NCBI GenBank assembly: GCA_963751515.1
Contig: CAVVUR010000004.1
Location: forward strand, 47,640 to 111,639
Source of the DNA: an uncultured delta proteobacterium
Lineage (GTDB): Bacteria; Desulfobacterota; WTBG01
Direction of reading: 5' to 3'
DNA length: 64,000 nucleotides
How positions within the stretch are numbered: the first letter of the stretch is position 1; the number at the start of each line of letters is the position of its first letter. The notes under the pieces are model-generated. The model saw nothing but the letters and a program-made list of their open reading frames with translations, searched no databases and had not been told where the DNA came from. Shown here in pieces: positions 1-64,000 of this stretch. A program made the translations under genes and the position numbers.

Positions 1-1310
1 TCAATATCACTGTCACAGACATCTCCTGCCCCGTCATTGTCCATATCTTTTTGATCAGGATTATATACATCAGGGCAATTATCGCAGACACCACCGACTT
101 TATCACCGTCTACATCCTCCTGGCCAGGATTAGCAAGATCAGGACAATTATCGCAGACATCTCCTGCCCCATCTCCATCTCTATCCTCCTGACCTGGATT
201 AGAAATGGTAGAACAATTATCATCATTATCAAGAATAGCATCGCAATCAAAATCATTGGTACACGGTAAAAATGCATACTTAAGAGAATAGTCAAAGTTA
301 CTATAAGCTAAATAGCTGATACGGGGGTTACCATTGCTGTCCAAGGCAAGAGAGTTGTCTTGTCCAGTCTTACCCTCGCCATCCACTATCTCTATATGCC
401 AGGTGCCATCATACCAGGCATATTGGAGATAACCGTATTCAGATGCATAGCTGATACGGGGGTTACCATTGCTGTCTAAGGCAAGAGAGATATAATATAC
501 CGGGCTTCCTATATCAACGCGCACCGTATGCCAGGTGCCATCATACCAGGCATATTTGAGATAACCGTTGGTATAAGCACTATAGCTGATGTGGGGGTTG
601 TCACTGCTGTCCAGGGCAAGAGAGGAGTACATTCCAACATAACCCGCGCTATCCACCGTCTCTATATGCCAGGTGCCATCATACCAGGCGTATTTGAGAT
701 CATCGTTTGTATCATCATAATAGCTGATACGGGGGTTATCACTGCTGTCTAAGACAAGGGAGGTGCTATATCTTCCAACATCACCCGTGCTATCTACCGT
801 CTCCGTATGCCAGGTACCATCATACCACGCATATTTGAGATCAGAGTTAGTAAGATCCCTATAGCTGATGTGGGGGTTGCCACTGCTGTCTAGGGCGAGA
901 GAGGTATTCCATCCAACATCACCCATGCTATCCACCGTCTCTGTACGCCAGATGCCATCATACCAGGCATATTTGAGATCATCGTTAGAATCATCATAAT
1001 AGCTGATGTGGGGGTTATCACTGCTGTCTAAGGCAAGAGATGTGTGATATCCAACCTGACCCGTGCTATCCACCGTCTCTGTATGCCAGGTGCCATCATA
1101 CCAGGCATATTTGAGATCAGCATTAGTAACATCATTATAGCTGATATGGGGGTTATCACTGCTGTCTAAGGCAAGAGATGTGTGATATCCAACCTGACCC
1201 TTGCTATCCACTACGGTTATCTGCCAATCTCCTGCTCCAGCAAAATCAGCAGGCAAAGTAATAAAAGCAGTTAATAAAACAATTATAATTACATAAAGTC
1301 TAGTAGCCAT
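1..1310 (-). CDS. Secreted repeat protein, partial (C-terminus runs off the window): signal peptide, ~7 beta-propeller-like repeats of 44-47 aa, then thrombospondin type-3-like Ca-binding repeats
   Basis: Absent from the ORF track because it has no stop codon inside the window. Manual reverse-strand translation from ATG 1310-1308 (SD GAAGGAGGG just upstream) gives MATRLYVIIIVLLTAFITLPADFAGAGDWQITVVDSKGQVGYHTSLALDSSDNPHISY... The repeat unit is G.VG..TSLALDSS.NPHISY....DLKYAWYDGTWH.ETVDS. The C-terminal part reads ...NPGQEDRDGDGAGDVCDNCPDLANPGQEDVDGDKVGGVCDNCPDVYNPDQKDMDNDGAGDVCDSDI (DxDxDGxxDxCDNCP repeats). The frame is consistent from 1310 to 1 in every segment I translated. Confidence 0.75.
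   Translation of the reverse strand, partial: MATRLYVIIIVLLTAFITLPADFAGAGDWQITVVDSKGQVGYHTSLALDSSDNPHISYNDVTNADLKYAWYDGTWHTETVDSTGQVGYHTSLALDSSDNPHISYYDDSNDDLKYAWYDGIWRTETVDSMGDVGWNTSLALDSSGNPHISYRDLTNSDLKYAWYDGTWHTETVDSTGDVGRYSTSLVLDSSDNPRISYYDDTNDDLKYAWYDGTWHIETVDSAGYVGMYSSLALDSSDNPHISYSAYTNGYLKYAWYDGTWHTVRVDIGSPVYYISLALDSNGNPRISYASEYGYLQYAWYDGTWHIEIVDGEGKTGQDNSLALDSNGNPRISYLAYSNFDYSLKYAFLPCTNDFDCDAILDNDDNCSTISNPGQEDRDGDGAGDVCDNCPDLANPGQEDVDGDKVGGVCDNCPDVYNPDQKDMDNDGAGDVCDSDI
300..1215 (-). repeat. In-frame tandem coding repeats, period 132-141 bp, about 7 units
   Basis: AGGTGCCATCATACCAGGC, or variants differing by 1-2 nt, starts at 401, 533, 671, 812, 950 and 1088. Each unit encodes one ...DLKYAWYDGTWH.ETVDS.G.VG..TSLALDSS.NPHISY... 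blade-like repeat. Confidence 0.85.
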
Positions 1311-1334
1311 GTCAGCCCTCCTTCAAATAATTAT

Positions 1335-1373
1335 CCCCACCTCCTCAGACTTCTCATCTGAGAAAAAGTGGGG
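1335..1373 (-). promoter_or_regulatory. Conserved 5'-leader stem-loop, copy 1 (CCCCACTTTTTCTC ... GAGGAGGTGGGG on the coding strand)
   Basis: Plus strand reads CCCCACCTCCTCAGACTTCTCATCTGAGAAAAAGTGGGG. It sits 25-63 nt upstream of the ATG at 1310. The two boxes are complementary (about 12 bp including G.U pairs). Near-identical boxes occur at 9015-9061 and 14577-14618, in each case upstream of a secreted-protein gene. Confidence 0.4.
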
Positions 1374-1646
1374 TTATGCCAATAAGTACGTTCATTGGAA
1401 CACCTTTAAATGACCTTATGATTTTAAATTAAAGCACAGAATCCCTCTTTTATCAATGTAATTTTAAACCTGTATTTTGGACATTAATGTTCTATATATG
1501 GAGGTTCCCATAATAAGCTGTCTTCCGCACCTTATACCAAAACCTGAGTTTCAGCGAATGCCCGTAATACATTTCGTATCCTGCGTAATTTCCGGGACTT
1601 CAATTGTCGGGTAACAGAGTGGCATTACTGCCACTCCGTCCCCTAA

Positions 1647-1680
1647 GAACCGAGCTTGCGAGTTTCCCCGCACACGGCTC
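1647..1680 (-). ncRNA. Group II intron domain V (catalytic hairpin)
   Basis: The 34-nt sequence GAGCCGUGUGCGGGGAAACUCGCAAGCUCGGUUC (reverse complement of 1647-1680) matches the canonical DV consensus shape: two helices, a 2-nt bulge and a GNRA loop. Confidence 0.85.
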
Positions 1681-1739
1681 AAGCACTTCAGAAGCCTTCT
1701 TTACATGAGGAAGACCCGATTGTTCTGTCCCGAATAAAG

Positions 1740-3197
1740 TTAGACACGTGCGGCTTCAGAATATTTTAACACCTTCCGTGTTAAGAAATACTCATGCCAG
1801 TCTTTAGCATACGGATTAGCCACACTACGTATCTTGGTGTGGCGTACGATCTTTGTGGTGACAGCATGGAACAAATCTATACTTTCCCGTGTACTGCTCT
1901 CTGTCTTTCGGTCTGCAAAGAATGACCAGTTCAGGGAGGGGATGGATCGGAAGTATTTCTTACGTATCCACCCTTTCGTTTTTGAACCGTGTTTTCTTGC
2001 GACCCCCTTCCAGAGTTGCTCGAAGATGCGGCTGTCTACATGTGAAAAGGTTTGCTTAGAACAGATATGGCGATGATAGTTTGCCCATCCCCGTAGTACC
2101 GAGTTGAGTTCTTCTATCAGTGTCCATAATGAGTGATCTAATCCGTTTTTGATTATCTTTCGGGTTTTAGCAAGGAGCGCTTTTACCGCACCGTGCGAGG
2201 GGGTTATGATACATTTGCCCCCGTATTTTCTCAGGTGCTGTCCCAGAAAATCAAAACCTTGCTCTATCCGCGTGATTCTGGTTTTTTCTCTCGAGAGTTG
2301 TAAACCCCTCTGGGTGAGAAATGCCTGGATCGCAGGCATGACTTTTCCCCGGAGCATTTCTTTTGTTGCTCCTGTTACCACAAAGTCGTCTGCGTATCGA
2401 ATCACGTTGACCTTGGAACCTCTGGGTACCACACTTACAATGACTGCCTCCAGACCGTCCAACGTCATGTTAGCCAGCACAGGTGAGATAACCCCACCCT
2501 GGGGAGTACCCTCCTTTGTGGGATAGAGTCTTCCCTTCTCTACATATCCGGCTTTGAGCCAGGCATGAAGCATTTTTCTGTCCATCAGGATGTTATGTTG
2601 CATCCATTCATGGTTAATGCTGTCAAAACATGCCTTGATATCGGCCTCCAGTACCCACCGTGCAGAGTTTCTCCTTCCCAGGCACACGAAACACTGCTCT
2701 ATAGCATCTGCGCAGGACCGGTATTCTCTAAATCCATACGAATTGAGATCACCTGTTGTTTCTGCTACCGGTGCCAAAGCCAGTGCATATAGTGCCTGCA
2801 TCGCTCTGTCTCTCATGGTAGGAATACTCAGCGGTCGACGTGTGCCGTTTTTCTTCCTTATGTAGACCCGCCTGAGTGGAAGGGGCTTGTAGCCTCTTCT
2901 CGTAAGCAGCTCTACTGCCCTCATCTTCTTTTTCGGTGTGTTCCATATCTTGCCATCCACGCCTGGCGTACATCTTCCTTTATTCGTAACAACCCTTCTT
3001 ACTGCAAACAATTTTGCGTAGAATGAGTGAGTCAGAAGCCACTGGAGGGATTTCGCCAACCGGTACCTTCTTTCCCGAACAGCCTTTGCGATACGCATTT
3101 GTAGCTTCTTCACCCTCGCACCCACCTTCCTCCACTTGATGGAGTTCCAGGCAGGCCTCGGGTGGTAGGACGCATGGATGTGCTGAGCCATCCCCAT
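1740..3197 (-). CDS. Group II intron reverse transcriptase/maturase
   Basis: 485-aa ORF. RT blocks are ...RRPLSIPTMRDRAMQ..., ...ADIKACFDSINHEWM... and ...VNVIRYADDFVVTG (YADD). The maturase/X region is ...LNSVLRGWANYHRH... There is no Cys-rich HNH/En domain at the C-terminus. Confidence 0.93.
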   Translation of the reverse strand: MGMAQHIHASYHPRPAWNSIKWRKVGARVKKLQMRIAKAVRERRYRLAKSLQWLLTHSFYAKLFAVRRVVTNKGRCTPGVDGKIWNTPKKKMRAVELLTRRGYKPLPLRRVYIRKKNGTRRPLSIPTMRDRAMQALYALALAPVAETTGDLNSYGFREYRSCADAIEQCFVCLGRRNSARWVLEADIKACFDSINHEWMQHNILMDRKMLHAWLKAGYVEKGRLYPTKEGTPQGGVISPVLANMTLDGLEAVIVSVVPRGSKVNVIRYADDFVVTGATKEMLRGKVMPAIQAFLTQRGLQLSREKTRITRIEQGFDFLGQHLRKYGGKCIITPSHGAVKALLAKTRKIIKNGLDHSLWTLIEELNSVLRGWANYHRHICSKQTFSHVDSRIFEQLWKGVARKHGSKTKGWIRKKYFRSIPSLNWSFFADRKTESSTRESIDLFHAVTTKIVRHTKIRSVANPYAKDWHEYFLTRKVLKYSEAARV

Positions 3198-4053
3198 TTG
3201 CTTTTCCTCCCTTGAGAAGCTTTACAAACTATCTCGCAACGAAGTACCTGTCGGAAGTCGGCACCCTTTCAGGTCAGGGAATATCCCCTATCCAGCCTAT
3301 TACCGGCTGGCCTTTGCTTTCTCCGACATCCCTTACCCACTTACCCGTCAGCTTCCCTTACGGGATGCCTTCCACTTTCCGTGGAGGTAATTGGGCTTAC
3401 CATGTTCCGCTCATGTAACCCGATGGGTTAGGGCCTGCCTATCCGCCGGGGGAATGGTAGAGTGCGTAGAGGGAATAAAAAGCCCCCCAACCATACCCCT
3501 TACCTTTTGGTTCAAGCCTTACAGCACTTTTGGCTTGTTTAGTATGACGACGTTTATCAGCAGTTCACGTACGTTGCCCCTACCATCATTCCTGGCTCCC
3601 CTCCGGCTCAGTGCTGCCAGAATTGAGCTCACCTCACGGTTTGCTCTCTCAACCTCACGGCTGAGGGCTACATTGTCCCCTGAGCTTCACACCCGGCCGT
3701 TACCAGCCACGCATGTCAGGGTAAGAAACTATTGGCACTACAATAGGTCAACTCCTCGGTTGACAATTACATGAGCGACTTCATGTCGCACTTCAATATT
3801 ACTACCATACTGAGTGAAGCGTGGGAGGGAAAAATGTTTTCTACTACGACATCAATCTTGAAGTAAAAACTTTCTTAACACTACTTTGCCTGTTTGCAAG
3901 AAACCTACAATACTGCCGTGTTCATAGATACATTCAGCAATACAAACTATTTATGCCGTGAGATAATTACCAATCTTGAAGATAAGCTACAATTTTCTTA
4001 AATGAATCCATATCACAATGTATGGGCATTTTGGATTTAACAAAATGATCCTT

Positions 4054-4092
4054 AATAAAGCAAAAGCCCCCCAGCAAACTTGACTGAGGGGC
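4054..4092 (-). terminator. Rho-independent terminator candidate downstream of the 4155-5033 gene
   Basis: Reverse strand reads GCCCCTCAG-TCAAGTTTG-CTGGGGGGC (9-bp stem with one G.U pair), followed by TTTTGCTTTATT. Confidence 0.6.
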
Positions 4093-4154
4093 ACATAAGT
4101 TTTTGTTAGTTGTTAATTAAGGGATCTATTCTCTCTCTTCAGTCGTTTTCCTGA

Positions 4155-5033
4155 TTACTCCCGGTTTCTCCACATTCCCCAACGATTCTGCTTTTTTTCT
4201 ATTTTTCCCAGGATAAGTTGCCTTTGCTCAGGGGTTAATATCTGAACTCCCTCTAATACAGAAGAAGCCCCGATAGATAAACTCTGGCACTGTGCATCAA
4301 GGATTAGTTGAAGTGTTTGTTCAGCATCCTCAATAATTATTGTATCAGCCATTAGGATACCGAGCAACTCCACGCCTAATGCCCTGATTTGTTTCTCCAG
4401 TGGTTCGATTGCAGCGTTCGTATCATCTTTCAACTGATCGAAGTCCGCTATCTGCTCATCGGTAAGATCCAGTAGCGGATCTCTCGAAATCCTATCTGGA
4501 TGTAAATCATCTAAAACCGGTTCTATGTATTGTTCAAAGTCATCGTTGATTTTATCCCACCCGGGGTAATCAGATATATACTCAAATAAATCAAGAGCAT
4601 CTTCTGCCAATACCACAATAGCTTGCCGTTGCTCAGACGTTAAGAACCTTTTTTCGGAAGTTATAATCTGAAATCCCTCTAATCCCGCATTAGCCTCAAT
4701 AGATGAAATCTGACACTGCAAATCACCCATTTCTTGAAGCATTGTTTCCGCAGCGACAGTATCTATTTCTTCAGCTAATAAAATTTCTGGCAACTGCATG
4801 CCCAATGCCTCCAGTTCTTTTTCAAGTGGTTCAACTTCAGCTTGCGTTGCCGCTTTGAGCTCTTCTAATGCTTTTATCTGCTCATTGGTAAGGTCAAGAA
4901 CAGCCCTGAGAAAAATCTTTTTAAAGGGAGAGGTATACAGTCGATTAGGAAAAGCATTAACTAATTGGGGGATGCATAATGATATTCCAAAAATGAAAAA
5001 CATTAGATATCGTGTTGCTAATATTTTTTTCAT
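4155..5033 (-). CDS. Periplasmic Spy/CpxP-like (LTxxQ-motif) protein with an internal duplication
   Basis: The likely start is M22 of the listed ORF (ATG 5033-5031, SD GAGGAG 10 nt upstream), giving the signal peptide MKKILATRYLMFFIFGISLCIPQLVNA. Two homologous halves each carry LDLT.EQI......LK..T.A..EPLEK....LG..L..IL.A..I......E..LQ......QCQ..SI.A...LEG.QI.T.EQRQ. Confidence 0.6.
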   Translation of the reverse strand: MKKILATRYLMFFIFGISLCIPQLVNAFPNRLYTSPFKKIFLRAVLDLTNEQIKALEELKAATQAEVEPLEKELEALGMQLPEILLAEEIDTVAAETMLQEMGDLQCQISSIEANAGLEGFQIITSEKRFLTSEQRQAIVVLAEDALDLFEYISDYPGWDKINDDFEQYIEPVLDDLHPDRISRDPLLDLTDEQIADFDQLKDDTNAAIEPLEKQIRALGVELLGILMADTIIIEDAEQTLQLILDAQCQSLSIGASSVLEGVQILTPEQRQLILGKIEKKQNRWGMWRNRE

Positions 5034-5984
5034 AACTGTTAACTCCTCTTGTTCATTGTTAAAATATGTCCTTCTAAAAGGTTCTTTGCGAGTCACCCCC
5101 CCTCACATTATTTAATTTTATTATTTAAAAACAAGCAGTGAGAATCGTAGCAAGTTTTATATTGAAAGTAAAGAAATAAATATTTGTTTTTATTGATTAT
5201 TTTTACTTTTGAGAAATAGAATTGAATAACCGACAATAATGATTTTTTGCCTAGAACACACCTTATTATTGCTATAGAAGTCTTGTTTAAGGGAAAAAAT
5301 AAAATAGGGTAGTATAGTTTGAGGAAAAATAAAAGCTAGGAAAAAAATAATGTGGTTTCTACTATTTAAAGTCATAGCTTTTAGCGCCGCCCTGATACCA
5401 TACATATATTCAGGTGTCTTAGAAATGCAAAAATGTAATTTCTTTACCAACAATGTGGGTAATAGCAAATGCATAAGATACTTTTTATGCTGTATAATTT
5501 CAGGGGCTCCATTTCTTTAACGCAGCTGCTATGCTGAGGGAATTGTGGAAGGACAAAGATTTTAACATTACTGAACCAAATACGCGATAATCACTCATCT
5601 GCAAACTACTGTAGCAGTTTGCAAGAATGTTAGAGTAACCCTCTTTTTGAAGATACATTCCGTAGTAGATAGTATTATTATTGCGTTGAGAAGGTTGCTC
5701 TTATTTGCACTATCTCACAATTTTGGCTTACTCATAGATACCCCAACATATGGACACATCAAAGTAAAAGGCAAGAATCCTTTTGAGACTCCTGCCTTTT
5801 TGATTTTTACCCTTGCGGTTATTCACCCACCGTATTGCCCGGCTTTATGAGCAAGGTGCTGACCCATGTCGCATCGGGCAGTACGTATGGAAGTGAGAGT
5901 TGTGGGTGTGTGTGGGGGTGGGATTTTCTCCCCCTGTACCCCCTCACCTCAATAACCAAATGACTCAAATGGTCAAATGAACAA

Positions 5985-6752
5985 TCATTGACCCCCACGC
6001 ACTGGCCAGACGTGGTAGCCGTTCGACTTACCGTAGTAGTTGAGGTAGCCATAGAACACGTCCACGTACCACGCGTAGACGGGATTGCCGGCGTGAGTAG
6101 TAGACGACCAGTAGTAGCCGGACCGCACGTTAGCAAAGAAATAAATCTGATATGAATGTATATGCTCTGTACCTACTGTGATTCCCACAAGTTCAGTCTC
6201 TGTGGGCAAACGCCAATCACCCCACACAGAACCATCGGTGAGGGTTCCACTACAATCCCCGTTTCTCAAATTAATAATTGGCTGCTGGATAGCATTATAC
6301 CAATCCATAGATCCCTTGCATCCCGCATCCTTCAACCACACCAGCCCTGTTGTCATATCTTTTACTGTTCCATTATTCTGGTCGCACCACCTGCCGAGTG
6401 CTGAAAGTGTGCCATTACATACCTCGCCTCCTTGCTGGCATACACCTGCTACACATGTCCCACTACAAGGAATATCGCATCCCCCGCAGTTAGCCTCATC
6501 TGTCAGCGAATCAACACACTCTCCTGCACATTCCACCATGCCCGTTGGGCATTCAGAGTTCGGATTGCACATACAGGCATCGCATCCAGTTTTGTTAAAG
6601 TCTTGTTTCATTATCACCAAATCGGAAAGGTCAACCTTTGTGTTGCAATCAGCGTTTGCCTGACAAAGTATTGCCCATACATCTGACGATGCCACTAACA
6701 ACAACCCTGCTAATACTGTCAATGCTATTACTTCGATCTTTCTACTACTCAT
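5985..6752 (-). CDS. Secreted protein: half-dockerin-like Cys-bracketed module, Cys-rich linker, C-terminal DUF1566 (Lcl C-terminal-like) domain
   Basis: The listed ORF 5985-6839 starts with GTG inside the IS21 end. The plausible start is the ATG at 6752-6750, giving MSSRKIEVIALTVLAGLLLVASSDVWA (signal peptide). This is followed by CQANADCNTKVDLSDLVIMKQDFNKTGCDAC, then CPTGMVECAGECVDSLTDEANCGGCDIPCSGTCVAGVCQ, then ...TGLVWLKDAGC...WRLPTETEL...YYWSSTTH...AWYVDVFYGYLNYYGKSNGYHVWPVRGG, which is typical of DUF1566. Confidence 0.75.
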   Translation of the reverse strand: MSSRKIEVIALTVLAGLLLVASSDVWAILCQANADCNTKVDLSDLVIMKQDFNKTGCDACMCNPNSECPTGMVECAGECVDSLTDEANCGGCDIPCSGTCVAGVCQQGGEVCNGTLSALGRWCDQNNGTVKDMTTGLVWLKDAGCKGSMDWYNAIQQPIINLRNGDCSGTLTDGSVWGDWRLPTETELVGITVGTEHIHSYQIYFFANVRSGYYWSSTTHAGNPVYAWYVDVFYGYLNYYGKSNGYHVWPVRGGQ

Positions 6753-6782
6753 ATCGCACCCCCTTTTGTTTAACTGTTCCCA

Positions 6783-6836
6783 TGTCAACGAAAATTTAAA
6801 AGTGTACCAAAAAGGGTCACTGAAAAGTGTACCACT
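6783..6836. repeat. IS21-family terminal inverted repeat (istB-proximal end)
   Basis: TGTCAACGAAAATTTAAAAGTGTACCAAAAAGGGTCACTGAAAAGTGTACCACTC. It aligns with the reverse complement of 8944-8996, and GTGTACCA is reiterated internally. Confidence 0.8.
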
Positions 6837-7612
6837 CACCCATCTGATTTAGCCTCTTTTTGATCCACGGGCAGTTTCCCTTTAAGTCGATAACTATTTC
6901 CCTTGATATTAATCACCACGCTGTGGTGGAGTACCCGGTCCAGTATGGCCGTGATGATGATCGGATCATGGAAGAGCTCCGTCCACTCAGAGAATGCCTT
7001 GTTAGAGGTAATGATGGTACTGCACTCCTCATAGCGGGTTGAGATAAAATGGTAAAACAGGTTGCACTCCTCACGGCTAATGGGAGTATAGCCCACTTCA
7101 TCTACCACCACCAACGCAGATTTGTAATAGCTCCTGCCCCGGTGACTTTTAATGGACTCATGATCCTTCTTCAGCTTTCCTATCAGATCGCCCATGGTGG
7201 TAAAGTAGATGCTTAACCCCGCCTGGCAGGCTTTTACTGCCAGTGCCACCGCCAGGTGGGTTTTGCCCACACCGGGAGGACCCAGAAAAATCACATTCTC
7301 TTTCTGTTTGATAAAGGTCAGGTCAAACAAACTCAGCACCCTCTGCCGATCCAGCCGGGGATGGAAGGTGAAGTCAAAGTCATCGATGGTTTTAATGAAG
7401 GGAAGGCCTGATACCCGAAGCACTGTTTCCACCCGTCTCTGCTCTTTCTGGGCAACTTCCTCTTCCAGGAGATCATCCAAAAACCGCAGGTAACTCTTCT
7501 CCTGCTCCTCTGCTGTCTTGAGGGAGGGAAGCAGTACCTCCCGAACCCTGGGTAACCGCAACCGGCTTAAGTTTGCTTCTATCCGTTCCATCACCAGCGT
7601 CTCGCCCATCAC
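6836..7612 (-). CDS. istB: IS21-family transposition helper ATPase IstB
   Basis: 258 aa. Walker A is GPPGVGKTHLAVALA and Walker B is LVVVDEVGY. The IstB-type N-terminus reads ...LRLPRVREVL...YLRFLDDLLEEE. Confidence 0.93.
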   Translation of the reverse strand: MMGETLVMERIEANLSRLRLPRVREVLLPSLKTAEEQEKSYLRFLDDLLEEEVAQKEQRRVETVLRVSGLPFIKTIDDFDFTFHPRLDRQRVLSLFDLTFIKQKENVIFLGPPGVGKTHLAVALAVKACQAGLSIYFTTMGDLIGKLKKDHESIKSHRGRSYYKSALVVVDEVGYTPISREECNLFYHFISTRYEECSTIITSNKAFSEWTELFHDPIIITAILDRVLHHSVVINIKGNSYRLKGKLPVDQKEAKSDG

Positions 7613-8865
7613 ATCCCCTCCGTAACTCGGCTGTATGCCGCCAGCGGTCTTACCTCAACATCCATCTCATAGCGCATCCGGGAAGGACTGATGGTGTGCT
7701 TCGCCCGACCCTTATGTGTTCTGCCATGACTATACTTCCGCTTGTTCATCTCCCGGTCCTTCCGCAGCTCTTCATAAAACCGCGGGTCTTGTATGAGATG
7801 TCCTTTCCCCTCAGGTATATTGTAGCTTACAACCTGCTTCTCATCTGCAAAGATTCTTAATCCCTTCTCCTTGACCCGCAGCACGATCTTCTTACCCACA
7901 TACCGGTGCGGTACGACGTATCGGTTCCCCTCAAAGTGTACCGTACAGTCCTTCCCCACCTTCCGGTAGGCACGATACGAGGTGTCAAAGGCATGATCAG
8001 GTAACGGACTCAGGTGGGGTTTCTCTCGTTCAAATCGCTCGGTCACCTTCTCATGGGTCGTTCCATGGATACGCTCATCCTTCACCTGCAGCCAGGTTAC
8101 CAGATCCTGATTGGCCACCCTCGGGTTTACAAAACGGTATCCCCGCCAGAATCCCTCCCTGATAAAATGATAGGGCCGCTCTACCTTCCCCTTCACCCAG
8201 GGTGCATAGGCCGGTGTTACCTCAGGCTTAAACCCGTAGTGCACGGCAAATCCCATCAGTGTTTTATTGAACTCTGCCTTCCCGGCTACCTTCCGTATAA
8301 ATACATTCTTCATCCGGTCATATAAAATCTCCTGTGGGACTCCCCCGAAATATTCAAATGCCCGGATATGGCAGTCAAGAAAACTGGGAAGGGTACACTG
8401 TTCTATCAGCTCTGCATACGGCTTCCGTGAGTACCCCAGGATCATGCAAAACAGGTAGTGCTTCTCAATTTCTCCATTCAACTCCTCTACCTGAAACTCC
8501 CCAAAATCCACCTGCGCCTGTCTGCCCGGCTCTGTCTCAAACCGCATGTATGCCTTACTGCTCAGATCTTCCTTCATCTGCCGCACCTTCCGCTTCACCA
8601 GCTCATAACTTCCTCCATAGCCCAGCGGCCTCAAATGATCATATATCCAACTCGCTTTATACTGCCCATCTTCTTCCAGCCAGGCATCGATGGCACCCAT
8701 AAATCTTATGAGCTTGCTCCTGCGGGGCTTTGTCATCACATACCTTCCTACCATCTCCGGGTGCTCCAGGTATTTCTTCACCGTCTTCCGGTGTATCCCC
8801 AGCTTCCGGGCTATCTCCCGCAGGGATAACCCCTGCTTCTTTAATACCAGAACCTCCACAACCAC
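7609..8865 (-). CDS. istA: IS21-family transposase IstA
   Basis: 418 aa. N-terminal HTH is LSLREIARKLGIHRKTVKKYL. The DDE region includes ...QAQVDFGEF..., ...EILYDRMKNV... and ...WVKGKVERPY... The listed start at 8865 is GTG; a second GTG at 8859 has better spacing from AAGGAG. Confidence 0.93.
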   Translation of the reverse strand: MVVEVLVLKKQGLSLREIARKLGIHRKTVKKYLEHPEMVGRYVMTKPRRSKLIRFMGAIDAWLEEDGQYKASWIYDHLRPLGYGGSYELVKRKVRQMKEDLSSKAYMRFETEPGRQAQVDFGEFQVEELNGEIEKHYLFCMILGYSRKPYAELIEQCTLPSFLDCHIRAFEYFGGVPQEILYDRMKNVFIRKVAGKAEFNKTLMGFAVHYGFKPEVTPAYAPWVKGKVERPYHFIREGFWRGYRFVNPRVANQDLVTWLQVKDERIHGTTHEKVTERFEREKPHLSPLPDHAFDTSYRAYRKVGKDCTVHFEGNRYVVPHRYVGKKIVLRVKEKGLRIFADEKQVVSYNIPEGKGHLIQDPRFYEELRKDREMNKRKYSHGRTHKGRAKHTISPSRMRYEMDVEVRPLAAYSRVTEGM

Positions 8866-8943
8866 CTCCTTTTTAACATCACTATCCCCCTTTATCGTTT
8901 TTACTCAACTATAGCACGCACTGTCTTCTAAGGATACTTGGAG

Positions 8944-8996
8944 GTGGTACACTTTCTTGTGACCATTTCTGGTACATTTTATCATGACCATTTACA
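8944..8996. repeat. IS21-family terminal inverted repeat (istA-proximal end)
   Basis: GTGGTACACTTTCTTGTGACCATTTCTGGTACATTTTATCATGACCATTTACA, the inverse of the left arm. Confidence 0.8.
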
Positions 8997-9014
8997 TCCC
9001 ACAAAACAAAATCT

Positions 9015-9061
9015 CCCCACCTTCATCCTAAGACCATTATGACCCTAGAGAAAAAGTGGGG
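9015..9061 (-). promoter_or_regulatory. Conserved 5'-leader stem-loop, copy 2 (separated from its gene by the IS21 insertion)
   Basis: Plus strand reads CCCCACCTTCATCCTAAGACCATTATGACCCTAGAGAAAAAGTGGGG. It shares the 14-mer GAGAAAAAGTGGGG and TCCCCACCT with copy 1. Without the IS it would lie about 45 nt upstream of the ATG at 6752. Confidence 0.4.
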
Positions 9062-9374
9062 AATTGTTCAGTACACTCCGTATGTGCGCCATTGTGGCCC
9101 CCTGTATATCAAAGCACAGTAGAAATGATTCTTGCCTTAAGTGTCTTGAACAGTACTTGAGTTGAAAATGGCCAAATTCTCTAACATGTCAACTCAAGTC
9201 AATCCCTAGACCTTTGGTAGGCACACCACTTAAAATCTGCATCACAATGAGGACATGGATTTGAAAATGCACTTCTACCGAAGTCCTCCATAAACTATGA
9301 CTCATCTGCCCCCTCTACATAATGATCAAAGTTGGCAGCACATCCACAAGCTTCACCAAAATCATTAACGATTT

Positions 9375-10310
9375 CTAATACAAAAAGGAATCCGCTCCAT
9401 CAGTAATAACAACAATTATAATTGTATTTCCTAACGTTACTTGACTAATATTTCCATGAGCAGCCATAAGAGAATCTGCATGTTCAGCCGAATAAGCAAA
9501 TACAAATAGGATTTGCTTATACCAGGCATCTTCTGCCGCCACATTATTTGTACTGTAAATAATATCATTTAATCTGGCTTCAAGTAGAGCGGTTGCAGCT
9601 TCGACAGTAAAAGGTGATCCTGGAGGATAGCTCAAGGCCCTTGTTACAGAAACACCAATTTTATGACCATCAATCTCCACAAGTAAATCAGTTCTTTTTC
9701 CACCAGGATCAATATATACTATTTCACTCTCTGTTTTTAATAATTGGGCTAGTTCAGCCCGGTATAAAAAATCATAGGCAAAAGCTTCTGACATGTTATT
9801 ATTATTATCGTAATATACTTCCTGGGCACCAGTACTTAACAAACCGAGAAGACTGACGTCAAATAATACCGTTCCAAAATCAATGCTTGCGTTAAAATAA
9901 AACGACTCATTAGATGTAATCTCATTGGAGTTTATTATATCAGGCACACCAGAAATAGTTCCAAAACCATTAAGATAATAACTTGTCAAACTTTGACAAC
10001 TACCACCGATACATATTGCCCCTGTCCCACAAATCGTCCCACCAAGACATGCTTCATTTACACCACAATGTTCTCTATCTGTATCGGGATCAACGCACTT
10101 ATCACCGCAGTCCACCATTCCATATGGACAGTATTCACAAGGACCGCAGTCTGGATTTAGGAATTCCCCTTTTAATGTTACTAAATCCGTCAAATTCACT
10201 TTCTGGTCACAATTGGTGTCAGCCAGACAGGATGCGGCCTGTACAGTTGATGATGAGAATAAGAATAACCCTGCTACCACTGCTAGTACTGCGATCTTTT
10301 TTCTACCCAT
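9375..10310 (-). CDS. Secreted hypothetical protein with an N-terminal half-dockerin-like Cys-bracketed module and a Cys-rich linker
   Basis: Signal peptide MGRKKIAVLAVVAGLFLFSSSTVQA, followed by CLADTNCDQKVNLTDLVTLKGEFLNPDCGPC and CPYGMVDCGDKCVDPDTDREHCGVNEACLGGTICGTGAICIGGSCQ. I do not recognise the roughly 200-aa C-terminal domain. The start lies 18 nt downstream of the preceding stop, which suggests an operon. Confidence 0.7.
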   Translation of the reverse strand: MGRKKIAVLAVVAGLFLFSSSTVQAASCLADTNCDQKVNLTDLVTLKGEFLNPDCGPCEYCPYGMVDCGDKCVDPDTDREHCGVNEACLGGTICGTGAICIGGSCQSLTSYYLNGFGTISGVPDIINSNEITSNESFYFNASIDFGTVLFDVSLLGLLSTGAQEVYYDNNNNMSEAFAYDFLYRAELAQLLKTESEIVYIDPGGKRTDLLVEIDGHKIGVSVTRALSYPPGSPFTVEAATALLEARLNDIIYSTNNVAAEDAWYKQILFVFAYSAEHADSLMAAHGNISQVTLGNTIIIVVITDGADSFLY

Positions 10311-10327
10311 TTTCTACCTCCTTTTGT

Positions 10328-13300
10328 TCAGAAGCACACCGGGCAGCCAGTCTTATTAAATTCGGACTTCATCGTCACCAGATCAGAAAGATTGACTTTA
10401 TTGTCGTAGTTGCAGTCAGCCTGACAGGGGATGGTGGCACAGTTAGTCCGGCCAAACTCTCCCTTCATGATGACCAGATCAGAAAGATTAACCTTGGTAT
10501 CATTGTTACAATCTGCAAGGCACTCGCAGGCATCACCACAGCCGTTGGTCTGAGGCGGGTAGCTGTCTTGCTGGAAGGGATTGGAGACTGCAGGGCAATT
10601 GTCCTCATTATTAACAATGCCATCGCCATCAGTATCAGTGCCGGTAACCTCACAGGCATCACCGCATTTAGGATCAGAGGTGTAAGGTGTAGTAGTCGGG
10701 CAGTCAGAGTCTGAGTCAACCTGGCTGGTATTGGATACACCCCAGCAGTTGTCACAGGCATTGCCTAAGGTATCAGAATCACTGTTTGCCTGGCTTTCAT
10801 TGGTAATGGTGGGGCAGTTGTCACAGGCATTGCCTAGACCATCCCCGTCGGTGTCTTCCTGTCCCGGGTTAGCAATATCAGGGCAATTGTCCGTAATATC
10901 AGGTATCCCGTCACTATCCACATCTCCGCTGTATGCCAATACCGTCCCGTTATCCCCAACCGCAAATACATCGGTGGAAGACGCACCCCATAAGCCATAG
11001 AGGTCACTTCCTGTTTCAGACTTCCTCACACACCATTCTGTGCCATCATACTGGGCGATTACTCCTCCAAACCCTACTGCAAAAATATCTCCTCCCGGTT
11101 CTCCCCACATGGCATTGAGGGTGCTCTCGGTGGGCCCACCGGTCTGTGTCCAGTCTATCCCGTCATAGCGGAGAATGCCCCCAAAACTCCCTGCTGCCCA
11201 CATGTCATCTGCTTCACCCCAGGAACTCATCAGGGTCACCCCGTTCGCTGTCTCCTCCATCTGCCAACCGATGCCATCATAGTGAAGTACTGTCCGCTTC
11301 CAGTAGCCGTCCATGTGGCTGTTTCCCACCGCATAGACATCGGTCGAAGAATTACCAAAAACCCCGAGCAGCTTTACCGTGGTGCCGCTGTTCATGCCTG
11401 ACCAGGTAGCCCCATTATAGTGTCTGATGGTTCCAGAATCCCCTACGGCAAAGATATCGGTTGAAGAACTGCCCCAAATTGCATTGAGTCCATTTGAGGG
11501 ATTGCTCATGGAGGACCAGGATGAACCTCCGTTTACTGTCTTCAGTATCTTCCCACTTGCTCCTACCGCATACACCTCGGTTCCTGATATTCCCCATACT
11601 CCTTTAAGGTTGTTGGTGGTGGTGCTTGTCTGGGTACTCCAGTCACTCCCATCGTAATGGATGATTGTACCCCCATCTCCCACGGCAAAGACATTATCTG
11701 AAGAACTTCCCCACACCCCATGCAGCAACCGGGTGGTCCCGGTATCCATCGATACCCAGTAGGTATCCGGATCAGGGGGTGAGGTGGGGCAGTCAAGGGT
11801 GAAGGGATACTGAGAAGTGGTCGGCACGGTGATGCCGGTTACTTCTGTGGGATCGGTGCTGCACTCAGATGCGGTAATGATAGGCTTAATTCTGTAATCA
11901 TTCCCGGAACTGAGGCCAGTAAAATGGTAGTTGCCTCCCGAGTCGGTTGTTGCCGTCTGTCGTAAGGTGGTACCCTTAAACAGTTTCACCACCATGTTCT
12001 GCACCCCTTTGTCGTTCTCCCTGGGAATGGTGCCAATCATGTACGGTTTTAGTTATCGTTCCTGATAGGCACCCTTCATACCCGGGGTTGGGCAAGAGGT
12101 AGGTGGCATGGTCAATAAGCGAGTTATTGTTGGGAAGGCCTACGGTGATCTCCTGGGAGAGATAGCCGGTAGCGGTCAATGACAGGGGATAGGTTCCCCC
12201 CTGGGCTTGAAGCGGGGGGTAGATGCCCTGGGAGTTGGTGTATTGGGTCTGGTATTCAGCCCCGTCTTTATCAAACTCAACGGTAACATTATTGATTGCT
12301 CCCCCGGTGCAGGCATTGCAGATCCTTCCCTGGACAGAGGGGCCGGTAAGGCTTAAGATGTTCCCATCATAGCCAACCACCATCACCCGGGGATTTAAGG
12401 TGCCGAAGGTGGAGATGAGGCTGTCCTGTGTGCCGGTATCCATCTTAGTCCAGCCACTACCATTATAGTAGAGGATACTCCCGTACTCTCCTACTGCAAA
12501 GATATTGTCTGCCGAGCTTCCCCAGATACCCCTCAATGTTGCCGAGGTGGGGCTTGTTATCTCAGACCAACTTGTCCGTTATAGTGGATGATGGTGCCGC
12601 TTCTCACCCACCGCATAGATGTTATCCGAAGCATTTCCCCAGATCTCGGAGAGGTTATGCGGTGGTGGGGCTTGTCACGTAGACCAGCTTGAGCCGTCAT
12701 ATTTAACAATAGTACCAACTTCACCCACGGCAAAATAGTTATTGGAGGCATCACCCCAGATGCCGTTAAGTTTCGATGCGATGTGGCTTGTTACCTGCCA
12801 GCTTGAGCCGTTGTAATGGGCAATGTATCCTCCGTCACCTACAACATACACATCACTTGCCGAACTTCCCCATACATCTCTGAAATTACTAGCAGGTAAA
12901 CCGTGGTGTATACTAGTCCAACTGCCGTTGTATCGTGACGATGGTTCCATTATCTCCCACGGCATAGAGGATGTGACGACGCCATCCCGGAGTTTCCCCA
13001 GATACCTATAAATCCTCTGCGGTAGGGCTGACGGTTGTGGTCCAGGTGGTACCGTCAAAGTGGAAGACTGGTCCCGTTTTCACCCACTGTATAGAATTTA
13101 TGAGTTGACCCGACAGAATAACCCCAGACCCCATTAAGTTTCTCCTGCGAAGGGGTCTCCATGGGAAACCAGTCGCCGGCAAAGCACTGCTCTTCGATCT
13201 GGACTGCTGAGGATTGAGGAATAACAGATGTATCGGTAATAACAGGAGATGGTATTGTGATAAGGGCGTTACTGTTTACACCGGAAACTGAGGTTCCTGT

Positions 13301-14499
13301 TACAATAGCATCGCTTGTGCCTTCAATGCCACAGTTATTGATATTTCCATTACTGTCAAGCTTCAGTATCCACATATCAGTATTTCCAGCCCCAAAGTCG
13401 TAATAACCCGCCACAATATAGCCACCATCTGTGGTCTGCTGGATGGAGGCGGCAAAATCGATATCACTCCCCCCAAACGTTTTCTGCCAGGAGACCATGC
13501 CCGTTTGATCGAGCTTCAGTATCCACATATCCCCATTAACCCCAAAGGAGCCAGTAAGCCCCGCCACAATGTAGCCACCATCACTGGTCTGCCGGATCGA
13601 GGGATAAGCATCAGTACCACTTCCCCCATAGGTTTTCTGCCAAGAGACCGTGCCTGTTTGATCAAGCTTCAGGATCCACAGATCATAACTTCCAGCCCCA
13701 AAGGAGTATGTTACACCCGCCACAATATAGCCACCATCACTGGTCTGCTGGATGGAATTGACTGTATCTTCACTGCTCCCACCGTATGTTTTCTGCCAGG
13801 AGACCGTGCCCGTTTGATCAAGCTTAAGGATCCAACCATCATAATCTCCAGCCCCAAAAGAGTCAGTAGCACCCGCCACAATATAACCTCCATCCCTGGT
13901 CTGCTGGATGGAAGTGAACTCCCGGAAATCCCGACCACCTCCCCCGTAGGTTTTCTGCCATGAAACATTACCATTCTGATCGAGCTTCAGTATCCACATA
14001 TCCTGATCTCCAGCCCCAAAGGAGAAAGTATACCCAGCCACAATATAGCCACCATCACTGGTCTGCTGGATTGAGTAGGCAGCTTCAGGATCAATACCCC
14101 CGTAAGCTTTCTGCCAGGAGACCGTGCCCGTTTGATCAAGCTTCAGGATCAGCATATCATCATCTCCAGCCCCAAAGGATTTAGTAGAACCCGCCACAAT
14201 ATAGCCACCATCTCTGGTCTGCTGGATGGAGAAGGCATATTCATAATCAATACCCCCGTAGGTTTTCTGCCAGGAGACCGTGCCCGTTTGATCAAGCTTA
14301 AGGATCAGCATATCACCGTCCTACAGTAATAACCCGCCACAATATAGCCACCATCTGTGGTCTGCTGGATGGAGGCGGCCATTTCCATAAAAGCATCCCC
14401 GTAGGTTCTTGCCCACTGGGTTGCTAAACAGTCCTGAATCAATAGTGATAGAGATAAGAAAATAAAAATGGTGAGTGTGAGAGAAAACCTTTTTGTCAT
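10328..14499 (-). pseudogene. Giant secreted surface protein (about 1390 aa if intact) broken by at least 6 frameshifts: signal peptide, 8 SBBP-like beta-propeller repeats, further propeller repeats, two CarboxypepD_reg-like domains, TSP3 repeats, C-terminal double dockerin-like module
   Basis: ORF-track pieces 14305-14499, 13055-14311, 12675-13058, 12557-12754, 11976-12536 and 10328-12040 are co-linear parts of one protein. They run from MTKRFSLTLTIFIFLSLSLLIQDCLA (signal peptide) through SIQQT.DGGYIVAG.T.SFGAG..D.WILKLDQTGTVSWQKTYGG repeated 8 times, ...L.GIWG.S..D.YAVG..GTI..Y.GS.W... repeats and ...DSDGIPDITDNCPDIANPGQEDTDGDGLGNACDNCP..., ending in ...CLADCNNDTKVNLSDLVIMKGEFGRTNCATIPCQADCNYDNKVNLSDLVTMKSEFNKTGCPVCF. 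Frame switches occur near 14320, 13069, several between 12550 and 13000, and near 12040. Between 12550 and 13070 all three frames are used within about 100 bp. Confidence 0.7.
13370..14400 (-). repeat. In-frame tandem coding repeats, period about 156-165 bp, 8 units
   Basis: (M/W)ILKLDQ recurs every 52-55 aa in the 13055-14311 translation, and the DNA-level similarity between units is obvious (ATCAAGCTTCAGGATCC / GATCGAGCTTCAGTATCCACATATC variants). Confidence 0.85.
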
Positions 14500-14576
14500 G
14501 ATGGTGGTCTCCTTAAAAGAAAATGAAGCATTGGAGTGGTGGAGTGATTGTTAATACCCCCATTAATATAAAAAAT

Positions 14577-14618
14577 CCCACCCTTCCTCAAAGAACCTAA
14601 TCCTTGGAGAAGATGGGG
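14577..14618 (-). promoter_or_regulatory. Conserved 5'-leader stem-loop, copy 3 (more diverged)
   Basis: Plus strand reads CCCACCCTTCCTCAAAGAACCTAATCCTTGGAGAAGATGGGG, 78-119 nt upstream of the ATG at 14499. The box order and pairing potential match copies 1 and 2. Confidence 0.35.
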
Positions 14619-14960
14619 CATTTATAAAATACCGCTATTGCACCATCCCATCCCTAAATACTAATATACGGATATTAAACTATTATATTATAATCCAATC
14701 ATAGTTTACTTTTTAAGTCAAGCTTAGTTTTTCAAAAACTCCCGACTTAATTATGGCTTATTGTGCCACAGAAAACCATCCACAGAAATCATCGTCTTGT
14801 TTTCTTTGACGCATCTATATATCGCAGTAGTGATCTGATTCAAAAAATTTATACTACTACCATCTATACGTAACAAAAGGAACTTGGGCAGGCGTAAATA
14901 CTACTTTGCGAAACATTGAATGTGGATGACCTGTGATCGTGCGCGGAACAAGAAGAAAAC

Positions 14961-15046
14961 GGTGGCAGATAGCACGATTCAAAACATGCAGTGTACCGCC
15001 TTTAAGCAGAGCGGTATAGCAACATGGAATAGCGAGACCTTACCCC
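14961..15046. repeat. Nested palindromic intergenic repeat, copy 1 (degenerate)
   Basis: GGTGGCAGATAGCACGATTCAAAACATGCAGTGTACCGC-CTTTAAGCAGA-GCGGTATAGCAACATGGAATAGCGAGACCTTACCCC. It lies just 3' of the 15065 stop and is related to 17955-18029 and 38639-38723. Confidence 0.55.
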
Positions 15047-15064
15047 GAAGTTATTGATGGAATG

Positions 15065-16348
15065 CTATCCTTCGGCTTCGCGGGCGCTGCCGGTCTGTGT
15101 GCCGAGTGAATCAATAACCGCCTCTGCGGCCCGGCGGCCTGTGACCATGGCCCACTGGATCGATGCAGCGGAGCGGTATTCTCCGCAGATGAACAGACGG
15201 GGACGGATTTGCGTAGGTACTGAGGAGGGATCTGAGACAGGAGGAATTTGAAGGGGCAGGGCGTGAGGGATACGGTAGGCGCGTAAATAACGCCAGTTGC
15301 CTACACGCGGCCCGAACCATTCATGTAACTGGGCCCTGACGCTTTTTTCAAGCTGCTGATCGTTCCGGTCAGGATTGCCCAAAACGGTTACACTGATAAG
15401 AGACCTTCCTTGCGGTGCGTAGTCGGGGGCCACGCTGCTCGGTGAACAGAGACTGTTGACAGGTCCCCGTCCGTCACCATTGAGTATCAGTACAGGTCCT
15501 GAAACCGGGGGCTCATCAGCGCTGTAGTAAATGCAGCTTGCGCTGCGGGATCCGGGTTTTTCTTTGTCACCCAGAAGCCGTGCTGCTTCGTGTCCCTCGG
15601 TTGCCACAACCACTGCCTGAGCGTTTATCTTTTCTCCGCTCATGAGGGTCACTCCGTCTTCCTGAATCGATGCGACCCGTGCCTCTGTCCGCACACGTCC
15701 TGCAGGCAGTCGGGCGGCAATCTGGTCCGGAATCGCTCCCATTCCCGCCGAGGGCAGCGCTGTATCGCCCAGTGAAAAGAAGCGAAACCCGAATTCGAGC
15801 ATCCGGCTGGAGACGCCGAGCGCCGGATCAAAGAAGACCCCTCCAATGAAAGGTCTGAAGAACCGGTCGATCATGTCTTCCGAAAAGCCGATGCTGCGAA
15901 GAGCCTGAAGGCTTGTGGTTTCCGGTCGATTGTAGATATCTTCAAGCGAACCGGCCAGGGCCTGTCGTCTGAGTTTCCCGATCCGGAGCTTGTCCGTGAG
16001 ATTTCCTATGGGTGCGAAGATGCCGCGCAGGCCGTCCATTGGATGGCGCCAGGGATCTGCGAAACGGTAGAATCGGTTCCGGTAGTGGATCAAAGCGCCC
16101 GGATAGAAGCTGCAAAGATTGAGGGCATCATAGTCAAGGACGCGTTGCGCCTCTGGATAAGCGGCCAACAGTACCTGGAATCCGTGGTCCAGTAAAAAAC
16201 CATCCACCCTGTCAGTTTTAATCCTTCCACCGATCCGGTTATCAGCCTCCAGCACCTGAAATGAAAGCCTCTCCTGCTGCAATCGCAGCGCACAGCACAA
16301 ACCTGCGATCCCGCCGCCAACAATCAGAACATCAGCCCCGGATGCCAT
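15065..16348 (-). CDS. FAD-dependent oxidoreductase of the amine-oxidase / phytoene-desaturase / protoporphyrinogen-oxidase-like superfamily
   Basis: The likely start is the ATG at 16348 (SD GGAGG 9 nt upstream) rather than the listed 16459. The N-terminus is MASGADVLIVGGGIAGLCCALRLQQERLSFQVLEADNRIGGRI (GxGxxG followed by an acidic residue and the GGR motif). The C-terminus ...LFICGEY...SIQWAMVTGRRAAE is typical of this family. Confidence 0.75.
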   Translation of the reverse strand: MASGADVLIVGGGIAGLCCALRLQQERLSFQVLEADNRIGGRIKTDRVDGFLLDHGFQVLLAAYPEAQRVLDYDALNLCSFYPGALIHYRNRFYRFADPWRHPMDGLRGIFAPIGNLTDKLRIGKLRRQALAGSLEDIYNRPETTSLQALRSIGFSEDMIDRFFRPFIGGVFFDPALGVSSRMLEFGFRFFSLGDTALPSAGMGAIPDQIAARLPAGRVRTEARVASIQEDGVTLMSGEKINAQAVVVATEGHEAARLLGDKEKPGSRSASCIYYSADEPPVSGPVLILNGDGRGPVNSLCSPSSVAPDYAPQGRSLISVTVLGNPDRNDQQLEKSVRAQLHEWFGPRVGNWRYLRAYRIPHALPLQIPPVSDPSSVPTQIRPRLFICGEYRSAASIQWAMVTGRRAAEAVIDSLGTQTGSAREAEG

Positions 16349-16490
16349 TTCCTGTATCCTCCAATGCGAAAGCCGCATTATTAGGATTGCCAAAATGAAA
16401 TGAACCATGTAAAAATAGTATCCGAGCCGTCGGCGGGGTGTCAAGATGAAATATTGCAATGGCCGACGCTTTTCTCAATCAGTTAGGGGG

Positions 16491-16952
16491 ATGATGCCGA
16501 TGAAAAAAACAGCGCAGTTGAGGGCATTTCTCAAGGACCTTTTCACCTCCCAGCGACTGGCGGTCCTGGCCACACAGAATAGAGGGGAACCCTATGGGAG
16601 CCTTATCGCCTTTATGGCCACTGATGACCTGAAGCGCATACTCTTTGCCACGACCCGGGCCACCCGGAAGTACGACTATATGTCAAGCAATCCGCGGATT
16701 GCCATGGTGGTGGACAACCGGTCCAACCGGGAAGCTGATTTCCATCAGGCCGCTGCGGTTACCATCACGGGAGTGGTAAGTGATTTGGAAGGCGCGGAAC
16801 GGGAAAAGTTCCAGAAACTCTATCTTTTAAAACATCCCTACCTCAGGGATTTTGTTTCCTCTCCCACCTGCGCGCTGTTGAAGGTGGATGTAGAAACCTA
16901 CTACGTGGTGAGCCGGTTTCAAAATGTGGTGGAGTTGCATATAAAGAGATGA
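16491..16952 (+). CDS. PNPOx-like split-barrel FMN-binding family protein
   Basis: ...SQRLAVLATQNRGEPYGSLIAFMATDDLKRILFATTRATRKYDYMSSNPRIAMVVDNRS...VTITGVV... follows the pyridoxamine-5'-phosphate-oxidase-related fold pattern. The start is ambiguous (listed 16446; ATGs at 16491, 16494 and 16500 follow GGGGGA). Confidence 0.6.
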   Translation: MMPMKKTAQLRAFLKDLFTSQRLAVLATQNRGEPYGSLIAFMATDDLKRILFATTRATRKYDYMSSNPRIAMVVDNRSNREADFHQAAAVTITGVVSDLEGAEREKFQKLYLLKHPYLRDFVSSPTCALLKVDVETYYVVSRFQNVVELHIKR

Positions 16953-17152
16953 ATTGCATCATTGCGCTTCGCGAGATTGACGACAGGGACAGGGAGGAGG
17001 TTGGAGGGAAGGCCTTGTCCCTTGCGCGCCTCTGCCGGATGGGAATGCATGTTCCGGAAGCGTTCTGCGTGAAGGCAGCGGCCTATCATTCATTTCTTGC
17101 CGCCGCCGGTCTCAAGGAGCGTGCTCGCAGTTTGTCAAATCTGAGGAGATAG
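16949..17152 (+). pseudogene. 67-aa ORF resembling only the extreme N-terminus of PEP-utilising enzymes (PEP synthase / pyruvate,water dikinase); a probable gene remnant
   Basis: MNCIIALREIDDRDREEVGGKALSLARLCRMGMHVPEAFCVKAAAYHSFLAAAGL matches the ...VGGKA.NL..L...G..VP.GF..T..AY..F pattern that opens roughly 800-aa PpsA-type enzymes. The ORF overlaps the upstream stop (ATGA) and abuts the downstream start. Confidence 0.4.
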
Positions 17153-17154
17153 TG

Positions 17155-17952
17155 ATGGCATCGGTCAATGCAAATGGAATTGAAATATATTATCAAACCA
17201 ATGGCAATGGGCCACCGCTAACCCTGATTATGGGACTGGGCTGTTCTGCCCGTCAATGGCAGTGGATGCTGCCGGTGTTGTCCACTGCCTTTCAGGTTAT
17301 CACTTTCGATAACCGGGGGGTAGGAAGAACCAGCAAGCCAGCGATGGAATACACAACAGATCTGTTTGCTGAAGACACCTGCGCTTTACTCAATGCCTTG
17401 GGCGTAGAAAAAACCCATATGTTTGGTGTTTCTGTGGGAGGAATGATCGCACAAAAGTTTGCGATACAATTTCCAGAGATGGTCGACCGCTTGGTTCTTG
17501 GTTGTACAATGCCTAATTTTTATCATTTGCCTCCCAAAGAGGAGGATTCCCAACGTTTGCAGGAGTCTCAGGTACTGCCCCTTGAAAAAGGTCTTGATGT
17601 AATGATGGGCCTGTTTCTTACGGAACATTTTTGCCGAGAACACCCTGATCAAGCGGCGAAGTTAAAAGAGATACTGCGAATCGAGAAAGAAGAACAGGGC
17701 CAGGAGGCGTTTCTCCTCCAGCTTGCTGCAGCAATGAATCATGATACACTGGAGCAGGTTCAGAATATTACGGCTCCTACCTTAGTTATTACAGGGAATT
17801 TAGATCCAATGGCGCCAGTTCAAAATTCGCGTTTTCTTGCCGAGAAGATTCCAAACAGCACATTGGCAGAAATTCCTGGGGTGCGTCATGCACTGTGGGT
17901 GGAAAGATTTGAAGAGTTTTCTGAGATCATTATAAAGTTTCTGAGTCATTAG
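17155..17952 (+). CDS. Alpha/beta-fold hydrolase
   Basis: GPPLTLIMGLGCS...FDNRGVGRT...MFGVSVGGMIAQ (GxSxG nucleophile elbow)...GVRHALWVE (catalytic His region). The listed start at 17152 is GTG; ATG follows at 17155. Confidence 0.8.
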   Translation: MASVNANGIEIYYQTNGNGPPLTLIMGLGCSARQWQWMLPVLSTAFQVITFDNRGVGRTSKPAMEYTTDLFAEDTCALLNALGVEKTHMFGVSVGGMIAQKFAIQFPEMVDRLVLGCTMPNFYHLPPKEEDSQRLQESQVLPLEKGLDVMMGLFLTEHFCREHPDQAAKLKEILRIEKEEQGQEAFLLQLAAAMNHDTLEQVQNITAPTLVITGNLDPMAPVQNSRFLAEKIPNSTLAEIPGVRHALWVERFEEFSEIIIKFLSH

Positions 17953-17954
17953 AA

Positions 17955-18029
17955 GGGGTCAGGTCTCAACATTCAACATTTTGTTTCAAAGCGGTACCGT
18001 GCATTGGTTGAATATTGAGACCTGACCCC
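17955..18029. repeat. Nested palindromic intergenic repeat, copy 2 (best preserved); a likely bidirectional terminator between convergent genes
   Basis: GGGGTCAGGTCTCAACATTCAAC (17955-17977) pairs with GTTGAATATTGAGACCTGACCCC (18007-18029) at 22 of 23 positions. The 29-nt centre contains GCGGTACCGTGC. Confidence 0.7.
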
Positions 18030-18037
18030 ATTTTCTA

Positions 18038-18652
18038 TTAACTCATTTTTTCAGCCAGCTCAAAGAGTTCTTTGAGGGATTCGGGAGTTGCAAAACCTTT
18101 TCCCTGCCATCGGATGATTCCCTCCTTGTCCAGCAGAAACGCATAGCCAAACCGTGCTTCAAGGTTCAATTCTTTCATGTATTTTTCCACATCACCGTAC
18201 ATGGTTACGACATTTTTATGTTTTTCCTTGGGGATTCCGCCGCGCATACCGCTATCAATGAGGAGCCGCATGAATTTATAACCCGAGGAAATCATCGGCA
18301 CCTCGTAAAAGGTGAACCCTTCCTTGCCGCCAAATCGTTCGGCAAATGGCCCGAGCCACGAATCAAGCTGCGGCTGGCTCTGCTGCAGGAAAGCAACAAC
18401 GATAAGCGCTACTTTCCCCTTTGCCGACTCCGGGATGGATTCGCTGGTTTTTGCCAGTGACTCTGCGGTGACTTCAGGAAACCGTTTTCCAATATTAGGG
18501 TTTACTTGATCAGTCATGCTGTCCCTCCTCACCGGTTGTTCCTCTTGTGCAGATGACGTGTCAAAGGATGTGTTACAAAAACTGCTTGCCAGGAGAACTC
18601 CAGCGCTACACAAAATAACCAAAAAAATTTTTACCAGATTATTAACAAGCAT
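18038..18652 (-). CDS. Hypothetical exported or lipoprotein-like protein (thioredoxin-fold-like, no CxxC motif)
   Basis: The likely start is the ATG at 18652 (SD GGAGGGG), giving MLVNNLVKIFLVILCSAGVLLASSFC. The remainder (...KVALIVVAFLQQSQPQLDSWL...FYEVPMI...GYAFLLDKEGIIRWQGKG) is redoxin-shaped but lacks the Cys pair. Confidence 0.5.
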   Translation of the reverse strand: MLVNNLVKIFLVILCSAGVLLASSFCNTSFDTSSAQEEQPVRRDSMTDQVNPNIGKRFPEVTAESLAKTSESIPESAKGKVALIVVAFLQQSQPQLDSWLGPFAERFGGKEGFTFYEVPMISSGYKFMRLLIDSGMRGGIPKEKHKNVVTMYGDVEKYMKELNLEARFGYAFLLDKEGIIRWQGKGFATPESLKELFELAEKMS

Positions 18653-18813
18653 TTTCCCCTCCAAATCGCAGAAAAGGTGGGTTGCGTTTTTTAATCTCAT
18701 GACAATAGAGCTGACGTGCGATCCATGTTCGCATGCTGCGCGATACATACCAGTGTTAGCGCAACGATGGAGCAGAGCGTGATATAACGCAGAACCACGG
18801 TAAGCAGATAAAT

Positions 18814-20766
18814 CTAATTTTCAATTTCTCTGACTGTATTAAATCCTCCCCATACGGCTTGCATAATCGTGCCCGGTTCCGTGCAGTCCCCGATGCTTAA
18901 AACGTGCGGTGTTTTTTCAAACCATGCACTGAGTGCGTTTTGTGAAAACAGACGGCCTGCAAAAACCAGACTGTCCATCGGAATCCTCTTCTCCGCCCCC
19001 TGTTGATCTGCCACCACCCCGTCACCGTCCAGCCGCAAAGGAATCGTGCCGCGCAACACGGTGATATTTTTTTCTTCCCGTAGCATCCTGAAAAGCATTT
19101 CGCGGTTGTGAAGGTCCAGGATGTCGGTATCCAGTTCGGCGGCGTCCTGCCGCGCACAGAGCGTAACCTGCTTTCCCCTCCTGGCCAGGTAGAGGGCAGT
19201 TTCACACCCGATAACACCGGCACCCATGACAAGAATTTTTTCGCCCCGCGCTTCCATGCCGTTCAGCAGCTGAATCGTTGACAGCACAGTATTTCCATCA
19301 ATCGGGGAAGGCTCCATTTCCGCGCCGGTGGCAAGGATGACATGATCCGCACCGAAGCTTTGAATATCCCCGGCAGTTGCACGCCGGTTAAGCACAACAT
19401 TGATTGGCAGCCGTCCTGCAAGTCCCTGTAAATAGGTAAGATAGTCTGCTATATCCCTCTTGAAATCAGGTTTTGCAGCAGGCCAGAGATTACCGCCCAG
19501 CCGGTCAGAGGCTTCCCACAGGGTAACCTCAAAACCTCGCTGCACGCCTACCCTCGCGGCTTCGATGCCCGCCGGCCCGCCGCCAACCACCAGGAGAGAT
19601 TTTTTCTGTTTCAGCGGAACCAGCATCCGATCGGTTTCATGTCCACAGACAGGGTTAAGCGAGCAGCTGGTCGGCTCTCCGGCGATCATCTGCCACAGGC
19701 AGCCCTCATGGCAGCCAATGCAGGGCATCATCTCCGCGGTTCCGCCGCGTTGCACCTTATTGACCCATTCCGGCTCCGCCAGCAGGCCTCTGCCGATGGC
19801 AATAAAGTCGGCTTTTCCCTCGGAGAGCGCCCGCTCCGCCACCTCCGGGTATTGCAGACGGCCAACCGTGATGACCGGCAGCGAACACACCTTTTTGACT
19901 TTTGCAGCCAGCTCCACCATGCAGCCACCCGGCTGATACTGGGGCGGATGGGGCCACCAGCCGGTTTCGTAACAACCCGCGTCAACATGCAAAGCATCAA
20001 CCCCCATTTTCTGCAGCTCTGTTGCAATCCACAGCCCTTCTTCTTCCTCCCGGCCTCCTTCAAGATGGTGCTTGATCCCAAACCGGTAGATGATGGGAAA
20101 ATCAGCGCCGGCATCGCGCTTGATGGCCTGAATCGCTTCCCGGGCAAAGGTAAGCCGCTTTTCCCGCGACCCGCCATAGCGGTCATCGCGCCGGTTCCAG
20201 AGGCCGGTCATGAACTGGTCAAGCAGATAGCCCTCATGGCCGTGAAGTTCAACGCAGTCAGCTCCCGCCTCACGGCAGCGCATCGCGGCATAGCCGAATG
20301 CTGCGGCCAGCGCCTCTGCTTCTTCAGTGGTGAGCGCCCGGCTGTTCAAGTCGGCATAATCGGGAACATAAAAATTGGTGTTTTCCGAGGCCGAAACCGG
20401 CTTAACTCCGTCGGGCACGACAAAGGGCGGGACGACACGGCCAAACCCGGCGGTAAGCTGCATGCTCAGCCGGCAGTCATAGGCATGAAGCCGCTCCGCA
20501 AGCTTGCGCACTGCCGCGACATGCTTATCGTTGGCCATGCAGAGAAGTCCTTCTGAGCAGGGCTCCAGGTCCCGGGAAACGAATACCATCTCGGTGGTGA
20601 TCATGCCGGCACCGCCTGCGGCGCGGGCCCCGTAGTATGCCCGCACCCGCTCACCCCAGTATTCCTCTGAGCCGGCATCACATGTCCCGCGGATGCCCAT
20701 GGCCGCCATGATAATGCGGTTTTTAATGGTAAGCTTACCGATATGTCCCGGTTCCAAAAGTTTCAT
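18814..20766 (-). CDS. FMN/[4Fe-4S]/FAD ene-reductase (2-enoate reductase / 2,4-dienoyl-CoA reductase architecture), paralogue A
   Basis: The start is probably MKLLEPGHIGKLTIKNRIIMAAM (ATG 20766), by analogy with the paralogue at 28463. OYE barrel motifs are ...ELHGHEGYLLDQF... and ...RDDRYGGS... The FeS motif is CIGCHEGC...C..NP.CGHE. The Rossmann motifs are LLVVGGGPAGIEAA and ILVMGAGVIGCE. By eye it is roughly 70% identical to 28463-30421. Confidence 0.85.
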   Translation of the reverse strand: MKLLEPGHIGKLTIKNRIIMAAMGIRGTCDAGSEEYWGERVRAYYGARAAGGAGMITTEMVFVSRDLEPCSEGLLCMANDKHVAAVRKLAERLHAYDCRLSMQLTAGFGRVVPPFVVPDGVKPVSASENTNFYVPDYADLNSRALTTEEAEALAAAFGYAAMRCREAGADCVELHGHEGYLLDQFMTGLWNRRDDRYGGSREKRLTFAREAIQAIKRDAGADFPIIYRFGIKHHLEGGREEEEGLWIATELQKMGVDALHVDAGCYETGWWPHPPQYQPGGCMVELAAKVKKVCSLPVITVGRLQYPEVAERALSEGKADFIAIGRGLLAEPEWVNKVQRGGTAEMMPCIGCHEGCLWQMIAGEPTSCSLNPVCGHETDRMLVPLKQKKSLLVVGGGPAGIEAARVGVQRGFEVTLWEASDRLGGNLWPAAKPDFKRDIADYLTYLQGLAGRLPINVVLNRRATAGDIQSFGADHVILATGAEMEPSPIDGNTVLSTIQLLNGMEARGEKILVMGAGVIGCETALYLARRGKQVTLCARQDAAELDTDILDLHNREMLFRMLREEKNITVLRGTIPLRLDGDGVVADQQGAEKRIPMDSLVFAGRLFSQNALSAWFEKTPHVLSIGDCTEPGTIMQAVWGGFNTVREIEN

Positions 20767-20864
20767 GAAGAAAGCCCCTTGTCCCATAGGTAATAGTACA
20801 GCCGGATACGTGATGATACTTCTTTATGAAAACCCCCATGCCCCTTAGGAGTACAATGAAGATA

Positions 20865-21893
20865 TTATTTTCCCATCAGAAGCTCAGTTACCGGTATGGA
20901 TATCTCCAATACCTTTCTTGCAGGATATTTGATCCAAGGGTTGCGGTTAAAAAATGCAACCACCCGTTTACCATTGGAGTAATACAGGTCAATGAGCTTT
21001 TCCCCGGCAGCGCTTTTGGCCATGACCGTATCGCGAAATTCGCGCAGTGTAGCGGCCCGTGCATCATCTGCCCCAAAAAGAGAGAGTATCGGACATGCAC
21101 TGTCCTTAAACTGGCTGAGAAAATCAAGGGTGCTTTGAACCATTATCCGCTGCTGTTTCTCCCTGGAAATATCAGCCGGGTTGTCACCGAGCTGAACGAA
21201 ATCTTCATTGACTCCATCCCAGTAGTAGCCACATTGGGTATGGTTTCCTCCCTCAATCACCACAAACGGCGTGTTTTCAGGCAGATGCTCCTCTCCTGCT
21301 TTGATTTCATCCGGATGCCCATCGTTAGTGCCGTAAATGGAGATCGCTTGAAGGTCTGTACCGTCCAGACGGAAATCCTCTGAAGGCCAGGCGCCCCACA
21401 GCACAACTCCGTCAATTACATCCGTGTGCTTCTGAGCATAGTAGCAGGCAAAGGAACCTCCGACTGAATGTCCCCCGATTATCCATGTTTTGATTCCGGC
21501 ATAAGCGCTGATGATTGTATCTGCCCGGTCGGGACTAAAGGGTACAAGGTCACCAATCATCTTTACGATAACCACTAAGTACCCTTTTGCCGCGATGGCA
21601 TGGGCGGGGGGCGCGTAGGACCTCGGATCAACCAGTCCGCCCGGGTAAAAAATAAAGCCGATGGTCGGACTGGCATGTTTCGGCTTAAAAACATAATAAA
21701 AGTTTGATCCTTCCTCCCACTCCGCCACTTCGACCGTTTCAACCGTTACCCTGAAATCCGATTCCATGGCTTCCAGCGCTTCAGGCATGGCGAGACGGAT
21801 ATCTTCCGTTTGTGCGAGTACCGCATAGTCACTCACACTAAAAACCATACACAGCGATAGCATGAAAACAATAATTAATACTCGTGGCTTCAT
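20865..21893 (-). CDS. Secreted alpha/beta hydrolase with a C-terminal LR.FRD..L-type extension
   Basis: Signal peptide MKPRVLIIVFMLSLCMVFSVSDYAVLA, then ...GFIFYPGGLVDPRSYAPPAHAIAAKGYLVVIV...IIGGHSVGGSFA (GxSxG). The C-terminal roughly 65 aa, LFGADDARAATLREFRDTVMAKSAAGEKLIDLYYSNGKRVVAFFNRNP..., is shared with the 38813-40681 peptidase. Confidence 0.75.
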   Translation of the reverse strand: MKPRVLIIVFMLSLCMVFSVSDYAVLAQTEDIRLAMPEALEAMESDFRVTVETVEVAEWEEGSNFYYVFKPKHASPTIGFIFYPGGLVDPRSYAPPAHAIAAKGYLVVIVKMIGDLVPFSPDRADTIISAYAGIKTWIIGGHSVGGSFACYYAQKHTDVIDGVVLWGAWPSEDFRLDGTDLQAISIYGTNDGHPDEIKAGEEHLPENTPFVVIEGGNHTQCGYYWDGVNEDFVQLGDNPADISREKQQRIMVQSTLDFLSQFKDSACPILSLFGADDARAATLREFRDTVMAKSAAGEKLIDLYYSNGKRVVAFFNRNPWIKYPARKVLEISIPVTELLMGK

Positions 21894-21936
21894 AAATATG
21901 CTCCCTGATGGTTCCTTACATGTTCAATGCGACCTT

Positions 21937-23091
21937 TTATTCCCATAATTCCTCCGGAGTAAAAAAGTCATACCCTTCACAACTCGGCTCCGGGTTTTCC
22001 GTGTAAATATTCCAGATAAACTCATTGGTTGCCTTGCAATGGATAACGCAGATGCCCGTCAGGCCCACATAGCCTGGTATATAGGTCTCAATTTCCGCCG
22101 TTCTCTGACTGCAGGGAACCGTGTCATACCGGGGGTTTGTGTATGTTGGACTTGTTTCACATTTTTCCTGCGAGCTTGCCGGGGTGAAGCCGGGACCGGT
22201 AAAATCCATACAGTAATAGTTATTGGCAAGTGCGAAATAGAGCAGGCAGCTGCCATTGGTTGGCGATTCCAGGGCTGACGGCTTATCACACACGGAGCTG
22301 GTTGGAGTTATTAAAACAGGGTTTTCTTCAAAGCTCTTCTCAAGCATCCAGCTGAGTATCGCCTGGTGGCTTAACAATTTGCAATATCGCACCCCTTTTA
22401 ATCGCTCATCGGTAATGTCAGGATCATCATATGCCACGGAGAGGCTCCATGGCTCATAATAGTAACGGTTTCCATCGGTGGTTACTTTTGTGGCCGGGTC
22501 AACGGTAAGCCAGAAAGATCCAACGCGCACCGGATTTGTCGTATTATCAAGCGGCGGGAGGTCATCATCCCTGATGAAGGATAGCTGTTTCCCCTGCGAC
22601 AGGTATCTATCCTGCTCATCCGGGGTTAAGACGGTATTGAGAACGGTATCATAAACCGTCTGCTGCACATCCGCGCAAATTCCCTGCGGCTCATCATTGC
22701 TGAAACCAAATGCGGCGTCCACGCTGTCTTTGGACTTAAATTTGGCAACTATCACCCCGTTGATATTTGACGGTGCGTTCAGATAAGCGCTCATGTCTTC
22801 GGAATAGACAGTATAAAAAGGCTGTATCCAGTTTTCTTCGGCATTTAAGTCTGCATAGGAGCCCTCAAATGCCAGCACCGGTAATTCGGTAGCCCGGATA
22901 TCAATATCCTCTGACTCAATGTGTGTCATGGTCTTTTGGGCATTCCAGACCAGGCAATCATCATATGCCCCGGCCAGCTCATACCCTGTTTTGCCGGTGT
23001 CGACATCACAGGTATAAGTCGGCGGTCTTTCGCACTGGCTATTCAATGCCATGAGAAGAAAAAGCTGCATTCCTATCAATGCATTCCTCAT
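21937..23091 (-). CDS. Hypothetical lipoprotein or secreted protein
   Basis: 384-aa ORF with N-terminus MRNALIGMQLFLLMALNSQC (lipobox-like). It is Cys-containing and I recognise no family motif. It is co-directional with the flanking secreted-protein genes. Confidence 0.6.
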   Translation of the reverse strand: MRNALIGMQLFLLMALNSQCERPPTYTCDVDTGKTGYELAGAYDDCLVWNAQKTMTHIESEDIDIRATELPVLAFEGSYADLNAEENWIQPFYTVYSEDMSAYLNAPSNINGVIVAKFKSKDSVDAAFGFSNDEPQGICADVQQTVYDTVLNTVLTPDEQDRYLSQGKQLSFIRDDDLPPLDNTTNPVRVGSFWLTVDPATKVTTDGNRYYYEPWSLSVAYDDPDITDERLKGVRYCKLLSHQAILSWMLEKSFEENPVLITPTSSVCDKPSALESPTNGSCLLYFALANNYYCMDFTGPGFTPASSQEKCETSPTYTNPRYDTVPCSQRTAEIETYIPGYVGLTGICVIHCKATNEFIWNIYTENPEPSCEGYDFFTPEELWE

Positions 23092-23201
23092 ATCTCACCC
23101 CTTTGCCATTGTGATTGAACATGCTTTATGGTTTATTTATATATAAACCATAACTGTTTTTTTTGCCATGTTATTGATATGTTTTTTTAGACCATACCAT
23201 G

Positions 23202-25856
23202 TCAGGGAACTGCAACCACAAATCCTTCCCAGGTTACTTCTCCGGTTTCACTGTGGGAATCCGTGACCACGCACCGAATGGCATAGGTGCCCGCATCCCC
23301 GCTTCCGGTGTTCCACTGCCAGCTTGCGCTGTTTCCGCCCACCGCAGTCCAGCCGGGATCAGCTGCTTCCTTGACGGACCACTGATAGCCGTAGACCGGC
23401 TTGCCGCCCGTTACGTGTGCGCTAAAGGTTACACTTCCTCCCGCCACGATGGATTCGGTTTCCCCGTTGGTAAGATATACCATGGGTTTTACGATGGCAT
23501 TGAGCACATGGGATGCAAGCATCGGACCCACCCGGGGATCATCATTCGGAGGGATGTATATTTCCCACGTTCCGGTATACTGATCCTGCACCGGATTATC
23601 GGGATCAGGAGGGACGCCGGCAGGATCATAGCCAAGATGCCCGTATGCACTCATATCAAAGCATAACGAAGGGTCAAGATCGCTCATGCCCTGATTGATG
23701 GGTGTCTGACGAACCGGCGGATAAGGCATTAAAGGATCACCGCATCCTCCCATTGCAAAGCAGCATTCAGGTTTTGAGGTCTGGATTTCAACGCCGTTGG
23801 CCAGGGCAGAACCGGCCGGGCTTTTGTCATCACGTATTATCTCATCGTCACTGAACGTACCGGAGAGCTGTTTGAGGGTAAGGGTGCCGGAAGTGGCATT
23901 CCCCGTTATCCATTTTATTATTGCTGTCGCACCGGATGTTTGCCCCGTCAGCGTAGCGCCCGCACGAAACACAGATGTTCCGTTGTCATAATCGAGATTC
24001 CACTCGCCGCAGTCTGTATTAACCCAGATGCCCCAGTAATCTGCAAACGGGTGACCTGTTCCGGGATACCGGGTAAAATCACCCGTTCCCCATTTAAGCC
24101 AGTTCTTATAGCCGATCTCCCTGCCGGCAGTCTGGTTATATATCTCAACCATATTCAGGGCAGTGTCAGTTACCACCTGGGGAAAACTGATCACGATGTG
24201 CTGAACTCCCCGATCCTTCAGATATTCCAACGCCTCCCAGTAACGGTAGCCCCATTCGTCACCAGGCAACACTTTGTTCGTCTGGTAAAGCCAGGCATGC
24301 CCGTAGGATTCTCCGCGCATTTCCCGGTTTCGTTCCTCCAGCCCGTTTGCGGGATTCAATTCCTGGATACCTCCAAAGGCTCCGACAATATTGTCCGGGT
24401 CCATGTCTGAATGACGCTCGAGCAGTTTTGCCTTTATGTTCTTATTGATGATCTGGGTATCATTGACCTTCGGATCGAACCACTCGTTATAATCGTGGAG
24501 GGCATGATTGAAAAGAACTACCCCCGTATCGGCATCAGGAACGGTGCCTGAAAACGCAGCCTCTATGGCTTCCACATTCAGGTCGGTTACTACCGGATCG
24601 GAAACAATAGGGTTGGGGCTTCCGTTGAGCAACACATGGCTGTCCAGAGTCGGTTTTTTGAGGACACGGGTCCATCCCGCAGGTTCTATGGGATAGGACC
24701 GCTCCATCAGGTTGCTGTAATCATTCACCCAGAGCGCAGGAATGGAGACACCACGTTTCGTGTTCCAGTCATCCAGCGCACGTTTGCTCATTTCAACCAC
24801 ATCGTAGGATTTGGAGAAACGTGGCCCACCTACCGTCCAGTCAACCATGATAATCCGGTAGGCCCCCTTCTTAAGCAATCTCTCCGCCGGGCCGTCTACA
24901 TTGTACCGATACGGATCGCAACCGGGCCAGGGTCCGCCTGTTTCACCTTCGCCGCAGTATGTGCAGTTAGTTTTTGGACCGTCTCCGTCAGGGTCATTAT
25001 AGATAAAGCGCGGGTAGGCATAATGCTCCACACGGTCAGCGGCCATGTAACCCGCCCAATCCACCTCGAAGTTGAGACCATGGGTATTTGCATCGAGCGC
25101 AGCCTTCATATCCAGCAACTGCTGGTCAGAAAGAGAGTGAAAGGGATCAGTTCCGCCGATCCGGTCGTACTCGAACTCATACATCCTGATAAACCTGGCC
25201 GCAAACTCCCCAAATGCGGGATCCAGCACCAGGGGCCACATGGATGGATCCCAGATGACGAACTTGTAGACCGAGTGGTTGGGGTCATAAGAAAACTGAT
25301 GCACCGAGGCATCCCACATGTATTGAGGCTGATAGACATCCATGCCACCGTGGATCACAAAAATTACCCCCACCGGTCGTGCGCAGGAGGTGCAATCAGC
25401 TTTTTGAAATTGTCCTTTCATTACTACCAGATCCTGCAGATCAACCTTTCCGTCCCCGTTGGCATTGGCATAGCAGAACTCGGTTGCACAATCACTTTTT
25501 TGAAACTCCTTCTTCAGAAGTACCAGGTCAGGGAGGTTAACCTTGTCGTCGCAGTTGGTGTCGGCGTAACACTCGCACGCGTCTCCCTTGCCGTTTGCGT
25601 TACCGTCTCCCTGATTCGTGTCACAGGTTTGCCCGATTACGCACCCTCCGTTGTTCACACAGGTCGTCCCGGTGCCGGAAAGCAATCCGCTCACCGTCTT
25701 CACGCACGTCCCCAAAGCCGGGCCATTGGGAACACTGATGCAATTGTCCACATCATCCAGCACACCATCTGAATCGGCATCCTGTGCAACCGCCGGGCTG
25801 ATCAGTACGATGCAGAGAAGCATTACCGGTAGCATCATTCTTATCCAGATTTTCAT
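23202..25856 (-). CDS. Large secreted multidomain protein: TSP3-like repeat, Cys-rich region, complete two-segment dockerin-like module, ~600-aa central domain, C-terminal PKD/Ig-like domain
   Basis: Signal peptide MKIWIRMMLPVMLLCIVLISPAVA, then DADSDGVLDDVDNC, then CECYADTNCDDKVNLPDLVLLKKEFQKSDCATEFCYANANGDGKVDLQDLVVMKGQFQKADCTSC (about 25382-25577). The C-terminal ...GGSVTFSAHVTGGKPVYGYQWSV...GTYAIRCVVTDS... is PKD-like. Confidence 0.8.
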   Translation of the reverse strand: MKIWIRMMLPVMLLCIVLISPAVAQDADSDGVLDDVDNCISVPNGPALGTCVKTVSGLLSGTGTTCVNNGGCVIGQTCDTNQGDGNANGKGDACECYADTNCDDKVNLPDLVLLKKEFQKSDCATEFCYANANGDGKVDLQDLVVMKGQFQKADCTSCARPVGVIFVIHGGMDVYQPQYMWDASVHQFSYDPNHSVYKFVIWDPSMWPLVLDPAFGEFAARFIRMYEFEYDRIGGTDPFHSLSDQQLLDMKAALDANTHGLNFEVDWAGYMAADRVEHYAYPRFIYNDPDGDGPKTNCTYCGEGETGGPWPGCDPYRYNVDGPAERLLKKGAYRIIMVDWTVGGPRFSKSYDVVEMSKRALDDWNTKRGVSIPALWVNDYSNLMERSYPIEPAGWTRVLKKPTLDSHVLLNGSPNPIVSDPVVTDLNVEAIEAAFSGTVPDADTGVVLFNHALHDYNEWFDPKVNDTQIINKNIKAKLLERHSDMDPDNIVGAFGGIQELNPANGLEERNREMRGESYGHAWLYQTNKVLPGDEWGYRYWEALEYLKDRGVQHIVISFPQVVTDTALNMVEIYNQTAGREIGYKNWLKWGTGDFTRYPGTGHPFADYWGIWVNTDCGEWNLDYDNGTSVFRAGATLTGQTSGATAIIKWITGNATSGTLTLKQLSGTFSDDEIIRDDKSPAGSALANGVEIQTSKPECCFAMGGCGDPLMPYPPVRQTPINQGMSDLDPSLCFDMSAYGHLGYDPAGVPPDPDNPVQDQYTGTWEIYIPPNDDPRVGPMLASHVLNAIVKPMVYLTNGETESIVAGGSVTFSAHVTGGKPVYGYQWSVKEAADPGWTAVGGNSASWQWNTGSGDAGTYAIRCVVTDSHSETGEVTWEGFVVAVP

Positions 25857-25870
25857 TGCCTACCTCCTTG

Positions 25871-26590
25871 CTAATGATTTGGGGAAGACCCGATTGACTG
25901 TGCTGACATCACATCCTTACCGTTTATGTTTAATTTCTTCATGAGATTACTTGAGAGGGTTTCGGTCTTAATGATCTTGTTTGTGAGTGATAGAATGTCT
26001 GCTATTTTCTGCCTGGGAATATCAAATTCAGAGAGTGCGATTGTTATAAGCAAGGAGTAAATATCTTCAGGACTTGCCGGTAATTGTTCATTGATTTTGG
26101 CCATCATCAGTGCCTTGGTAGCTCCATGAATAGCCAAAACTCTTGAATGAATCTCTTTGTCGGTGAAATGAAGGTTTAAATCCTTCAATAGATTCTTCAT
26201 TTTGTTGACTTTAATGGTTATCACTTCTTGGTCAACCGCTGCATTGTGAGAAATGGCCATGTAAAGATTCAACACGTGTTTATGCTTTAAAATCTCACAT
26301 GTTGCCAGTGCAACATCCAGAGCATATCGTAAGAGCGGCTCCCGGCAATCCACGGCAATCTTGTCGGTGATGCGGCTGATGTCCATCAGTGCATCATGCA
26401 AGCCGCCAAGCAGCAGCTCCTCCTTATTTTTAAAAAAATGATACAAGCTTCCTGTCGACAGACCGGCCTTCTTGAGTATCTGCCGGACAGAAGTGTTGTC
26501 ATATCCCTGCTCAAGGAAGAGTCGTCGGGAAATCTTTAGTATTCTTCGTTTTACCACTACTGAATTAGCTTCCCTGATGTTCATAAGCAT
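25871..26590 (-). CDS. TetR/AcrR-family transcriptional regulator, divergent from the 26803-32639 operon
   Basis: The HTH region is RRILKISRRLFLEQGYDNTSVRQILKKAGLSTGSLYHFFKNKEELL. The likely start is the ATG at 26590 or 26584 (MLMNIRE...) rather than the listed 26695. Confidence 0.88.
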   Translation of the reverse strand: MLMNIREANSVVVKRRILKISRRLFLEQGYDNTSVRQILKKAGLSTGSLYHFFKNKEELLLGGLHDALMDISRITDKIAVDCREPLLRYALDVALATCEILKHKHVLNLYMAISHNAAVDQEVITIKVNKMKNLLKDLNLHFTDKEIHSRVLAIHGATKALMMAKINEQLPASPEDIYSLLITIALSEFDIPRQKIADILSLTNKIIKTETLSSNLMKKLNINGKDVMSAQSIGSSPNH

Positions 26591-26637
26591 AATACCGGTA
26601 TCGTGAAATGATTCTGGGTTTCGTTCGCATTGTAGAT

Positions 26638-26701
26638 TAGAACATGTTTTTTTTCTCTTGACAAGCAAAAAATAAGCATGATACAAGTAGAACATGTTCT
26701 A
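26638..26701. promoter_or_regulatory. Divergent promoter/operator region: perfect 14-bp palindrome TAGAACATGTTCTA (26688-26701), related site TAGAACATGTTTTT (26638-26651), and TTGACA (26658-26663)
   Basis: The palindrome and an 11-of-14 second copy lie 50 bp apart between the tetR start and the 26803 start. TTGACA-N18-TACAAG sits immediately upstream of the perfect palindrome, which is a classic TetR operator arrangement. Confidence 0.55.
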
Positions 26702-26802
26702 ATTGATAAGCATGTTTTTACCACGCTGCCGGGATTTTTACGACACATGATCTTGACGGCAGATAAACACCCGGACACAGTCACTTTGCAGGAGGGAAAA
26801 AC

Positions 26803-27510
26803 ATGAAGACCATTGCTTATACAGAGCGGATAATCGAGGCACTTGCTCCGCTTAATCCGCAGCCCATGACAACCTATCAGGGAGAGGACGTCACCCGGTT
26901 TGAAAATATTGAAACCGACATGATGATTCATACCATGCGCTGCTTTGAAGCAGACAAGCTGGATAAAATCGTCACTATTAAGGCGGATGTGATGGGCGGC
27001 AAGATTATCGTATGGGGCACTACCATTGTCCCGGCTGATGCATACCCGCTCCCTATGTTCACATCAGAGATTGTGCAGGCGGTGAATCATCTCAGCTTGA
27101 GAGTGGATCTTATTCCCTTGGCTGATTGCGGACGTGATATGGCCTATCTTGAAAAATACATGGCCCCCATGGAGCCTATCTGGGAGAAATACAAAGACAT
27201 TGAGGGAATGGGAACCGAGCGATACCTCTGGCACCGGGTAATGCTCTCCCCATTTTATACCTATGGAAAGATTAAATATGAGGTTGAAAATATTGAGCAA
27301 CTATCTCTGGACATTACCACTGACTACTTGAAACTGTACACCCGATTCTGCTCCGAAGCCGAAAAGGCAGACCCCTCCTACATGGAATCATTGAATGGGA
27401 GAAAAAGGGACATGCTTAAAATCATGCTGGAAAACGATCCCGGTGAGGGACCGCTTAAGAAGGCCTTGGGCAAGGATAATGCAGAAAAGCTGCTCGCACT
27501 GCTTTTCTAG
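26803..27510 (+). CDS. Ferredoxin-dependent bilin reductase (FDBR, PcyA/PebA/HY2)-fold-like protein, paralogue 1
   Basis: SD AGGAGGG. The layout ...FEADKLDKIVTIKADVMGGKIIVWGTTIVPADAYPLPMFTSEIVQAVNHLSLRVDLIPLADC...EKYM.P......NDPGEGPLKKALGKDNAEKLLALLF parallels PcyA as I remember it (..FRKMHLEL....LDILHCVMFPEP.YGLPLFGCDIV.....SAAIADLSP...KNDKTRRVLEKAFGE.WAERY....LF). It is a paralogue of 31304-32032 and 47837-48556. This is a motif-level call only. Confidence 0.55.
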   Translation: MKTIAYTERIIEALAPLNPQPMTTYQGEDVTRFENIETDMMIHTMRCFEADKLDKIVTIKADVMGGKIIVWGTTIVPADAYPLPMFTSEIVQAVNHLSLRVDLIPLADCGRDMAYLEKYMAPMEPIWEKYKDIEGMGTERYLWHRVMLSPFYTYGKIKYEVENIEQLSLDITTDYLKLYTRFCSEAEKADPSYMESLNGRKRDMLKIMLENDPGEGPLKKALGKDNAEKLLALLF

Positions 27511-27559
27511 GTGAAAAGCTAAAGGCAGGAACAGCCCTGCACGTGCAATGGAGGATTAG

Positions 27560-28429
27560 ATGTCCCGGGAATTTGTTGATATTCGCATTCTGGATAATTT
27601 TTATCAAACTTCCAGCTTTTTCCCCATGCCGGTTGTACTGGTCAGCACCCTCAGTGCCTCCGGTGCCACCAACCTGGGCCCATATTCTCTTTGCTTCCCC
27701 TATATCGTGGTGCCCGGAGGGAAAAACCATGCCATGCTCCTGATAGCGCGGAGCGACAGCAACACCGCCCAGAATATTACCAGGTCCAAGGTCTGCGCGC
27801 TTAACTTCATCCCCGACAAGAAGAAGTACATGAAAAACTGCGTCATGCTGGGCTACCCCGGCGAAACCACTGAAGAAAAGATGAAAAACAGCATGTTTAC
27901 GCTTCAACCGTCCACGCGAGGCGGTCCGCTGCCCGAGGGGCTTTCTAAATTTCCTGATATAGTGGGAGAGGCATTTCAGGTGTTTGAGTGTACGTGGGAT
28001 GACCGCTTTCCTCTTCAACCCGTTTCTTCTTCCGGATCTTATCACCTGGTGCTGATGATTGATAAAATTGTCATGGAGAAAAAATGGCGGGATTGCTTGT
28101 TAAAGGGAAAAGGGTTTCCCCGTGTCCCCATTGATTACGGCTATCGTGACAACATCCAGTTCTGGTTCACCAAACACTCCAAGCCTTACGCGCTTCCCGT
28201 TCCCCGGAGCAAGGAGGCATCGGTTGAGGCGGTTAAGTATGCCTGCGACCGCTTTGATCCGGACATTAAGTGGGAGAGGGAAGCATGCGCAAAAATAGTG
28301 AAGGTGCCAAATATATTTTTAAAAAGGGTCATAAAAGGAGTTGTGGAGGCGGCAAGGGCGGAAGGCATCAGCGTAATTACGCCGGAGTTTATGGATAAGG
28401 TGCAGGATAAGCGGTCTTCAGAGAAATAA
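27560..28429 (+). CDS. Flavin-reductase-like split-barrel domain fused to a C-terminal PCP_red-like domain (the type found at the C-terminus of protochlorophyllide reductase subunit B)
   Basis: The N-terminal ...FFPMPVVLVSTLSASGATNLGPYS...CALNFIP...EAFQVFECTW...GSYHLVLMIDKIV follows the Flavin_Reduct pattern. The C-terminal WEREACAKIVKVPNIFLKRVIKGVVEAARAEGISVITPEFMDKV follows W..EA...L.KIP.FVR..VR...E..AR..G...IT.E. Confidence 0.55.
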   Translation: MSREFVDIRILDNFYQTSSFFPMPVVLVSTLSASGATNLGPYSLCFPYIVVPGGKNHAMLLIARSDSNTAQNITRSKVCALNFIPDKKKYMKNCVMLGYPGETTEEKMKNSMFTLQPSTRGGPLPEGLSKFPDIVGEAFQVFECTWDDRFPLQPVSSSGSYHLVLMIDKIVMEKKWRDCLLKGKGFPRVPIDYGYRDNIQFWFTKHSKPYALPVPRSKEASVEAVKYACDRFDPDIKWEREACAKIVKVPNIFLKRVIKGVVEAARAEGISVITPEFMDKVQDKRSSEK

Positions 28430-28462
28430 CACCAAACCTATCAAGGGAAAGGGACTGTAACG

Positions 28463-30421
28463 ATGAAACTTTTGGAACCGGGCTCTATCGGGAAGCTCAA
28501 GGTTAAAAACCGTGTGGTTATGGCAGCAATGGGTGCCCACGGCCTGCATGAAAGTGACGGGAGCTGGGGAAAACGCTATCGTGCCTATTATGGGGCACGG
28601 GCTGCCGGCGGGGTTGGGCTCATTACGACCGAAACCACCTTTGTCACCCAGGCCCTTGAGCCATTCAGCGCGGGACTATTCAACGTGGCTTCTGACAAGC
28701 ACTTGGATTCCATGAGACTGCTTGCCAACACTCTCCATTTCTATGGCTGTAAACTCTGCATTCAGCTGACCGCCGGATTCGGGCGCGTCGTGCCTCCCCC
28801 GGTGGTACCTGAAGGCGTGCTTCCCGTTTCGGCCTCGGTTAACACCCACTATTCACCGGTCATACCAATTGGTCCTGATGCCACGACCAGGGCAATAACC
28901 ACGGAGGAGGCATCAGCCCTTGCCCAGTCCTTTGGTTATGCCGCGATGCGTTGCCGCGAAGGAGGAGCGGATTGTGTCGAGCTTCACGGTCATGAGGGTT
29001 ATTTGCTGGACCAGTTCATGACCCCCCTGTGGAACAGGCGCGACGACCGCTATGGCGGTTCCAGAGAAAAAAGGCTTACTCTGGCCCGGGAAGCGATTGC
29101 GGCCATCAAGCGCGATGCCGGTGAGGATTTTCCGGTTATCTACCGCTTCGGCATCACCCATCACCTTGAAGGCGGACGGGAGGAGGAAGAAGGGTTGTGG
29201 ATTGCTCAAGAGCTGGAAAAAATGGGTGTTGACGCGCTTCATGTCGATGCCGGCTGTTATGAAACGCACTGGTGGCCCCACCCGCCGCAATACTTCCCAC
29301 CGGGTTGCATGGTGGATATCTCTGCAAAGGTTAAAAAGGTCACATCGCTCCCGGTGATTGCCGTTGGCCGGCTCCAGCATCCGCAAGCAGCCGAAAAAGC
29401 ACTGGTGGAAGGCAAGGCCGACTTTATTGCCATCGGAAGGGGGCTTCTCTCCGAACCTGACTGGGTCAATAAAATTGCGGACGGGAAGACCGATGAGCTG
29501 ATTCCCTGCCTGGGATGCCACGAAGGATGCAAGTGGCAGATGATCGCAGGAGAACCGACCAGTTGTGCCATCAATCCCTCCTGCGGCCATGAAATCGATC
29601 GGGCACTTACTCCACTTAAAGACAAAAGGTCGCTGCTGGTGGTCGGCGGCGGGCCGGCCGGGATTGAGGCGGCACGGGTTGGTGCGGCGCGCGGGTTCGA
29701 TGTTACGCTCTGGGAGGCCGCAGACCGGATCGGCGGTAATCTCTGGCCTGCTGCAAAACCTGATTTCAAGTATGATATTGCTGATTATATAAAGTACCTC
29801 GCTGGACTGGTGAAGCGGTTGCCGATCAATCTTGTTCTTAATAAAAAGGCGACTGCAGAGGATGTTCGAAACTTTGGCGCAGACTATGTTATCCTTGCGA
29901 CCGGCGCACAGATGGAAAAGCCTCCCTTCAACAATGGGGCATCAAATAAGGTTTTTAGTGTTATGCAAGTACTAAACGGTGTGGAACCGCAGGGAAACAG
30001 GGTGTTAGTTATGGGAGGCGGCGTAATAGGCTGTGAGACAGCCCTCTACCTGGCACGCAGGGGTAAGCAGGTTACCATTAGCACGAGACGGGATAAAAGT
30101 GCACTGGCGGAAGATCTCTATGACCACAACAATCACGATGTGCTTATCATGATGATGAAGGCAATTGATATTGAGGTGCTTTCAGAGACCGTCCCCATTC
30201 GGATGGAGGATGATGGTGTGCTGGTTGCCCAGGGTGAAGCTGAAAAGAAAATCTCGGTGGACAGCCTTGTATTTTCAGGTCGCATGCTGCCGGAAAACGG
30301 GCTGAGTACATCTCTTGAAGATATGAGCAATGTTTTCAGCGTTGGTGACTGTGTCAATCCTGAACGCATCATGGAAGCCGTCTGGACGGCTTTTAAGATG
30401 GTAAGGGAAATCGAACCGTAA
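28463..30421 (+). CDS. FMN/[4Fe-4S]/FAD ene-reductase (2-enoate reductase / 2,4-dienoyl-CoA reductase architecture), paralogue B
   Basis: 652 aa: MKLLEPGSIGKLKVKNRVVMAAM..., ELHGHEGYLLDQF, RDDRYGGS, CLGCHEGCKWQMIAGEPTSCAINPSCGHE, LLVVGGGPAGIEAA, VLVMGGGVIGCE. Confidence 0.88.
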   Translation: MKLLEPGSIGKLKVKNRVVMAAMGAHGLHESDGSWGKRYRAYYGARAAGGVGLITTETTFVTQALEPFSAGLFNVASDKHLDSMRLLANTLHFYGCKLCIQLTAGFGRVVPPPVVPEGVLPVSASVNTHYSPVIPIGPDATTRAITTEEASALAQSFGYAAMRCREGGADCVELHGHEGYLLDQFMTPLWNRRDDRYGGSREKRLTLAREAIAAIKRDAGEDFPVIYRFGITHHLEGGREEEEGLWIAQELEKMGVDALHVDAGCYETHWWPHPPQYFPPGCMVDISAKVKKVTSLPVIAVGRLQHPQAAEKALVEGKADFIAIGRGLLSEPDWVNKIADGKTDELIPCLGCHEGCKWQMIAGEPTSCAINPSCGHEIDRALTPLKDKRSLLVVGGGPAGIEAARVGAARGFDVTLWEAADRIGGNLWPAAKPDFKYDIADYIKYLAGLVKRLPINLVLNKKATAEDVRNFGADYVILATGAQMEKPPFNNGASNKVFSVMQVLNGVEPQGNRVLVMGGGVIGCETALYLARRGKQVTISTRRDKSALAEDLYDHNNHDVLIMMMKAIDIEVLSETVPIRMEDDGVLVAQGEAEKKISVDSLVFSGRMLPENGLSTSLEDMSNVFSVGDCVNPERIMEAVWTAFKMVREIEP

Positions 30422-30433
30422 AATGAGACCTGT

Positions 30434-31228
30434 ATGAATTCCCCCAAGATTGCCATGCTCGCACCCATGTGGGGGTTGATGTTCCTCTGGCTTGCTCTGG
30501 TAGCTGTTTCCGGTGTGCTGGCCTACCGGACGTGGCGGAGGACGGTCGGTGCCATGAGAACGCAGTTGTTATATCTATCGGTAGGATCCGCGATCGTATT
30601 TGTCGGTGATCTTCTCCACACCATTGCCTTTACCGTCAGCACCTACACCGGCGTACCGACCGGTCCGGTACATATTCTGGGAAGTGTTTTCGAATTTCGC
30701 ACCTTTGCCATGTTTTTTGATGCGCTCGCGTTCATGGTCTATTATGCGCTGTGGGCCCTCTTCATCGTTGCACGGTATCAACAAGGAAGCCTAGCCTTCT
30801 ACGACAAAGTCACCCTGGTTCTGGCAGTGACGTCTATGGCACTTATACTTCCCGGGGTAATTCCCAATGCCCTGGGTGTCTACTCACTGGATTATAACAT
30901 TGCAATCTGGGCGCCACACATGATCCTTTTCATTGTCTTTGGTGTAATGACGGTCTGGAAGCTGATTAGCTGTTCCCAATATGCCTTCAAACAAGCATCC
31001 GGCGTGGTAACGCACACCCAGGAAAGGGCGCTGACAATTGCGGGAATCGGATTCGCCTTCTCATTCTTATTCTTCACCCTTTTCCTGTTGTTAACCACAC
31101 TTAAAAGCGAGCCGGGCATTTGCATGATTCTTAAAACGTTTGCTTACATGCTTGCCTTTTTTTATCTGATTAAGGGATTTATCCTTCCTGCGCAAACGTT
31201 TCAAGTGACTGCTAATAGATCTGGTTAG
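30434..31228 (+). CDS. Seven-transmembrane-segment membrane protein of unknown family
   Basis: 264 aa. By eye there are seven hydrophobic stretches, at about aa 5-30, 45-68, 86-113, 125-147, 155-178, 199-223 and 230-252. The gene starts 13 nt after the ene-reductase stop. Confidence 0.65.
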   Translation: MNSPKIAMLAPMWGLMFLWLALVAVSGVLAYRTWRRTVGAMRTQLLYLSVGSAIVFVGDLLHTIAFTVSTYTGVPTGPVHILGSVFEFRTFAMFFDALAFMVYYALWALFIVARYQQGSLAFYDKVTLVLAVTSMALILPGVIPNALGVYSLDYNIAIWAPHMILFIVFGVMTVWKLISCSQYAFKQASGVVTHTQERALTIAGIGFAFSFLFFTLFLLLTTLKSEPGICMILKTFAYMLAFFYLIKGFILPAQTFQVTANRSG

Positions 31229-31303
31229 TTCATTGTTACATTTATTGCATCTATACATTGATTAAAAAAAGATTGTAAACAATAACCAGCTGGAGGAATG
31301 CCC

Positions 31304-32032
31304 ATGTCAGAAGAAAATTATATTTTTCCGCCCTATGACGAGGAGATAGCCACTATCATAAAAAAATTCGGTGGAGAACGAATGGAAACATACCAGGGGG
31401 ATGATATCAGACCCCTCTGGGACCTGAAAGGGGAAGGGCTGAATTGGAGTTTTAAGTATCTCTATGCAGCCCCGAAGCTGGAAAAAATAGTCCATGCAAT
31501 ACAATCCTACCGAGATAAACTCATGGTCTATGGAACCATTATCTGGCCCGATGACAAACATGCCTTACCGGTTTTCTCAGCCTTTTGGGCCGAAAGCGCC
31601 AAAGGGAGCTTCTTTCTGCTTGACTTCCATCCTACTGCCGATTGCATCTGCGATATTCCCTATATGGAAAAGTATCTGGAACCGCTTGAGGAGATCTTTT
31701 ACCAAGGAATGGAGTATTATCCCCATCAGGGGCCGGGAAGGAATCCTAACTGGTACCGTGCCCTGCTATCCCCCTATGCACTGTCTGCTGATATCTTCCC
31801 CGGTACGCAAGAGGATCAAAACCGGATATTAGAACTGATGAAAGGGTACCTCACGATATACCATGCCCTCTGGGAAAAAGATGAGCCACAGGATCCCGGG
31901 TACATGAAACCCCTGATTGCTCGCAGAGAGGCCATGAGAACAAATTTGCGGGAAAAGGACCCCGGAGGATACATGATGGAAAAGGCTGTGGGAGAAAAGA
32001 TGGCTGAGTTAAGCATAAGGGCGTACTTTTAA
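31304..32032 (+). CDS. FDBR-fold-like protein, paralogue 2
   Basis: The start is probably the second ATG (31304, 7 nt after GGAGGA), giving MSEENYIFPPYDEE..., which is parallel to MSAEYTFPLYGEK of paralogue 3. Further motifs are ...KLEKIVHAIQSYRDKLMVYGTIIWPDDKHALPVFSAFWAESAKGSFFLLDFHPTADC...EKYLEPLE...REKDPGGYMMEKAVGEKMAELSIRAYF. Confidence 0.55.
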   Translation: MSEENYIFPPYDEEIATIIKKFGGERMETYQGDDIRPLWDLKGEGLNWSFKYLYAAPKLEKIVHAIQSYRDKLMVYGTIIWPDDKHALPVFSAFWAESAKGSFFLLDFHPTADCICDIPYMEKYLEPLEEIFYQGMEYYPHQGPGRNPNWYRALLSPYALSADIFPGTQEDQNRILELMKGYLTIYHALWEKDEPQDPGYMKPLIARREAMRTNLREKDPGGYMMEKAVGEKMAELSIRAYF

Positions 32033-32093
32033 GAGATGCCAAATCAAAAAAAGAAGAGAGGGGTCATTGTAAACAGACCAGGGAGACTATACG

Positions 32094-32639
32094 ATGGAAG
32101 TTCATGAACTGACAGAAGAGGAACGAGAGCGGATGCTTGATGAGGCTTTCAAAATGATGAAAGTGGAAAGGAAGCATCCCGCTAAGCATGAACTCGAGGC
32201 AGGGATAATCGATTATCTCTGCAAGAAACATCCCTGTTCACTGGCAACCTGCGGTAAGGATGGAGTACCGCGGATCTCGGTGGTAGATTATATAAATGAC
32301 GGTCTCACTATTTATATCTTCAGCGAGGGCGGCGCCAAGTTTCAAAACATTAAAGAAAATAATAAGGTCGCTGTCGGGATCGGCAGCGGTGCCCGGGCAG
32401 TGAGGACCACCAGAGGTGTTAACATATGGGGTATTGCCGAAGTATTTACCGAAGAAACTCCTGAATTTGCCCATGGCATGAAACTTTTCAGCCCGATTCT
32501 CAAGGATATGGAAGCGGCCATAGGCACTCCGATCGAGATGCCTAAAGGTTTGATGAGGATGATACGGGTCACCCCCATTAAGATAGTTTACAACCACAAT
32601 AAAAAGGGGATTGCAAATGCTTATTGGATAGCAGATTAA
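32094..32639 (+). CDS. PNPOx-like split-barrel FMN-binding family protein
   Basis: ...HPCSLATCGKDGVPRISVVDYINDGLTIYIFSEGGAKFQNIKENNKVAVGIG...VNIWGIAEVFTEE... follows the pattern of the pyridoxamine-5'-phosphate-oxidase / HugZ-type barrel. SD GGGAG. Confidence 0.6.
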   Translation: MEVHELTEEERERMLDEAFKMMKVERKHPAKHELEAGIIDYLCKKHPCSLATCGKDGVPRISVVDYINDGLTIYIFSEGGAKFQNIKENNKVAVGIGSGARAVRTTRGVNIWGIAEVFTEETPEFAHGMKLFSPILKDMEAAIGTPIEMPKGLMRMIRVTPIKIVYNHNKKGIANAYWIAD

Positions 32640-32971
32640 TGGCAATGGTCGGATATCAAAGGCAGAACAAATATTTCCGACAGGACTATAGCAAATGGAT
32701 AATCCCCCCATTTTTTAATCCTGAATTTTGACATACATGCACGACAGAAACTGAAGGGCTTGGTTTATATACAATAAAACATTGTTCTTCTTCACAATAG
32801 AATAAACTGGACGTACACAAACGTATCCCTTAAAATCAAACCATCCATTCAACAAAGGAGGGGATAGGGATGAGATATACGTTTTGTACAAAGCAGAGCA
32901 AACGTTTGACACGGCTGGCGTCATTGGTGATGACTGTCTGCCGGGCAGTTGCTGTAAATGTAATTTTCACT

Positions 32972-34732
32972 ATGAAAAGAATGCAGTTTCTCATTTATTG
33001 TAACATCCTTATGCTTATGCTGGTAGCGATGTTTGGGTGTGTGCCATACCCGGAGAGTGGACCTGCTGATCTTGTAATCAAGAATGCGAAAGTTGTTACG
33101 GTTGATAAGGAAAATCCGCAAGCCGAGGCCGTCGCGTTTGTTGGAGAGTTTATTGTAGACGTCACTTCCAACCGGAACATTGCAAAGTACATTCAAAAAG
33201 GAAAGACGGAAGTTATTGATGCCGGGGGGAGACTTGTCATACCCGGATTCAACGATGCTCATGCGCATTTTTCATCCGTTAACCTAGATTTCATTGACCT
33301 CAGGTATATCACCGATCCGGATATCATTACAGAAAAGGTGCGGGACAAGATAGCTGTATCCCAACCGGGAGAGCTTATCATGGGTGGTAACTGGGACCAC
33401 GAGATGTTTCCCGATAAAAGGTGGCCAACCAAAGAGTTGATCGATCCTGTTTCTCCTGACAACCCCGTGCTACTCTTCCGGACGGATTACCACTCGGTAT
33501 TGGTTAACAGCTATGTGTTAAGGAATTCGGGAATAACCAAGGAGACACCCGATCCGGAGGGCGGAGAGATTCAGAGAGACAGTGTGACAGGAGAGCCTAC
33601 AGGCATACTCAAGGAAGCGGCAAAGGGGTTGATTATAACCGGTGAAATACCGGTTGAAAGAACTGAAGAGGAGAAGAAACAACGCCTGATTGAAGGTTGG
33701 AAGGCAGCATTTAGGATGGCTGCTGAACTTGGTGTGACAAGTATTCAGCATCCGGGAGAGGGAGACGCTGAATTTTACCAGGAATGGTTTGACCAGGGAA
33801 TGCTCACGTGCCGGATAGATGTTGCCGGTCGGCTTACTAACAATACAGACGACCTGGAAAAATACAATGAGTTGAGAGAGAAATATCCACCCGAAGGAAA
33901 CTGGATCCGTTTCGGATACCTGAAAGGGCAAATTGATGGGACACTGGGTTCAGCTACCTGTATGCTTTATGAACCGTTCATCGGTGACCCGGATAATACC
34001 GGTTTATCTCAGATGACCTATGAAGAGCTGGAACAGAAAGTGGTAACATGCGACAGTATGGGATTCCAGATCGGAATACATGCCATTGGCGATAAGGCCA
34101 ATACCTGGATCCTGAATGCTTTTGAAAAAGCAGCCGAAGCAAACGGCTGGAGGGATAGCAGACACCGTAGTGAACACGCTCAGATCCTTATTGAAGAAGA
34201 TATTCCCAGGTTTGCACAACTAGGTGTCATCGCTTCCATGCAACCCACCCACTGCATAACAGATAAACGGTTTTGTGAAAAACGGATTGGTATGGAACGA
34301 TCTCAGTATGCATATGCCTGGAGGAGTTTATTGGATGCAGGTGCTAAGATTGCTTTTGGAACCGATTATCCTGTTGAACCACTCAATCCAATGGAAGGAT
34401 TATATGCAGCCGTTACCCGCAAAGACCGTATGGGAGAGGAAGGTGATGGCTGGTTCCCGGAACAGAAACTGACCATGGAAGAAGCCATTGAGCTCTATAC
34501 CCGTGGGGCAGCATATGTTCAATTCATGGAGAACAGGAAGGGCGTGATCAAAAAAGGTTATCTGGGGGATGTTGTTATTGTAAACCAGGATCTGATGGCC
34601 ATCCCTGAAGAAGATATCATGAAGACGACGGTGGATTATACCATAGTCGGAGGTAAGGTGGTTTTTAAAAGGAACGACACTGGCCGACTGAATTGTCCCC
34701 GATACTTAATCTCATCTAACCTCCTCTTCTGA
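32972..34732 (+). CDS. Amidohydrolase-3 family metal-dependent hydrolase, lipoprotein
   Basis: The likely start is the ATG at 32972, giving MKRMQFLIYCNILMLMLVAMFGC (lipobox). This is followed by ...GGRLVIPGFNDAHAHF (HxH), ...IGIHAIGD..., ...RSEHAQ... and ...AFGTDYPVEP... Confidence 0.8.
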   Translation: MKRMQFLIYCNILMLMLVAMFGCVPYPESGPADLVIKNAKVVTVDKENPQAEAVAFVGEFIVDVTSNRNIAKYIQKGKTEVIDAGGRLVIPGFNDAHAHFSSVNLDFIDLRYITDPDIITEKVRDKIAVSQPGELIMGGNWDHEMFPDKRWPTKELIDPVSPDNPVLLFRTDYHSVLVNSYVLRNSGITKETPDPEGGEIQRDSVTGEPTGILKEAAKGLIITGEIPVERTEEEKKQRLIEGWKAAFRMAAELGVTSIQHPGEGDAEFYQEWFDQGMLTCRIDVAGRLTNNTDDLEKYNELREKYPPEGNWIRFGYLKGQIDGTLGSATCMLYEPFIGDPDNTGLSQMTYEELEQKVVTCDSMGFQIGIHAIGDKANTWILNAFEKAAEANGWRDSRHRSEHAQILIEEDIPRFAQLGVIASMQPTHCITDKRFCEKRIGMERSQYAYAWRSLLDAGAKIAFGTDYPVEPLNPMEGLYAAVTRKDRMGEEGDGWFPEQKLTMEEAIELYTRGAAYVQFMENRKGVIKKGYLGDVVIVNQDLMAIPEEDIMKTTVDYTIVGGKVVFKRNDTGRLNCPRYLISSNLLF

Positions 34733-34774
34733 TAATAGCAATCGGCATTAATTCCGAATGAAAGGAGGGAGCAC

Positions 34775-37174
34775 ATGTTGAAGAAGCCCTTCCGCCTGTC
34801 AGTTATGCGACGGGCATTTGTCGGGGGTTTTTGCTTTGCCGTTTTGTTCGTTTCGGTCGGCTCGGCACAGCAGCCGGAGATGGAAAAATGGTGGGAAGTC
34901 ACTCCCGAAAAAGAAATCCCATCATCACATTATAATTCCATTCTTTATTCTGAAATCGCGCCGCGCTTACATGAGATTACGGAAAACAGCAGACGGGTTA
35001 TGGTAAAGGTCATGGGGCAATCTGCAGCCGGCCGTGACCTGTACCTGGCCATCGTAGCTGCCCCGGGTGATGAAGGTCGTTTCGGTCACTACCAGAACCT
35101 GCGTCGATTAATGATTCATAACCCGGAAAAAGCGCAGGCGATGATTGACGTGTTTGATGATTTCAAGGTGCCCGTGTTTATTAATGGCAGTATTCATGGC
35201 TTTGAATATCCTGGAACCGACGCTTGTATACGGTTGATTGAAACTTTGGCCTACGATGATTCAGAGGAGGTGCAGGGCATACTTGACAACATTATTCTGC
35301 TGGTGAATGTCTGTCACAACCCGGATGGCCGTGTATTGGGTACACTCAGAATTCCGCGGGTTTTGACCTCAACCGTGACATGCTTACCCAGACCCAGCCG
35401 GAAACCCGGGCTTTGGCGAGGGTCATTGCCCAGTGGAACCCCATGTCTTTTCTTGATCTGCATGGATTTATGTTTTTAAATCCGATGCTGATCGAGCCGT
35501 GCACACCGCCACATAACCCCAATTTTGAGTATGACCTCTTTCTGGAATGGGCCTATGCACAGGCTCTGGCAATGAGTGAAGAATTGTTCGCCCAAACCGA
35601 TGAAACAGCAGTGATAATTCCCTATCGCGATTGGTCTGATGGATGGGATGATTGGCCGCCTATTTATGCGAACCAGTATGCCATGCTGCATGGTGCTTAT
35701 GGACTTCTCCTGGAAACACCGTACCAGGACGAGAGAGGAGTCGATGCCGATTATGCCGCTGTCTGGGGCATGCTCAAATTTATAGTTGAGAACAAAAAAG
35801 AGATGATCCGCGACCACATTGAAATCTACCGACGCGGCTTCTTCGACCTGCCGCAGGTCCTGATACCGGATACGCTCCTGGCGGAGACCCCCTGGGAACA
35901 ATTTAATGAACTAACCATACAGGAGTTTCCCGGCTGCCTACGTTATCCCTGCCGATGTACCATTTCAACAAAGTTCCCACCAGGCCGCCGATTTAATCGA
36001 TTTCCTGTTGTTTAACGGTGTTCAGGTGGATGAGACAACGAGCACGTATTTGATAAACGGAGCGAAATATCCGGCAGGCACCTACATTGTATGGATGGAT
36101 CAACCCAAACGCGGATTGGCCAATACAATTCTCGAAGACGGTATGGATCTGTCCGACATTCAGGGCCTGACCTTTTATTCACCGCCTGCAGCGTGGAGTC
36201 ACCCGCTTCTCTGGGGTGTGACCCGGGTTGTCATGGAAGAAAAGATGGACATCAGAACGCGTCCGGTTATCATGGCTAAATCACCGAAGGGATCGATTGA
36301 TTTCAAACCAGGCAATTTTTTTGCCTATCAGCCCAGCAGCATAGCGGCATTTCAAGCCACGAACCATTTCCTCGCGCAGGGGATCACCGTATTCCGTGCC
36401 ACCGAATCGTTTGCCGATGAATACCATACAGTGACTGCAGGTACTTTCGTTGTCCCTAAAGATTGGGCGCTGGCGTGGGAATTAGTAAATAAGTATAAGC
36501 TGGATATTTTTACTATCAAAGAATTACCGCAAACTGTTATGCAACTGACAAATCGGCGAATTGCAGTATATGCCGATGAGGGCACCACATACTGCTTGCG
36601 GGAGCTGGGATTTGCTTATGAAGAGCTGACCACTTCCGAGCTCAATGCGGGCCTTGCACTTTCCCAGTATGATGTCTTAATCCACAGCAAAAATGGCTGG
36701 CCTAATCTGCTTAATAATACAGGGCAATCGACTTTGAAGCATTTCATTGAGGCCGGTGGTGATTTTATCGGTGCCGGCTCAGGTGGTGCAACTTTTGCGG
36801 AAAGCACAGGACTTTTTGAGATCACTTTTCTGAGTGCAGTGGGAAACGGCATTGTGAACATACAATACGACCGCTTCGACCCGGTAGCGGCTGGATTCCG
36901 TGAAGACAGCTATTCCTTTGTTTACGATCCCGTCTGGTTCTCGGATTTATCGGCTAGATTTAACATCGTTGCCACGCTCGAGGATGGTGACCTCTTTGTC
37001 TCCGGCTACTGGCCTGATTGGAAGAACAGTAATGCAGGCGGTAAGCCAATAATTGTGCGCGCTGAAGAAAATAGGCAGGACATCACGCTCATCGGGAGTG
37101 ATCCCACCTTCCGTGGACATCCCCGTAATGACTTCAGGGTTATAGGCAATGCGATCTATAGTGGATTGGAATAG
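34775..37174 (+). pseudogene. Secreted M14-family zinc carboxypeptidase with a large C-terminal extension, interrupted by two frameshifts
   Basis: Pieces 34775-35479, 35380-36015 and 36008-37174 are co-linear. They contain the signal peptide MLKKPFRLSVMRRAFVGGFCFAVLFVSVGSA, SIHGFEYPG (HxxE), CHNPDGRV, a shift near 35335, then QNSAGFDLNRDMLTQTQPETRA...FLDLHGF. After a shift near 35926-35933 (TTTCCCGG) the sequence continues ...AAYVIPADVPFQQSSHQAADLIDFLLFNGVQV... Confidence 0.75.
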
Positions 37175-37274
37175 CCTGAGGCACAGGATATTTTGAAAAT
37201 CTCGTACGGAAGCTGACCGTGAGGCGAAGACCTGGCATCTGCTGCGTGGGCATTGTAATGATAAGGGCGCGATC

Positions 37275-38473
37275 ATGAGAAACAGTAAAATTGTTTTATG
37301 GGTGCTAATACTTACTCTTTGTGTCCTTGTTTCTTGTTTAGCGCTACTCTTCAGAAGTCCCGGTTGTGGATCCGGCAGCGGGTTTACCACCGGCGAGAGA
37401 ACAATTGTGTCAGACGGCATTGAAAGGGTATACTATTTAAAGCTGCCGGAAAATTATAATTCACACACTTCTTACCCCCTGATTTTTGCCTTCCATGGAC
37501 TTGGCGGGGACTATACGAGGTGGACTGAAGGTTATTATAACCTGCAGGATGTGGTGGGTGACGGGGCCATATTAGTTTACCCCAATGCCCTTTTAAAAAA
37601 CGATCAGCCGCAGTGGGACTATGACACCGACCTGGTATTTTTCGATGACCTTTACGCGGAGCTCGAAGCGAGCCTCTGTTTTGATATAAGAAAAGTGTTC
37701 GCGGTGGGCCACAGCAATGGCGCGGGCATGGCCCATGCGCTTGGTTGTAAAGGGGGAACATATTGAGGGCTATTGGCCCTGTTGCCGGGGCGCTCACAGA
37801 TTATAATGATCTCATCGGACAGGTCGCGGTCATTCAGATACACGGGAGTAACGACACTATCATGCCTGTAGAGTCGATTAAGTCCACGCGCGACTACTGG
37901 ATAGCGATAAACGGCTGCACCAAAGGAGAAACGAAAGAGGGAATGGATCCTGATTGCAAGGCATATAGAGCCTGCGATCCCGGCTTCCCCGTGCAGTATT
38001 GTGAACATAGTGGAGGGCATGACTGGCCTGACTTTGCATCTGACGCCATCTGGAGCTTCTTTCAAAATCTCCCGCCGGTAACCCCCTCTGACCAAACCGG
38101 GAGCGGAGATACTGAGGACCTGGGTAAGGGCGCGATCAGTTTTAAAGTACGCTACCCATCAGATTTTACGGGGACTCCTTATAAAGTGGCATTAGCCCTC
38201 TACCCGTATGACAGCACCCAGCCCTTTGCCGGATCACCTTTATATTTATTGCAACTTGATATTCCGGTTGGAGATTACACCTTGGGTGAAGTCACAGAAT
38301 ATGACGATGTGGAGATAAACCTGTTGGGCGTGGAATATGGTGACTATACACTGGCGGTCGTGGTTTTTATTGAAGGCAGCAGCTATCCGCATGCCAAGCG
38401 ATGGAATAGATTATATAGGTTTGCAAAATTTTACGCTGGGAAGCAACACCCTTGTAGTTACAACACCTTTTGA
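37275..38473 (+). pseudogene. Secreted PHB-depolymerase-family (LpqC-like) esterase, interrupted by one frameshift in a G5 run
   Basis: MRNSKIVLWVLILTLCVLVSCLA..., ERVYYLKLPENYNSHTSYPLIFAFHGLGGDY and VFAVGHSNGAGMAHALGC (GxSxG). The frame changes at AAAGGGGGAAC (G run 37752-37756) and continues ...ILRAIGPVAGAL...IQIHGSNDTIMP... Confidence 0.7.
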
Positions 38474-38638
38474 ATTAGAATTGGTGGAGTGGTAATAAAA
38501 AAACCCAACACTACTGCATGCAGCCGTTTGCCCCTGGCGTAAAGCGCCTGCGCCAGAGTCAATATCTGGTCATGAAATATCTTATGTGGAAGAAGGAAGG
38601 GCATTATCAGTCGTGACCGAAGATAATTAAGAAGAAAT

Positions 38639-38723
38639 GGGGTCAGATCGCAATATGCAACAAATGCAATGTGCCGCCCTTAAGTAGAGCGGCACATTGC
38701 ATTTGAATGTCGAGACCGGACCC
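38639..38723. repeat. Nested palindromic intergenic repeat, copy 3, between convergent genes
   Basis: GGGGTCAGATCGCAATATGCAACAAATGCAATGTGCCGC-CCTTAAGTAGA-GCGGCACATTGCATTTGAATGTCGAGACCGGACCC. The inner 12-bp stem GCAATGTGCCGC/GCGGCACATTGC is perfect. The outer arms are homologous to copy 2. Confidence 0.65.
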
Positions 38724-38812
38724 GGCGGTTACGTATGATTTAAGGGCGTTCCTCTTTCACACGAGGCTATTCATGGGCACCAGAATTTTTAACAGTACGG
38801 TACGATACGCTC

Positions 38813-40681
38813 CTACTCTACCTGGATTTTCAGCTGGTCGAAGAGGGTTCCTTCCTGCATCTTCTCTTGCAGTGCCGCAGCCAGGGCTTTCACCTTAGGT
38901 CCTCCGCGCGAGGCAAACCTTTCAAGCAGGGCTTCGCAGGAGGCAAGCTTGGAATCGGAAAGAAACACCGTTTCACCATCCGCCAGGCATGCCGCCTCCG
39001 GCAGCAATTGCTTTACAACCCCCGCCGTCTGCAGTCGCAGTTCAGTATCGCTGAGGAGGAGCATGGCAATGTCCCACGACAGGCGATAGAGCATGCGCAC
39101 ACAGTCCCTTCCCTCCCCGCTCGCCATTAACACCTCATCTCTCAGTTTCCTCAAGAGCGGCACGGTGTCATCTCTGCCGGCCCCGAACATGCGCTCATAC
39201 ACTCCGGGCCATAACGCGCTCCAGCTGAAGCTCATCTCAACATCATTATCGCCCTCATCGGTCTCAGCTATCTCGTCCCGCACATCAACCGAGAAGAGCA
39301 GCGTGTGCTCACCTTCCGAAAAACTGTACTGCTCGTCCAGCCAGGCCCGGTATGACCTGCCATCAAGGTCCGCACCGATCTCAGCGGTATATGCCTCCGT
39401 TCCGTCGATGAAGAGAGATACGGCGAAGGATTCATTGAGGGACACATCGCTGTCGTTGCACACCGCGAAATCAATGTAGGTTCTGCGGGGAGCGGGATAA
39501 AGCACGTCTGATTCCGGATTGAAGTCACTGGTGCCCTGCTGGGATGAGGGCACGATGGGAAAGCTCCACCCGTAGGGTGCGCAGGGTATTAAATTCGGGC
39601 CGTCGGTTTGCGGGACGGTGGTGGTTGTGGTGCTCCCGGGGACGGTGGTGGTTGTGACGGGAATGCTGGTGGTTGTGGTAATGACAGGATCTCCATAGCT
39701 CAAATCGAGCGCTTCAAGACCGAACATGGTGAGAGAGTTGCCTGACGTCTGGTCATACCCGATCCTGAAAAAACCATCTTCACCCCACCCCTCCCCCCAG
39801 CTGTTCTTCACAATCCAGCAATTGTGAGAATCGTCGTAACCCACAATGCAGGCCAGATGGCCTCCTATGCTCTCCTGCCCCGATACCGGCTCATAAATGC
39901 CGCCGGCGTAATGCTTAAAATCATCATAGATAAACATGCCGCAGGGAACGGGCTTATTGACCAGCACCGCCTTAATCTGCTCGGGGCGGGGAAGATAGAA
40001 TCCCGCCTGGGGCGCGATATATGACCAGCTTGCTATTGTGTTCATGCGTGCTGCCGCGTCAGCGCATGCCCCTGCACAGGGAGGTTCAGTTCCCGTGTCC
40101 TGCCCGGCAGCATAAGGGAAACAGGTTTCATCCGGCACACCGGCACCCATGAGGAAATCAGCAATATAATCCGAATAATTGCCTATGCAACCGCCATAGG
40201 CGTAACCGTCCCGGGTACCCGCCGGCCCGCATGAAACAAGATACTGTTCCGAGAGATCAACCTCCGGAGCTGGATTTCCCGCGTCCAGCATGACCAGCGT
40301 TTCAAATGCCGCCAGCGTTGCGAAGGCAGTGCAGGCACCGCACTCGCCCTGGGTTTTTACCGCTGTTACCCAGTCTCCATTGTTGTTGCGCCAGTCAAAA
40401 GCGGCAGGCAGCTCATATATCACCTGGCTTTCGGGCTCTATGCTCAGCGGTTGGATTGTATCCTCTCTTACCAAGGGTGCAAAGCCGAGCATTTGTCTGA
40501 ATTGTTCCGTGGAAAGGTTAGAAAGCGAGGTTTCGGCTGCTTTCCATCCGGCACGGTTTTCAGCAAGCTTTTGCCGGAGCACCTCCAGTTTTATGGCGGA
40601 AGCCGGCTCCACCCAAAGCACCATGCTGAGCATGGTTATGAGGAAGGCGGCAATTTTATGAAGACCGGTTATTCGGGACAT
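38813..40681 (-). CDS. Secreted papain-family (C1A) cysteine peptidase with a Thr-rich linker, a middle domain and a C-terminal LR..RD..L-type extension
   Basis: The likely start is the ATG at 40681 (MSRITGLHKIAAFLITMLSMVLWVEPASA). Catalytic motifs are ...KTQGECGACTAFA... (Cys), ...GGHLACIVGYDD... (His) and ...WIVKNSWGEGWGEDGFFRI (Asn/Trp). The linker is TTTTSIPVTTTTVPGSTTTTTVP. The tail ...MFGAGRDDTVPLLRKLRDEVLMASGEGRDCVRMLYRLS... matches that of 20865-21893. Confidence 0.85.
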   Translation of the reverse strand: MSRITGLHKIAAFLITMLSMVLWVEPASAIKLEVLRQKLAENRAGWKAAETSLSNLSTEQFRQMLGFAPLVREDTIQPLSIEPESQVIYELPAAFDWRNNNGDWVTAVKTQGECGACTAFATLAAFETLVMLDAGNPAPEVDLSEQYLVSCGPAGTRDGYAYGGCIGNYSDYIADFLMGAGVPDETCFPYAAGQDTGTEPPCAGACADAAARMNTIASWSYIAPQAGFYLPRPEQIKAVLVNKPVPCGMFIYDDFKHYAGGIYEPVSGQESIGGHLACIVGYDDSHNCWIVKNSWGEGWGEDGFFRIGYDQTSGNSLTMFGLEALDLSYGDPVITTTTSIPVTTTTVPGSTTTTTVPQTDGPNLIPCAPYGWSFPIVPSSQQGTSDFNPESDVLYPAPRRTYIDFAVCNDSDVSLNESFAVSLFIDGTEAYTAEIGADLDGRSYRAWLDEQYSFSEGEHTLLFSVDVRDEIAETDEGDNDVEMSFSWSALWPGVYERMFGAGRDDTVPLLRKLRDEVLMASGEGRDCVRMLYRLSWDIAMLLLSDTELRLQTAGVVKQLLPEAACLADGETVFLSDSKLASCEALLERFASRGGPKVKALAAALQEKMQEGTLFDQLKIQVE

Positions 40682-41037
40682 GAATGATCCTTGAGCACGA
40701 ACGCTGTGATCCATAGCGAGCTGTATTTGACGACCGGCTAGAAACGGGTGCGTGTCTCATGCATACTGCATGTATTTCTATCGATACAGTGCGCCAAAAA
40801 CTTTAGAGCAATCAAACAGTTCCTCGCTTTTGGGTTTGACATTAACCCGCATTCACGATAAGTAATAGCAGCGGTGAGAAAGACTTTTTATAAAAAATTG
40901 AGAGCAGCACAATCAATCATTCCGCATTGAGGTAAGGAGCGCCCTGCATGACATTCCCTTTGGTTACGCTCATCGGCAACCGGAACAGCATCAATAAACG
41001 TTTTAACCCCTTGCAATCCCGCCTTGCAGGATGGCAC

Positions 41038-41805
41038 ATGAAGCCATCGCTGCTGCTCATCCCCTGCTGCATGGTGCTTTTTTTAATTACCCCCTGCTGG
41101 TCCCAGAACTTTAAGCCGGTCAGGGTCGGCGATCCCTTCAAGCCCTTCACGCTCAAGAGCAATCTCAGCAAAGAGGACCGCAAGGCGCTCAAGCTGCCGG
41201 AGCAGGAAACCATCTCCCTTAAGGATTTTAAGGCGGAGATCATGATCATTGAGATGCTCAACGTGCACTGTCACACCTGCCAGCTGCAGATGCCGGTTTT
41301 TAACCGGCTGGCGGAAGCCATACAGTCTGACGATTTTCTTAAGTCGAGGGTTGCAATGCTGGGCATCACCGTGGGCAACAATGCGGAGGAAATAGCCGCC
41401 TTTCAAACGGACTTTCAGCCCCGCTACCCTATTCTCCCGGACCCCCTCAAAGAGGTCTATAACAACCTGAGCGATCCCAAGGGCACCCCGCAAACCTACA
41501 TCATCAGGAGAGACTCGGGGGAAAACTGGTTCATTCTCTATCACCACCGGGGGGCGGTTGACACTCACGAAATGTATCTGCAGAAGGTTAGAGAATTCTT
41601 CAAGACCAGCCTGGAAGGAATTGAGCCCGGCTACCGCATCCCCAGGGCTTTACTGCAGGAGCTGCAAAAAATGTATCCTGCCCAATCCTTTGCAGCGAAA
41701 CAGCATGCTTCTTTACTTTCCCGCTGCAGTTACCTTCCCGCTGGAAACGGACAGCAGAAACAGGAAAAATCAGATGCCGGTTCTGCTTTCACTCCTCGGC
41801 AATGA
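41038..41805 (+). CDS. Exported thioredoxin-fold thiol:disulfide oxidoreductase (TlpA/ResA-like)
   Basis: The likely start is the ATG at 41038 (MKPSLLLIPCCMVLFLITPCWS). The CxxC motif is in ...IMIIEMLNVHCHTCQLQMPVF. ...PILPDP...GTPQTYIIR is typical of redoxins. The 3' end overlaps the next ORF and may be affected by an indel. Confidence 0.6.
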   Translation: MKPSLLLIPCCMVLFLITPCWSQNFKPVRVGDPFKPFTLKSNLSKEDRKALKLPEQETISLKDFKAEIMIIEMLNVHCHTCQLQMPVFNRLAEAIQSDDFLKSRVAMLGITVGNNAEEIAAFQTDFQPRYPILPDPLKEVYNNLSDPKGTPQTYIIRRDSGENWFILYHHRGAVDTHEMYLQKVREFFKTSLEGIEPGYRIPRALLQELQKMYPAQSFAAKQHASLLSRCSYLPAGNGQQKQEKSDAGSAFTPRQ

Positions 41806-42811
41806 TAAGCTGGCCCTGGTCATTGCAGGTGAGCTGAAGCGGCTCTTCCCCTCCCAGGAGCTTGACGCGCTCGCCTCCACACCCGGCGTCTTCCTGCTGG
41901 AGGATGAGGGCGCCGCGCTCACCAAGCTTTTCAAGGTTGCCGACAACCCGCTCATCTGCCTTGCGAATGACTCCGGGGGGATAGTCTACCGTGCCGGCTC
42001 CCTGACATCCGCCCAGGCCGCTGAAGTGCTGGAGGGAACGATCCCCGCCCTCAAGCCCATGCTGAAAGAAGAGGATCTGATGGCCTTAATGCAGGAATCA
42101 ATGAAGGAGATCAACCCGGACCTCGGGTGGGTTGAAAAAAAGGAGCTGGCCGGCGGGGCGGCGGTCTACGTCGGATTCACCCCCCTGTCAGCGCGCGCGG
42201 ACGAAGGGGTGCTCTTCGGCAGGGTGGTGAGCAAGTACAGCATATGCGATGTCTGTCATGATATTCATTTTTACTTTATTTTCGATGGGAGCGGGCAGCT
42301 GATTTCCTTCAAGCCCATCAAGCTGACCAAGTACGGCAACGTGGACTTCAACCAGGAGGACATCGACAAGCTGCAGGGGCACCTCGGCGGAAAGGATCTC
42401 TTCAAGGTCATACCCTTTGATCCCGCGGTTGACGCCATCTCGCGAGGCACCATGAGCACGTATCTTGTATTTGAGGGCATTAATGATACCCGGACGACAT
42501 TAAATGATTTCAAAGGAAACGGTTTCAGGAAAGAGGTCTGGAAGGAGGAGTGCCACGCGCATCTCTGTCAGCTGCAGAAGGCCATCCGGCTCTTCAAACA
42601 AAGCGGGGCATCGGGAACGCTTACCCTGGAGGATCAAACGTCGCTCAACACGGCACTGATCAAGCCGTACCTTCTCTCCCCGAAGGCCGCTACATGCCCT
42701 ACCGGGGGCAAGTATCTGCTTATCGGTGAATCACCTCTGTGCTCCAGCCACGGCATGAATCTTCAGCCCTGCCCCGAAGATGCGGGAGAGGCGGCAGCAG
42801 GCCAACTTTAA
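41774..42811 (+). CDS. Hypothetical protein
   Basis: The start is chosen at MPVLLSLLGNDK (ATG 41774) within listed ORF 41558-42811. I recognise no family motif. The gene is co-directional with, and overlaps, the upstream redoxin gene. Confidence 0.45.
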   Translation: MPVLLSLLGNDKLALVIAGELKRLFPSQELDALASTPGVFLLEDEGAALTKLFKVADNPLICLANDSGGIVYRAGSLTSAQAAEVLEGTIPALKPMLKEEDLMALMQESMKEINPDLGWVEKKELAGGAAVYVGFTPLSARADEGVLFGRVVSKYSICDVCHDIHFYFIFDGSGQLISFKPIKLTKYGNVDFNQEDIDKLQGHLGGKDLFKVIPFDPAVDAISRGTMSTYLVFEGINDTRTTLNDFKGNGFRKEVWKEECHAHLCQLQKAIRLFKQSGASGTLTLEDQTSLNTALIKPYLLSPKAATCPTGGKYLLIGESPLCSSHGMNLQPCPEDAGEAAAGQL

Positions 42812-42820
42812 GGAGATCAT

Positions 42821-43688
42821 ATGTCCTCCATTAAAATAGGCGTCATCGGGGGCACGGGACTGTATGCCATGGAGGGTCTTGGAAAGACCGAAAGCATAAG
42901 TCTTGAGACCCCTTTCGGGAAGCCTTCCGACAGCTACCTGGTGGGCGAATTGAACGGCGCAGCGGTGGCTTTTCTCCCGCGGCACGGCAGGGGACACAGG
43001 ATCCTGCCCCATGAGCTGAATTTCCGGGCCAACATCTACGGGTTCAAGCAGCTGGGGGTGGAATCCATCATATCCGTCAGCGCGGTGGGAAGCATGAAAG
43101 AGGAGATCAAACCGCTGCACATGGTGCTGCCGGACCAGTTTTTTGACCGGACGCGCAGGCGGATCGGCACCTTTTTCGGAGAAGGCATTGCGGCCCACGT
43201 GGGCTTTTCTGACCCCATATGCCCGCACCTGCGGGAGATGCTGCACACCAGGATCAAGGCGCTGGGCTTCCCCGTTCACAGCGGGGGAACCTACATCTGC
43301 ATAGACGGACCGCAGTTTTCCACCAGGGCGGAGTCCCTCATCTATCGCAGCTGGAACGTGGATGTCATCGGCATGACCAACCTGCAGGAGGCAAAGCTGG
43401 CCCGGGAGGCGGAGATTGCTACGCCACCATCGCGCTGGTCACGGACTACGATTGCTGGCGGGAGGGCGACGATAGCTAAGCATAGAAATGATCATTGAGA
43501 ACCTCGATAAAAACACGCTTAATGTCCAGAAGGTCATCCGGGAGGCAGTGCCTGAAATAGCGGCGGGCAGGCGAAGCTGCGCCTGCTCTCAGGCACTCCG
43601 CAACGCCATCATTACCCGGGAGGACTTGATACCCCCGCAGATAAAAAACGATCTCCGGATTATTATCGGCAAATACCTGAAGGGCTGA
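42821..43688 (+). pseudogene. mtnP: S-methyl-5'-thioadenosine phosphorylase (MTAP), interrupted by two closely spaced frameshifts
   Basis: The first frame gives [15 protein letters not shown]...FLPRHGRGH...SAVGS...[39 protein letters not shown]. After a shift near 43417 the next frame gives [19 protein letters not shown] (within ORF 43219-43479). A second shift near 43470-43485 leads into ...[23 protein letters not shown]...C.CSQALRNAIIT (ORF 43488-43688). Confidence 0.8.
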
Positions 43689-43712
43689 GTCGCAGGATTG
43701 AGGGGCCGGGTA

Positions 43713-44874
43713 ATGATCAGCAGCGGGTTTTCCTATTTGGCCGTCATCGTGTTTTTTGCCGGCGCTGTCGCCTGGGCTGAAAAGAGGACTGTCGCCCGCC
43801 TTCTTCAAATACCTCCCCGCGATTGTCATCATCTACCTCGGTACCATGCTGCTGCCTGCCACCGCTTCCCTCTGGGGAAAGACCGGAGAGATCATCGCCT
43901 GTTACGGGGCGGCCAAAACGCACCTCCTGCCGATCATGATATTTCTGATGCTGCTTCGCTGCGATCTGCGACACATCCTGCGTCTGGCCCGAGAATGCTG
44001 CTGGGATTTTTCACGGCATCGCTCAGCATCGTGATCGGCTTTGTCACCGTGTACGCGGCCTTTAAGCAGCTGTATGAACCGGACACCTGGAAGTCATTCG
44101 CGGCGCTTTCCGGCAGTTGGATCGGCGGCACGGGCAACATGGTGGCCGTCCAGGAGGCGCTTGGCGTTCCCGCCTCCGGAATGGGATACGTGCTGCTGAT
44201 GGACTCCGTCAATTACTCGGTGTGGGTGATGCTGTTGCTGGCGCTCACGCCTCTCGCGCCTTTATTTAATGGCTGGACCGGATCGGATACGAGCCTTCTG
44301 CACCGGATCGGCATGCGGCTTAAAAGGAACCAAGAGAAGGCGGCCGCCTCCGTGAAAGCGGCCGACCTGATACTCCTCCTGGGAACAGGTTTGCTGGTCT
44401 CGGCGCTGTGCATGTACCTGGCGGGGAAAATGCCCGCCACCGGTTTTATCACCGTGCCGGCCTGGACGGTGATCATGGTGACGCTGGCCGGCATTGCGGG
44501 CGCCATGACCCCCCTCGCGCGCATCGAAGGGTCATCGCAGCTTTCCTCGGTCGCGCTTTATATCCTGATCGGCCTTATCGGCTCAATGGCAGATTTCACC
44601 GGGCTTGCCCGCGCCCCCTCATATCATGTCAGGGTTTTTAATCATCGCGGTTCACGCCGCAATCATGATCCTCGCGGCAAAGCTTTTCAAGCTCGATCTC
44701 TTTACCTGCGCGGTGGCCAGCGTAGCCAATATCGGGGGAGTCGCTTCCGCCCCCATCCTGGCCGCTTCCTACAGCGAGGCACTGGTTCCCGTCGGGGTCT
44801 TAATGGCCCTGATGAGCTACATCATCGGAACCGGCGGGGGATTGCTGGTGGGGAAATTCCTTTCCCTGCTTTAG
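43713..44874 (+). pseudogene. DUF819 (YjcL-like) integral membrane protein, interrupted by three frameshifts
   Basis: Sensible hydrophobic sequence switches frame at about 43780 (A4 run), about 43985, and 44614-44618 (C5 run). The pieces read MISSGFSYLAVIVFFAGAVAWAEKR, then GLSPAFFKYLPAIVIIYLG...LLPIMIFLMLLRCDLRHILRLA, then RMLLGFFTASLSIVIGF...SGSWIGGTGNMVAV..., then IMSGFLIIAVH...CAVASVANIGGVASAPILAASY...GTGGGLLVGKFLSLL. The single 395-aa ORF listed at 43698 has an Arg/Gly-rich out-of-frame tail. Confidence 0.65.
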
Positions 44875-44930
44875 CAGGCTGTTGAAAAAAACCCGTCTGA
44901 TTTGTGGCTCAAGGGGGAGGGGCTTTTGAG
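44871..44930 (+). repeat. ~60-bp repeat, copy A, starting at the stop codon of the DUF819 gene; contains an intrinsic-terminator-like hairpin
   Basis: TTAGCAGGCTGTTGAAAAAAACCCGTCTGATTTGTGGCTCAAGGGGGAGGGGCTTTTGAG. Within it, GCTCAAGGG-GGAGGGG-CTTTTGAGC is followed by TTTTT. It is about 92% identical to the reverse complement of 47781-47840. Confidence 0.8.
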
Positions 44931-44990
44931 CTTTTTAAACAGCCTGAGGAATACCACTTTTCAACAACCTGTTCGAACGGCCGACCCACC

Positions 44991-46070
44991 ATGAAAATCA
45001 CTAACATCACACTGGGTCATCTATCCATACCCCTGCGCACACCATTCAAGACCTCCGTGCGGACCGCCACCCGCATTGAAGATGTGCTGGTAACAATTGT
45101 CACCGATCAGGGTGCCGTCGGTTACGGCAGCGCTGCGCTCGTGCCTGCCATTACCGGCGACACCGAGGTCAGCATCAGGACGGCGATCGAAGGGCCGATC
45201 AGGAAACTTCTGATTGGTAGTGCCGTTGAAAATTTTGAAGAACTGATGGCGCGGCTTCACACGCTGGCGGGCGTCAATAACGGTGCCAGGGCGGCAGTGG
45301 ATATCGCACTCCATGATCTTAACGGCCGGCTGCAGGCTTTGCCGGTTTATAAACTCCTGAAGGGAGACAGAAAGGAACTCACCACCGACATCACCATCAG
45401 CCTTAATGATCCCGAGGCAATGGCAATCGACTGCCTGGATGCGGTGCGCAGGGGTTTCAAAACGGTCAAGGTTAAAGTGGGAAATCATCCTGCAACGGAC
45501 ATGGAGCGGCTCAGGGCCATCCGCGGGGCGGTGGGTGACGCCGTCAGTCTTCGCCTGGATGCCAACCAGGGCTGGTCTCCCGAAGAAGCGGTGGCTATCA
45601 TGGAAAAGATGGAGGACGAGGGCATCGCGGTCGAGCTGGTGGAGCAGCCGGTGAAAGCGGGCGATCTCGAGGGGCTGAAGTTTGTGACCGACCGGGTTGA
45701 TGTCCCGGTTGTGGCCGATGAAAGCGCCTTTTCCCCCCGGGACGTTTCCGACATTATCCGCATGCGCGCCGCGGACATGATTAACATAAAGCTCATGAAG
45801 GCCGGCGGCTTGTACCCTGCCCTGAAAATGTGTGAGCTGGCGCACAGTGCCGGGATGGAATGCATGATCGGGTGCATGATGGAGAGCAGGATAAGCGTCA
45901 CCGCCGCGGCACATCTGGCCGGCGCGAGGGGCGTCATCACCAAAATCGATCTTGATCCGCCGCTCCTGTGCAGCGAGGACCCCGTCGAGGGCGGCGCCCG
46001 ATATGACAATGAACGCATTACCCTTCCGGACGATCCCGGATTCGGGATTATAAGCGTGAAGGAGTCCTGA
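44991..46070 (+). CDS. Dipeptide epimerase (L-Ala-D/L-Glu epimerase-like, enolase superfamily MLE subgroup)
   Basis: The start is at ATG 44991 (MKITNITLGHLSIPLRTPF). Catalytic/metal motifs are KTVKVKVG (KxK), LRLDANQGW, ELVEQP, VVADES and NIKLMKAGG. Confidence 0.85.
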   Translation: MKITNITLGHLSIPLRTPFKTSVRTATRIEDVLVTIVTDQGAVGYGSAALVPAITGDTEVSIRTAIEGPIRKLLIGSAVENFEELMARLHTLAGVNNGARAAVDIALHDLNGRLQALPVYKLLKGDRKELTTDITISLNDPEAMAIDCLDAVRRGFKTVKVKVGNHPATDMERLRAIRGAVGDAVSLRLDANQGWSPEEAVAIMEKMEDEGIAVELVEQPVKAGDLEGLKFVTDRVDVPVVADESAFSPRDVSDIIRMRAADMINIKLMKAGGLYPALKMCELAHSAGMECMIGCMMESRISVTAAAHLAGARGVITKIDLDPPLLCSEDPVEGGARYDNERITLPDDPGFGIISVKES

Positions 46071-46101
46071 CTCCGCGTGAATGACATTGTAAAAACTTGT
46101 A

Positions 46102-46123
46102 GGGGCGACCGGTTGGTCGCCCC
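46102..46123 (+). terminator. Perfect 9-bp GC-rich hairpin after the epimerase gene (no U-tract)
   Basis: GGGGCGACC-GGTT-GGTCGCCCC lies 32 nt after the stop. The absence of a T-run lowers confidence. Confidence 0.35.
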
Positions 46124-46394
46124 TGCACATTACACAACAGTGAAAAGGAGCATATACCACAGCACATAAATGCAGAGGGAGTGGCAGCCACACACCACTC
46201 CCTCTGCAGGAGGAGTAAGAATGAGATATTGTACGTTACAATGAAACCACAGAAGCGGGACTATTGCAATAAGCAGAACCCTGATTTTTAACTTCCAAAA
46301 ACCTGATTTTTGGGTTCTGTTTTCTTTATCCTTTTATCATGCCTCTTTTTGTGATATAGGCTTTGAATGGGCGGCAGGTTGGGGAGGTGCGGAA

Positions 46395-46667
46395 TTGTAC
46401 GAAGACAGGCCTAAAAGTGTTATCATTGGAATACTTGCGGCTATTTTTTTTCAGCCCTTCGGCTTGTTTTATTCCTCGCTATGGGGCGGTATTGTCATGA
46501 CCCTGCTTTTAGTGACCGGGTATGTTGTCTACTACCTCATCGGGCAATCACCCTATTCTTTTATGTTTTTCTGGATTCAACCCCCTGTCAACATCATCTG
46601 GTCAATCATAGCAGTCTCCCGGCACAATAAAAAAATAATGAAAGAGATACAGGGAATGTTCTTTTAA
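46395..46667 (+). CDS. Small membrane protein (2-3 TM segments), hypothetical
   Basis: 90-aa ORF with a TTG start 8 nt after GGAGG. It has hydrophobic segments IIGILAAIFFQPFGLFY, GGIVMTLLLVTGYVVYYLI and FMFFWIQPPVNIIWSIIAV. Confidence 0.5.
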   Translation: MYEDRPKSVIIGILAAIFFQPFGLFYSSLWGGIVMTLLLVTGYVVYYLIGQSPYSFMFFWIQPPVNIIWSIIAVSRHNKKIMKEIQGMFF

Positions 46668-46711
46668 AGGGAAACTACCGGAAGCAGAGGCGGTTCAGCA
46701 GCGGCACACGA

Positions 46712-47677
46712 TTAGCCCATCGAAGCAAGATGCTTTATTCTTTTCACCATGTTGGGGTGGGTGGTAAAAAGTTCCATCATCCTTTCCGCGGCGCTGATCT
46801 TCACACCCTTCTGGCGGATTTCCATCAGCTCATTGCCGTCAATCGTCCCGGACATGTCTGAGTCTATCTGAGCAAGTTCCGTCAGTTCTGTTTTCGCCCG
46901 GGAGGGGTCATTGAGGAAAAACGCCTTTACACCCTCAACTCTGCGCAGGTCCTCCTGTCCCCGGGACCTGGTATTTCCATAGACCAGCTTATAGAGCGCC
47001 GAGGCTAAAAAGTGCGGAGGATTACCGAACTCCACGCTGCCCTTGTCGGCATAGTATTCCCGTATCCGGGACCCGTACAACACCAGAAGGTTGGTAAGAA
47101 AATAGAAAAGCATCGCCCCCAATCCGATCAGCGCGGCAGCACCGCCATCTTCTCTCCTGCGGTCGCCTAACGAACCTCCCCACATCATCCGCATCGCAAT
47201 CCAATACAGGATGAGCGGAATGGCGGAAAGAATAGTAATCACAATCATGTCACGGTGCTTCAGATGGGCCATTTCGTGCCCGAGCACTGCCCGCAACTCA
47301 TCCTTGCTTAACAGCCCGCGGATTCCGCTGGTAACACAGACACGCCCGTCCCTGAGGCTTTTCCCAAAGGCAAACGCGTTGGGTACCGCTATCTGGGATA
47401 TGCCCACCTTGGGCTTGGGGATACCCGCTCTTTCGGCCAGTTCCGACACCATGCGGTGCAATTCAGGCTCCTCATTTTCCGAAACCCATTTCACCCGCAT
47501 GGTTGCCTGCACCATGGCAGGACCGATAAAGTACTGCAGCCCCAGGAAAAGAAAGGCCATGATAACATAGGAGGAGGCACTCCCCTCGCCAAGATAAGTC
47601 CCGGCGGCGGTCATGATTCCATAGAGAATGGCAAATAGCAAGGCAACTAACAGCCACATCCTGGTTTGCAGTCCCAT
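46712..47677 (-). CDS. htpX: M48-family zinc metalloprotease HtpX homologue
   Basis: 321 aa with N-terminal TM helices, the HExxH motif LGHEMAHLKHRD, and the downstream ...REYYADKGS... glutamate region. Confidence 0.88.
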   Translation of the reverse strand: MGLQTRMWLLVALLFAILYGIMTAAGTYLGEGSASSYVIMAFLFLGLQYFIGPAMVQATMRVKWVSENEEPELHRMVSELAERAGIPKPKVGISQIAVPNAFAFGKSLRDGRVCVTSGIRGLLSKDELRAVLGHEMAHLKHRDMIVITILSAIPLILYWIAMRMMWGGSLGDRRREDGGAAALIGLGAMLFYFLTNLLVLYGSRIREYYADKGSVEFGNPPHFLASALYKLVYGNTRSRGQEDLRRVEGVKAFFLNDPSRAKTELTELAQIDSDMSGTIDGNELMEIRQKGVKISAAERMMELFTTHPNMVKRIKHLASMG

Positions 47678-47780
47678 GTTTATCTCCTGCTGAAAGGTTA
47701 CGTTCGATCCTTATTTACAATATAACCGGATAAAATCCTTCTCGCAAGCCCTCAGCATGTAAAGACACATTGTTGTGGCG

Positions 47781-47840
47781 TCAAAAGCCCCTCCCCCTTG
47801 AGCCACGAATCAGATGGGTGTTTTTTCAACAGCCTGCTAA
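47781..47840 (-). repeat. ~60-bp repeat, copy B (inverted), starting at the stop codon of the FDBR-like gene 3
   Basis: The reverse complement reads TTAGCAGGCTGTTGAAAAAACACCCATCTGATTCGTGGCTCAAGGGGGAGGGGCTTTTGA. The stop codon TAG (47839-47837) is part of the repeat, as in copy A. Confidence 0.8.
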
Positions 47841-48556
47841 AATTGTGTAATCAGCGACAGGTGTGAAAGCTCCTTCCCGATGGCACGGGTCAGCATCATG
47901 TCCCCGATTGAGTCCCGGGCCTGGAATACGGCGCGGATCGCGTTCTTCCTGGCATTCAATGCTTTCATGTAATCAGCGGGACCCGGCTGTTCCTTCTTCC
48001 AGAGATCTATATAAACTTTGAGGTACTCTGCCGTCAGATTGAGCAGCTTGTCCCGGTTTTCCGGGGTGGCCTCTGCCTCGGTGGTAATAACGTACGGCGA
48101 GCTTATCACCCTGAACCAGTTCTCACTCCTCACCCGGGAGGGCGGAAAACTGTCAAGGCCCTTGTCATAAATATCCTCCAGCGGGGTGAGGTATTTATCC
48201 AGATACGGCAGATCGAGAACGCAGTCCGCGATGGGGTAAAAGTCAAGGATGAAAAAGCTTCCCTTGGCGCTGTCGGCCCAGTAGCTGGAGAAAAGGGGCA
48301 GCGCATGGTTGTCATCAGGCCAGATCATCAGGGCATAGGACATGAGCTTTTCGCGGAACGCCCCGACGCCAAGGGCTATTTTCTCAAGTTTTGGCGCTTT
48401 ATAGAGGTACTTGTATCCCGTGTACCCCTCGCCCTTCTGGTCCCAGAGAGGCTTTATATCATGTCCCTGGTATTCTTCCATAAGGGTTCCCCCGAATTCC
48501 TTTATCAGCTCCTGCATCTTTTCGCCGTACAATGGAAATGTATACTCCGCGCTCAT
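47837..48556 (-). CDS. FDBR-fold-like protein, paralogue 3
   Basis: SD GAGGAGG. The sequence MSAEYTFPLYGEKMQELIKEFGG...YQGHDIKPLWD...KLEKIALGVGAFREKLMSYALMIWPDDNHALPLFSSYWADSAKGSFFILDFYPIADC...DKYLTPLE... is by eye about 50% identical to 31304-32032. Confidence 0.55.
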   Translation of the reverse strand: MSAEYTFPLYGEKMQELIKEFGGTLMEEYQGHDIKPLWDQKGEGYTGYKYLYKAPKLEKIALGVGAFREKLMSYALMIWPDDNHALPLFSSYWADSAKGSFFILDFYPIADCVLDLPYLDKYLTPLEDIYDKGLDSFPPSRVRSENWFRVISSPYVITTEAEATPENRDKLLNLTAEYLKVYIDLWKKEQPGPADYMKALNARKNAIRAVFQARDSIGDMMLTRAIGKELSHLSLITQF

Positions 48557-48658
48557 ACTTCCTCCTCATGTCATCGCAACCGTTGTTCAACACCGAACAG
48601 ACCGCTCATTCCGGTTCATCTCGATCGTGCGCTATTATTGCCAATTTAGCGGTCAATG

Positions 48659-49456
48659 TCAAGCACTGACGCCCGGTTTGTTAAACCCGAATGATGTATA
48701 CCCGTAAATGGTGCCGGTGGTCAGTGCCCCGGTAACACAGCGTTCAAGCTTCGCTCCTCTTTTTTGAAGCAATCCCTCGGTGATTGCAGCGGCGCAGTCG
48801 CGCCGCTCACTCGTGTCCGCCTTGTTAAGCAGCACGTAGCGCGGGCTTGTTTCGGGCACACCTTTGAAAAGTCCCTGCGGCGATGCGATAAGCTCAACCA
48901 CCGCCTGCGCATCCAGCAGTTCCCCCAGGCTGCGCCCCACCACGCCGGAAAAAATATCCGCCCGATGCACATGCGCTTCATCGATCGGCTCCCCCACCGC
49001 ATCCAGGCCGATGACCCCGATGGTCCTGGTGGTGTTGTTCGGCACCACCGGCTCGTAATGAGCGGCGGCCTTTATGGGCTTGCGCTTCGATCCGTCACAT
49101 TCAACCAGCATACAGTCGAAAAGTCCCTCCCGGTGCAGCTTTTCAACATATCCCTTATCCACCCCTGCAAGCTTCCTCTCATTCACTACCGTACCGCCCA
49201 GAACAGTGACCGTCCCGCCGGGGAGGGCCTGAAACAGATCCGCCGCCGGAGCCCCATTGACGATCACCCCGTCGCACTCGTCCTTCCCCGGATAAAATAT
49301 GTTGGTGGTGGTGGTGACCAGGACGCGCTTATGGAGGGATTTGAGCGCTCGCGCCAGCGCGAACATGGTGGTGGTCTTGCCGCCGGCGCCGACCAGGCTT
49401 ATGAGCTCATGTCCGTTCTGCTGTATGTCAAATGCATCAAGCAGGTTGTGCGTCAT
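48659..49456 (-). CDS. yqeC: YqeC-like protein (the family annotated as selenium-dependent molybdenum hydroxylase accessory protein)
   Basis: ...HELISLVGAGGKTTTMFALARAL....RVLVTTTTNIFYP...LVECDGSKRKPIKA...VLLNKAD... matches the YqeC-family layout as I remember it. The start overlaps the radical-SAM stop by 4 nt (ATGA). Confidence 0.6.
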   Translation of the reverse strand: MTHNLLDAFDIQQNGHELISLVGAGGKTTTMFALARALKSLHKRVLVTTTTNIFYPGKDECDGVIVNGAPAADLFQALPGGTVTVLGGTVVNERKLAGVDKGYVEKLHREGLFDCMLVECDGSKRKPIKAAAHYEPVVPNNTTRTIGVIGLDAVGEPIDEAHVHRADIFSGVVGRSLGELLDAQAVVELIASPQGLFKGVPETSPRYVLLNKADTSERRDCAAAITEGLLQKRGAKLERCVTGALTTGTIYGYTSFGFNKPGVSA

Positions 49457-51225
49457 GCGACACCACCGGCGATAGGCGAATAATAATCAATGGTAAGCAG
49501 TGAATATTCCTCCCACCCGCTGTATTTTTCATCGCCCTTGAGGAGACGGTGCAGCTCACCGGTTATGTTCCGGTACACCCTGTTCACCGTGCGGGAATCC
49601 ATACCCGTTTCCGTGTGAAAAGACCAGCCTCCCAGGGAAAATGGTTCTTCATTGTCTGCCCGCAGCTGGAGACGATACCGTTCCGGTTCACGGCCCAGGC
49701 AGGAATGCCGGTCCAGGTGGAAGGGGCTGAATTCAAAATGGTTGAACGGGGACAGGAAAAGGTCACTGTTTTTCTTGAAAAAGTGGAAGGTCTCATAAGC
49801 TTCTTCAACCGTCTCGTGGGGAAGGCCGATCATGGCAAAAACCCTGTAGTATATGCCGGCAGCAGTACAGTTTTTGAGAATTGCCTCTGCCTGCTGCACG
49901 GATATTCCCTTGTTGATTGCATCAAGACGTTTCTGGCATCCTGATTCAAGCCCAAAGAGAATTTTTCTGCATCCTCCCCGGTATATATGCCGGCACAGCT
50001 CTTCTGTAAAGCCCTTCTCGAACCGGCCGTAACAGATATACCTCACATCGAGTTTTCTCGTAAGCAACTCGGTCGCAATATCGGCCAGCAGCTCCGGGTG
50101 ACACGATTCATCGGTAAATTGAAAATAGGGGGTTTTATATTGGAGCGAGAGTGCTTCGAGTTGATCAACGATCAATCGCACGCTTTTTACCCTGTAACCA
50201 TTGTCAGCGAGCATGTTACTGTAAGATATGTCACAGAAACAGCATTTCCCCCAGTAACAACCCTTTCCCAGATTATAGGGAAGCACCACGCGGGGGGCCA
50301 GATAACTCATGAGCGGCAGCCCGTCAAAGTCCGGGGTGGGAAGCTCGTTTATGTTTTCCACCAGAAAGGGGGCATTGGTTTGAACCGCGCCCCCGGAGGG
50401 GAATATCAGGTTGGGGACATCCTTCAGGGCGCCCTCACCTTCCATGGTTTTCATGAGCTGAAGCAGGGCGGTTTCACCCTCATACACGATCACCCCATCG
50501 CAGAAGGTGAAAAATCGCCCCTCCTGCTGCAGCGCGGCGACCAGTTTTACAAAAACGGTTCCACCGATAAAAACCGGCCGGCCGGCCTGTCGCAACTGAT
50601 ACGCAAGGGTCAGACCGGGAATAATCTGCTGGTAATTAAGGATCGATATCCCGATTGCATCGGGCCGGTACGCATCGACCCGGGGAAGCACATGCTCCCG
50701 GTAAAGAGGCCCGAAGAGGTTTAAGTCGTCATCCCTCACCGCGTCAAGCAGATCTGAGAAGCGGTCGCTGCGGTAGGGTGCTTCAAAGGCCGGGTTGTCC
50801 ATCCGCACGCTCATCTGCGGATGGACCGGCAGGGCAACAAGGCGCAAGGCTTCATTTAGTTTCCTTCGCGCCCATTTAAATCGGTCCCGGTTATAAAATT
50901 CCCGTCCCCGCAAAATGGTTATGGCATCAATCGTTTCCCGGGGAAGGTTCTGAGATGACCGGCAGAGTTCAAAAAGGGAATGCCAGTAGCTGGCGTCTTC
51001 GTAGCCCTTCACCCCCTTTCGGTCAATTGCGGCCATTTTCTCTTCGGCCTTTTTGAGCGAGCGCTGCAGGTTGCCGGGTTGGCACAGGTGCAGCAGCAGT
51101 TCCAGGTCCAGGTCCCAGATTTCAACCTCATGCCCCGCTTTCCGCAGGGCAGCCGCAAGACATGCCGGGGCCAAATGCGGACCTCTCGGATCACAAACCG
51201 GCGGAAAAAGGATGAGCATCTTCAT
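49453..51225 (-). CDS. B12-binding-domain radical SAM enzyme (class B-like)
   Basis: The likely start is the ATG at 51225 (MKMLILFPPVCDPRGPHLAPACLAAALRKAGHEVEIWDLD, a B12-binding Rossmann-like N-terminus). The cluster region is LGKGCYWGKCCFCD (C-x4-C-x2-C spacing with one extra Cys). ...ILFGLESG... is typical of radical SAM cores. Confidence 0.75.
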   Translation of the reverse strand: MKMLILFPPVCDPRGPHLAPACLAAALRKAGHEVEIWDLDLELLLHLCQPGNLQRSLKKAEEKMAAIDRKGVKGYEDASYWHSLFELCRSSQNLPRETIDAITILRGREFYNRDRFKWARRKLNEALRLVALPVHPQMSVRMDNPAFEAPYRSDRFSDLLDAVRDDDLNLFGPLYREHVLPRVDAYRPDAIGISILNYQQIIPGLTLAYQLRQAGRPVFIGGTVFVKLVAALQQEGRFFTFCDGVIVYEGETALLQLMKTMEGEGALKDVPNLIFPSGGAVQTNAPFLVENINELPTPDFDGLPLMSYLAPRVVLPYNLGKGCYWGKCCFCDISYSNMLADNGYRVKSVRLIVDQLEALSLQYKTPYFQFTDESCHPELLADIATELLTRKLDVRYICYGRFEKGFTEELCRHIYRGGCRKILFGLESGCQKRLDAINKGISVQQAEAILKNCTAAGIYYRVFAMIGLPHETVEEAYETFHFFKKNSDLFLSPFNHFEFSPFHLDRHSCLGREPERYRLQLRADNEEPFSLGGWSFHTETGMDSRTVNRVYRNITGELHRLLKGDEKYSGWEEYSLLTIDYYSPIAGGVA

Positions 51226-51403
51226 ATGCGTACTGCCAACCGATATAATTTCATCGCTTTCGTTTTTTCGGCTTTGCGGATGTATCTGCGCACGGGCGGC
51301 ATTCGCCACTGCACCGATTGTACCATTATGCGGGCCACCGTGGCAAACTGCTTTTTTTAACTTGACAACCATACTGTTATACTCTACTCAGATATGACAA
51401 CCA

Positions 51404-52345
51404 ATGTACCAGTACCCCAGGAGTGCATGCATGATTAAAAATAATCCTCAAGACACCATTGTGGCCAAGGTTAACGCCGAGGAACTCTATGAATCCCAGC
51501 TGGAAGAAGCGGTGTCAAACTACCGCACGTCCCTAAAAGAACAGGGCATTGACATCAGGGTCTTTGGAAAGGACCAGCTCCATAATGTGCGGCAATTCAT
51601 GTTAGCAAAACTGGTGGAGCGCGAAGTGCTCCACCAGGAGGCGGTGAGACAGAAGATTAAGGTTACGTCAAAGGAGATTGATCAGGTAATGGAGGAATCA
51701 GAAAAGGACTATGCTTCCCACCAGGAGTTTCTGAGCGATATACTGAACGATGGCGCTTCTCTGAAAACCTACAAGGAGAGGCTTGCCTACGACATGATTA
51801 TCAACAAGCTGGTCTCCAAGCGCTATGAACGGCTTAAAAAGGCGATTTCAGCGAAGGAAATAAGCAGCTTTTACCGGAACAATACCCAGCTGTTTGCCCA
51901 GCCGGAAGCGGTGAACATCGGGCATATCCTGCTGCGGCTGCCGCCGGATGCCGGGGATGACGAGATTGCAAAGGCCAGGGAAAAGCTGAGGAGGATTCGG
52001 GAACAAAAAGCTGATTTTCGTGAGCTGGCAAAAAAATATTCAGAATGTGATTCGGCCGCACAGGGCGGCGACCTGGGTTTCCAGACCCGCGGCCAGCTCT
52101 ATCCCCCGCTTGAGGTGGCCGTGAGCAAGCTGAAAGAGAATGAAATCAGTCAGCCGGTGGTAACGCGCGAAGGTGTGCACCTGGTGAAGCTCTATGCGCG
52201 CAGACCCAAGGGGTTTATCCCCCCCTTTGAGGAGATACAGGGTCACGTGGAACAGGTAATGAAAATAGACCAGGCACAGAAAATCTATCAGGACTATGTT
52301 GATGAGCTGAAGCAGACGGCACAGATTGAGGTATTTATCAGCTAA
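51404..52345 (+). CDS. Parvulin-type peptidyl-prolyl cis-trans isomerase (SurA/PrsA-like)
   Basis: The C-terminal rotamase domain is ...VNIGHILLRL...FRELAKKYSECDSAAQGGDLGFQTRGQLYPPLEVAVSKL...ISQPVVTREGVHLVKL. No clear signal peptide is present. The start could instead be M10 (51431). Confidence 0.8.
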   Translation: MYQYPRSACMIKNNPQDTIVAKVNAEELYESQLEEAVSNYRTSLKEQGIDIRVFGKDQLHNVRQFMLAKLVEREVLHQEAVRQKIKVTSKEIDQVMEESEKDYASHQEFLSDILNDGASLKTYKERLAYDMIINKLVSKRYERLKKAISAKEISSFYRNNTQLFAQPEAVNIGHILLRLPPDAGDDEIAKAREKLRRIREQKADFRELAKKYSECDSAAQGGDLGFQTRGQLYPPLEVAVSKLKENEISQPVVTREGVHLVKLYARRPKGFIPPFEEIQGHVEQVMKIDQAQKIYQDYVDELKQTAQIEVFIS

Positions 52346-52449
52346 AATGATGTTAAACGTTCGCCACACGAGCGGATGCCGGCACTTCCCGGCCATGCTG
52401 CCGGATATGCAGACGCTCTCCAGCCGGGTTTCCCTTCAACCACACCCCG

Positions 52450-52578
52450 CTATTGCTTGACTTCCACGAACAGCGGTCCCGGTTTCATTGCCTGGGTCTT
52501 CTTGCACACCGGGCAGGGATCCGGCGGAACGTCTCCGGTATGAACATAACCGCAGGTTGTACATCTCCATTGCTTCAT
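52450..52578 (-). CDS. 42-aa rubredoxin-like / zinc-ribbon mini-protein (below the ORF-track size cutoff)
   Basis: Manual translation gives MKQWRCTTCGYVHTGDVPPDPCPVCKKTQAMKPGPLFVEVKQ*, with two CxxC pairs in rubredoxin-knuckle spacing (WxCxxCGY...PxxCPxC). SD AGGAGG lies 10 nt upstream. The ORF is 55 nt downstream of the NuoG-like gene on the same strand. Confidence 0.6.
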   Translation of the reverse strand: MKQWRCTTCGYVHTGDVPPDPCPVCKKTQAMKPGPLFVEVKQ

Positions 52579-52632
52579 AGGGCATCTTCCTCCTGCGTGA
52601 CGTGAATAAAAAACCGGTTTTCAAGCGCTGCG

Positions 52633-53409
52633 TCATCTGGGCTTTGAGCCGAAAATAAATTGGGCGGCTTTTTTTCTCCGTCGGGCATCCGGGCTTAAGT
52701 CCTTGAGATCCTTGAGCAGCTCCTGGTTCTTGTCGCACACCCTGTCCACCACCCGCTCCGTGGCAAAGCGCTTCATTGATTCCGCGCACTCCTTGAGCTT
52801 TAATCGGGTCTTGTGCCAGGTCTCCATAACCCGTTCATCACCCTGGTCGATAATGTCTATAGCGTCAGCGGGACATACATACTCGCAGGCGCCGCAGCCG
52901 ATGCAGACGGCTGACGGCTGATACCAGGGGGTATTGACGCTGGTGTGCTTACCGCGCCCGGAATAATGAATTGCACCCACATCCAGAAGCTCCGAGCAGA
53001 CCCGGAGGCATAATCCGCAGAGGACACAGCGGTCCCCCTTGGCCGAGAGGTCCATGCGCTCAAACCGCGTACGGTCCACGCCGTAGTGCGCAGCAAGTTC
53101 CCGGATCTTTTTTGATCCCGGTGCTTCAGCCAGATAGAGTTCCAGCAGCATCTTCCGGATCTCAACCACATCGGGCGTTTTGGTTTCAATGGTCAACCCC
53201 TCCGAGGTGGTCAGGGTACACGAGGTGGTGATGCCCGGTTTGCTTCCCGCCACCACCTGCACCATGCAGAGCCTGCAGGCCCCGTAAGGGGTAAGCCCCT
53301 CGCGATGGCAGAGATAGGGAACATCAATGCCGTGATCGATCATGAACTGAAGCAGGTTCAGGTTCGCTTCCGCCTGATAGGTTTTGCCGTCAATAACCAT
53401 GGTTACCAT
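52633..53409 (-). CDS. NuoG/HydA N-terminal-like FeS protein ([2Fe-2S] ferredoxin domain plus two [4Fe-4S] motifs)
   Basis: MVTMVIDGKTYQAEANLNLLQFMIDHGIDVPYLCHREGLTPYGACRLCMVQV..., CVLCGLCLRVC and CIGCGACEYVCP. The 258-aa protein has no molybdopterin domain. Confidence 0.8.
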   Translation of the reverse strand: MVTMVIDGKTYQAEANLNLLQFMIDHGIDVPYLCHREGLTPYGACRLCMVQVVAGSKPGITTSCTLTTSEGLTIETKTPDVVEIRKMLLELYLAEAPGSKKIRELAAHYGVDRTRFERMDLSAKGDRCVLCGLCLRVCSELLDVGAIHYSGRGKHTSVNTPWYQPSAVCIGCGACEYVCPADAIDIIDQGDERVMETWHKTRLKLKECAESMKRFATERVVDRVCDKNQELLKDLKDLSPDARRRKKAAQFIFGSKPR

Positions 53410-53452
53410 TGCAGTTCCTTCTCCCTGTAATCCCGTGCAGGACGGTGTTCAC

Positions 53453-56400
53453 TTATTCCTCTTCATCCTCTCCCTTAACATCACACCGGAGGCAGCGAAC
53501 CGTTTCCGCCACTGCCTGTTCCCGCGCATAGGTGGGTGACACTTCCTCAACATTGCCTCTGTAGTCACTGAAGGTGCGACACTCAACCGTGTGACGTTTG
53601 CCGCCCTGCGGTTCCACCGAAACCTCCATGGAGTAGGGTATGCTCTTTTTGAGCTTATCAAACCGGCTCTCCCCCATGAGACGGGCATCAATGATCCTGG
53701 CAAAGGTTTTTCCGTGCCCCATGGCATCGGTTACCGTGTTGGGTCCGGTCACCACGTCCCCGCCCGCGTAGACGCTGTCGGCTGCGGTCTGAAAGGTGTA
53801 GGTGTCCACTCCCACCGTTCCGTTTCTGGCGATGTTCACCTTGAGCTTCTTGAGGAAGCCGGTGTCAGGCCGTCCGCCGATCGCGGTAACCACCGCGTCA
53901 CACTTCAGCAGGCGGGTTTTCCCCGTGGGCTCGGGGGTAATTCTCCCGGCAAGATCATACGCACCCATGCGCATCTGCATGACCTCAATGCCGCTCACCC
54001 TGCCGCCCGTGCCCTTGAGCGCGTGGGGCGCGCCCAGGAATATGAACTGCACCCCCTCTATTTCCGCCTCATGTATCTCTTCCTTGAGGGCGGGCATCTC
54101 CTCCTTGATCCGGCGGTAGAGAATGGTGACGTTCGCTCCGAGGCGGAGCAGCACCCGGGCGCAGTCGATGGCCACATTGCCGCCGCCCACCACCACCACC
54201 TCCCTGCCCATCACCGGAGGCTTGCCCATGGCCACATCCCGCAAAAACTTCATGCCCGGATAGACCCCCTGCAGTTCCTCGCCGGGTACGTCCAGCTTCA
54301 TGTCTTCATGTGCGCCGGTGGCAATATAGAACGCGCTGCATTTCCCGGCCATAATCTCCTTGAGGGTGATGTCCTTCCCGACCCGCTGGTTGTACCTGAA
54401 CTCAACCCCCAGGTCACGGATCTGGTCGATTTCCCTCCGCAGAACCGCCTTGGGAAGCCTGAACTCGGGTATGCCGTAGTGCAGCATCCCCCCGGCTTCC
54501 GGCTGCGCCTCAAAAACGGTCACCCGGTGGCCCAGGCGCGCAAGATAGTAAGCAGCGGTAAGGCCTGCCGGCCCCGCGCCGATGATGGCAATCTTCTTTT
54601 TGGTGTCGGGAAATACCGCTTTGGGCTTCAGACGGGACGCGGCGATGTGCTCATAGCGATAGTCAGAGATAAAGCGCCGTATCTGCCTGATGGCAACCGG
54701 GTCATCAACCTCACCCCGGCGGCATTTTGCCTCGCAGGGATGGTGGCAGACCCTGCCGCAGACCGCGGGCAGGGGGTTGTCTTCCAGGATGAGCCGGTAG
54801 GCGGCCTCCAGGCGTTCTTCCTTCATCAGCTGAATAAAGCCCGGGGCATTCATGTGCAGCGGGCACTTGTTTTCACAGGGCGCCAGGAACAGGGCGTCGC
54901 ATACCCCGGCGCGGCACCGCTTCTGAATGATGTGCTCCTCATATTCATCCCGGAAGTAGCGGAGGGCGGTGAGCACCGGATTAGGCGCCGTCTGGCCCAG
55001 CCCGCAGAGCGAGGCGGTGGAAATGACCTTTGCCAGTTCTTCCAGTTCGGCAAGGTGCCGCAGCTCGCCTCTTCCCTTGGTAATTTCCTCGAGTATGACC
55101 AGCATCTGCTCCAGTCCCCTCCGGCAGGGGACGCATTTGCCGCAGGATTCCTCCTGGGTAAAGGAGAGAAAATACTTGGTGATGTCCACCATGCAGGAAT
55201 CCTCGTCCATCACCACCATGCCGCCGGAGCCCATGATGGAGCCGATCTTTTTAAGGCTCTCATAATCCACCTTGCTGTTAAACAGGGATGCGGGAATGCA
55301 GCCGCCGGACGGACCGCCGGTTTGCACCGCCTTGATACGCTTCCCCTTGATGCCGCCGCCGCCCATTTCATAAATGATTTCTTTCAAGCTGATCCCCATG
55401 GGGACTTCAACCAGCCCCACCCGCTCGACCTTTCCCACCAGCGAGAAGACCTTGGTTCCCTTGCAGTCCTCCGTTCCGGTGGCATTGAACCACGCCGCCC
55501 CCTTGGCCATAATCACCGGGATATTACACCAGGTCTCAACATTGTTGATGATGGTCGGCTTCCCGTTGAGGCCGCTGACCGCCGGAAACGGCGGCCGGGG
55601 CCGGGGGCGCCCGGAGTGCCCTTCGATTGAGGCAATGAGGGCGGTTTCCTCGCCGCAGACAAAGGCGCCGGCACCGCAGACGATGTGAATGTCAAAGCTG
55701 AATCCGTCAGCGATATTGTTTCCCAAAAGGCCATGGCTGCGCGCCTGATCAATGGCGGTCTGGATGCGCTCGATGGCCAGAGGATATTCGGTGCGCGCAT
55801 AGATGATCCCCTCATCAGCGCCGATGGCAAAAGCCCCGATGATCATCCCCTCCAGCAGCATGTGGGGATCGCTCTCCATTTCGTTGCGGTTCATGTAGGC
55901 GCCGGGATCACCCTCGTCGGCATTGCAGATGATATATTTCTTGTCGCTCTTCACCGTGCGGGCGATGCCCCACTTGGTGGCGGTGGGAAAACCCGCCCCG
56001 CCCCTGCCGCGCAGACCCGCGTCGCCGACCGTCTTGAGCACCGCGTCGGGAGTCATGTCGGTGAGCACCTTGAGGGCGGTCGCGTATCCCCCAACCCCGA
56101 TGTATTCCTCGATGCTTTCCGGGTTGATCAATCCGCTCTCCCGCAGCACGATCTTCTTCTGCTTGCTGTAGAACGGTATCTCGTGTGAGTGGGGAATCCG
56201 GGGAAAGCCGGTGCCGAACACGATGCCCCCGGGCTGGATGAAATTATCCGCCTTCTCTATTTTGCAGAATATCTTCTGCTCGTATAATCTGCCCTGCGAC
56301 AGCTCGGCGGCAATGGCGCGGACATCATCCGCGGTGACCCGGTTAAACACCACCAGCGGACGGCGGGGCAGGAAGACATTGACCAGCGGCTCCTCCCCGC

Positions 56401-56605
56401 AAAAGCCCAGACATCCGGTTTTGGTAACCAGGGCATCGAGCCTCTTCTTTTTCACCTCCTGCTGGAATGCGGCATAAACGGCATCAGCCCCGGCGGCGAT
56501 GCCGCAGCTTCCCAGGCCCACCGCAACCCTGGCCCGGGCAGGGAAAAGATCCTTTTGAGCCCTGCGCCTGATCTTCTGCAAAGCGGTTGTGCTGGCAACC
56601 TTCAT
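53453..56605 (-). CDS. Fusion flavoprotein: thioredoxin-like [2Fe-2S] domain + NuoF/HydB-type NAD(H)/FMN/[4Fe-4S] module + GltD/NfnB-type FeS and FAD/NAD(P)H module (1050 aa)
   Basis: The N-terminal ...[14 protein letters not shown]...CLGFCGEEP is followed by [17 protein letters not shown], ...[13 protein letters not shown]..., [12 protein letters not shown] and the SLBB region. The second half contains ...[10 protein letters not shown]..., [50 protein letters not shown] and [14 protein letters not shown]. Confidence 0.85.
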   Translation of the reverse strand: [1050 protein letters not shown]

Positions 56606-57063
56606 CCTTCCTCCTTGTACTTCTCGACAATACCCCGCACCTTATCCACGGTGCTGTACCCGTATACATCGTTGGCCCCCACTCTCACCACCGGCGCCAG
56701 ACTGCAGCAGCCGACGCAGCGAAGCGTTTCCAGGGTAAAATTCTTGTCTTCGGTGGTATCACCGACCTTGATGCCCAGCATCTGGGATAGCCCCTTGAGT
56801 ATCCGTGATCCCCCCCGCACATGGCAGGCGGTACCCAGGCATACATGCAGGGTGTGCTTGCCGCGCGGCTTCAGGGAAAACGCCGAATAAAACGTGGCCA
56901 TGCTGAACAGCTGCGCCAGATGGACCTTCATCTTTTCGCTCACCTCCTGCAGCGCATCCTGGGGCAGATAGCCATAGACCTCCTGGATTTTTTCAAGCAC
57001 GGAAATGATTTCACCGGGTTTGCCCTTATACTCAGCCAGTATCTTGTCAATGGTGGCGCTCAT
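56602..57063 (-). CDS. NuoE/HydC-type thioredoxin-like [2Fe-2S] protein
   Basis: 153 aa: ...IISVLEKIQEVYGYLP...HVCLGTACHVRG...LRCVGCCSLAPVV. The stop overlaps the downstream start (ATGA). Confidence 0.88.
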   Translation of the reverse strand: MSATIDKILAEYKGKPGEIISVLEKIQEVYGYLPQDALQEVSEKMKVHLAQLFSMATFYSAFSLKPRGKHTLHVCLGTACHVRGGSRILKGLSQMLGIKVGDTTEDKNFTLETLRCVGCCSLAPVVRVGANDVYGYSTVDKVRGIVEKYKEEG

Positions 57064-57094
57064 CTGCTGCTCCGATAGTAAGAAAGTTTACTGC

Positions 57095-59125
57095 CTATCT
57101 CTTTTTCGCACGCTTGATGGTTCGTGCGCCGGACCGGCGGGTTCCTGCCGTCGCTCTCTTATTCCCCGCCCGGACACCGGTTCCCTTTGTTTTCAGCGCA
57201 TCGGCAACTTCCCGCAGCCCCAATTCCTGCAGCCGCTTAAAGGCGGGAACGCCCTCCTTGTTCCACCCTCTCAGGCGGTAATACCTGTCGAGGACTTTTT
57301 CATATTTCTCCCGGTTGACGGGCGGGACCGGCGGTGATGCAACCGCATCTTCACGAACGCACCCCTGGTTGAGACACTTCCAGTTGGGCAGGTCATCTTC
57401 GCGGGTGATGCCTCTCAGTACAATGACCGCCCGTTCGATTTGATACGCCCGCTCCCCGATGGCAAGCAGTTCATCCCTGGTAAACCGCATCCCGGTTGCA
57501 TAGCGGAGCGCCCCGGTTACATACTGCCACATCCGTTCCATGTCCTGCGGGCGGTCGTGCCAATAACCATAGTGTCCAAAGGAGTATTTACAGATGCCCA
57601 GGGCATCAGGCAGCTCAAAGAAGTTCTCGTAAAACTCCACCAGCCGCGCCTTGGCTTCAGGATGATAGGAAAGGGGATCCGCCGCCTCCTTGAATCCGGT
57701 TATCTGCCTGGCCACCGCGGGGCTCCCCATCCACTCTGCCGTGGGCAGCCCGGACAGCGGGTGCGCCCCCCGGGGTGAAAGTGCCATGGAAAGCATGGCG
57801 CCCACCGCGGGACGGGTCTCGATGCCGGAAGAACACATCCCCTTCTGGTGGTAGACGCAGTTCAGCGCCTCCGTTCCCAGTCCCTTGCCCACCCGGTAGG
57901 AGCCCTCCGCCAGGCGCTCTCCGCAGCCTTTTCTCATGGCAATTTTTGGCAGGAGCTCCATCATGCCTTCGCCATTGCCCCACTGCATCCGCACGCCATC
58001 GGTAAAGGACTCATCGACGATTCCCTTTTCATGCCATTCCATCAGATTGGAAAAGATATTTCCTGCTTCCACCGGATCAAGACCAAGATCGTTGCAGAGG
58101 GAGTTCAGTGCGACCACCACCTTTCCCCGATGTTCAAGGCAATTATGTCCCAGGGATACAACCGCATCATAACCCGGCCCGCCGCTGCAGGAAGCAGAAG
58201 GATCCTGGGGGCGGTATGCGCCAAGGCAATGCACCGGGCAGGCCGAGCACGCATCCTGTCGTTCCCTCGCCGCGCTTCCGGTGATCTCGGTGAGATCCCG
58301 GTCCTCCGGCCAGATACCGCAGCGGCTCCAGTTTTTCATGGGGGTCATGCCCATGCGCCCGAACCATCTGATGAATCCCGGCGTGCCGGAATGTGACATG
58401 ATCTGATAGCTCCGGCTGTGCAGCGGGCCGAAGCGGGGGTCCATGAGGTCTTTCTGACACTGTAACGACAGCGCAAGAAAGTTTTTCGGGTCATGGACGG
58501 TGACACCCCGGCTTCCCTGGATTACCAGCCCCTTGAGATTTTTTGAACCCATCACCGCCCCGCCCCCGCATCTTCCCAGGCTGCTGGAACGATTGGTCCT
58601 CACGCTTGCAAAGCGCACCAGCTTTTCACCCGCGGGTCCGATCACCAGAACCTGGGCGCCGCTGTGTCTCGTAAGCAACCGGCCGATGGATTCGTTCGCG
58701 CCTTTACCCCAGATGTCCCGGGCAGGCTTTAACTCGACCCGGTCATCCTCAATATGAATGTAGACCGGTTTTGCGGCCTTGCCGGTAATCATTACCGCAT
58801 CCCAGCCGGCATGCTTAAGTTCAGGGCCTACCCCGCCCCCCACATTGGAATCACCCCAGCCGCTGTACGCGAGGGGTGAAATAAAGGTTGCCTGCAGCCG
58901 CGCCGAGCAGGGCCAGGTCGTTCCGCAGAGCGGTCCCGCTCCCAGCACCAGGGGGTTTGCAGGTTCGAAAGGAGCAACGGTTGCGACATCGGCGCTGCGG
59001 AAAAGCAGCATATGATTGAGGGCCCTTCCCCCCAGATAGTTCTTGAAATATGAACCAAGGTCGTCGGCCGTGCAGCTTCCTTTCGTGAGGTCGACCCTCA
59101 AAAGCTTTCCGGTAAAGCCATGCAT
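57095..59125 (-). CDS. Aldehyde:ferredoxin oxidoreductase (AOR) family tungsto/molybdopterin enzyme, copy 2
   Basis: The start is at ATG 59125 (SD GGGAGG; MHGFTGKLLRVDLTKG...), 1 nt after the ferredoxin stop. AOR N- and C-domain motifs are ...GGRALNHMLL..., ...RCGGGAVMGSKNLKG..., ...CSACPVHC... and ...NDLGLDPVEAG... The protein has an unusual basic roughly 45-aa tail (...GNKRATAGTRRSGARTIKRAKKR). Confidence 0.85.
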   Translation of the reverse strand: MHGFTGKLLRVDLTKGSCTADDLGSYFKNYLGGRALNHMLLFRSADVATVAPFEPANPLVLGAGPLCGTTWPCSARLQATFISPLAYSGWGDSNVGGGVGPELKHAGWDAVMITGKAAKPVYIHIEDDRVELKPARDIWGKGANESIGRLLTRHSGAQVLVIGPAGEKLVRFASVRTNRSSSLGRCGGGAVMGSKNLKGLVIQGSRGVTVHDPKNFLALSLQCQKDLMDPRFGPLHSRSYQIMSHSGTPGFIRWFGRMGMTPMKNWSRCGIWPEDRDLTEITGSAARERQDACSACPVHCLGAYRPQDPSASCSGGPGYDAVVSLGHNCLEHRGKVVVALNSLCNDLGLDPVEAGNIFSNLMEWHEKGIVDESFTDGVRMQWGNGEGMMELLPKIAMRKGCGERLAEGSYRVGKGLGTEALNCVYHQKGMCSSGIETRPAVGAMLSMALSPRGAHPLSGLPTAEWMGSPAVARQITGFKEAADPLSYHPEAKARLVEFYENFFELPDALGICKYSFGHYGYWHDRPQDMERMWQYVTGALRYATGMRFTRDELLAIGERAYQIERAVIVLRGITREDDLPNWKCLNQGCVREDAVASPPVPPVNREKYEKVLDRYYRLRGWNKEGVPAFKRLQELGLREVADALKTKGTGVRAGNKRATAGTRRSGARTIKRAKKR

Positions 59126-59126
59126 A

Positions 59127-59609
59127 TCATCTACCTCCCAGTATACCCTTCTTCTCCATCGCATCGAGCCGGGCCCTCTGCCTGATGAGATCATAGGAGC
59201 GCGGGGTGACATACTCAATCGCGCCTGTCGGGCACCATTGGGCACAGGCGGGGTCTCCCGAACAGAGGTCGCATTTGACCACCTTTTTGGTCAAGGGGTC
59301 CATGGAGATTGCCCCGAAGGGGCAGGCGATCATGCACATCCGGCAGCCGATGCACTTTTTCTCATTGAGGATTTTTGCCCCGGTGGCCTCGTCGAGAACA
59401 ATCGCCTGCGCGGGGCAGGTATTCATGCAGGCAGCGTCTTCACACTGCTGACACTGCATGGGAACATCCAGGATGGTTTCTTCAAAGTGAACGTTCCTTC
59501 GCCGGGAACTGCGGGGATTGCACACGCCGGTCTGCACCAGGGAACATGCCAGCTCACAGGTATTGCACCCGGTGCATTGTTCAGGGTGAAACAGCAACAT
59601 CTTCTTCAT
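59127..59609 (-). CDS. 4Fe-4S dicluster ferredoxin-like partner subunit (AorA/BamC-like), copy 2
   Basis: The start is at ATG 59609 (MKKMLLFHPEQCTGCNTCELACS). Further CxxCxxCxxxC motifs are CQQCEDAACMNTCP, CIGCRMCMIACP and CDLCSGDPACAQWCP. Confidence 0.85.
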   Translation of the reverse strand: MKKMLLFHPEQCTGCNTCELACSLVQTGVCNPRSSRRRNVHFEETILDVPMQCQQCEDAACMNTCPAQAIVLDEATGAKILNEKKCIGCRMCMIACPFGAISMDPLTKKVVKCDLCSGDPACAQWCPTGAIEYVTPRSYDLIRQRARLDAMEKKGILGGR

Positions 59610-59830
59610 GCTCAGTTCCTTTGCAGGGGCTCCATACAATAAAATAATTACAATAGTAATGCGGGAGGGGTGAAAAAAAAGGCTCTGCCTCCAATAATTA
59701 AGCCCATCCAGGGCCAATCACCATCTTTTATAGGTGTATCAATGCCCCGGGGGCAGCGCATCCCTTCCGATACGAGGGAGCCTCCCACACAGGCGGGAGG
59801 CTCCCCAATACACGGACATCAGATTACATC

Positions 59831-60082
59831 TCATTCCGCCAAGGCATAGACCAGCGAGGTAAATCCTTTTGCAATGGCTTCCTTGGAATCCTGGTGAGAG
59901 ATGACTTTCTTCTTCTCTAACGCTTGAACCAGTTTCTCAAATCCTGTCAGCAACAGGACCTTTCGCTCCTGATTATCAATAATCCCTTTGTCTTTGAGCA
60001 GGTTGAGAAGATCAAGGAAGAAGTCGTCCATCTCAGCAAATTGTTTTGCCTGTTGTTTCGTCATTACTGCCATCGCCGTCAC
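59831..60082 (-). CDS. Small hypothetical protein between the two AOR modules
   Basis: 83-aa ORF, helical-looking (..QQAKQFAEMDDFFLDLLNLLKDKGII...), 14 nt downstream of the AOR copy 1 stop. I recognise no motif. Confidence 0.45.
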   Translation of the reverse strand: MTAMAVMTKQQAKQFAEMDDFFLDLLNLLKDKGIIDNQERKVLLLTGFEKLVQALEKKKVISHQDSKEAIAKGFTSLVYALAE

Positions 60083-60096
60083 TCCTTTTCCTTGAA

Positions 60097-62061
60097 TTAA
60101 TAATAATACTTCTTTTTCTTCTGCTCCGATTCACTCATGTATCTCTTCCGCAAGGGACGTATATCTTCAGCCACGTAATCGAGACCAAGCTGCTTGAGCT
60201 TCCTCTCGCTGGGGAATCCCGTTCCCGGCTCATAATCCCGGTACTTGTAGTACTTGGGAAGCATCTCATTAATGGGAAGGGTGGCGCCTACATTGGTCTG
60301 ATAGTCAACGTGCTGCGGCATGGGCTCCTTGGTAAAGCGTTCAGGAACCACATCCTCCCGGGCGCCCGACATCTGGCGAGCCCAGTAGGCCCTTTCAAGA
60401 TTATACACCCGCTCTCCAACCTCAAGGAACTCCTCTATGGACATGTCCATACCGGTGCAGGCATTGAAGTAGTCTAACTGATCCTGGGTTAACACGGTAT
60501 AGCACCAGTGGGTGGTGAAACAGCAGACGTTCAGACAGTCGGTCACGGTCTTCTGGTTCTCTTCATAATACACCATGTACGGCTTGCCTACCGTAGTCAC
60601 CGGTTTTGCCGGTCTCTCATCACCGAGGATCTTGGTGTTCAGGCCGGGATAGAGGGCTCCTGAAAGTTCCAGGCAGCACAGCGACCTGAGGTGATCGCAT
60701 CCGCCGCGGGTACCCACGGCAAAGGAAAGCCCGTAGCCGAAACCCAATCCGCGGGGATCATCACCCGGAAGCGTCATGCCCCTGGTGGTAATGGTGTAGT
60801 AGTGACCTTTATCGCCCAGGCCCAGTTTATCAGAGGCCCGGTCGCCGCCCTCGGCCAGGATATCTCCGAAACCTCTCCGGTAGGCTATATCCTGAATGAG
60901 CTGGTCCACCACCTTCTCGTCACCCCACTCAAGCTCCAGTCCTCCCGTATCCTTGGCGGTAATCAGACCGCGCTGGTACCACTCCATGGCAACGGAAATC
61001 ACTCCACCGGTTTCGATGCCGTCCATGCCCAGGTCATTGGTAAGTCTCGCATTATGCCAGATGTCATTGGCATCCTCGATAATGCCGACCCGGGGACCGG
61101 TCGGAACCGCGTGCTCGTATTCAGGGCCGCCGAATTCTTCTCCGGCCCAGCGGCCGTCCTTGATGGAGGTGAACCGCCCGCAGCAGATGGGGCAGGCATA
61201 GCAGCCTTCCCGGTGTTTAAGCACGGTTTTGGCGTGTGTTTCACCGGACATGTTATTGGCCAGCGGCGTGCCGCCGTACTGCAGATTCTTCCAGGGCAGC
61301 CATCCGTCCCGGTTGGCGATATTAATCAAGCACAGGCTGCCATATTCGTAGAGGCCCATCTTCATGGGGTCGTTTTTAAACGCCTGCCTCAGGCGATTGC
61401 AGATCTCGAAAAACTCTTTCGGCCGCGCAATCTTAACGCTTCCGGAGCCCCGGGTTGCAATCCCTTTGAGATTCTTGGAGCCGATGACCGCCCCGTGACC
61501 GGTTCTTCCTGCTGCCCGCCACACGTCATTAAAGGTGCAGGCAAAGCGGACCAGGTTTTCCCCGGCGGGCCCGATGAGCATAATATGGATATCCTCATCC
61601 TTGAGCTCCTGCTTGATCATGGTGTCCGCATCCCGGGGAAATTTGCCCCAGATATTCGCGGCATCCCGTATTTCCACCTTATCATCATCGATCCAGATAT
61701 AAACCGGTTTTTTCGCCCTTCCCTGGACAATGATCTGGTCATATCCGGCGTACTTGACCTCTGCTCCCCAGTGACCGCCCATGCTGGAGTCTCCGAAGCC
61801 GCCGGTCAAGGGTGACTTGCAGGTTACCGTGACGCGCCCGGTTGAGGGAGCCGCAGTGCCGTTGAGCGGACCCACACCGAAACACACCCGGGCTTTCGGG
61901 TCAAAGGGATCCATGTCGGGAGACACTTCATTGTAGATAACATCCGAATTAAAACCGCGTCCGCCGATCCATTTCCTGCGGTATTCTAACGACAGTGGTT
62001 CTTTAATGATATCACCTTTGCTGAGATCAATTCTTAGTCTCTGTCCGGCCCATCCGTACAT
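60097..62061 (-). CDS. aor: Aldehyde:ferredoxin oxidoreductase (AOR) family tungsto/molybdopterin enzyme, copy 1
   Basis: 654 aa: MYGWAGQRLRIDLSKG..., GRTGHGAVIGSKNLKG, GCYACPICCG, NDLGMDGIETGG, GTRGGCDHLR and DCLNVCCF. This is the canonical AOR motif set. Confidence 0.9.
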   Translation of the reverse strand: MYGWAGQRLRIDLSKGDIIKEPLSLEYRRKWIGGRGFNSDVIYNEVSPDMDPFDPKARVCFGVGPLNGTAAPSTGRVTVTCKSPLTGGFGDSSMGGHWGAEVKYAGYDQIIVQGRAKKPVYIWIDDDKVEIRDAANIWGKFPRDADTMIKQELKDEDIHIMLIGPAGENLVRFACTFNDVWRAAGRTGHGAVIGSKNLKGIATRGSGSVKIARPKEFFEICNRLRQAFKNDPMKMGLYEYGSLCLINIANRDGWLPWKNLQYGGTPLANNMSGETHAKTVLKHREGCYACPICCGRFTSIKDGRWAGEEFGGPEYEHAVPTGPRVGIIEDANDIWHNARLTNDLGMDGIETGGVISVAMEWYQRGLITAKDTGGLELEWGDEKVVDQLIQDIAYRRGFGDILAEGGDRASDKLGLGDKGHYYTITTRGMTLPGDDPRGLGFGYGLSFAVGTRGGCDHLRSLCCLELSGALYPGLNTKILGDERPAKPVTTVGKPYMVYYEENQKTVTDCLNVCCFTTHWCYTVLTQDQLDYFNACTGMDMSIEEFLEVGERVYNLERAYWARQMSGAREDVVPERFTKEPMPQHVDYQTNVGATLPINEMLPKYYKYRDYEPGTGFPSERKLKQLGLDYVAEDIRPLRKRYMSESEQKKKKYYY

Positions 62062-62062
62062 A

Positions 62063-62560
62063 TTAGCTCACCTCCTTCGCCATGGTGGCGGCATTAATTC
62101 TTTCCTGCAATTTGTGCCGCTTCTTGGCTTTAGCTGCTATTTCCGGGCTCATCCAGGTAATGGCACCGCTGGGACACCAGTCAGCACATACCGGTCCATC
62201 AACGCGACCTTCACACAAATCGCACTTGAATGACTTTCTGGTAACCGGGTGAATACTGATGGCTCCAAACGGGCAGTGAATCAAACATTCTTTGCAGCCG
62301 ATACACTTGTTGGCATCGATCTTGGCGATCCCCATTTTGGGATCGAGCGCGCACGCCCCGGTGGGACACACGGCAGCGCAGGGCGGATCCGTGCAGAGGT
62401 CACAGCCAGCAACGAAACTTTCACCATAGCGCTCGTTACGAACGACGTTGATGCGTGAAAGTAGCTTGCTGCACTCTCCCTCATGATACAAGGAACAGCC
62501 CACGACGCAGCTTCTGCATCCGGTACATTTCTCTTGATCATAGATCAGCAACTTGTCCAT
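62063..62560 (-). CDS. 4Fe-4S dicluster ferredoxin-like partner subunit (AorA/BamC-like), copy 1
   Basis: The likely start is the ATG at 62560 (SD AAGGGGA 8 nt upstream; MDKLLIYDQEKCTGCRSCVVGCS). Further motifs are CDLCTDPPCAAVCP, CIGCKECLIHCP and CDLCEGRVDGPVCADWCP. The stop is 1 nt before the AOR start. Confidence 0.85.
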   Translation of the reverse strand: MDKLLIYDQEKCTGCRSCVVGCSLYHEGECSKLLSRINVVRNERYGESFVAGCDLCTDPPCAAVCPTGACALDPKMGIAKIDANKCIGCKECLIHCPFGAISIHPVTRKSFKCDLCEGRVDGPVCADWCPSGAITWMSPEIAAKAKKRHKLQERINAATMAKEVS

Positions 62561-62968
62561 ATTACGTTCCCCTTTCATGTTTTGTGTTGATCAAACCTTC
62601 CCGTCCCATCCAACCTGCCCTGCAATACATCACCTCCTTTTCCCGGTCTCCGCTGCCAGGGTGCCTCTGCAAAACCCGCACTCCCCAGGTGCGCAGGCTG
62701 CTTCCTCCCCGGCACGGACCTGCATGGTTACGACAGGACAAGATATTGTAAGCTCATTCAGACATGAGCATAAACAAACAGTATGAGGTGGATATGTGAT
62801 GCTGCACATCCCTGACATTGCGGGATGTGCTGAAAACGAGTCGTACGATGCTGCTCAGAAAAAAAGTAGAAAATTTATAGCGTAATTACTCATTATTTGT
62901 CAATTTAATAATGAGGCCTCCGTCCAAATTGTGGGGCGGCAGGTACGATGCACAATCACTTTTACATT

Positions 62969-63781
62969 TTATGTCGCTTTATGAGCCGTTGCAGCGGGGG
63001 CCTGGCTCAGGGCGCGGCTTGCGGCCTGAGCGCCGTTCCGCACCGCCACCAGCTCCGCCGCGATGGATATGGCTATCTCCGCCGGGGTAGCGGCACCGAT
63101 GCTGATGCCGACAGGCGAGCAGATCTTCCTGATCACCTCGTCACTGATGCCCCGGTCGCGCAGTTGCTGAAATGCCTTGGCAACCTTGGTGCGGCTGCCG
63201 ATCATGCCCAGGTAATGAAAGGGCTTCCGGACAAGCTGCTCAAGAATTTCGAAGTCATGGGCGTGCTTGTGGGTCACGATGATCATATAGGTTCGGTCAG
63301 AGTAAGAGAGATCTCCCAGCGCCTTATCGTAGTCCTCCGCAATGACCAAGTCTGCCCAGGGAAGCCGCTCGGCGTTGGCAAAATCAGGCCGGTTATCGAC
63401 TACGGTAACATTGAAATCAAGCATTCTGCCGATTTGAGAGAGCGCGCACCCGATGTGGCCGGCGCCGAAGATAATGAGCTGCGGCGCGGGAAGCAGCGGC
63501 TCGAGAAAAACGGACATGCCCCCGCCGCAGGACATGCCTATATCCTTGAGCTCGTATTTTACCAGCTTGGGCGCAGCAGAGCTCATCATCGCCAGTGCCT
63601 CATCGAGAACTTTTTTTTCAACCGCCCCGCCTCCGATGGTACCCACCGTCGAGCCGTCTTTTTTCACCAGCATCCGGGCGCCTTCCTCGCGGGGCGCGGA
63701 CCCCAGTGATTCTATGACCGTTGCCAGCACCACCGGTATGTTTATCTTTTTTGCCGAAATAATTTCTTCAAATATATCCAT
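62969..63781 (-). CDS. xdhC: XdhC/CoxI-family molybdo/tungstopterin-enzyme maturation chaperone
   Basis: The N-terminus is MDIFEEIISAKKINIPVVLATVIESLGSAPREEGARMLVKKDGSTVGTIGGGAVE. The C-terminal Rossmann-like part is QLIIFGAGHIGCALSQI...VVDNRPDFA...IVTHKH..D. Confidence 0.85.
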   Translation of the reverse strand: MDIFEEIISAKKINIPVVLATVIESLGSAPREEGARMLVKKDGSTVGTIGGGAVEKKVLDEALAMMSSAAPKLVKYELKDIGMSCGGGMSVFLEPLLPAPQLIIFGAGHIGCALSQIGRMLDFNVTVVDNRPDFANAERLPWADLVIAEDYDKALGDLSYSDRTYMIIVTHKHAHDFEILEQLVRKPFHYLGMIGSRTKVAKAFQQLRDRGISDEVIRKICSPVGISIGAATPAEIAISIAAELVAVRNGAQAASRALSQAPAATAHKAT

Positions 63782-64000
63782 TGGTTACCTCCACGATACT
63801 GGGTCTCCTCATGATTGTCCCGGTATTGCTCAAGCGCTTTGTGCAGCGCATTCACCCCGGCCAGCGGGCAGCCGGTCTGCCGTACCAGCTCTCCCTGCAA
63901 TGCCGCGACGATGTCTTCATCCTGTAACTGTTTGGCCTCCGCAACTGTTTTCCCCAGGGCCATTCCGGTATTGCAGGTATAAAATTGCCTCCAGGACGGC
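63742..64000 (-). CDS. IscU/NifU-N-terminal-like FeS scaffold protein, partial (N-terminus beyond the window)
   Basis: The reading frame stays open to the window edge. ...TCNTGMALGKTVAEAKQLQDEDIVAALQGELVRQTGCPLAGVNALHKALEQY parallels the IscU C-terminal half (..GK...EA......I...L..LP..K.HCS.LA..A...AL..Y). Confidence 0.45.
   Translation of the reverse strand, partial: PSWRQFYTCNTGMALGKTVAEAKQLQDEDIVAALQGELVRQTGCPLAGVNALHKALEQYRDNHEETQYRGGNQWIYLKKLFRQKR

Follow-up and report, generated by a model that had tools for sequence, protein, structure and literature searches.

To our knowledge, all characterized members of the FDBR (ferredoxin-dependent bilin reductase)/RCCR fold act on linear tetrapyrroles. 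HugZ-type ring opening requires O2, and MMPL/RND proteins are normally exporters. The double bonds of bilins are jointly saturated by BilR and BilV, both OYE-family enzymes (PMC10769871, PMC13252198), while anaerobic heme dechelatase activity is known from HmuS (PMC12583661). FetB and the periplasmic CbiK of D. vulgaris are extracytoplasmic class II chelatases of anaerobes with exogenous porphyrins as substrates (PMC13065792). In Pseudomonas, a DUF1302/DUF1329/BNR/RND gene set showed shared fitness patterns on Tween 20 and on fatty esters (bioRxiv 10.1101/2020.07.04.188060).

The window, the whole 64,000-nucleotide stretch of DNA analyzed here, carries one version of a conserved module of Thermodesulfobacteriota. 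We give an even chance to the reading that this module serves envelope-to-cytoplasm capture of an exogenous tetrapyrrole and anaerobic reduction of its C=C bonds, a reading based on MAG sequences throughout. The ORF check of the window confirmed the predicted six co-directional genes divergent from a TetR gene, with intergenic gaps of 49, 33, 12, 69 and 61 bp in order. The features concerned were as follows.

25871..26695, - strand: TetR-family regulator (TetR_N 58.6 bits, Pfam GA 24)
26636..26701, no strand: candidate TetR operators (predicted), a palindrome and a partial copy
26803..27510, + strand: FDBR-A, cytoplasmic, FDBR fold (PF05996 68.3 bits)
27560..28429, + strand: FlvPCP, fusion of a split barrel resembling flavin reductases with a helical C-terminal domain resembling PCP_red (family-level Pfam/profile matches)
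28463..30421, + strand: OYE/4Fe-4S/FAD-NAD(P) ene-reductase (Oxidored_FMN 198.6 bits, Pyr_redox_2 93.9 bits)
30434..31228, + strand: 7-TM membrane protein whose family is very rare
31298 (or 31304)..32032, + strand: FDBR-B, second FDBR-fold paralogue (PF05996 56.1 bits)
32094..32639, + strand: PNPOx/FDOR-type split-barrel flavoprotein (PNPOx_N 48.3 bits, GA 28.1)
23202..25856, - strand: sec884, secreted 884-aa protein with signal peptide, TSP3 and dockerin-like modules and a ferrochelatase-fold core
21937..23091, - strand: exported 384-aa protein between sec884 and the hydrolase, no family found
20865..21893, - strand: Abhydrolase_5, secreted and ending in a CFI-box sorting domain, with homologues in other loci
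18814..20787, - strand: OYE2, second OYE/4Fe-4S/FAD ene-reductase paralogue, syntenic in L001
47837..48556, - strand: FDBR-C, third paralogue with the FDBR fold, encoded at a locus of its own (PF05996 41.1 bits)

The TetR protein probably starts near nt 26590 (MLMNIRE…) and not at 26695; its orthologue (71% identity) is found at the equivalent position of L001, the closest MAG. TAGAACATGTTCTA is a perfect 14-bp palindrome at 26688-26701, a partial copy of it with 2 mismatches lies at 26638-26651, and the candidate operator core AGAACATGTTCT is kept in the TetR/FDBR-A intergenic region of L001. Two divergent gene sets flank TetR and the palindromic candidate operator. The - strand set consists of sec884, located 14 bp downstream of TetR and co-directional with it, the α/β-hydrolase, the exported protein of no recognized family (conserved only in the closest MAG) and also OYE2, transcribed in the same direction as TetR and sec884. 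The + strand set encodes the cytoplasmic reductases FDBR-A, FlvPCP, the FadH-type OYE/FeS/FAD enzyme, FDBR-B and PNPOx.

The FDBR fold proposed for three proteins was confirmed, as FDBR-A, -B and -C all scored above the gathering cutoff of Fe_bilin_red (PF05996; GA 31). A Foldseek search with the AF2 model of FDBR-A (pLDDT 93.9) likewise matched PcyA, RCCR, PebB, HY2 and PebA with TM values of 0.77-0.80 (0.78-0.80 for the first four of these). Glu89 and Asp212 were invariant in the family alignment, and the profile alignment placed E89 at D105 of PcyA and D212 at the Asp of the 'DP' of PebA/PebS. By these alignments, FDBR-A retains both proton-donor positions of known FDBRs. Of the PcyA pair His88/Asp105 named in the original prediction, Asp105 has an equivalent (E89), but H88, like E76, had no conserved counterpart in the FDBR-A family in the profile alignment. 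FDBR-B, approximately 30% identical to FDBR-A and with HY2 and PebB as best PDB relatives, has Phe in place of the first catalytic acid and keeps the 'DP' Asp in the alignment; its orthologues elsewhere lie in other gene contexts. FDBR-C is encoded next to YqeC and to a radical SAM gene of the B12-binding type.

The original prediction overlooked sec884 although it is encoded beside TetR. The protein comprises a signal peptide (…AVA/QD), TSP3 and dockerin-like Ca modules, a core at approximately residues 150-800 and a C-terminal Ig-like domain. Its Pfam matches were Dockerin_1 and TSP_3 only, with no Pfam ferrochelatase match at the sequence level. In Foldseek, the AF2 model of the core (pLDDT 73, pTM 0.72) gave ferrochelatase/CpfC as the top 43/43 matches (E 7.6e-8 to 1.5e-5; TM to target 0.48-0.64). 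The residues H20, H302, L418, E422, N425 and Q426 were invariant, as was the HemH-like motif VVLFNH302ALH in the family. A weak hhalign alignment (E 0.023) placed the invariant Leu418 at the HemH CLETL position and, unlike in HemH, showed no canonical catalytic Glu. The lack of this Glu and of a Pfam match counts against the tetrapyrrole reading. The family is multi-copy and mostly located away from FDBR genes (FDBR within 10 kb at only 17/80 loci), and the gammaproteobacterial members lie in a different operon with hydrolase, FAD oxidase, DUF1838 and cytochrome c genes, which also count against it.

The surface character of sec884 would also suit a biosynthetic role, in which an endogenous tetrapyrrole is tailored by the reductases, exported by MMPL/DUF1329/DUF1302 and metalated outside by the chelatase-fold protein, its product being a surface pigment, a metallophore or a redox mediator. 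The general export role of RND/MMPL transporters, the His that sec884 keeps invariant at the metal-ligand motif of HemH, and its TSP3 and dockerin modules, which bind Ca and are characteristic of proteins anchored at the surface, agree with this proposal. So does P. gingivalis FetB, an outer-membrane chelatase producing Mn-PPIX at the surface (PMC13065792). We nevertheless judged it improbable, as the module contains no tetrapyrrole core-biosynthesis genes (hemA-L, cob/cbi), TetR/PadR control with secreted hydrolases and amidases gives it a catabolic or scavenging look, the MFS and variable accessory genes fit uptake, and the ferrochelatase Glu is missing in the weak alignment.

The predicted fusion of a flavin reductase with PCP_red was not detected above the Pfam cutoffs in FlvPCP itself (Flavin_Reduct 20.7 vs 27; PCP_red 21.1 vs 32.5). 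However, 30/35 relatives matched Flavin_Reduct and 32/35 matched PCP_red, and the family profile matched the BchB C-terminus (448-503) and also the FMN-binding protein 1eje; the domain call is therefore valid at the family level. The family (2313 hits) is widespread without any FDBR close by, an observation against the tetrapyrrole reading. For the product of 32094-32639, the PNPOx-type barrel stood, while HugZ-type identity found no specific support (HugZ model 20.5 bits vs a cutoff of 240); the best PDB relative was Rv2991. The 7-TM protein matched no Pfam or NCBIfam family and belongs to a family of 26 representative clusters among 1.84e9 proteins. Its gene was seen beside module genes on just a single metagenome contig, 100% identical, and its relatives are not located near FDBR genes. 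It is a local addition outside the conserved module.

The gene neighborhood was conserved across related genomes as proposed, but the conserved unit is not the exact six-gene operon. In 11 independent contexts of FDBR-A, sec884, the most constant neighbor, adjoined it in 9/11, as did PNPOx orthologues (59-71% identity), and FlvPCP and/or OYE accompanied it in 8/11 (9/11 if the OYE gene approximately 10 kb upstream in L004 is included). In Thermodesulfobacteriota MAGs, FDBR-A was accompanied by a PNPOx, by FlvPCP, the OYE enzyme or both, and by α/β-hydrolases, frequently joined by MMPL/DUF1302/DUF1329/BNR and an MFS resembling MamH, a putative iron transporter (220 bits); in relatives, the module families and these genes form one operon. 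L031, found independently via FlvPCP, carries FDBR, FlvPCP, hydrolase, OYE, DUF1302, DUF1329 and BNR genes, and in L034, found via sec884, FDBR and PNPOx genes lie no more than 6 kb away. At the equivalent locus of L001, FlvPCP, the 7-TM gene, FDBR-B and PNPOx are missing; FDBR-B and the 7-TM gene are not conserved partners. Retention of a neighborhood with shuffled gene order is a classic sign of functional coupling. HemF-like Coprogen_oxidas genes (101 bits) adjoin paralogues of FDBR-A (L007/L008, L010) and, at 3 further loci, paralogues with the chelatase fold. Hydrolytic genes recur in module neighborhoods (α/β-hydrolases, penicillin amidase, Amidohydro_3), and the window contains, besides the Abhydrolase_5 with homologues in L001, L016, L031, L061 and further loci, the following.

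32870..34732, + strand: Amidohydro_3 lipoprotein, lipobox …MFGC (PF07969 362 bits), downstream of the module; a 93%-identical copy lies directly 3' of the OYE gene in L001
16446-16952, + strand: second PNPOx, within the feature 16446..17952
17152-17952, + strand: Abhydrolase_1, 63% identical to the L005 hydrolase, a type encoded in L005 with FDBR-A on one side and PNPOx on the other

The window also has a Bam-like AOR/NuoEF cluster, and AOR genes adjoin chelatase-fold and FDBR genes. More distant FDBR paralogues or pairs neighbor thiolase, SDR, FAD-oxidase/CCG and AOR genes. This last context speaks against a tetrapyrrole and for catabolism of another hydrophobic conjugated substrate, such as an esterified polyene, isoprenoid, quinone or aromatic acid. 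FDBR and chelatase folds would then have been recruited to new chemistry, with hydrolases releasing the substrate, the envelope system carrying it and ene-reductases/flavoproteins saturating activated double bonds. The recurrent hydrolases and amidase, the AOR genes, the fatty-ester link of the Pseudomonas transport set and the gammaproteobacterial chelatase-fold genes without tetrapyrrole-enzyme neighbors all point in this direction; the Pseudomonas link and the export role of MMPL/RND weigh against the tetrapyrrole reading as well. This alternative is plausible but less likely in our view than the tetrapyrrole reading, as it would need four tetrapyrrole-associated folds to co-occur through recruitment, genes of β-oxidation such as those for a CoA ligase or an enoyl-CoA hydratase are absent from the module, both proton-donor positions are invariant in FDBR-A, and the characterized FDBR/RCCR-fold members act, as stated above, on linear tetrapyrroles.

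Capture and reduction of a tetrapyrrole was suggested by the co-localization of four independent tetrapyrrole-associated folds, namely FDBR, ferrochelatase, PCP_red and HemF-like. The conserved but reshuffled neighborhood, the two invariant proton-donor positions of FDBR-A, the BilR/BilV, chelatase and HmuS precedents, the MamH-like MFS and the palindrome kept with TetR in the closest MAG also speak for it. The constancy of sec884 beside FDBR-A and the recurrent HemF-like genes make this link stronger than the original prediction, itself partly supported, could know. The putative substrate would be a metalloporphyrin or a ring-opened heme/chlorophyll derivative. The surface chelatase-fold protein may bind the macrocycle and remove or exchange the metal, esterases and amidases would cut back the side chains, and envelope proteins would transport the hydrophobic pigment. 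In the cytoplasm, FDBR-A may carry out radical, proton-coupled two-electron reductions with reduced ferredoxin as donor, and the flavoenzymes hydride-type reduction of vinyl or bridge double bonds. Binding of the pigment or product to TetR would derepress both gene sets, and the purpose may be metal salvage, an electron sink, or both. The module has no ring-opening enzyme (heme oxygenase, ChuW/HutW, ChuW-type radical SAM) and no ferredoxin gene, which argues against this scheme; as heme oxygenase, globin and V4R genes are absent, it is not a pre-PcyA cluster. If true, the scheme would represent an undescribed oxygen-free processing of heme- or chlorophyll-like pigments in a sediment sulfate-reducer-type bacterium.

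In a narrow version of the original prediction, the six + strand genes would make up a BilR-like pathway dedicated to a linear bilin of the biliverdin/bilirubin type, with PNPOx as a HugZ-like heme opener. The FDBR fold, the OYE + 4Fe-4S + FAD/NAD(P) architecture shared with FadH and long BilR, and the two OYE paralogues, comparable to BilR plus BilV (PMC13252198), are in line with it. We consider it very doubtful, as the HugZ and HutZ models scored far below cutoffs and no HugZ structure was matched, the six-gene set with its local additions (7-TM gene and FDBR-B) is not conserved, and the conserved partner is an exported chelatase-fold protein, suggesting a metallated cyclic starting material. 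The ene-reductase of 28463-30421, with the cluster motif CLGCHEGCx11C read straight from the sequence, scored 386 against the BilR-long model (NCBIfam cutoff 750; scores at half the cutoffs), and its best solved relatives were the 2-naphthoyl-CoA reductase NCR (6qkg, 272 bits) and then FadH (1ps9, 256 bits). Its FadH-type Tyr, typical for carbonyl- or thioester-activated substrates, weighs against the tetrapyrrole reading and, together with these relatives, favors the non-tetrapyrrole alternative. HGDR, the defining motif of BilR, and AHAH of BilV are both replaced by the FadH-type active site HGHEGY, also present in OYE2, and the BilR likeness is generic. The cluster lies, as predicted, outside any characterized pathway, and the uncharacterized module combines enzymes of the bilin-reductase fold and several flavin reductases with a ferrochelatase-fold protein that is secreted.

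The TetR gene and the six plus-strand genes diverging from it were located exactly where the original prediction had placed them, and a gene for a large secreted protein adjoined the TetR gene:

23202-25856, minus strand (that of the TetR gene, 14 bp downstream of it): sec884, an 884-aa protein with a signal peptide and with calcium modules of the TSP3 and dockerin-like types
25871-26695, minus strand: TetR gene (TetR_N, 58.6 bits in Pfam)
26803-27510, plus strand: FDBR-A, ferredoxin-dependent-bilin-reductase (FDBR)-fold protein
27560-28429, plus strand: FlvPCP, Flavin_Reduct::PCP_red fusion
28463-30421, plus strand: OYE, ene-reductase of the OYE/4Fe-4S/FAD type
30434-31228, plus strand: 7-TM protein, with no Pfam family
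31298-32032, plus strand: FDBR-B, FDBR-fold paralogue
32094-32639, plus strand: PNPOx, split-barrel flavoprotein

The intergenic gaps in the six-gene set were 49, 33, 12, 69 and 61 bp. The regulator carries the TetR_N HTH domain, and the divergent promoter region contains an inverted repeat as a candidate operator, which is a perfect 14-bp palindrome (TAGAACATGTTCTA) at 26688-26701 with a two-mismatch copy at 26638-26651. In the closest relative, MAG MFD03899.bin.1.233 (L001), the core of the palindrome likewise occurs between the TetR gene and FDBR-A. The promoter and terminator scan gave counts equal to the shuffled expectation and was uninformative, and the Rfam scan detected no riboswitch near the recurrent gene set around FDBR-A (hereafter the module).

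The bilin-reductase fold had been proposed for the ORFs at 26803, 31304 and 47837, and all three proteins exceeded the gathering score of Pfam Fe_bilin_red (PF05996, 31 bits), with 68.3 bits for FDBR-A, 56.1 bits for FDBR-B and 41.1 bits for the third paralogue FDBR-C. FDBR-A, the only one of the three to be modelled, gave an AlphaFold (AF2) model from 25 sequences with a pLDDT of 93.9 and a pTM of 0.92. The model showed the alpha/beta/alpha sandwich fold of PcyA, PebS and HY2, and Foldseek matched it to PcyA, RCCR, PebB, HY2 and PebA at TM 0.77-0.80 (E down to 1.7e-12), with HemF as a more distant match; the similarity of the fold to RCCR equalled that to FDBRs. When the FDBR-A family profile was compared with PDB sequences, HY2 (45 bits) and PebB (42 bits) were the best matches, followed by PebA and PcyA, and no RCCR chain was matched. 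Pfam RCC_reductase also gave no match to FDBR-A, PF05996 being the only model reported at E <= 1.

The original prediction had singled out His88 and Asp105 of PcyA as residues to be looked for. At the Asp105 position FDBR-A has an acid, but a Glu: Glu89, invariant in the family, aligned with the central-strand catalytic acid of PcyA and PebS (Asp105 in both). The His88 column was occupied by a variable Trp71, and the Glu76 column was Ile56. Asp212 aligned with the Asp of the C-terminal 'DP' of PebA (D205) and PebS (D206), and every one of the 25 aligned sequences, FDBR-B and FDBR-C among them, has this Asp. Since acids occupy both proton-donor positions (E89 and D212), FDBR-A looks catalytically competent from its sequence. 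In FDBR-B and FDBR-C, where the first catalytic-acid column is Phe and Tyr, respectively, only the second position is preserved.

Orthologues of FDBR-B with 58-62% identity were found in unrelated contexts. FDBR-C (47837-48556, minus strand) is located within 47837-51372 beside a YqeC-family gene and a gene for a 639-aa B12-binding radical SAM enzyme, of which the best NCBIfam model was RiPP C-methyltransferase (96 bits versus a cutoff of 282; BchE, 47 bits), with an M48 peptidase gene downstream; this locus may be a separate FDBR-linked system. Distant FDBR-fold paralogues (~30% identity) occurred as tandem pairs in L018, L019, L021, L023 and L024, neighboured by two PNPOx genes and by thiolase, SDR, FAD_binding_4/FAD-oxidase_C and CCG+Fer4_8 (HdrD/GlcF-like) genes, and an AOR gene was located ~4 kb from the pair in L024. 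These contexts suggest that the FDBR fold has diversified beyond one pathway in these anaerobes.

The proposed architecture of the ene-reductase, an OYE barrel followed by 4Fe-4S and FAD/NAD(P) domains, agreed with the Pfam domains of the 652-aa protein (Oxidored_FMN, 198.6 bits, and Pyr_redox_2) and with its CX2CX3CX11C cluster motif. OYE has the barrel, the CLGCHEGC…C cluster, the FAD/NAD(P) domains and the Tyr donor (HEGY) of FadH-type enzymes, and the active-site motif ELHGHEGYLLDQF, corresponding to the FadH Tyr166-type donor, is present in both OYE and its paralogue OYE2 (18814-20787, minus strand). The best solved relatives of the two ene-reductases were NCR (272 bits) and FadH (1ps9, 256 bits), which are equally distant. 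The likeness to bilirubin reductase BilR suggested earlier was not specific, because the HGDR motif was absent and the BilR-long model (NF045599, bili_reduct_long) gave 386 versus a cutoff of 750; BaiCD (378 versus 825) and mycofactocin OYE2 (379 versus 793) scored similarly, all at about half of the cutoff. Membership of OYE or OYE2 in BilR/BilV was rejected, as ELHGHEGYLLDQF was found in place of the defining motifs HGDR and AHAH. Assignment to an NCR or aromatic acyl-CoA pathway was also rejected, the similarity to NCR being no better than that to FadH and CoA-pathway neighbours being absent; genes for CoA ligase or downstream hydratase/dehydrogenase were not found within the module at any locus.

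FlvPCP itself was below both Pfam thresholds (Flavin_Reduct, 20.7 versus 27; PCP_red, PF08369, 21.1 versus 32.5 over the full model length), and the predicted fusion was supported at the family level: 35 diverse relatives included 30 with Flavin_Reduct and 32 with PCP_red at E <= 0.01 (best 4e-6), and at its C-terminus the family profile aligned with DPOR subunit B (BchB, residues 448-503) and with stand-alone PCP_red proteins. As most relatives match the two models and the profile aligns with the BchB C-terminus, we regard the two-domain assignment as probably real, though divergent, on these profile comparisons. The family, with 2313 relatives, was also found in Methanocellales and Spirochaetota without FDBR nearby. 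PNPOx (PNPOx_N, 48.3 bits) was a generic FDOR/PNPOx member with Rv2991 as the best PDB relative. The 'HugZ-type' label that it had received could not be kept, and HugZ-like heme opening by this protein was rejected, because the NCBIfam models of HugZ (20.5 versus 240) and HutZ (13.1 versus 225) scored far below their cutoffs and no HugZ chain was found among the PDB matches.

For sec884, Pfam and NCBIfam detected dockerin and TSP3 only, without a match to Pfam Ferrochelatase, and searches of PDB sequences with phmmer and the family profile gave nothing significant (B. subtilis HemH at E ~0.3). The chelatase fold was revealed by the structure model alone. The AlphaFold model of residues 150-800, built with 35 homologues, was of medium confidence (pLDDT 73, pTM 0.72). 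Its top 43 Foldseek matches were all (43/43) ferrochelatases or coproporphyrin ferrochelatases (CpfC), among them those of Listeria, Bacillus, yeast and humans; E was 7.6e-8 to 1.5e-5, probability 1.00 and TM to target 0.48-0.64, while the next match was at E 0.04. In this medium-confidence model, Foldseek thus identified the two-domain Rossmann-like class II chelatase fold.

The alignment of the sec884 family with E. coli HemH by hhalign gave a single short local segment pairing HemH 242-283 with the sec884 core 386-426, which was weak (E 0.023, probability 2%) and is taken as no more than a hint in mapping the active site. In this weak segment, the column of the catalytic Glu in CLETL corresponded to an invariant Leu418, with an invariant Glu422 one helical turn further and Asn425 and Gln426 also invariant. 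The metal-ligand His of HemH (LLLSYH194GIP) resembles H302 of sec884 (VVLFNH302ALH), invariant in 35/35 sequences, this being a motif-level match and not a structural superposition. On the model, sec884 is predicted to have a class II chelatase fold yet not to be a canonical ferrochelatase; porphyrin binding, dechelation, or chelation with altered specificity are all conceivable functions. Three genes follow downstream on this strand, encoding an exported 384-aa protein, a secreted Abhydrolase_5 protein with a CFI-box sorting domain, and OYE2, and all three are syntenic in L001. A second PNPOx gene and another alpha/beta-hydrolase gene, of the type inside the L005 operon, are nearby in the window; together with the sec884-side genes, they extend the module-related genes over roughly 15-35 kb of the window.

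The window proteins were mapped onto 24 loci found via FDBR-A, and all ORFs of the loci were clustered. The six-gene operon was not a conserved unit in these loci; neighbourhood conservation was seen as a recurrent module in the relatives, with the 7-TM gene and FDBR-B outside its core. The order in L001 was FDBR-A, OYE and Amidohydro_3, without FlvPCP, the 7-TM gene, FDBR-B or PNPOx at the locus, and that in L002 and L009 was FDBR-A, FlvPCP and OYE. Five more distant genomes (L004, L005, L013, L014 and L015) had a common long co-directional operon, starting with MMPL, DUF1302, DUF1329, BNR, the sec884 homologue and FDBR-A, and continuing with a 151-aa protein or an alpha/beta-hydrolase, PNPOx, FlvPCP or OYE, and a MamH-like MFS protein. 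Further permutations were seen in L012 and L016, one of which included penicillin amidase. L031, found independently via FlvPCP, contained an NmrA-like gene, FDBR, FlvPCP, Abhydrolase_5, OYE, DUF1302, DUF1329 and BNR; its 872-aa protein was rejected as a sec884 homologue, and a ChuY-like role for the NmrA-type gene was rejected as the matches were generic SDR-type ones only.

In the 11 independent FDBR-A contexts with enough flank, sec884 and PNPOx were each present in nine, and FlvPCP and/or OYE in eight, or nine when the OYE gene ~10 kb upstream in L004 is included. Because the conservation persists despite the shuffled gene order, the conserved neighbourhood provides good evidence for functional coupling of the module genes. 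The 7-TM protein was rejected as a conserved partner: its family is rare, with 26 representative clusters in a set of 1.84 billion proteins, the genes next to its relatives are unrelated, and it occurred with module genes only on one 100%-identical metagenome contig. Two blocks of the window, FlvPCP and 7-TM/FDBR-B/PNPOx (27511-28462 and 30422-32869), have no counterpart at the L001 locus, where FDBR-A is 93% and OYE 88% identical; they are putative recent indels within the operon. The MFS protein at the module end (L004 13044-14462) resembles the magnetosome transporters MamH (220 bits versus a cutoff of 300) and MamZ, and was also found in L014, L015 and 14/80 chelatase-fold loci. MamH and MamZ are putative iron transporters.

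Genes for HemF-like Coprogen_oxidas proteins (101 bits in Pfam; 107 versus a cutoff of 297 in NCBIfam) adjoin FDBR-A paralogues in L007/L008 (10865-11623) and in L010 (12712-13500, minus strand), as well as three chelatase-fold paralogues (L039, L041 and L071). HemF is the oxygen-dependent coproporphyrinogen oxidase. All of these genes encode divergent homologues of about 252-262 aa in MAGs of anaerobes, and a NIR_SIR+Fer4 (sulfite-reductase-like) gene is located on the other side of FDBR-A in L007. In L010, L033 and L034, an AOR gene immediately adjoined FDBR-A or a chelatase-fold gene. The chelatase-fold family, sampled in loci L037-L116, was multi-copy, with at least four paralogues per MAG in some Thermodesulfobacteriota, and an FDBR gene was within 10 kb in only 17 of these 80 loci. 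In Gammaproteobacteria (Woeseia and Chromatiales), the family is found in a different, conserved operon, consisting of genes for an alpha/beta-hydrolase (556 aa), a FAD_binding_4 oxidase, the chelatase-fold protein (here a lipoprotein), DUF1838 and cytochrome c, often accompanied by a secreted amine oxidase. The amine oxidase and hydrolases of the window were not orthologues of the gammaproteobacterial ones, the similarity being limited to cofactor motifs.

Every relative belonged to a metagenome or MAG with the label Thermodesulfobacteriota, 'delta proteobacterium' or Ca. Schekmanbacteria, and most of the data sets were from soil, lake and marine sediment. Elsewhere the window encodes AOR tungstoenzymes, a NuoE/NuoF-GltD-type electron module, ferredoxins and the B12-binding radical SAM enzyme, and heme oxygenase, globin, V4R and photosynthesis genes were not found in it. 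The earlier view of the host as an anaerobic non-phototroph is a fair description, given the AOR and ferredoxin content and the absence of photosynthesis genes. The low-potential redox genes form a Bam-like cluster at 52633-63781:

52633-53409 and 62063-62578: Fer2/Fer4 proteins
53453-56605: 1050-aa NuoF::GltD-type fusion
56602-57063: NuoE-like 2Fe-2S protein
57095-59245 and 60097-62061: two AOR-family tungstoenzymes
62969-63781: XdhC

The window also contains a group II intron at 1606-3747 (minus strand; Rfam RF02012 at 3595-3747, 117 bits, and RF00029 at 1606-1682, 59 bits), with an RT/maturase ORF (RVT_1, GIIM) at 1740-3197 between the two Rfam domains, and an IS21-type element at 6836-8865 (minus strand), in which the gene for an IstA-like transposase (rve and Mu-transposase C domain, 7609-8865) overlaps that for IstB (6836-7612, 270 bits). 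Secreted proteins encoded at 10328-12536, 13055-14311 and 38813-40714 carry TSP3, dockerin or CarboxypepD_reg modules, and include a DUF5122 beta-propeller and a CARDB-domain protease of the papain family; surface-anchored hydrolytic proteins appear to be abundant in this organism.

Four tetrapyrrole-associated folds, those of FDBR, ferrochelatase, PCP_red and HemF-like proteins, thus occur together, and do so with flavin/OYE reductases, secreted hydrolases, an envelope system for hydrophobic molecules, the MamH-like MFS protein and a ligand-type repressor. Taking the observed gene content, folds, conserved residues and conserved neighbourhood together, we give an even chance to a module extending from the envelope to the cytoplasm, by which an exogenous tetrapyrrole would be acquired and then reduced without oxygen. 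The substrate would be a tetrapyrrole moving inward, sec884 would bind or dechelate it, ferredoxin would be the electron donor, and the TetR protein would control expression. The module link is weakened because the chelatase-fold family is broader than the module, FlvPCP occurs without FDBR, and FDBR pairs occur with thiolase, SDR and AOR genes. The main rival, that the module catabolises another hydrophobic conjugated compound with recruited folds, is rather unlikely. Biosynthesis and export with extracellular metalation, for which the role of RND proteins as exporters and the precedent of FetB (PMC13065792) can be cited, is quite improbable. The reductive pathway of the original prediction is partly borne out, being strengthened by the sec884 and HemF-like evidence, whereas its operon boundaries and its BilR and HugZ specifics did not hold, and its 'linear' substrate is among the points that need correction.

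Tetrapyrrole acquisition and reduction could take a more specific form. The giant ferrochelatase-fold surface protein would remove the metal extracellularly, secreted esterases and amidases would trim the side chains, and, after envelope transport, FDBR-fold enzymes would reduce the cyclic or anaerobically opened macrocycle with ferredoxin, alongside the PCP_red-flavin, PNPOx and OYE reductases. That the module gives a first glimpse of such oxygen-independent uptake and dismantling of heme- or chlorophyll-derived tetrapyrroles by sediment anaerobes is unlikely; if true, the FDBR/RCCR/HemF fold family would be ancestral in anaerobic tetrapyrrole catabolism, before the pigment biosynthesis of phototrophs. 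Anoxic sediments are constantly supplied with tetrapyrrole pigments, and to our knowledge the degradation and recycling of heme, chlorophyll and bilin without oxygen are little understood beyond a small number of systems from the gut and from pathogens (ChuW/HutW, HmuS and BilR/BilV). The individual parts are known kinds of enzymes; what is new is how they are combined, the setting in strict anaerobes and the giant chelatase-fold protein that is secreted, and a new pathway is a realistic possibility. It offers a testable gene set for a new class of exported chelatases/dechelatases and for FDBR-fold enzymes in strict anaerobes, and bears on the function of the widespread Flavin_Reduct::PCP_red family (> 2000 relatives) and on the origin of the bilin reductases of photosynthetic light harvesting, in whose published trees the FDBR-A family is only an unexplained 'outgroup'.

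In the literature searched, neither the module nor a linkage between an FDBR-type gene and an exported chelatase-fold protein was found to be described. FDBR-A shares its fold with the FDBRs (PcyA, PebA/B, PebS and HY2) and RCCR, and PF05996 and the Asp at the second proton-donor position with the FDBRs, from which it differs in having Glu as the acid instead of Asp at the first catalytic position, in lacking His88 and Glu76 of PcyA, and in its anaerobic non-phototrophic host without a heme oxygenase, phytochrome or phycobiliprotein context. The pre-PcyA clusters likewise bring FDBR homologues to non-photosynthetic bacteria, where they are accompanied by HO, Fe-S, two V4R and BBAG globin genes, or by a B12-binding protein and a globin (PMC10151467, PMC13446030), and PcyA and pre-PcyA are recognized by His88, or Asn/Thr at this position in pre-2/pre-3 (PMC10151467). 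The active-site signature of FDBR-A differs from theirs, and a pre-PcyA-type cluster was rejected, as HO, V4R and globin genes were absent, no such cluster with the B12-binding protein was found, and the His88 column was a variable Trp. Ca. Schekmanbacteria sequences of the published RCCR-side 'outgroup' belong to the FDBR-A family (P0075, 60% identity); Rockwell et al. 2023 (PMC10151467) and Frascogna et al. 2026 (PMC13446030) included sequences of this type only as that outgroup, without function or context.

The extracytoplasmic class II chelatases FetB/IhtB of P. gingivalis and periplasmic CbiK of D. vulgaris (PMC13065792), and anaerobic heme dechelation by HmuS (PMC12583661), likewise involve a chelatase-type protein of an anaerobe in the handling of exogenous porphyrins and metal, with the exported sec884 as a putative counterpart. 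In contrast to the class II enzymes FetB and CbiK, sec884 is three times larger, with insertions, a beta-domain and TSP3, dockerin and Ig-like modules, and it is structurally closest to HemH/CpfC, not CbiK, with the canonical catalytic Glu not aligned. Unlike sec884, HmuS belongs to class I (CobN-like), and these three systems have no FDBR-fold enzymes. Anaerobic heme degradation by ChuW/HutW-ChuY resembles the proposed function of the module in that a tetrapyrrole is catabolised independently of oxygen and the linear product is then reduced. Some module versions contain NmrA/NAD_binding_10-type genes, without a specific match. The module differs in having no class C radical SAM enzyme; the radical SAM enzyme of the window, which is of the B12-binding class B, is encoded at a separate locus (49453-51372). 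BilR/BilV shares with the window the OYE, Fe-S and FAD/NAD(P) architecture, two neighbouring paralogues and a small transcriptional repressor, and its anaerobic saturation of tetrapyrrole C=C bonds would be a further likeness to the proposed activity. The HGDR motif of BilR, which aligns with FadH Tyr166 (PMC10769871), and the AHAH motif of BilV (PMC13252198) are replaced by the FadH-type HGHEGY in the window, and the hosts are gut Firmicutes versus sediment Thermodesulfobacteriota. FadH and NCR, the best solved relatives, have the Tyr proton donor and the 4Fe-4S Cys motif in common with the window ene-reductases, whereas the similarity is at the ~30% level, CoA ligase and beta-oxidation genes are absent from the module, and the neighbours of the window enzymes are tetrapyrrole-fold proteins.
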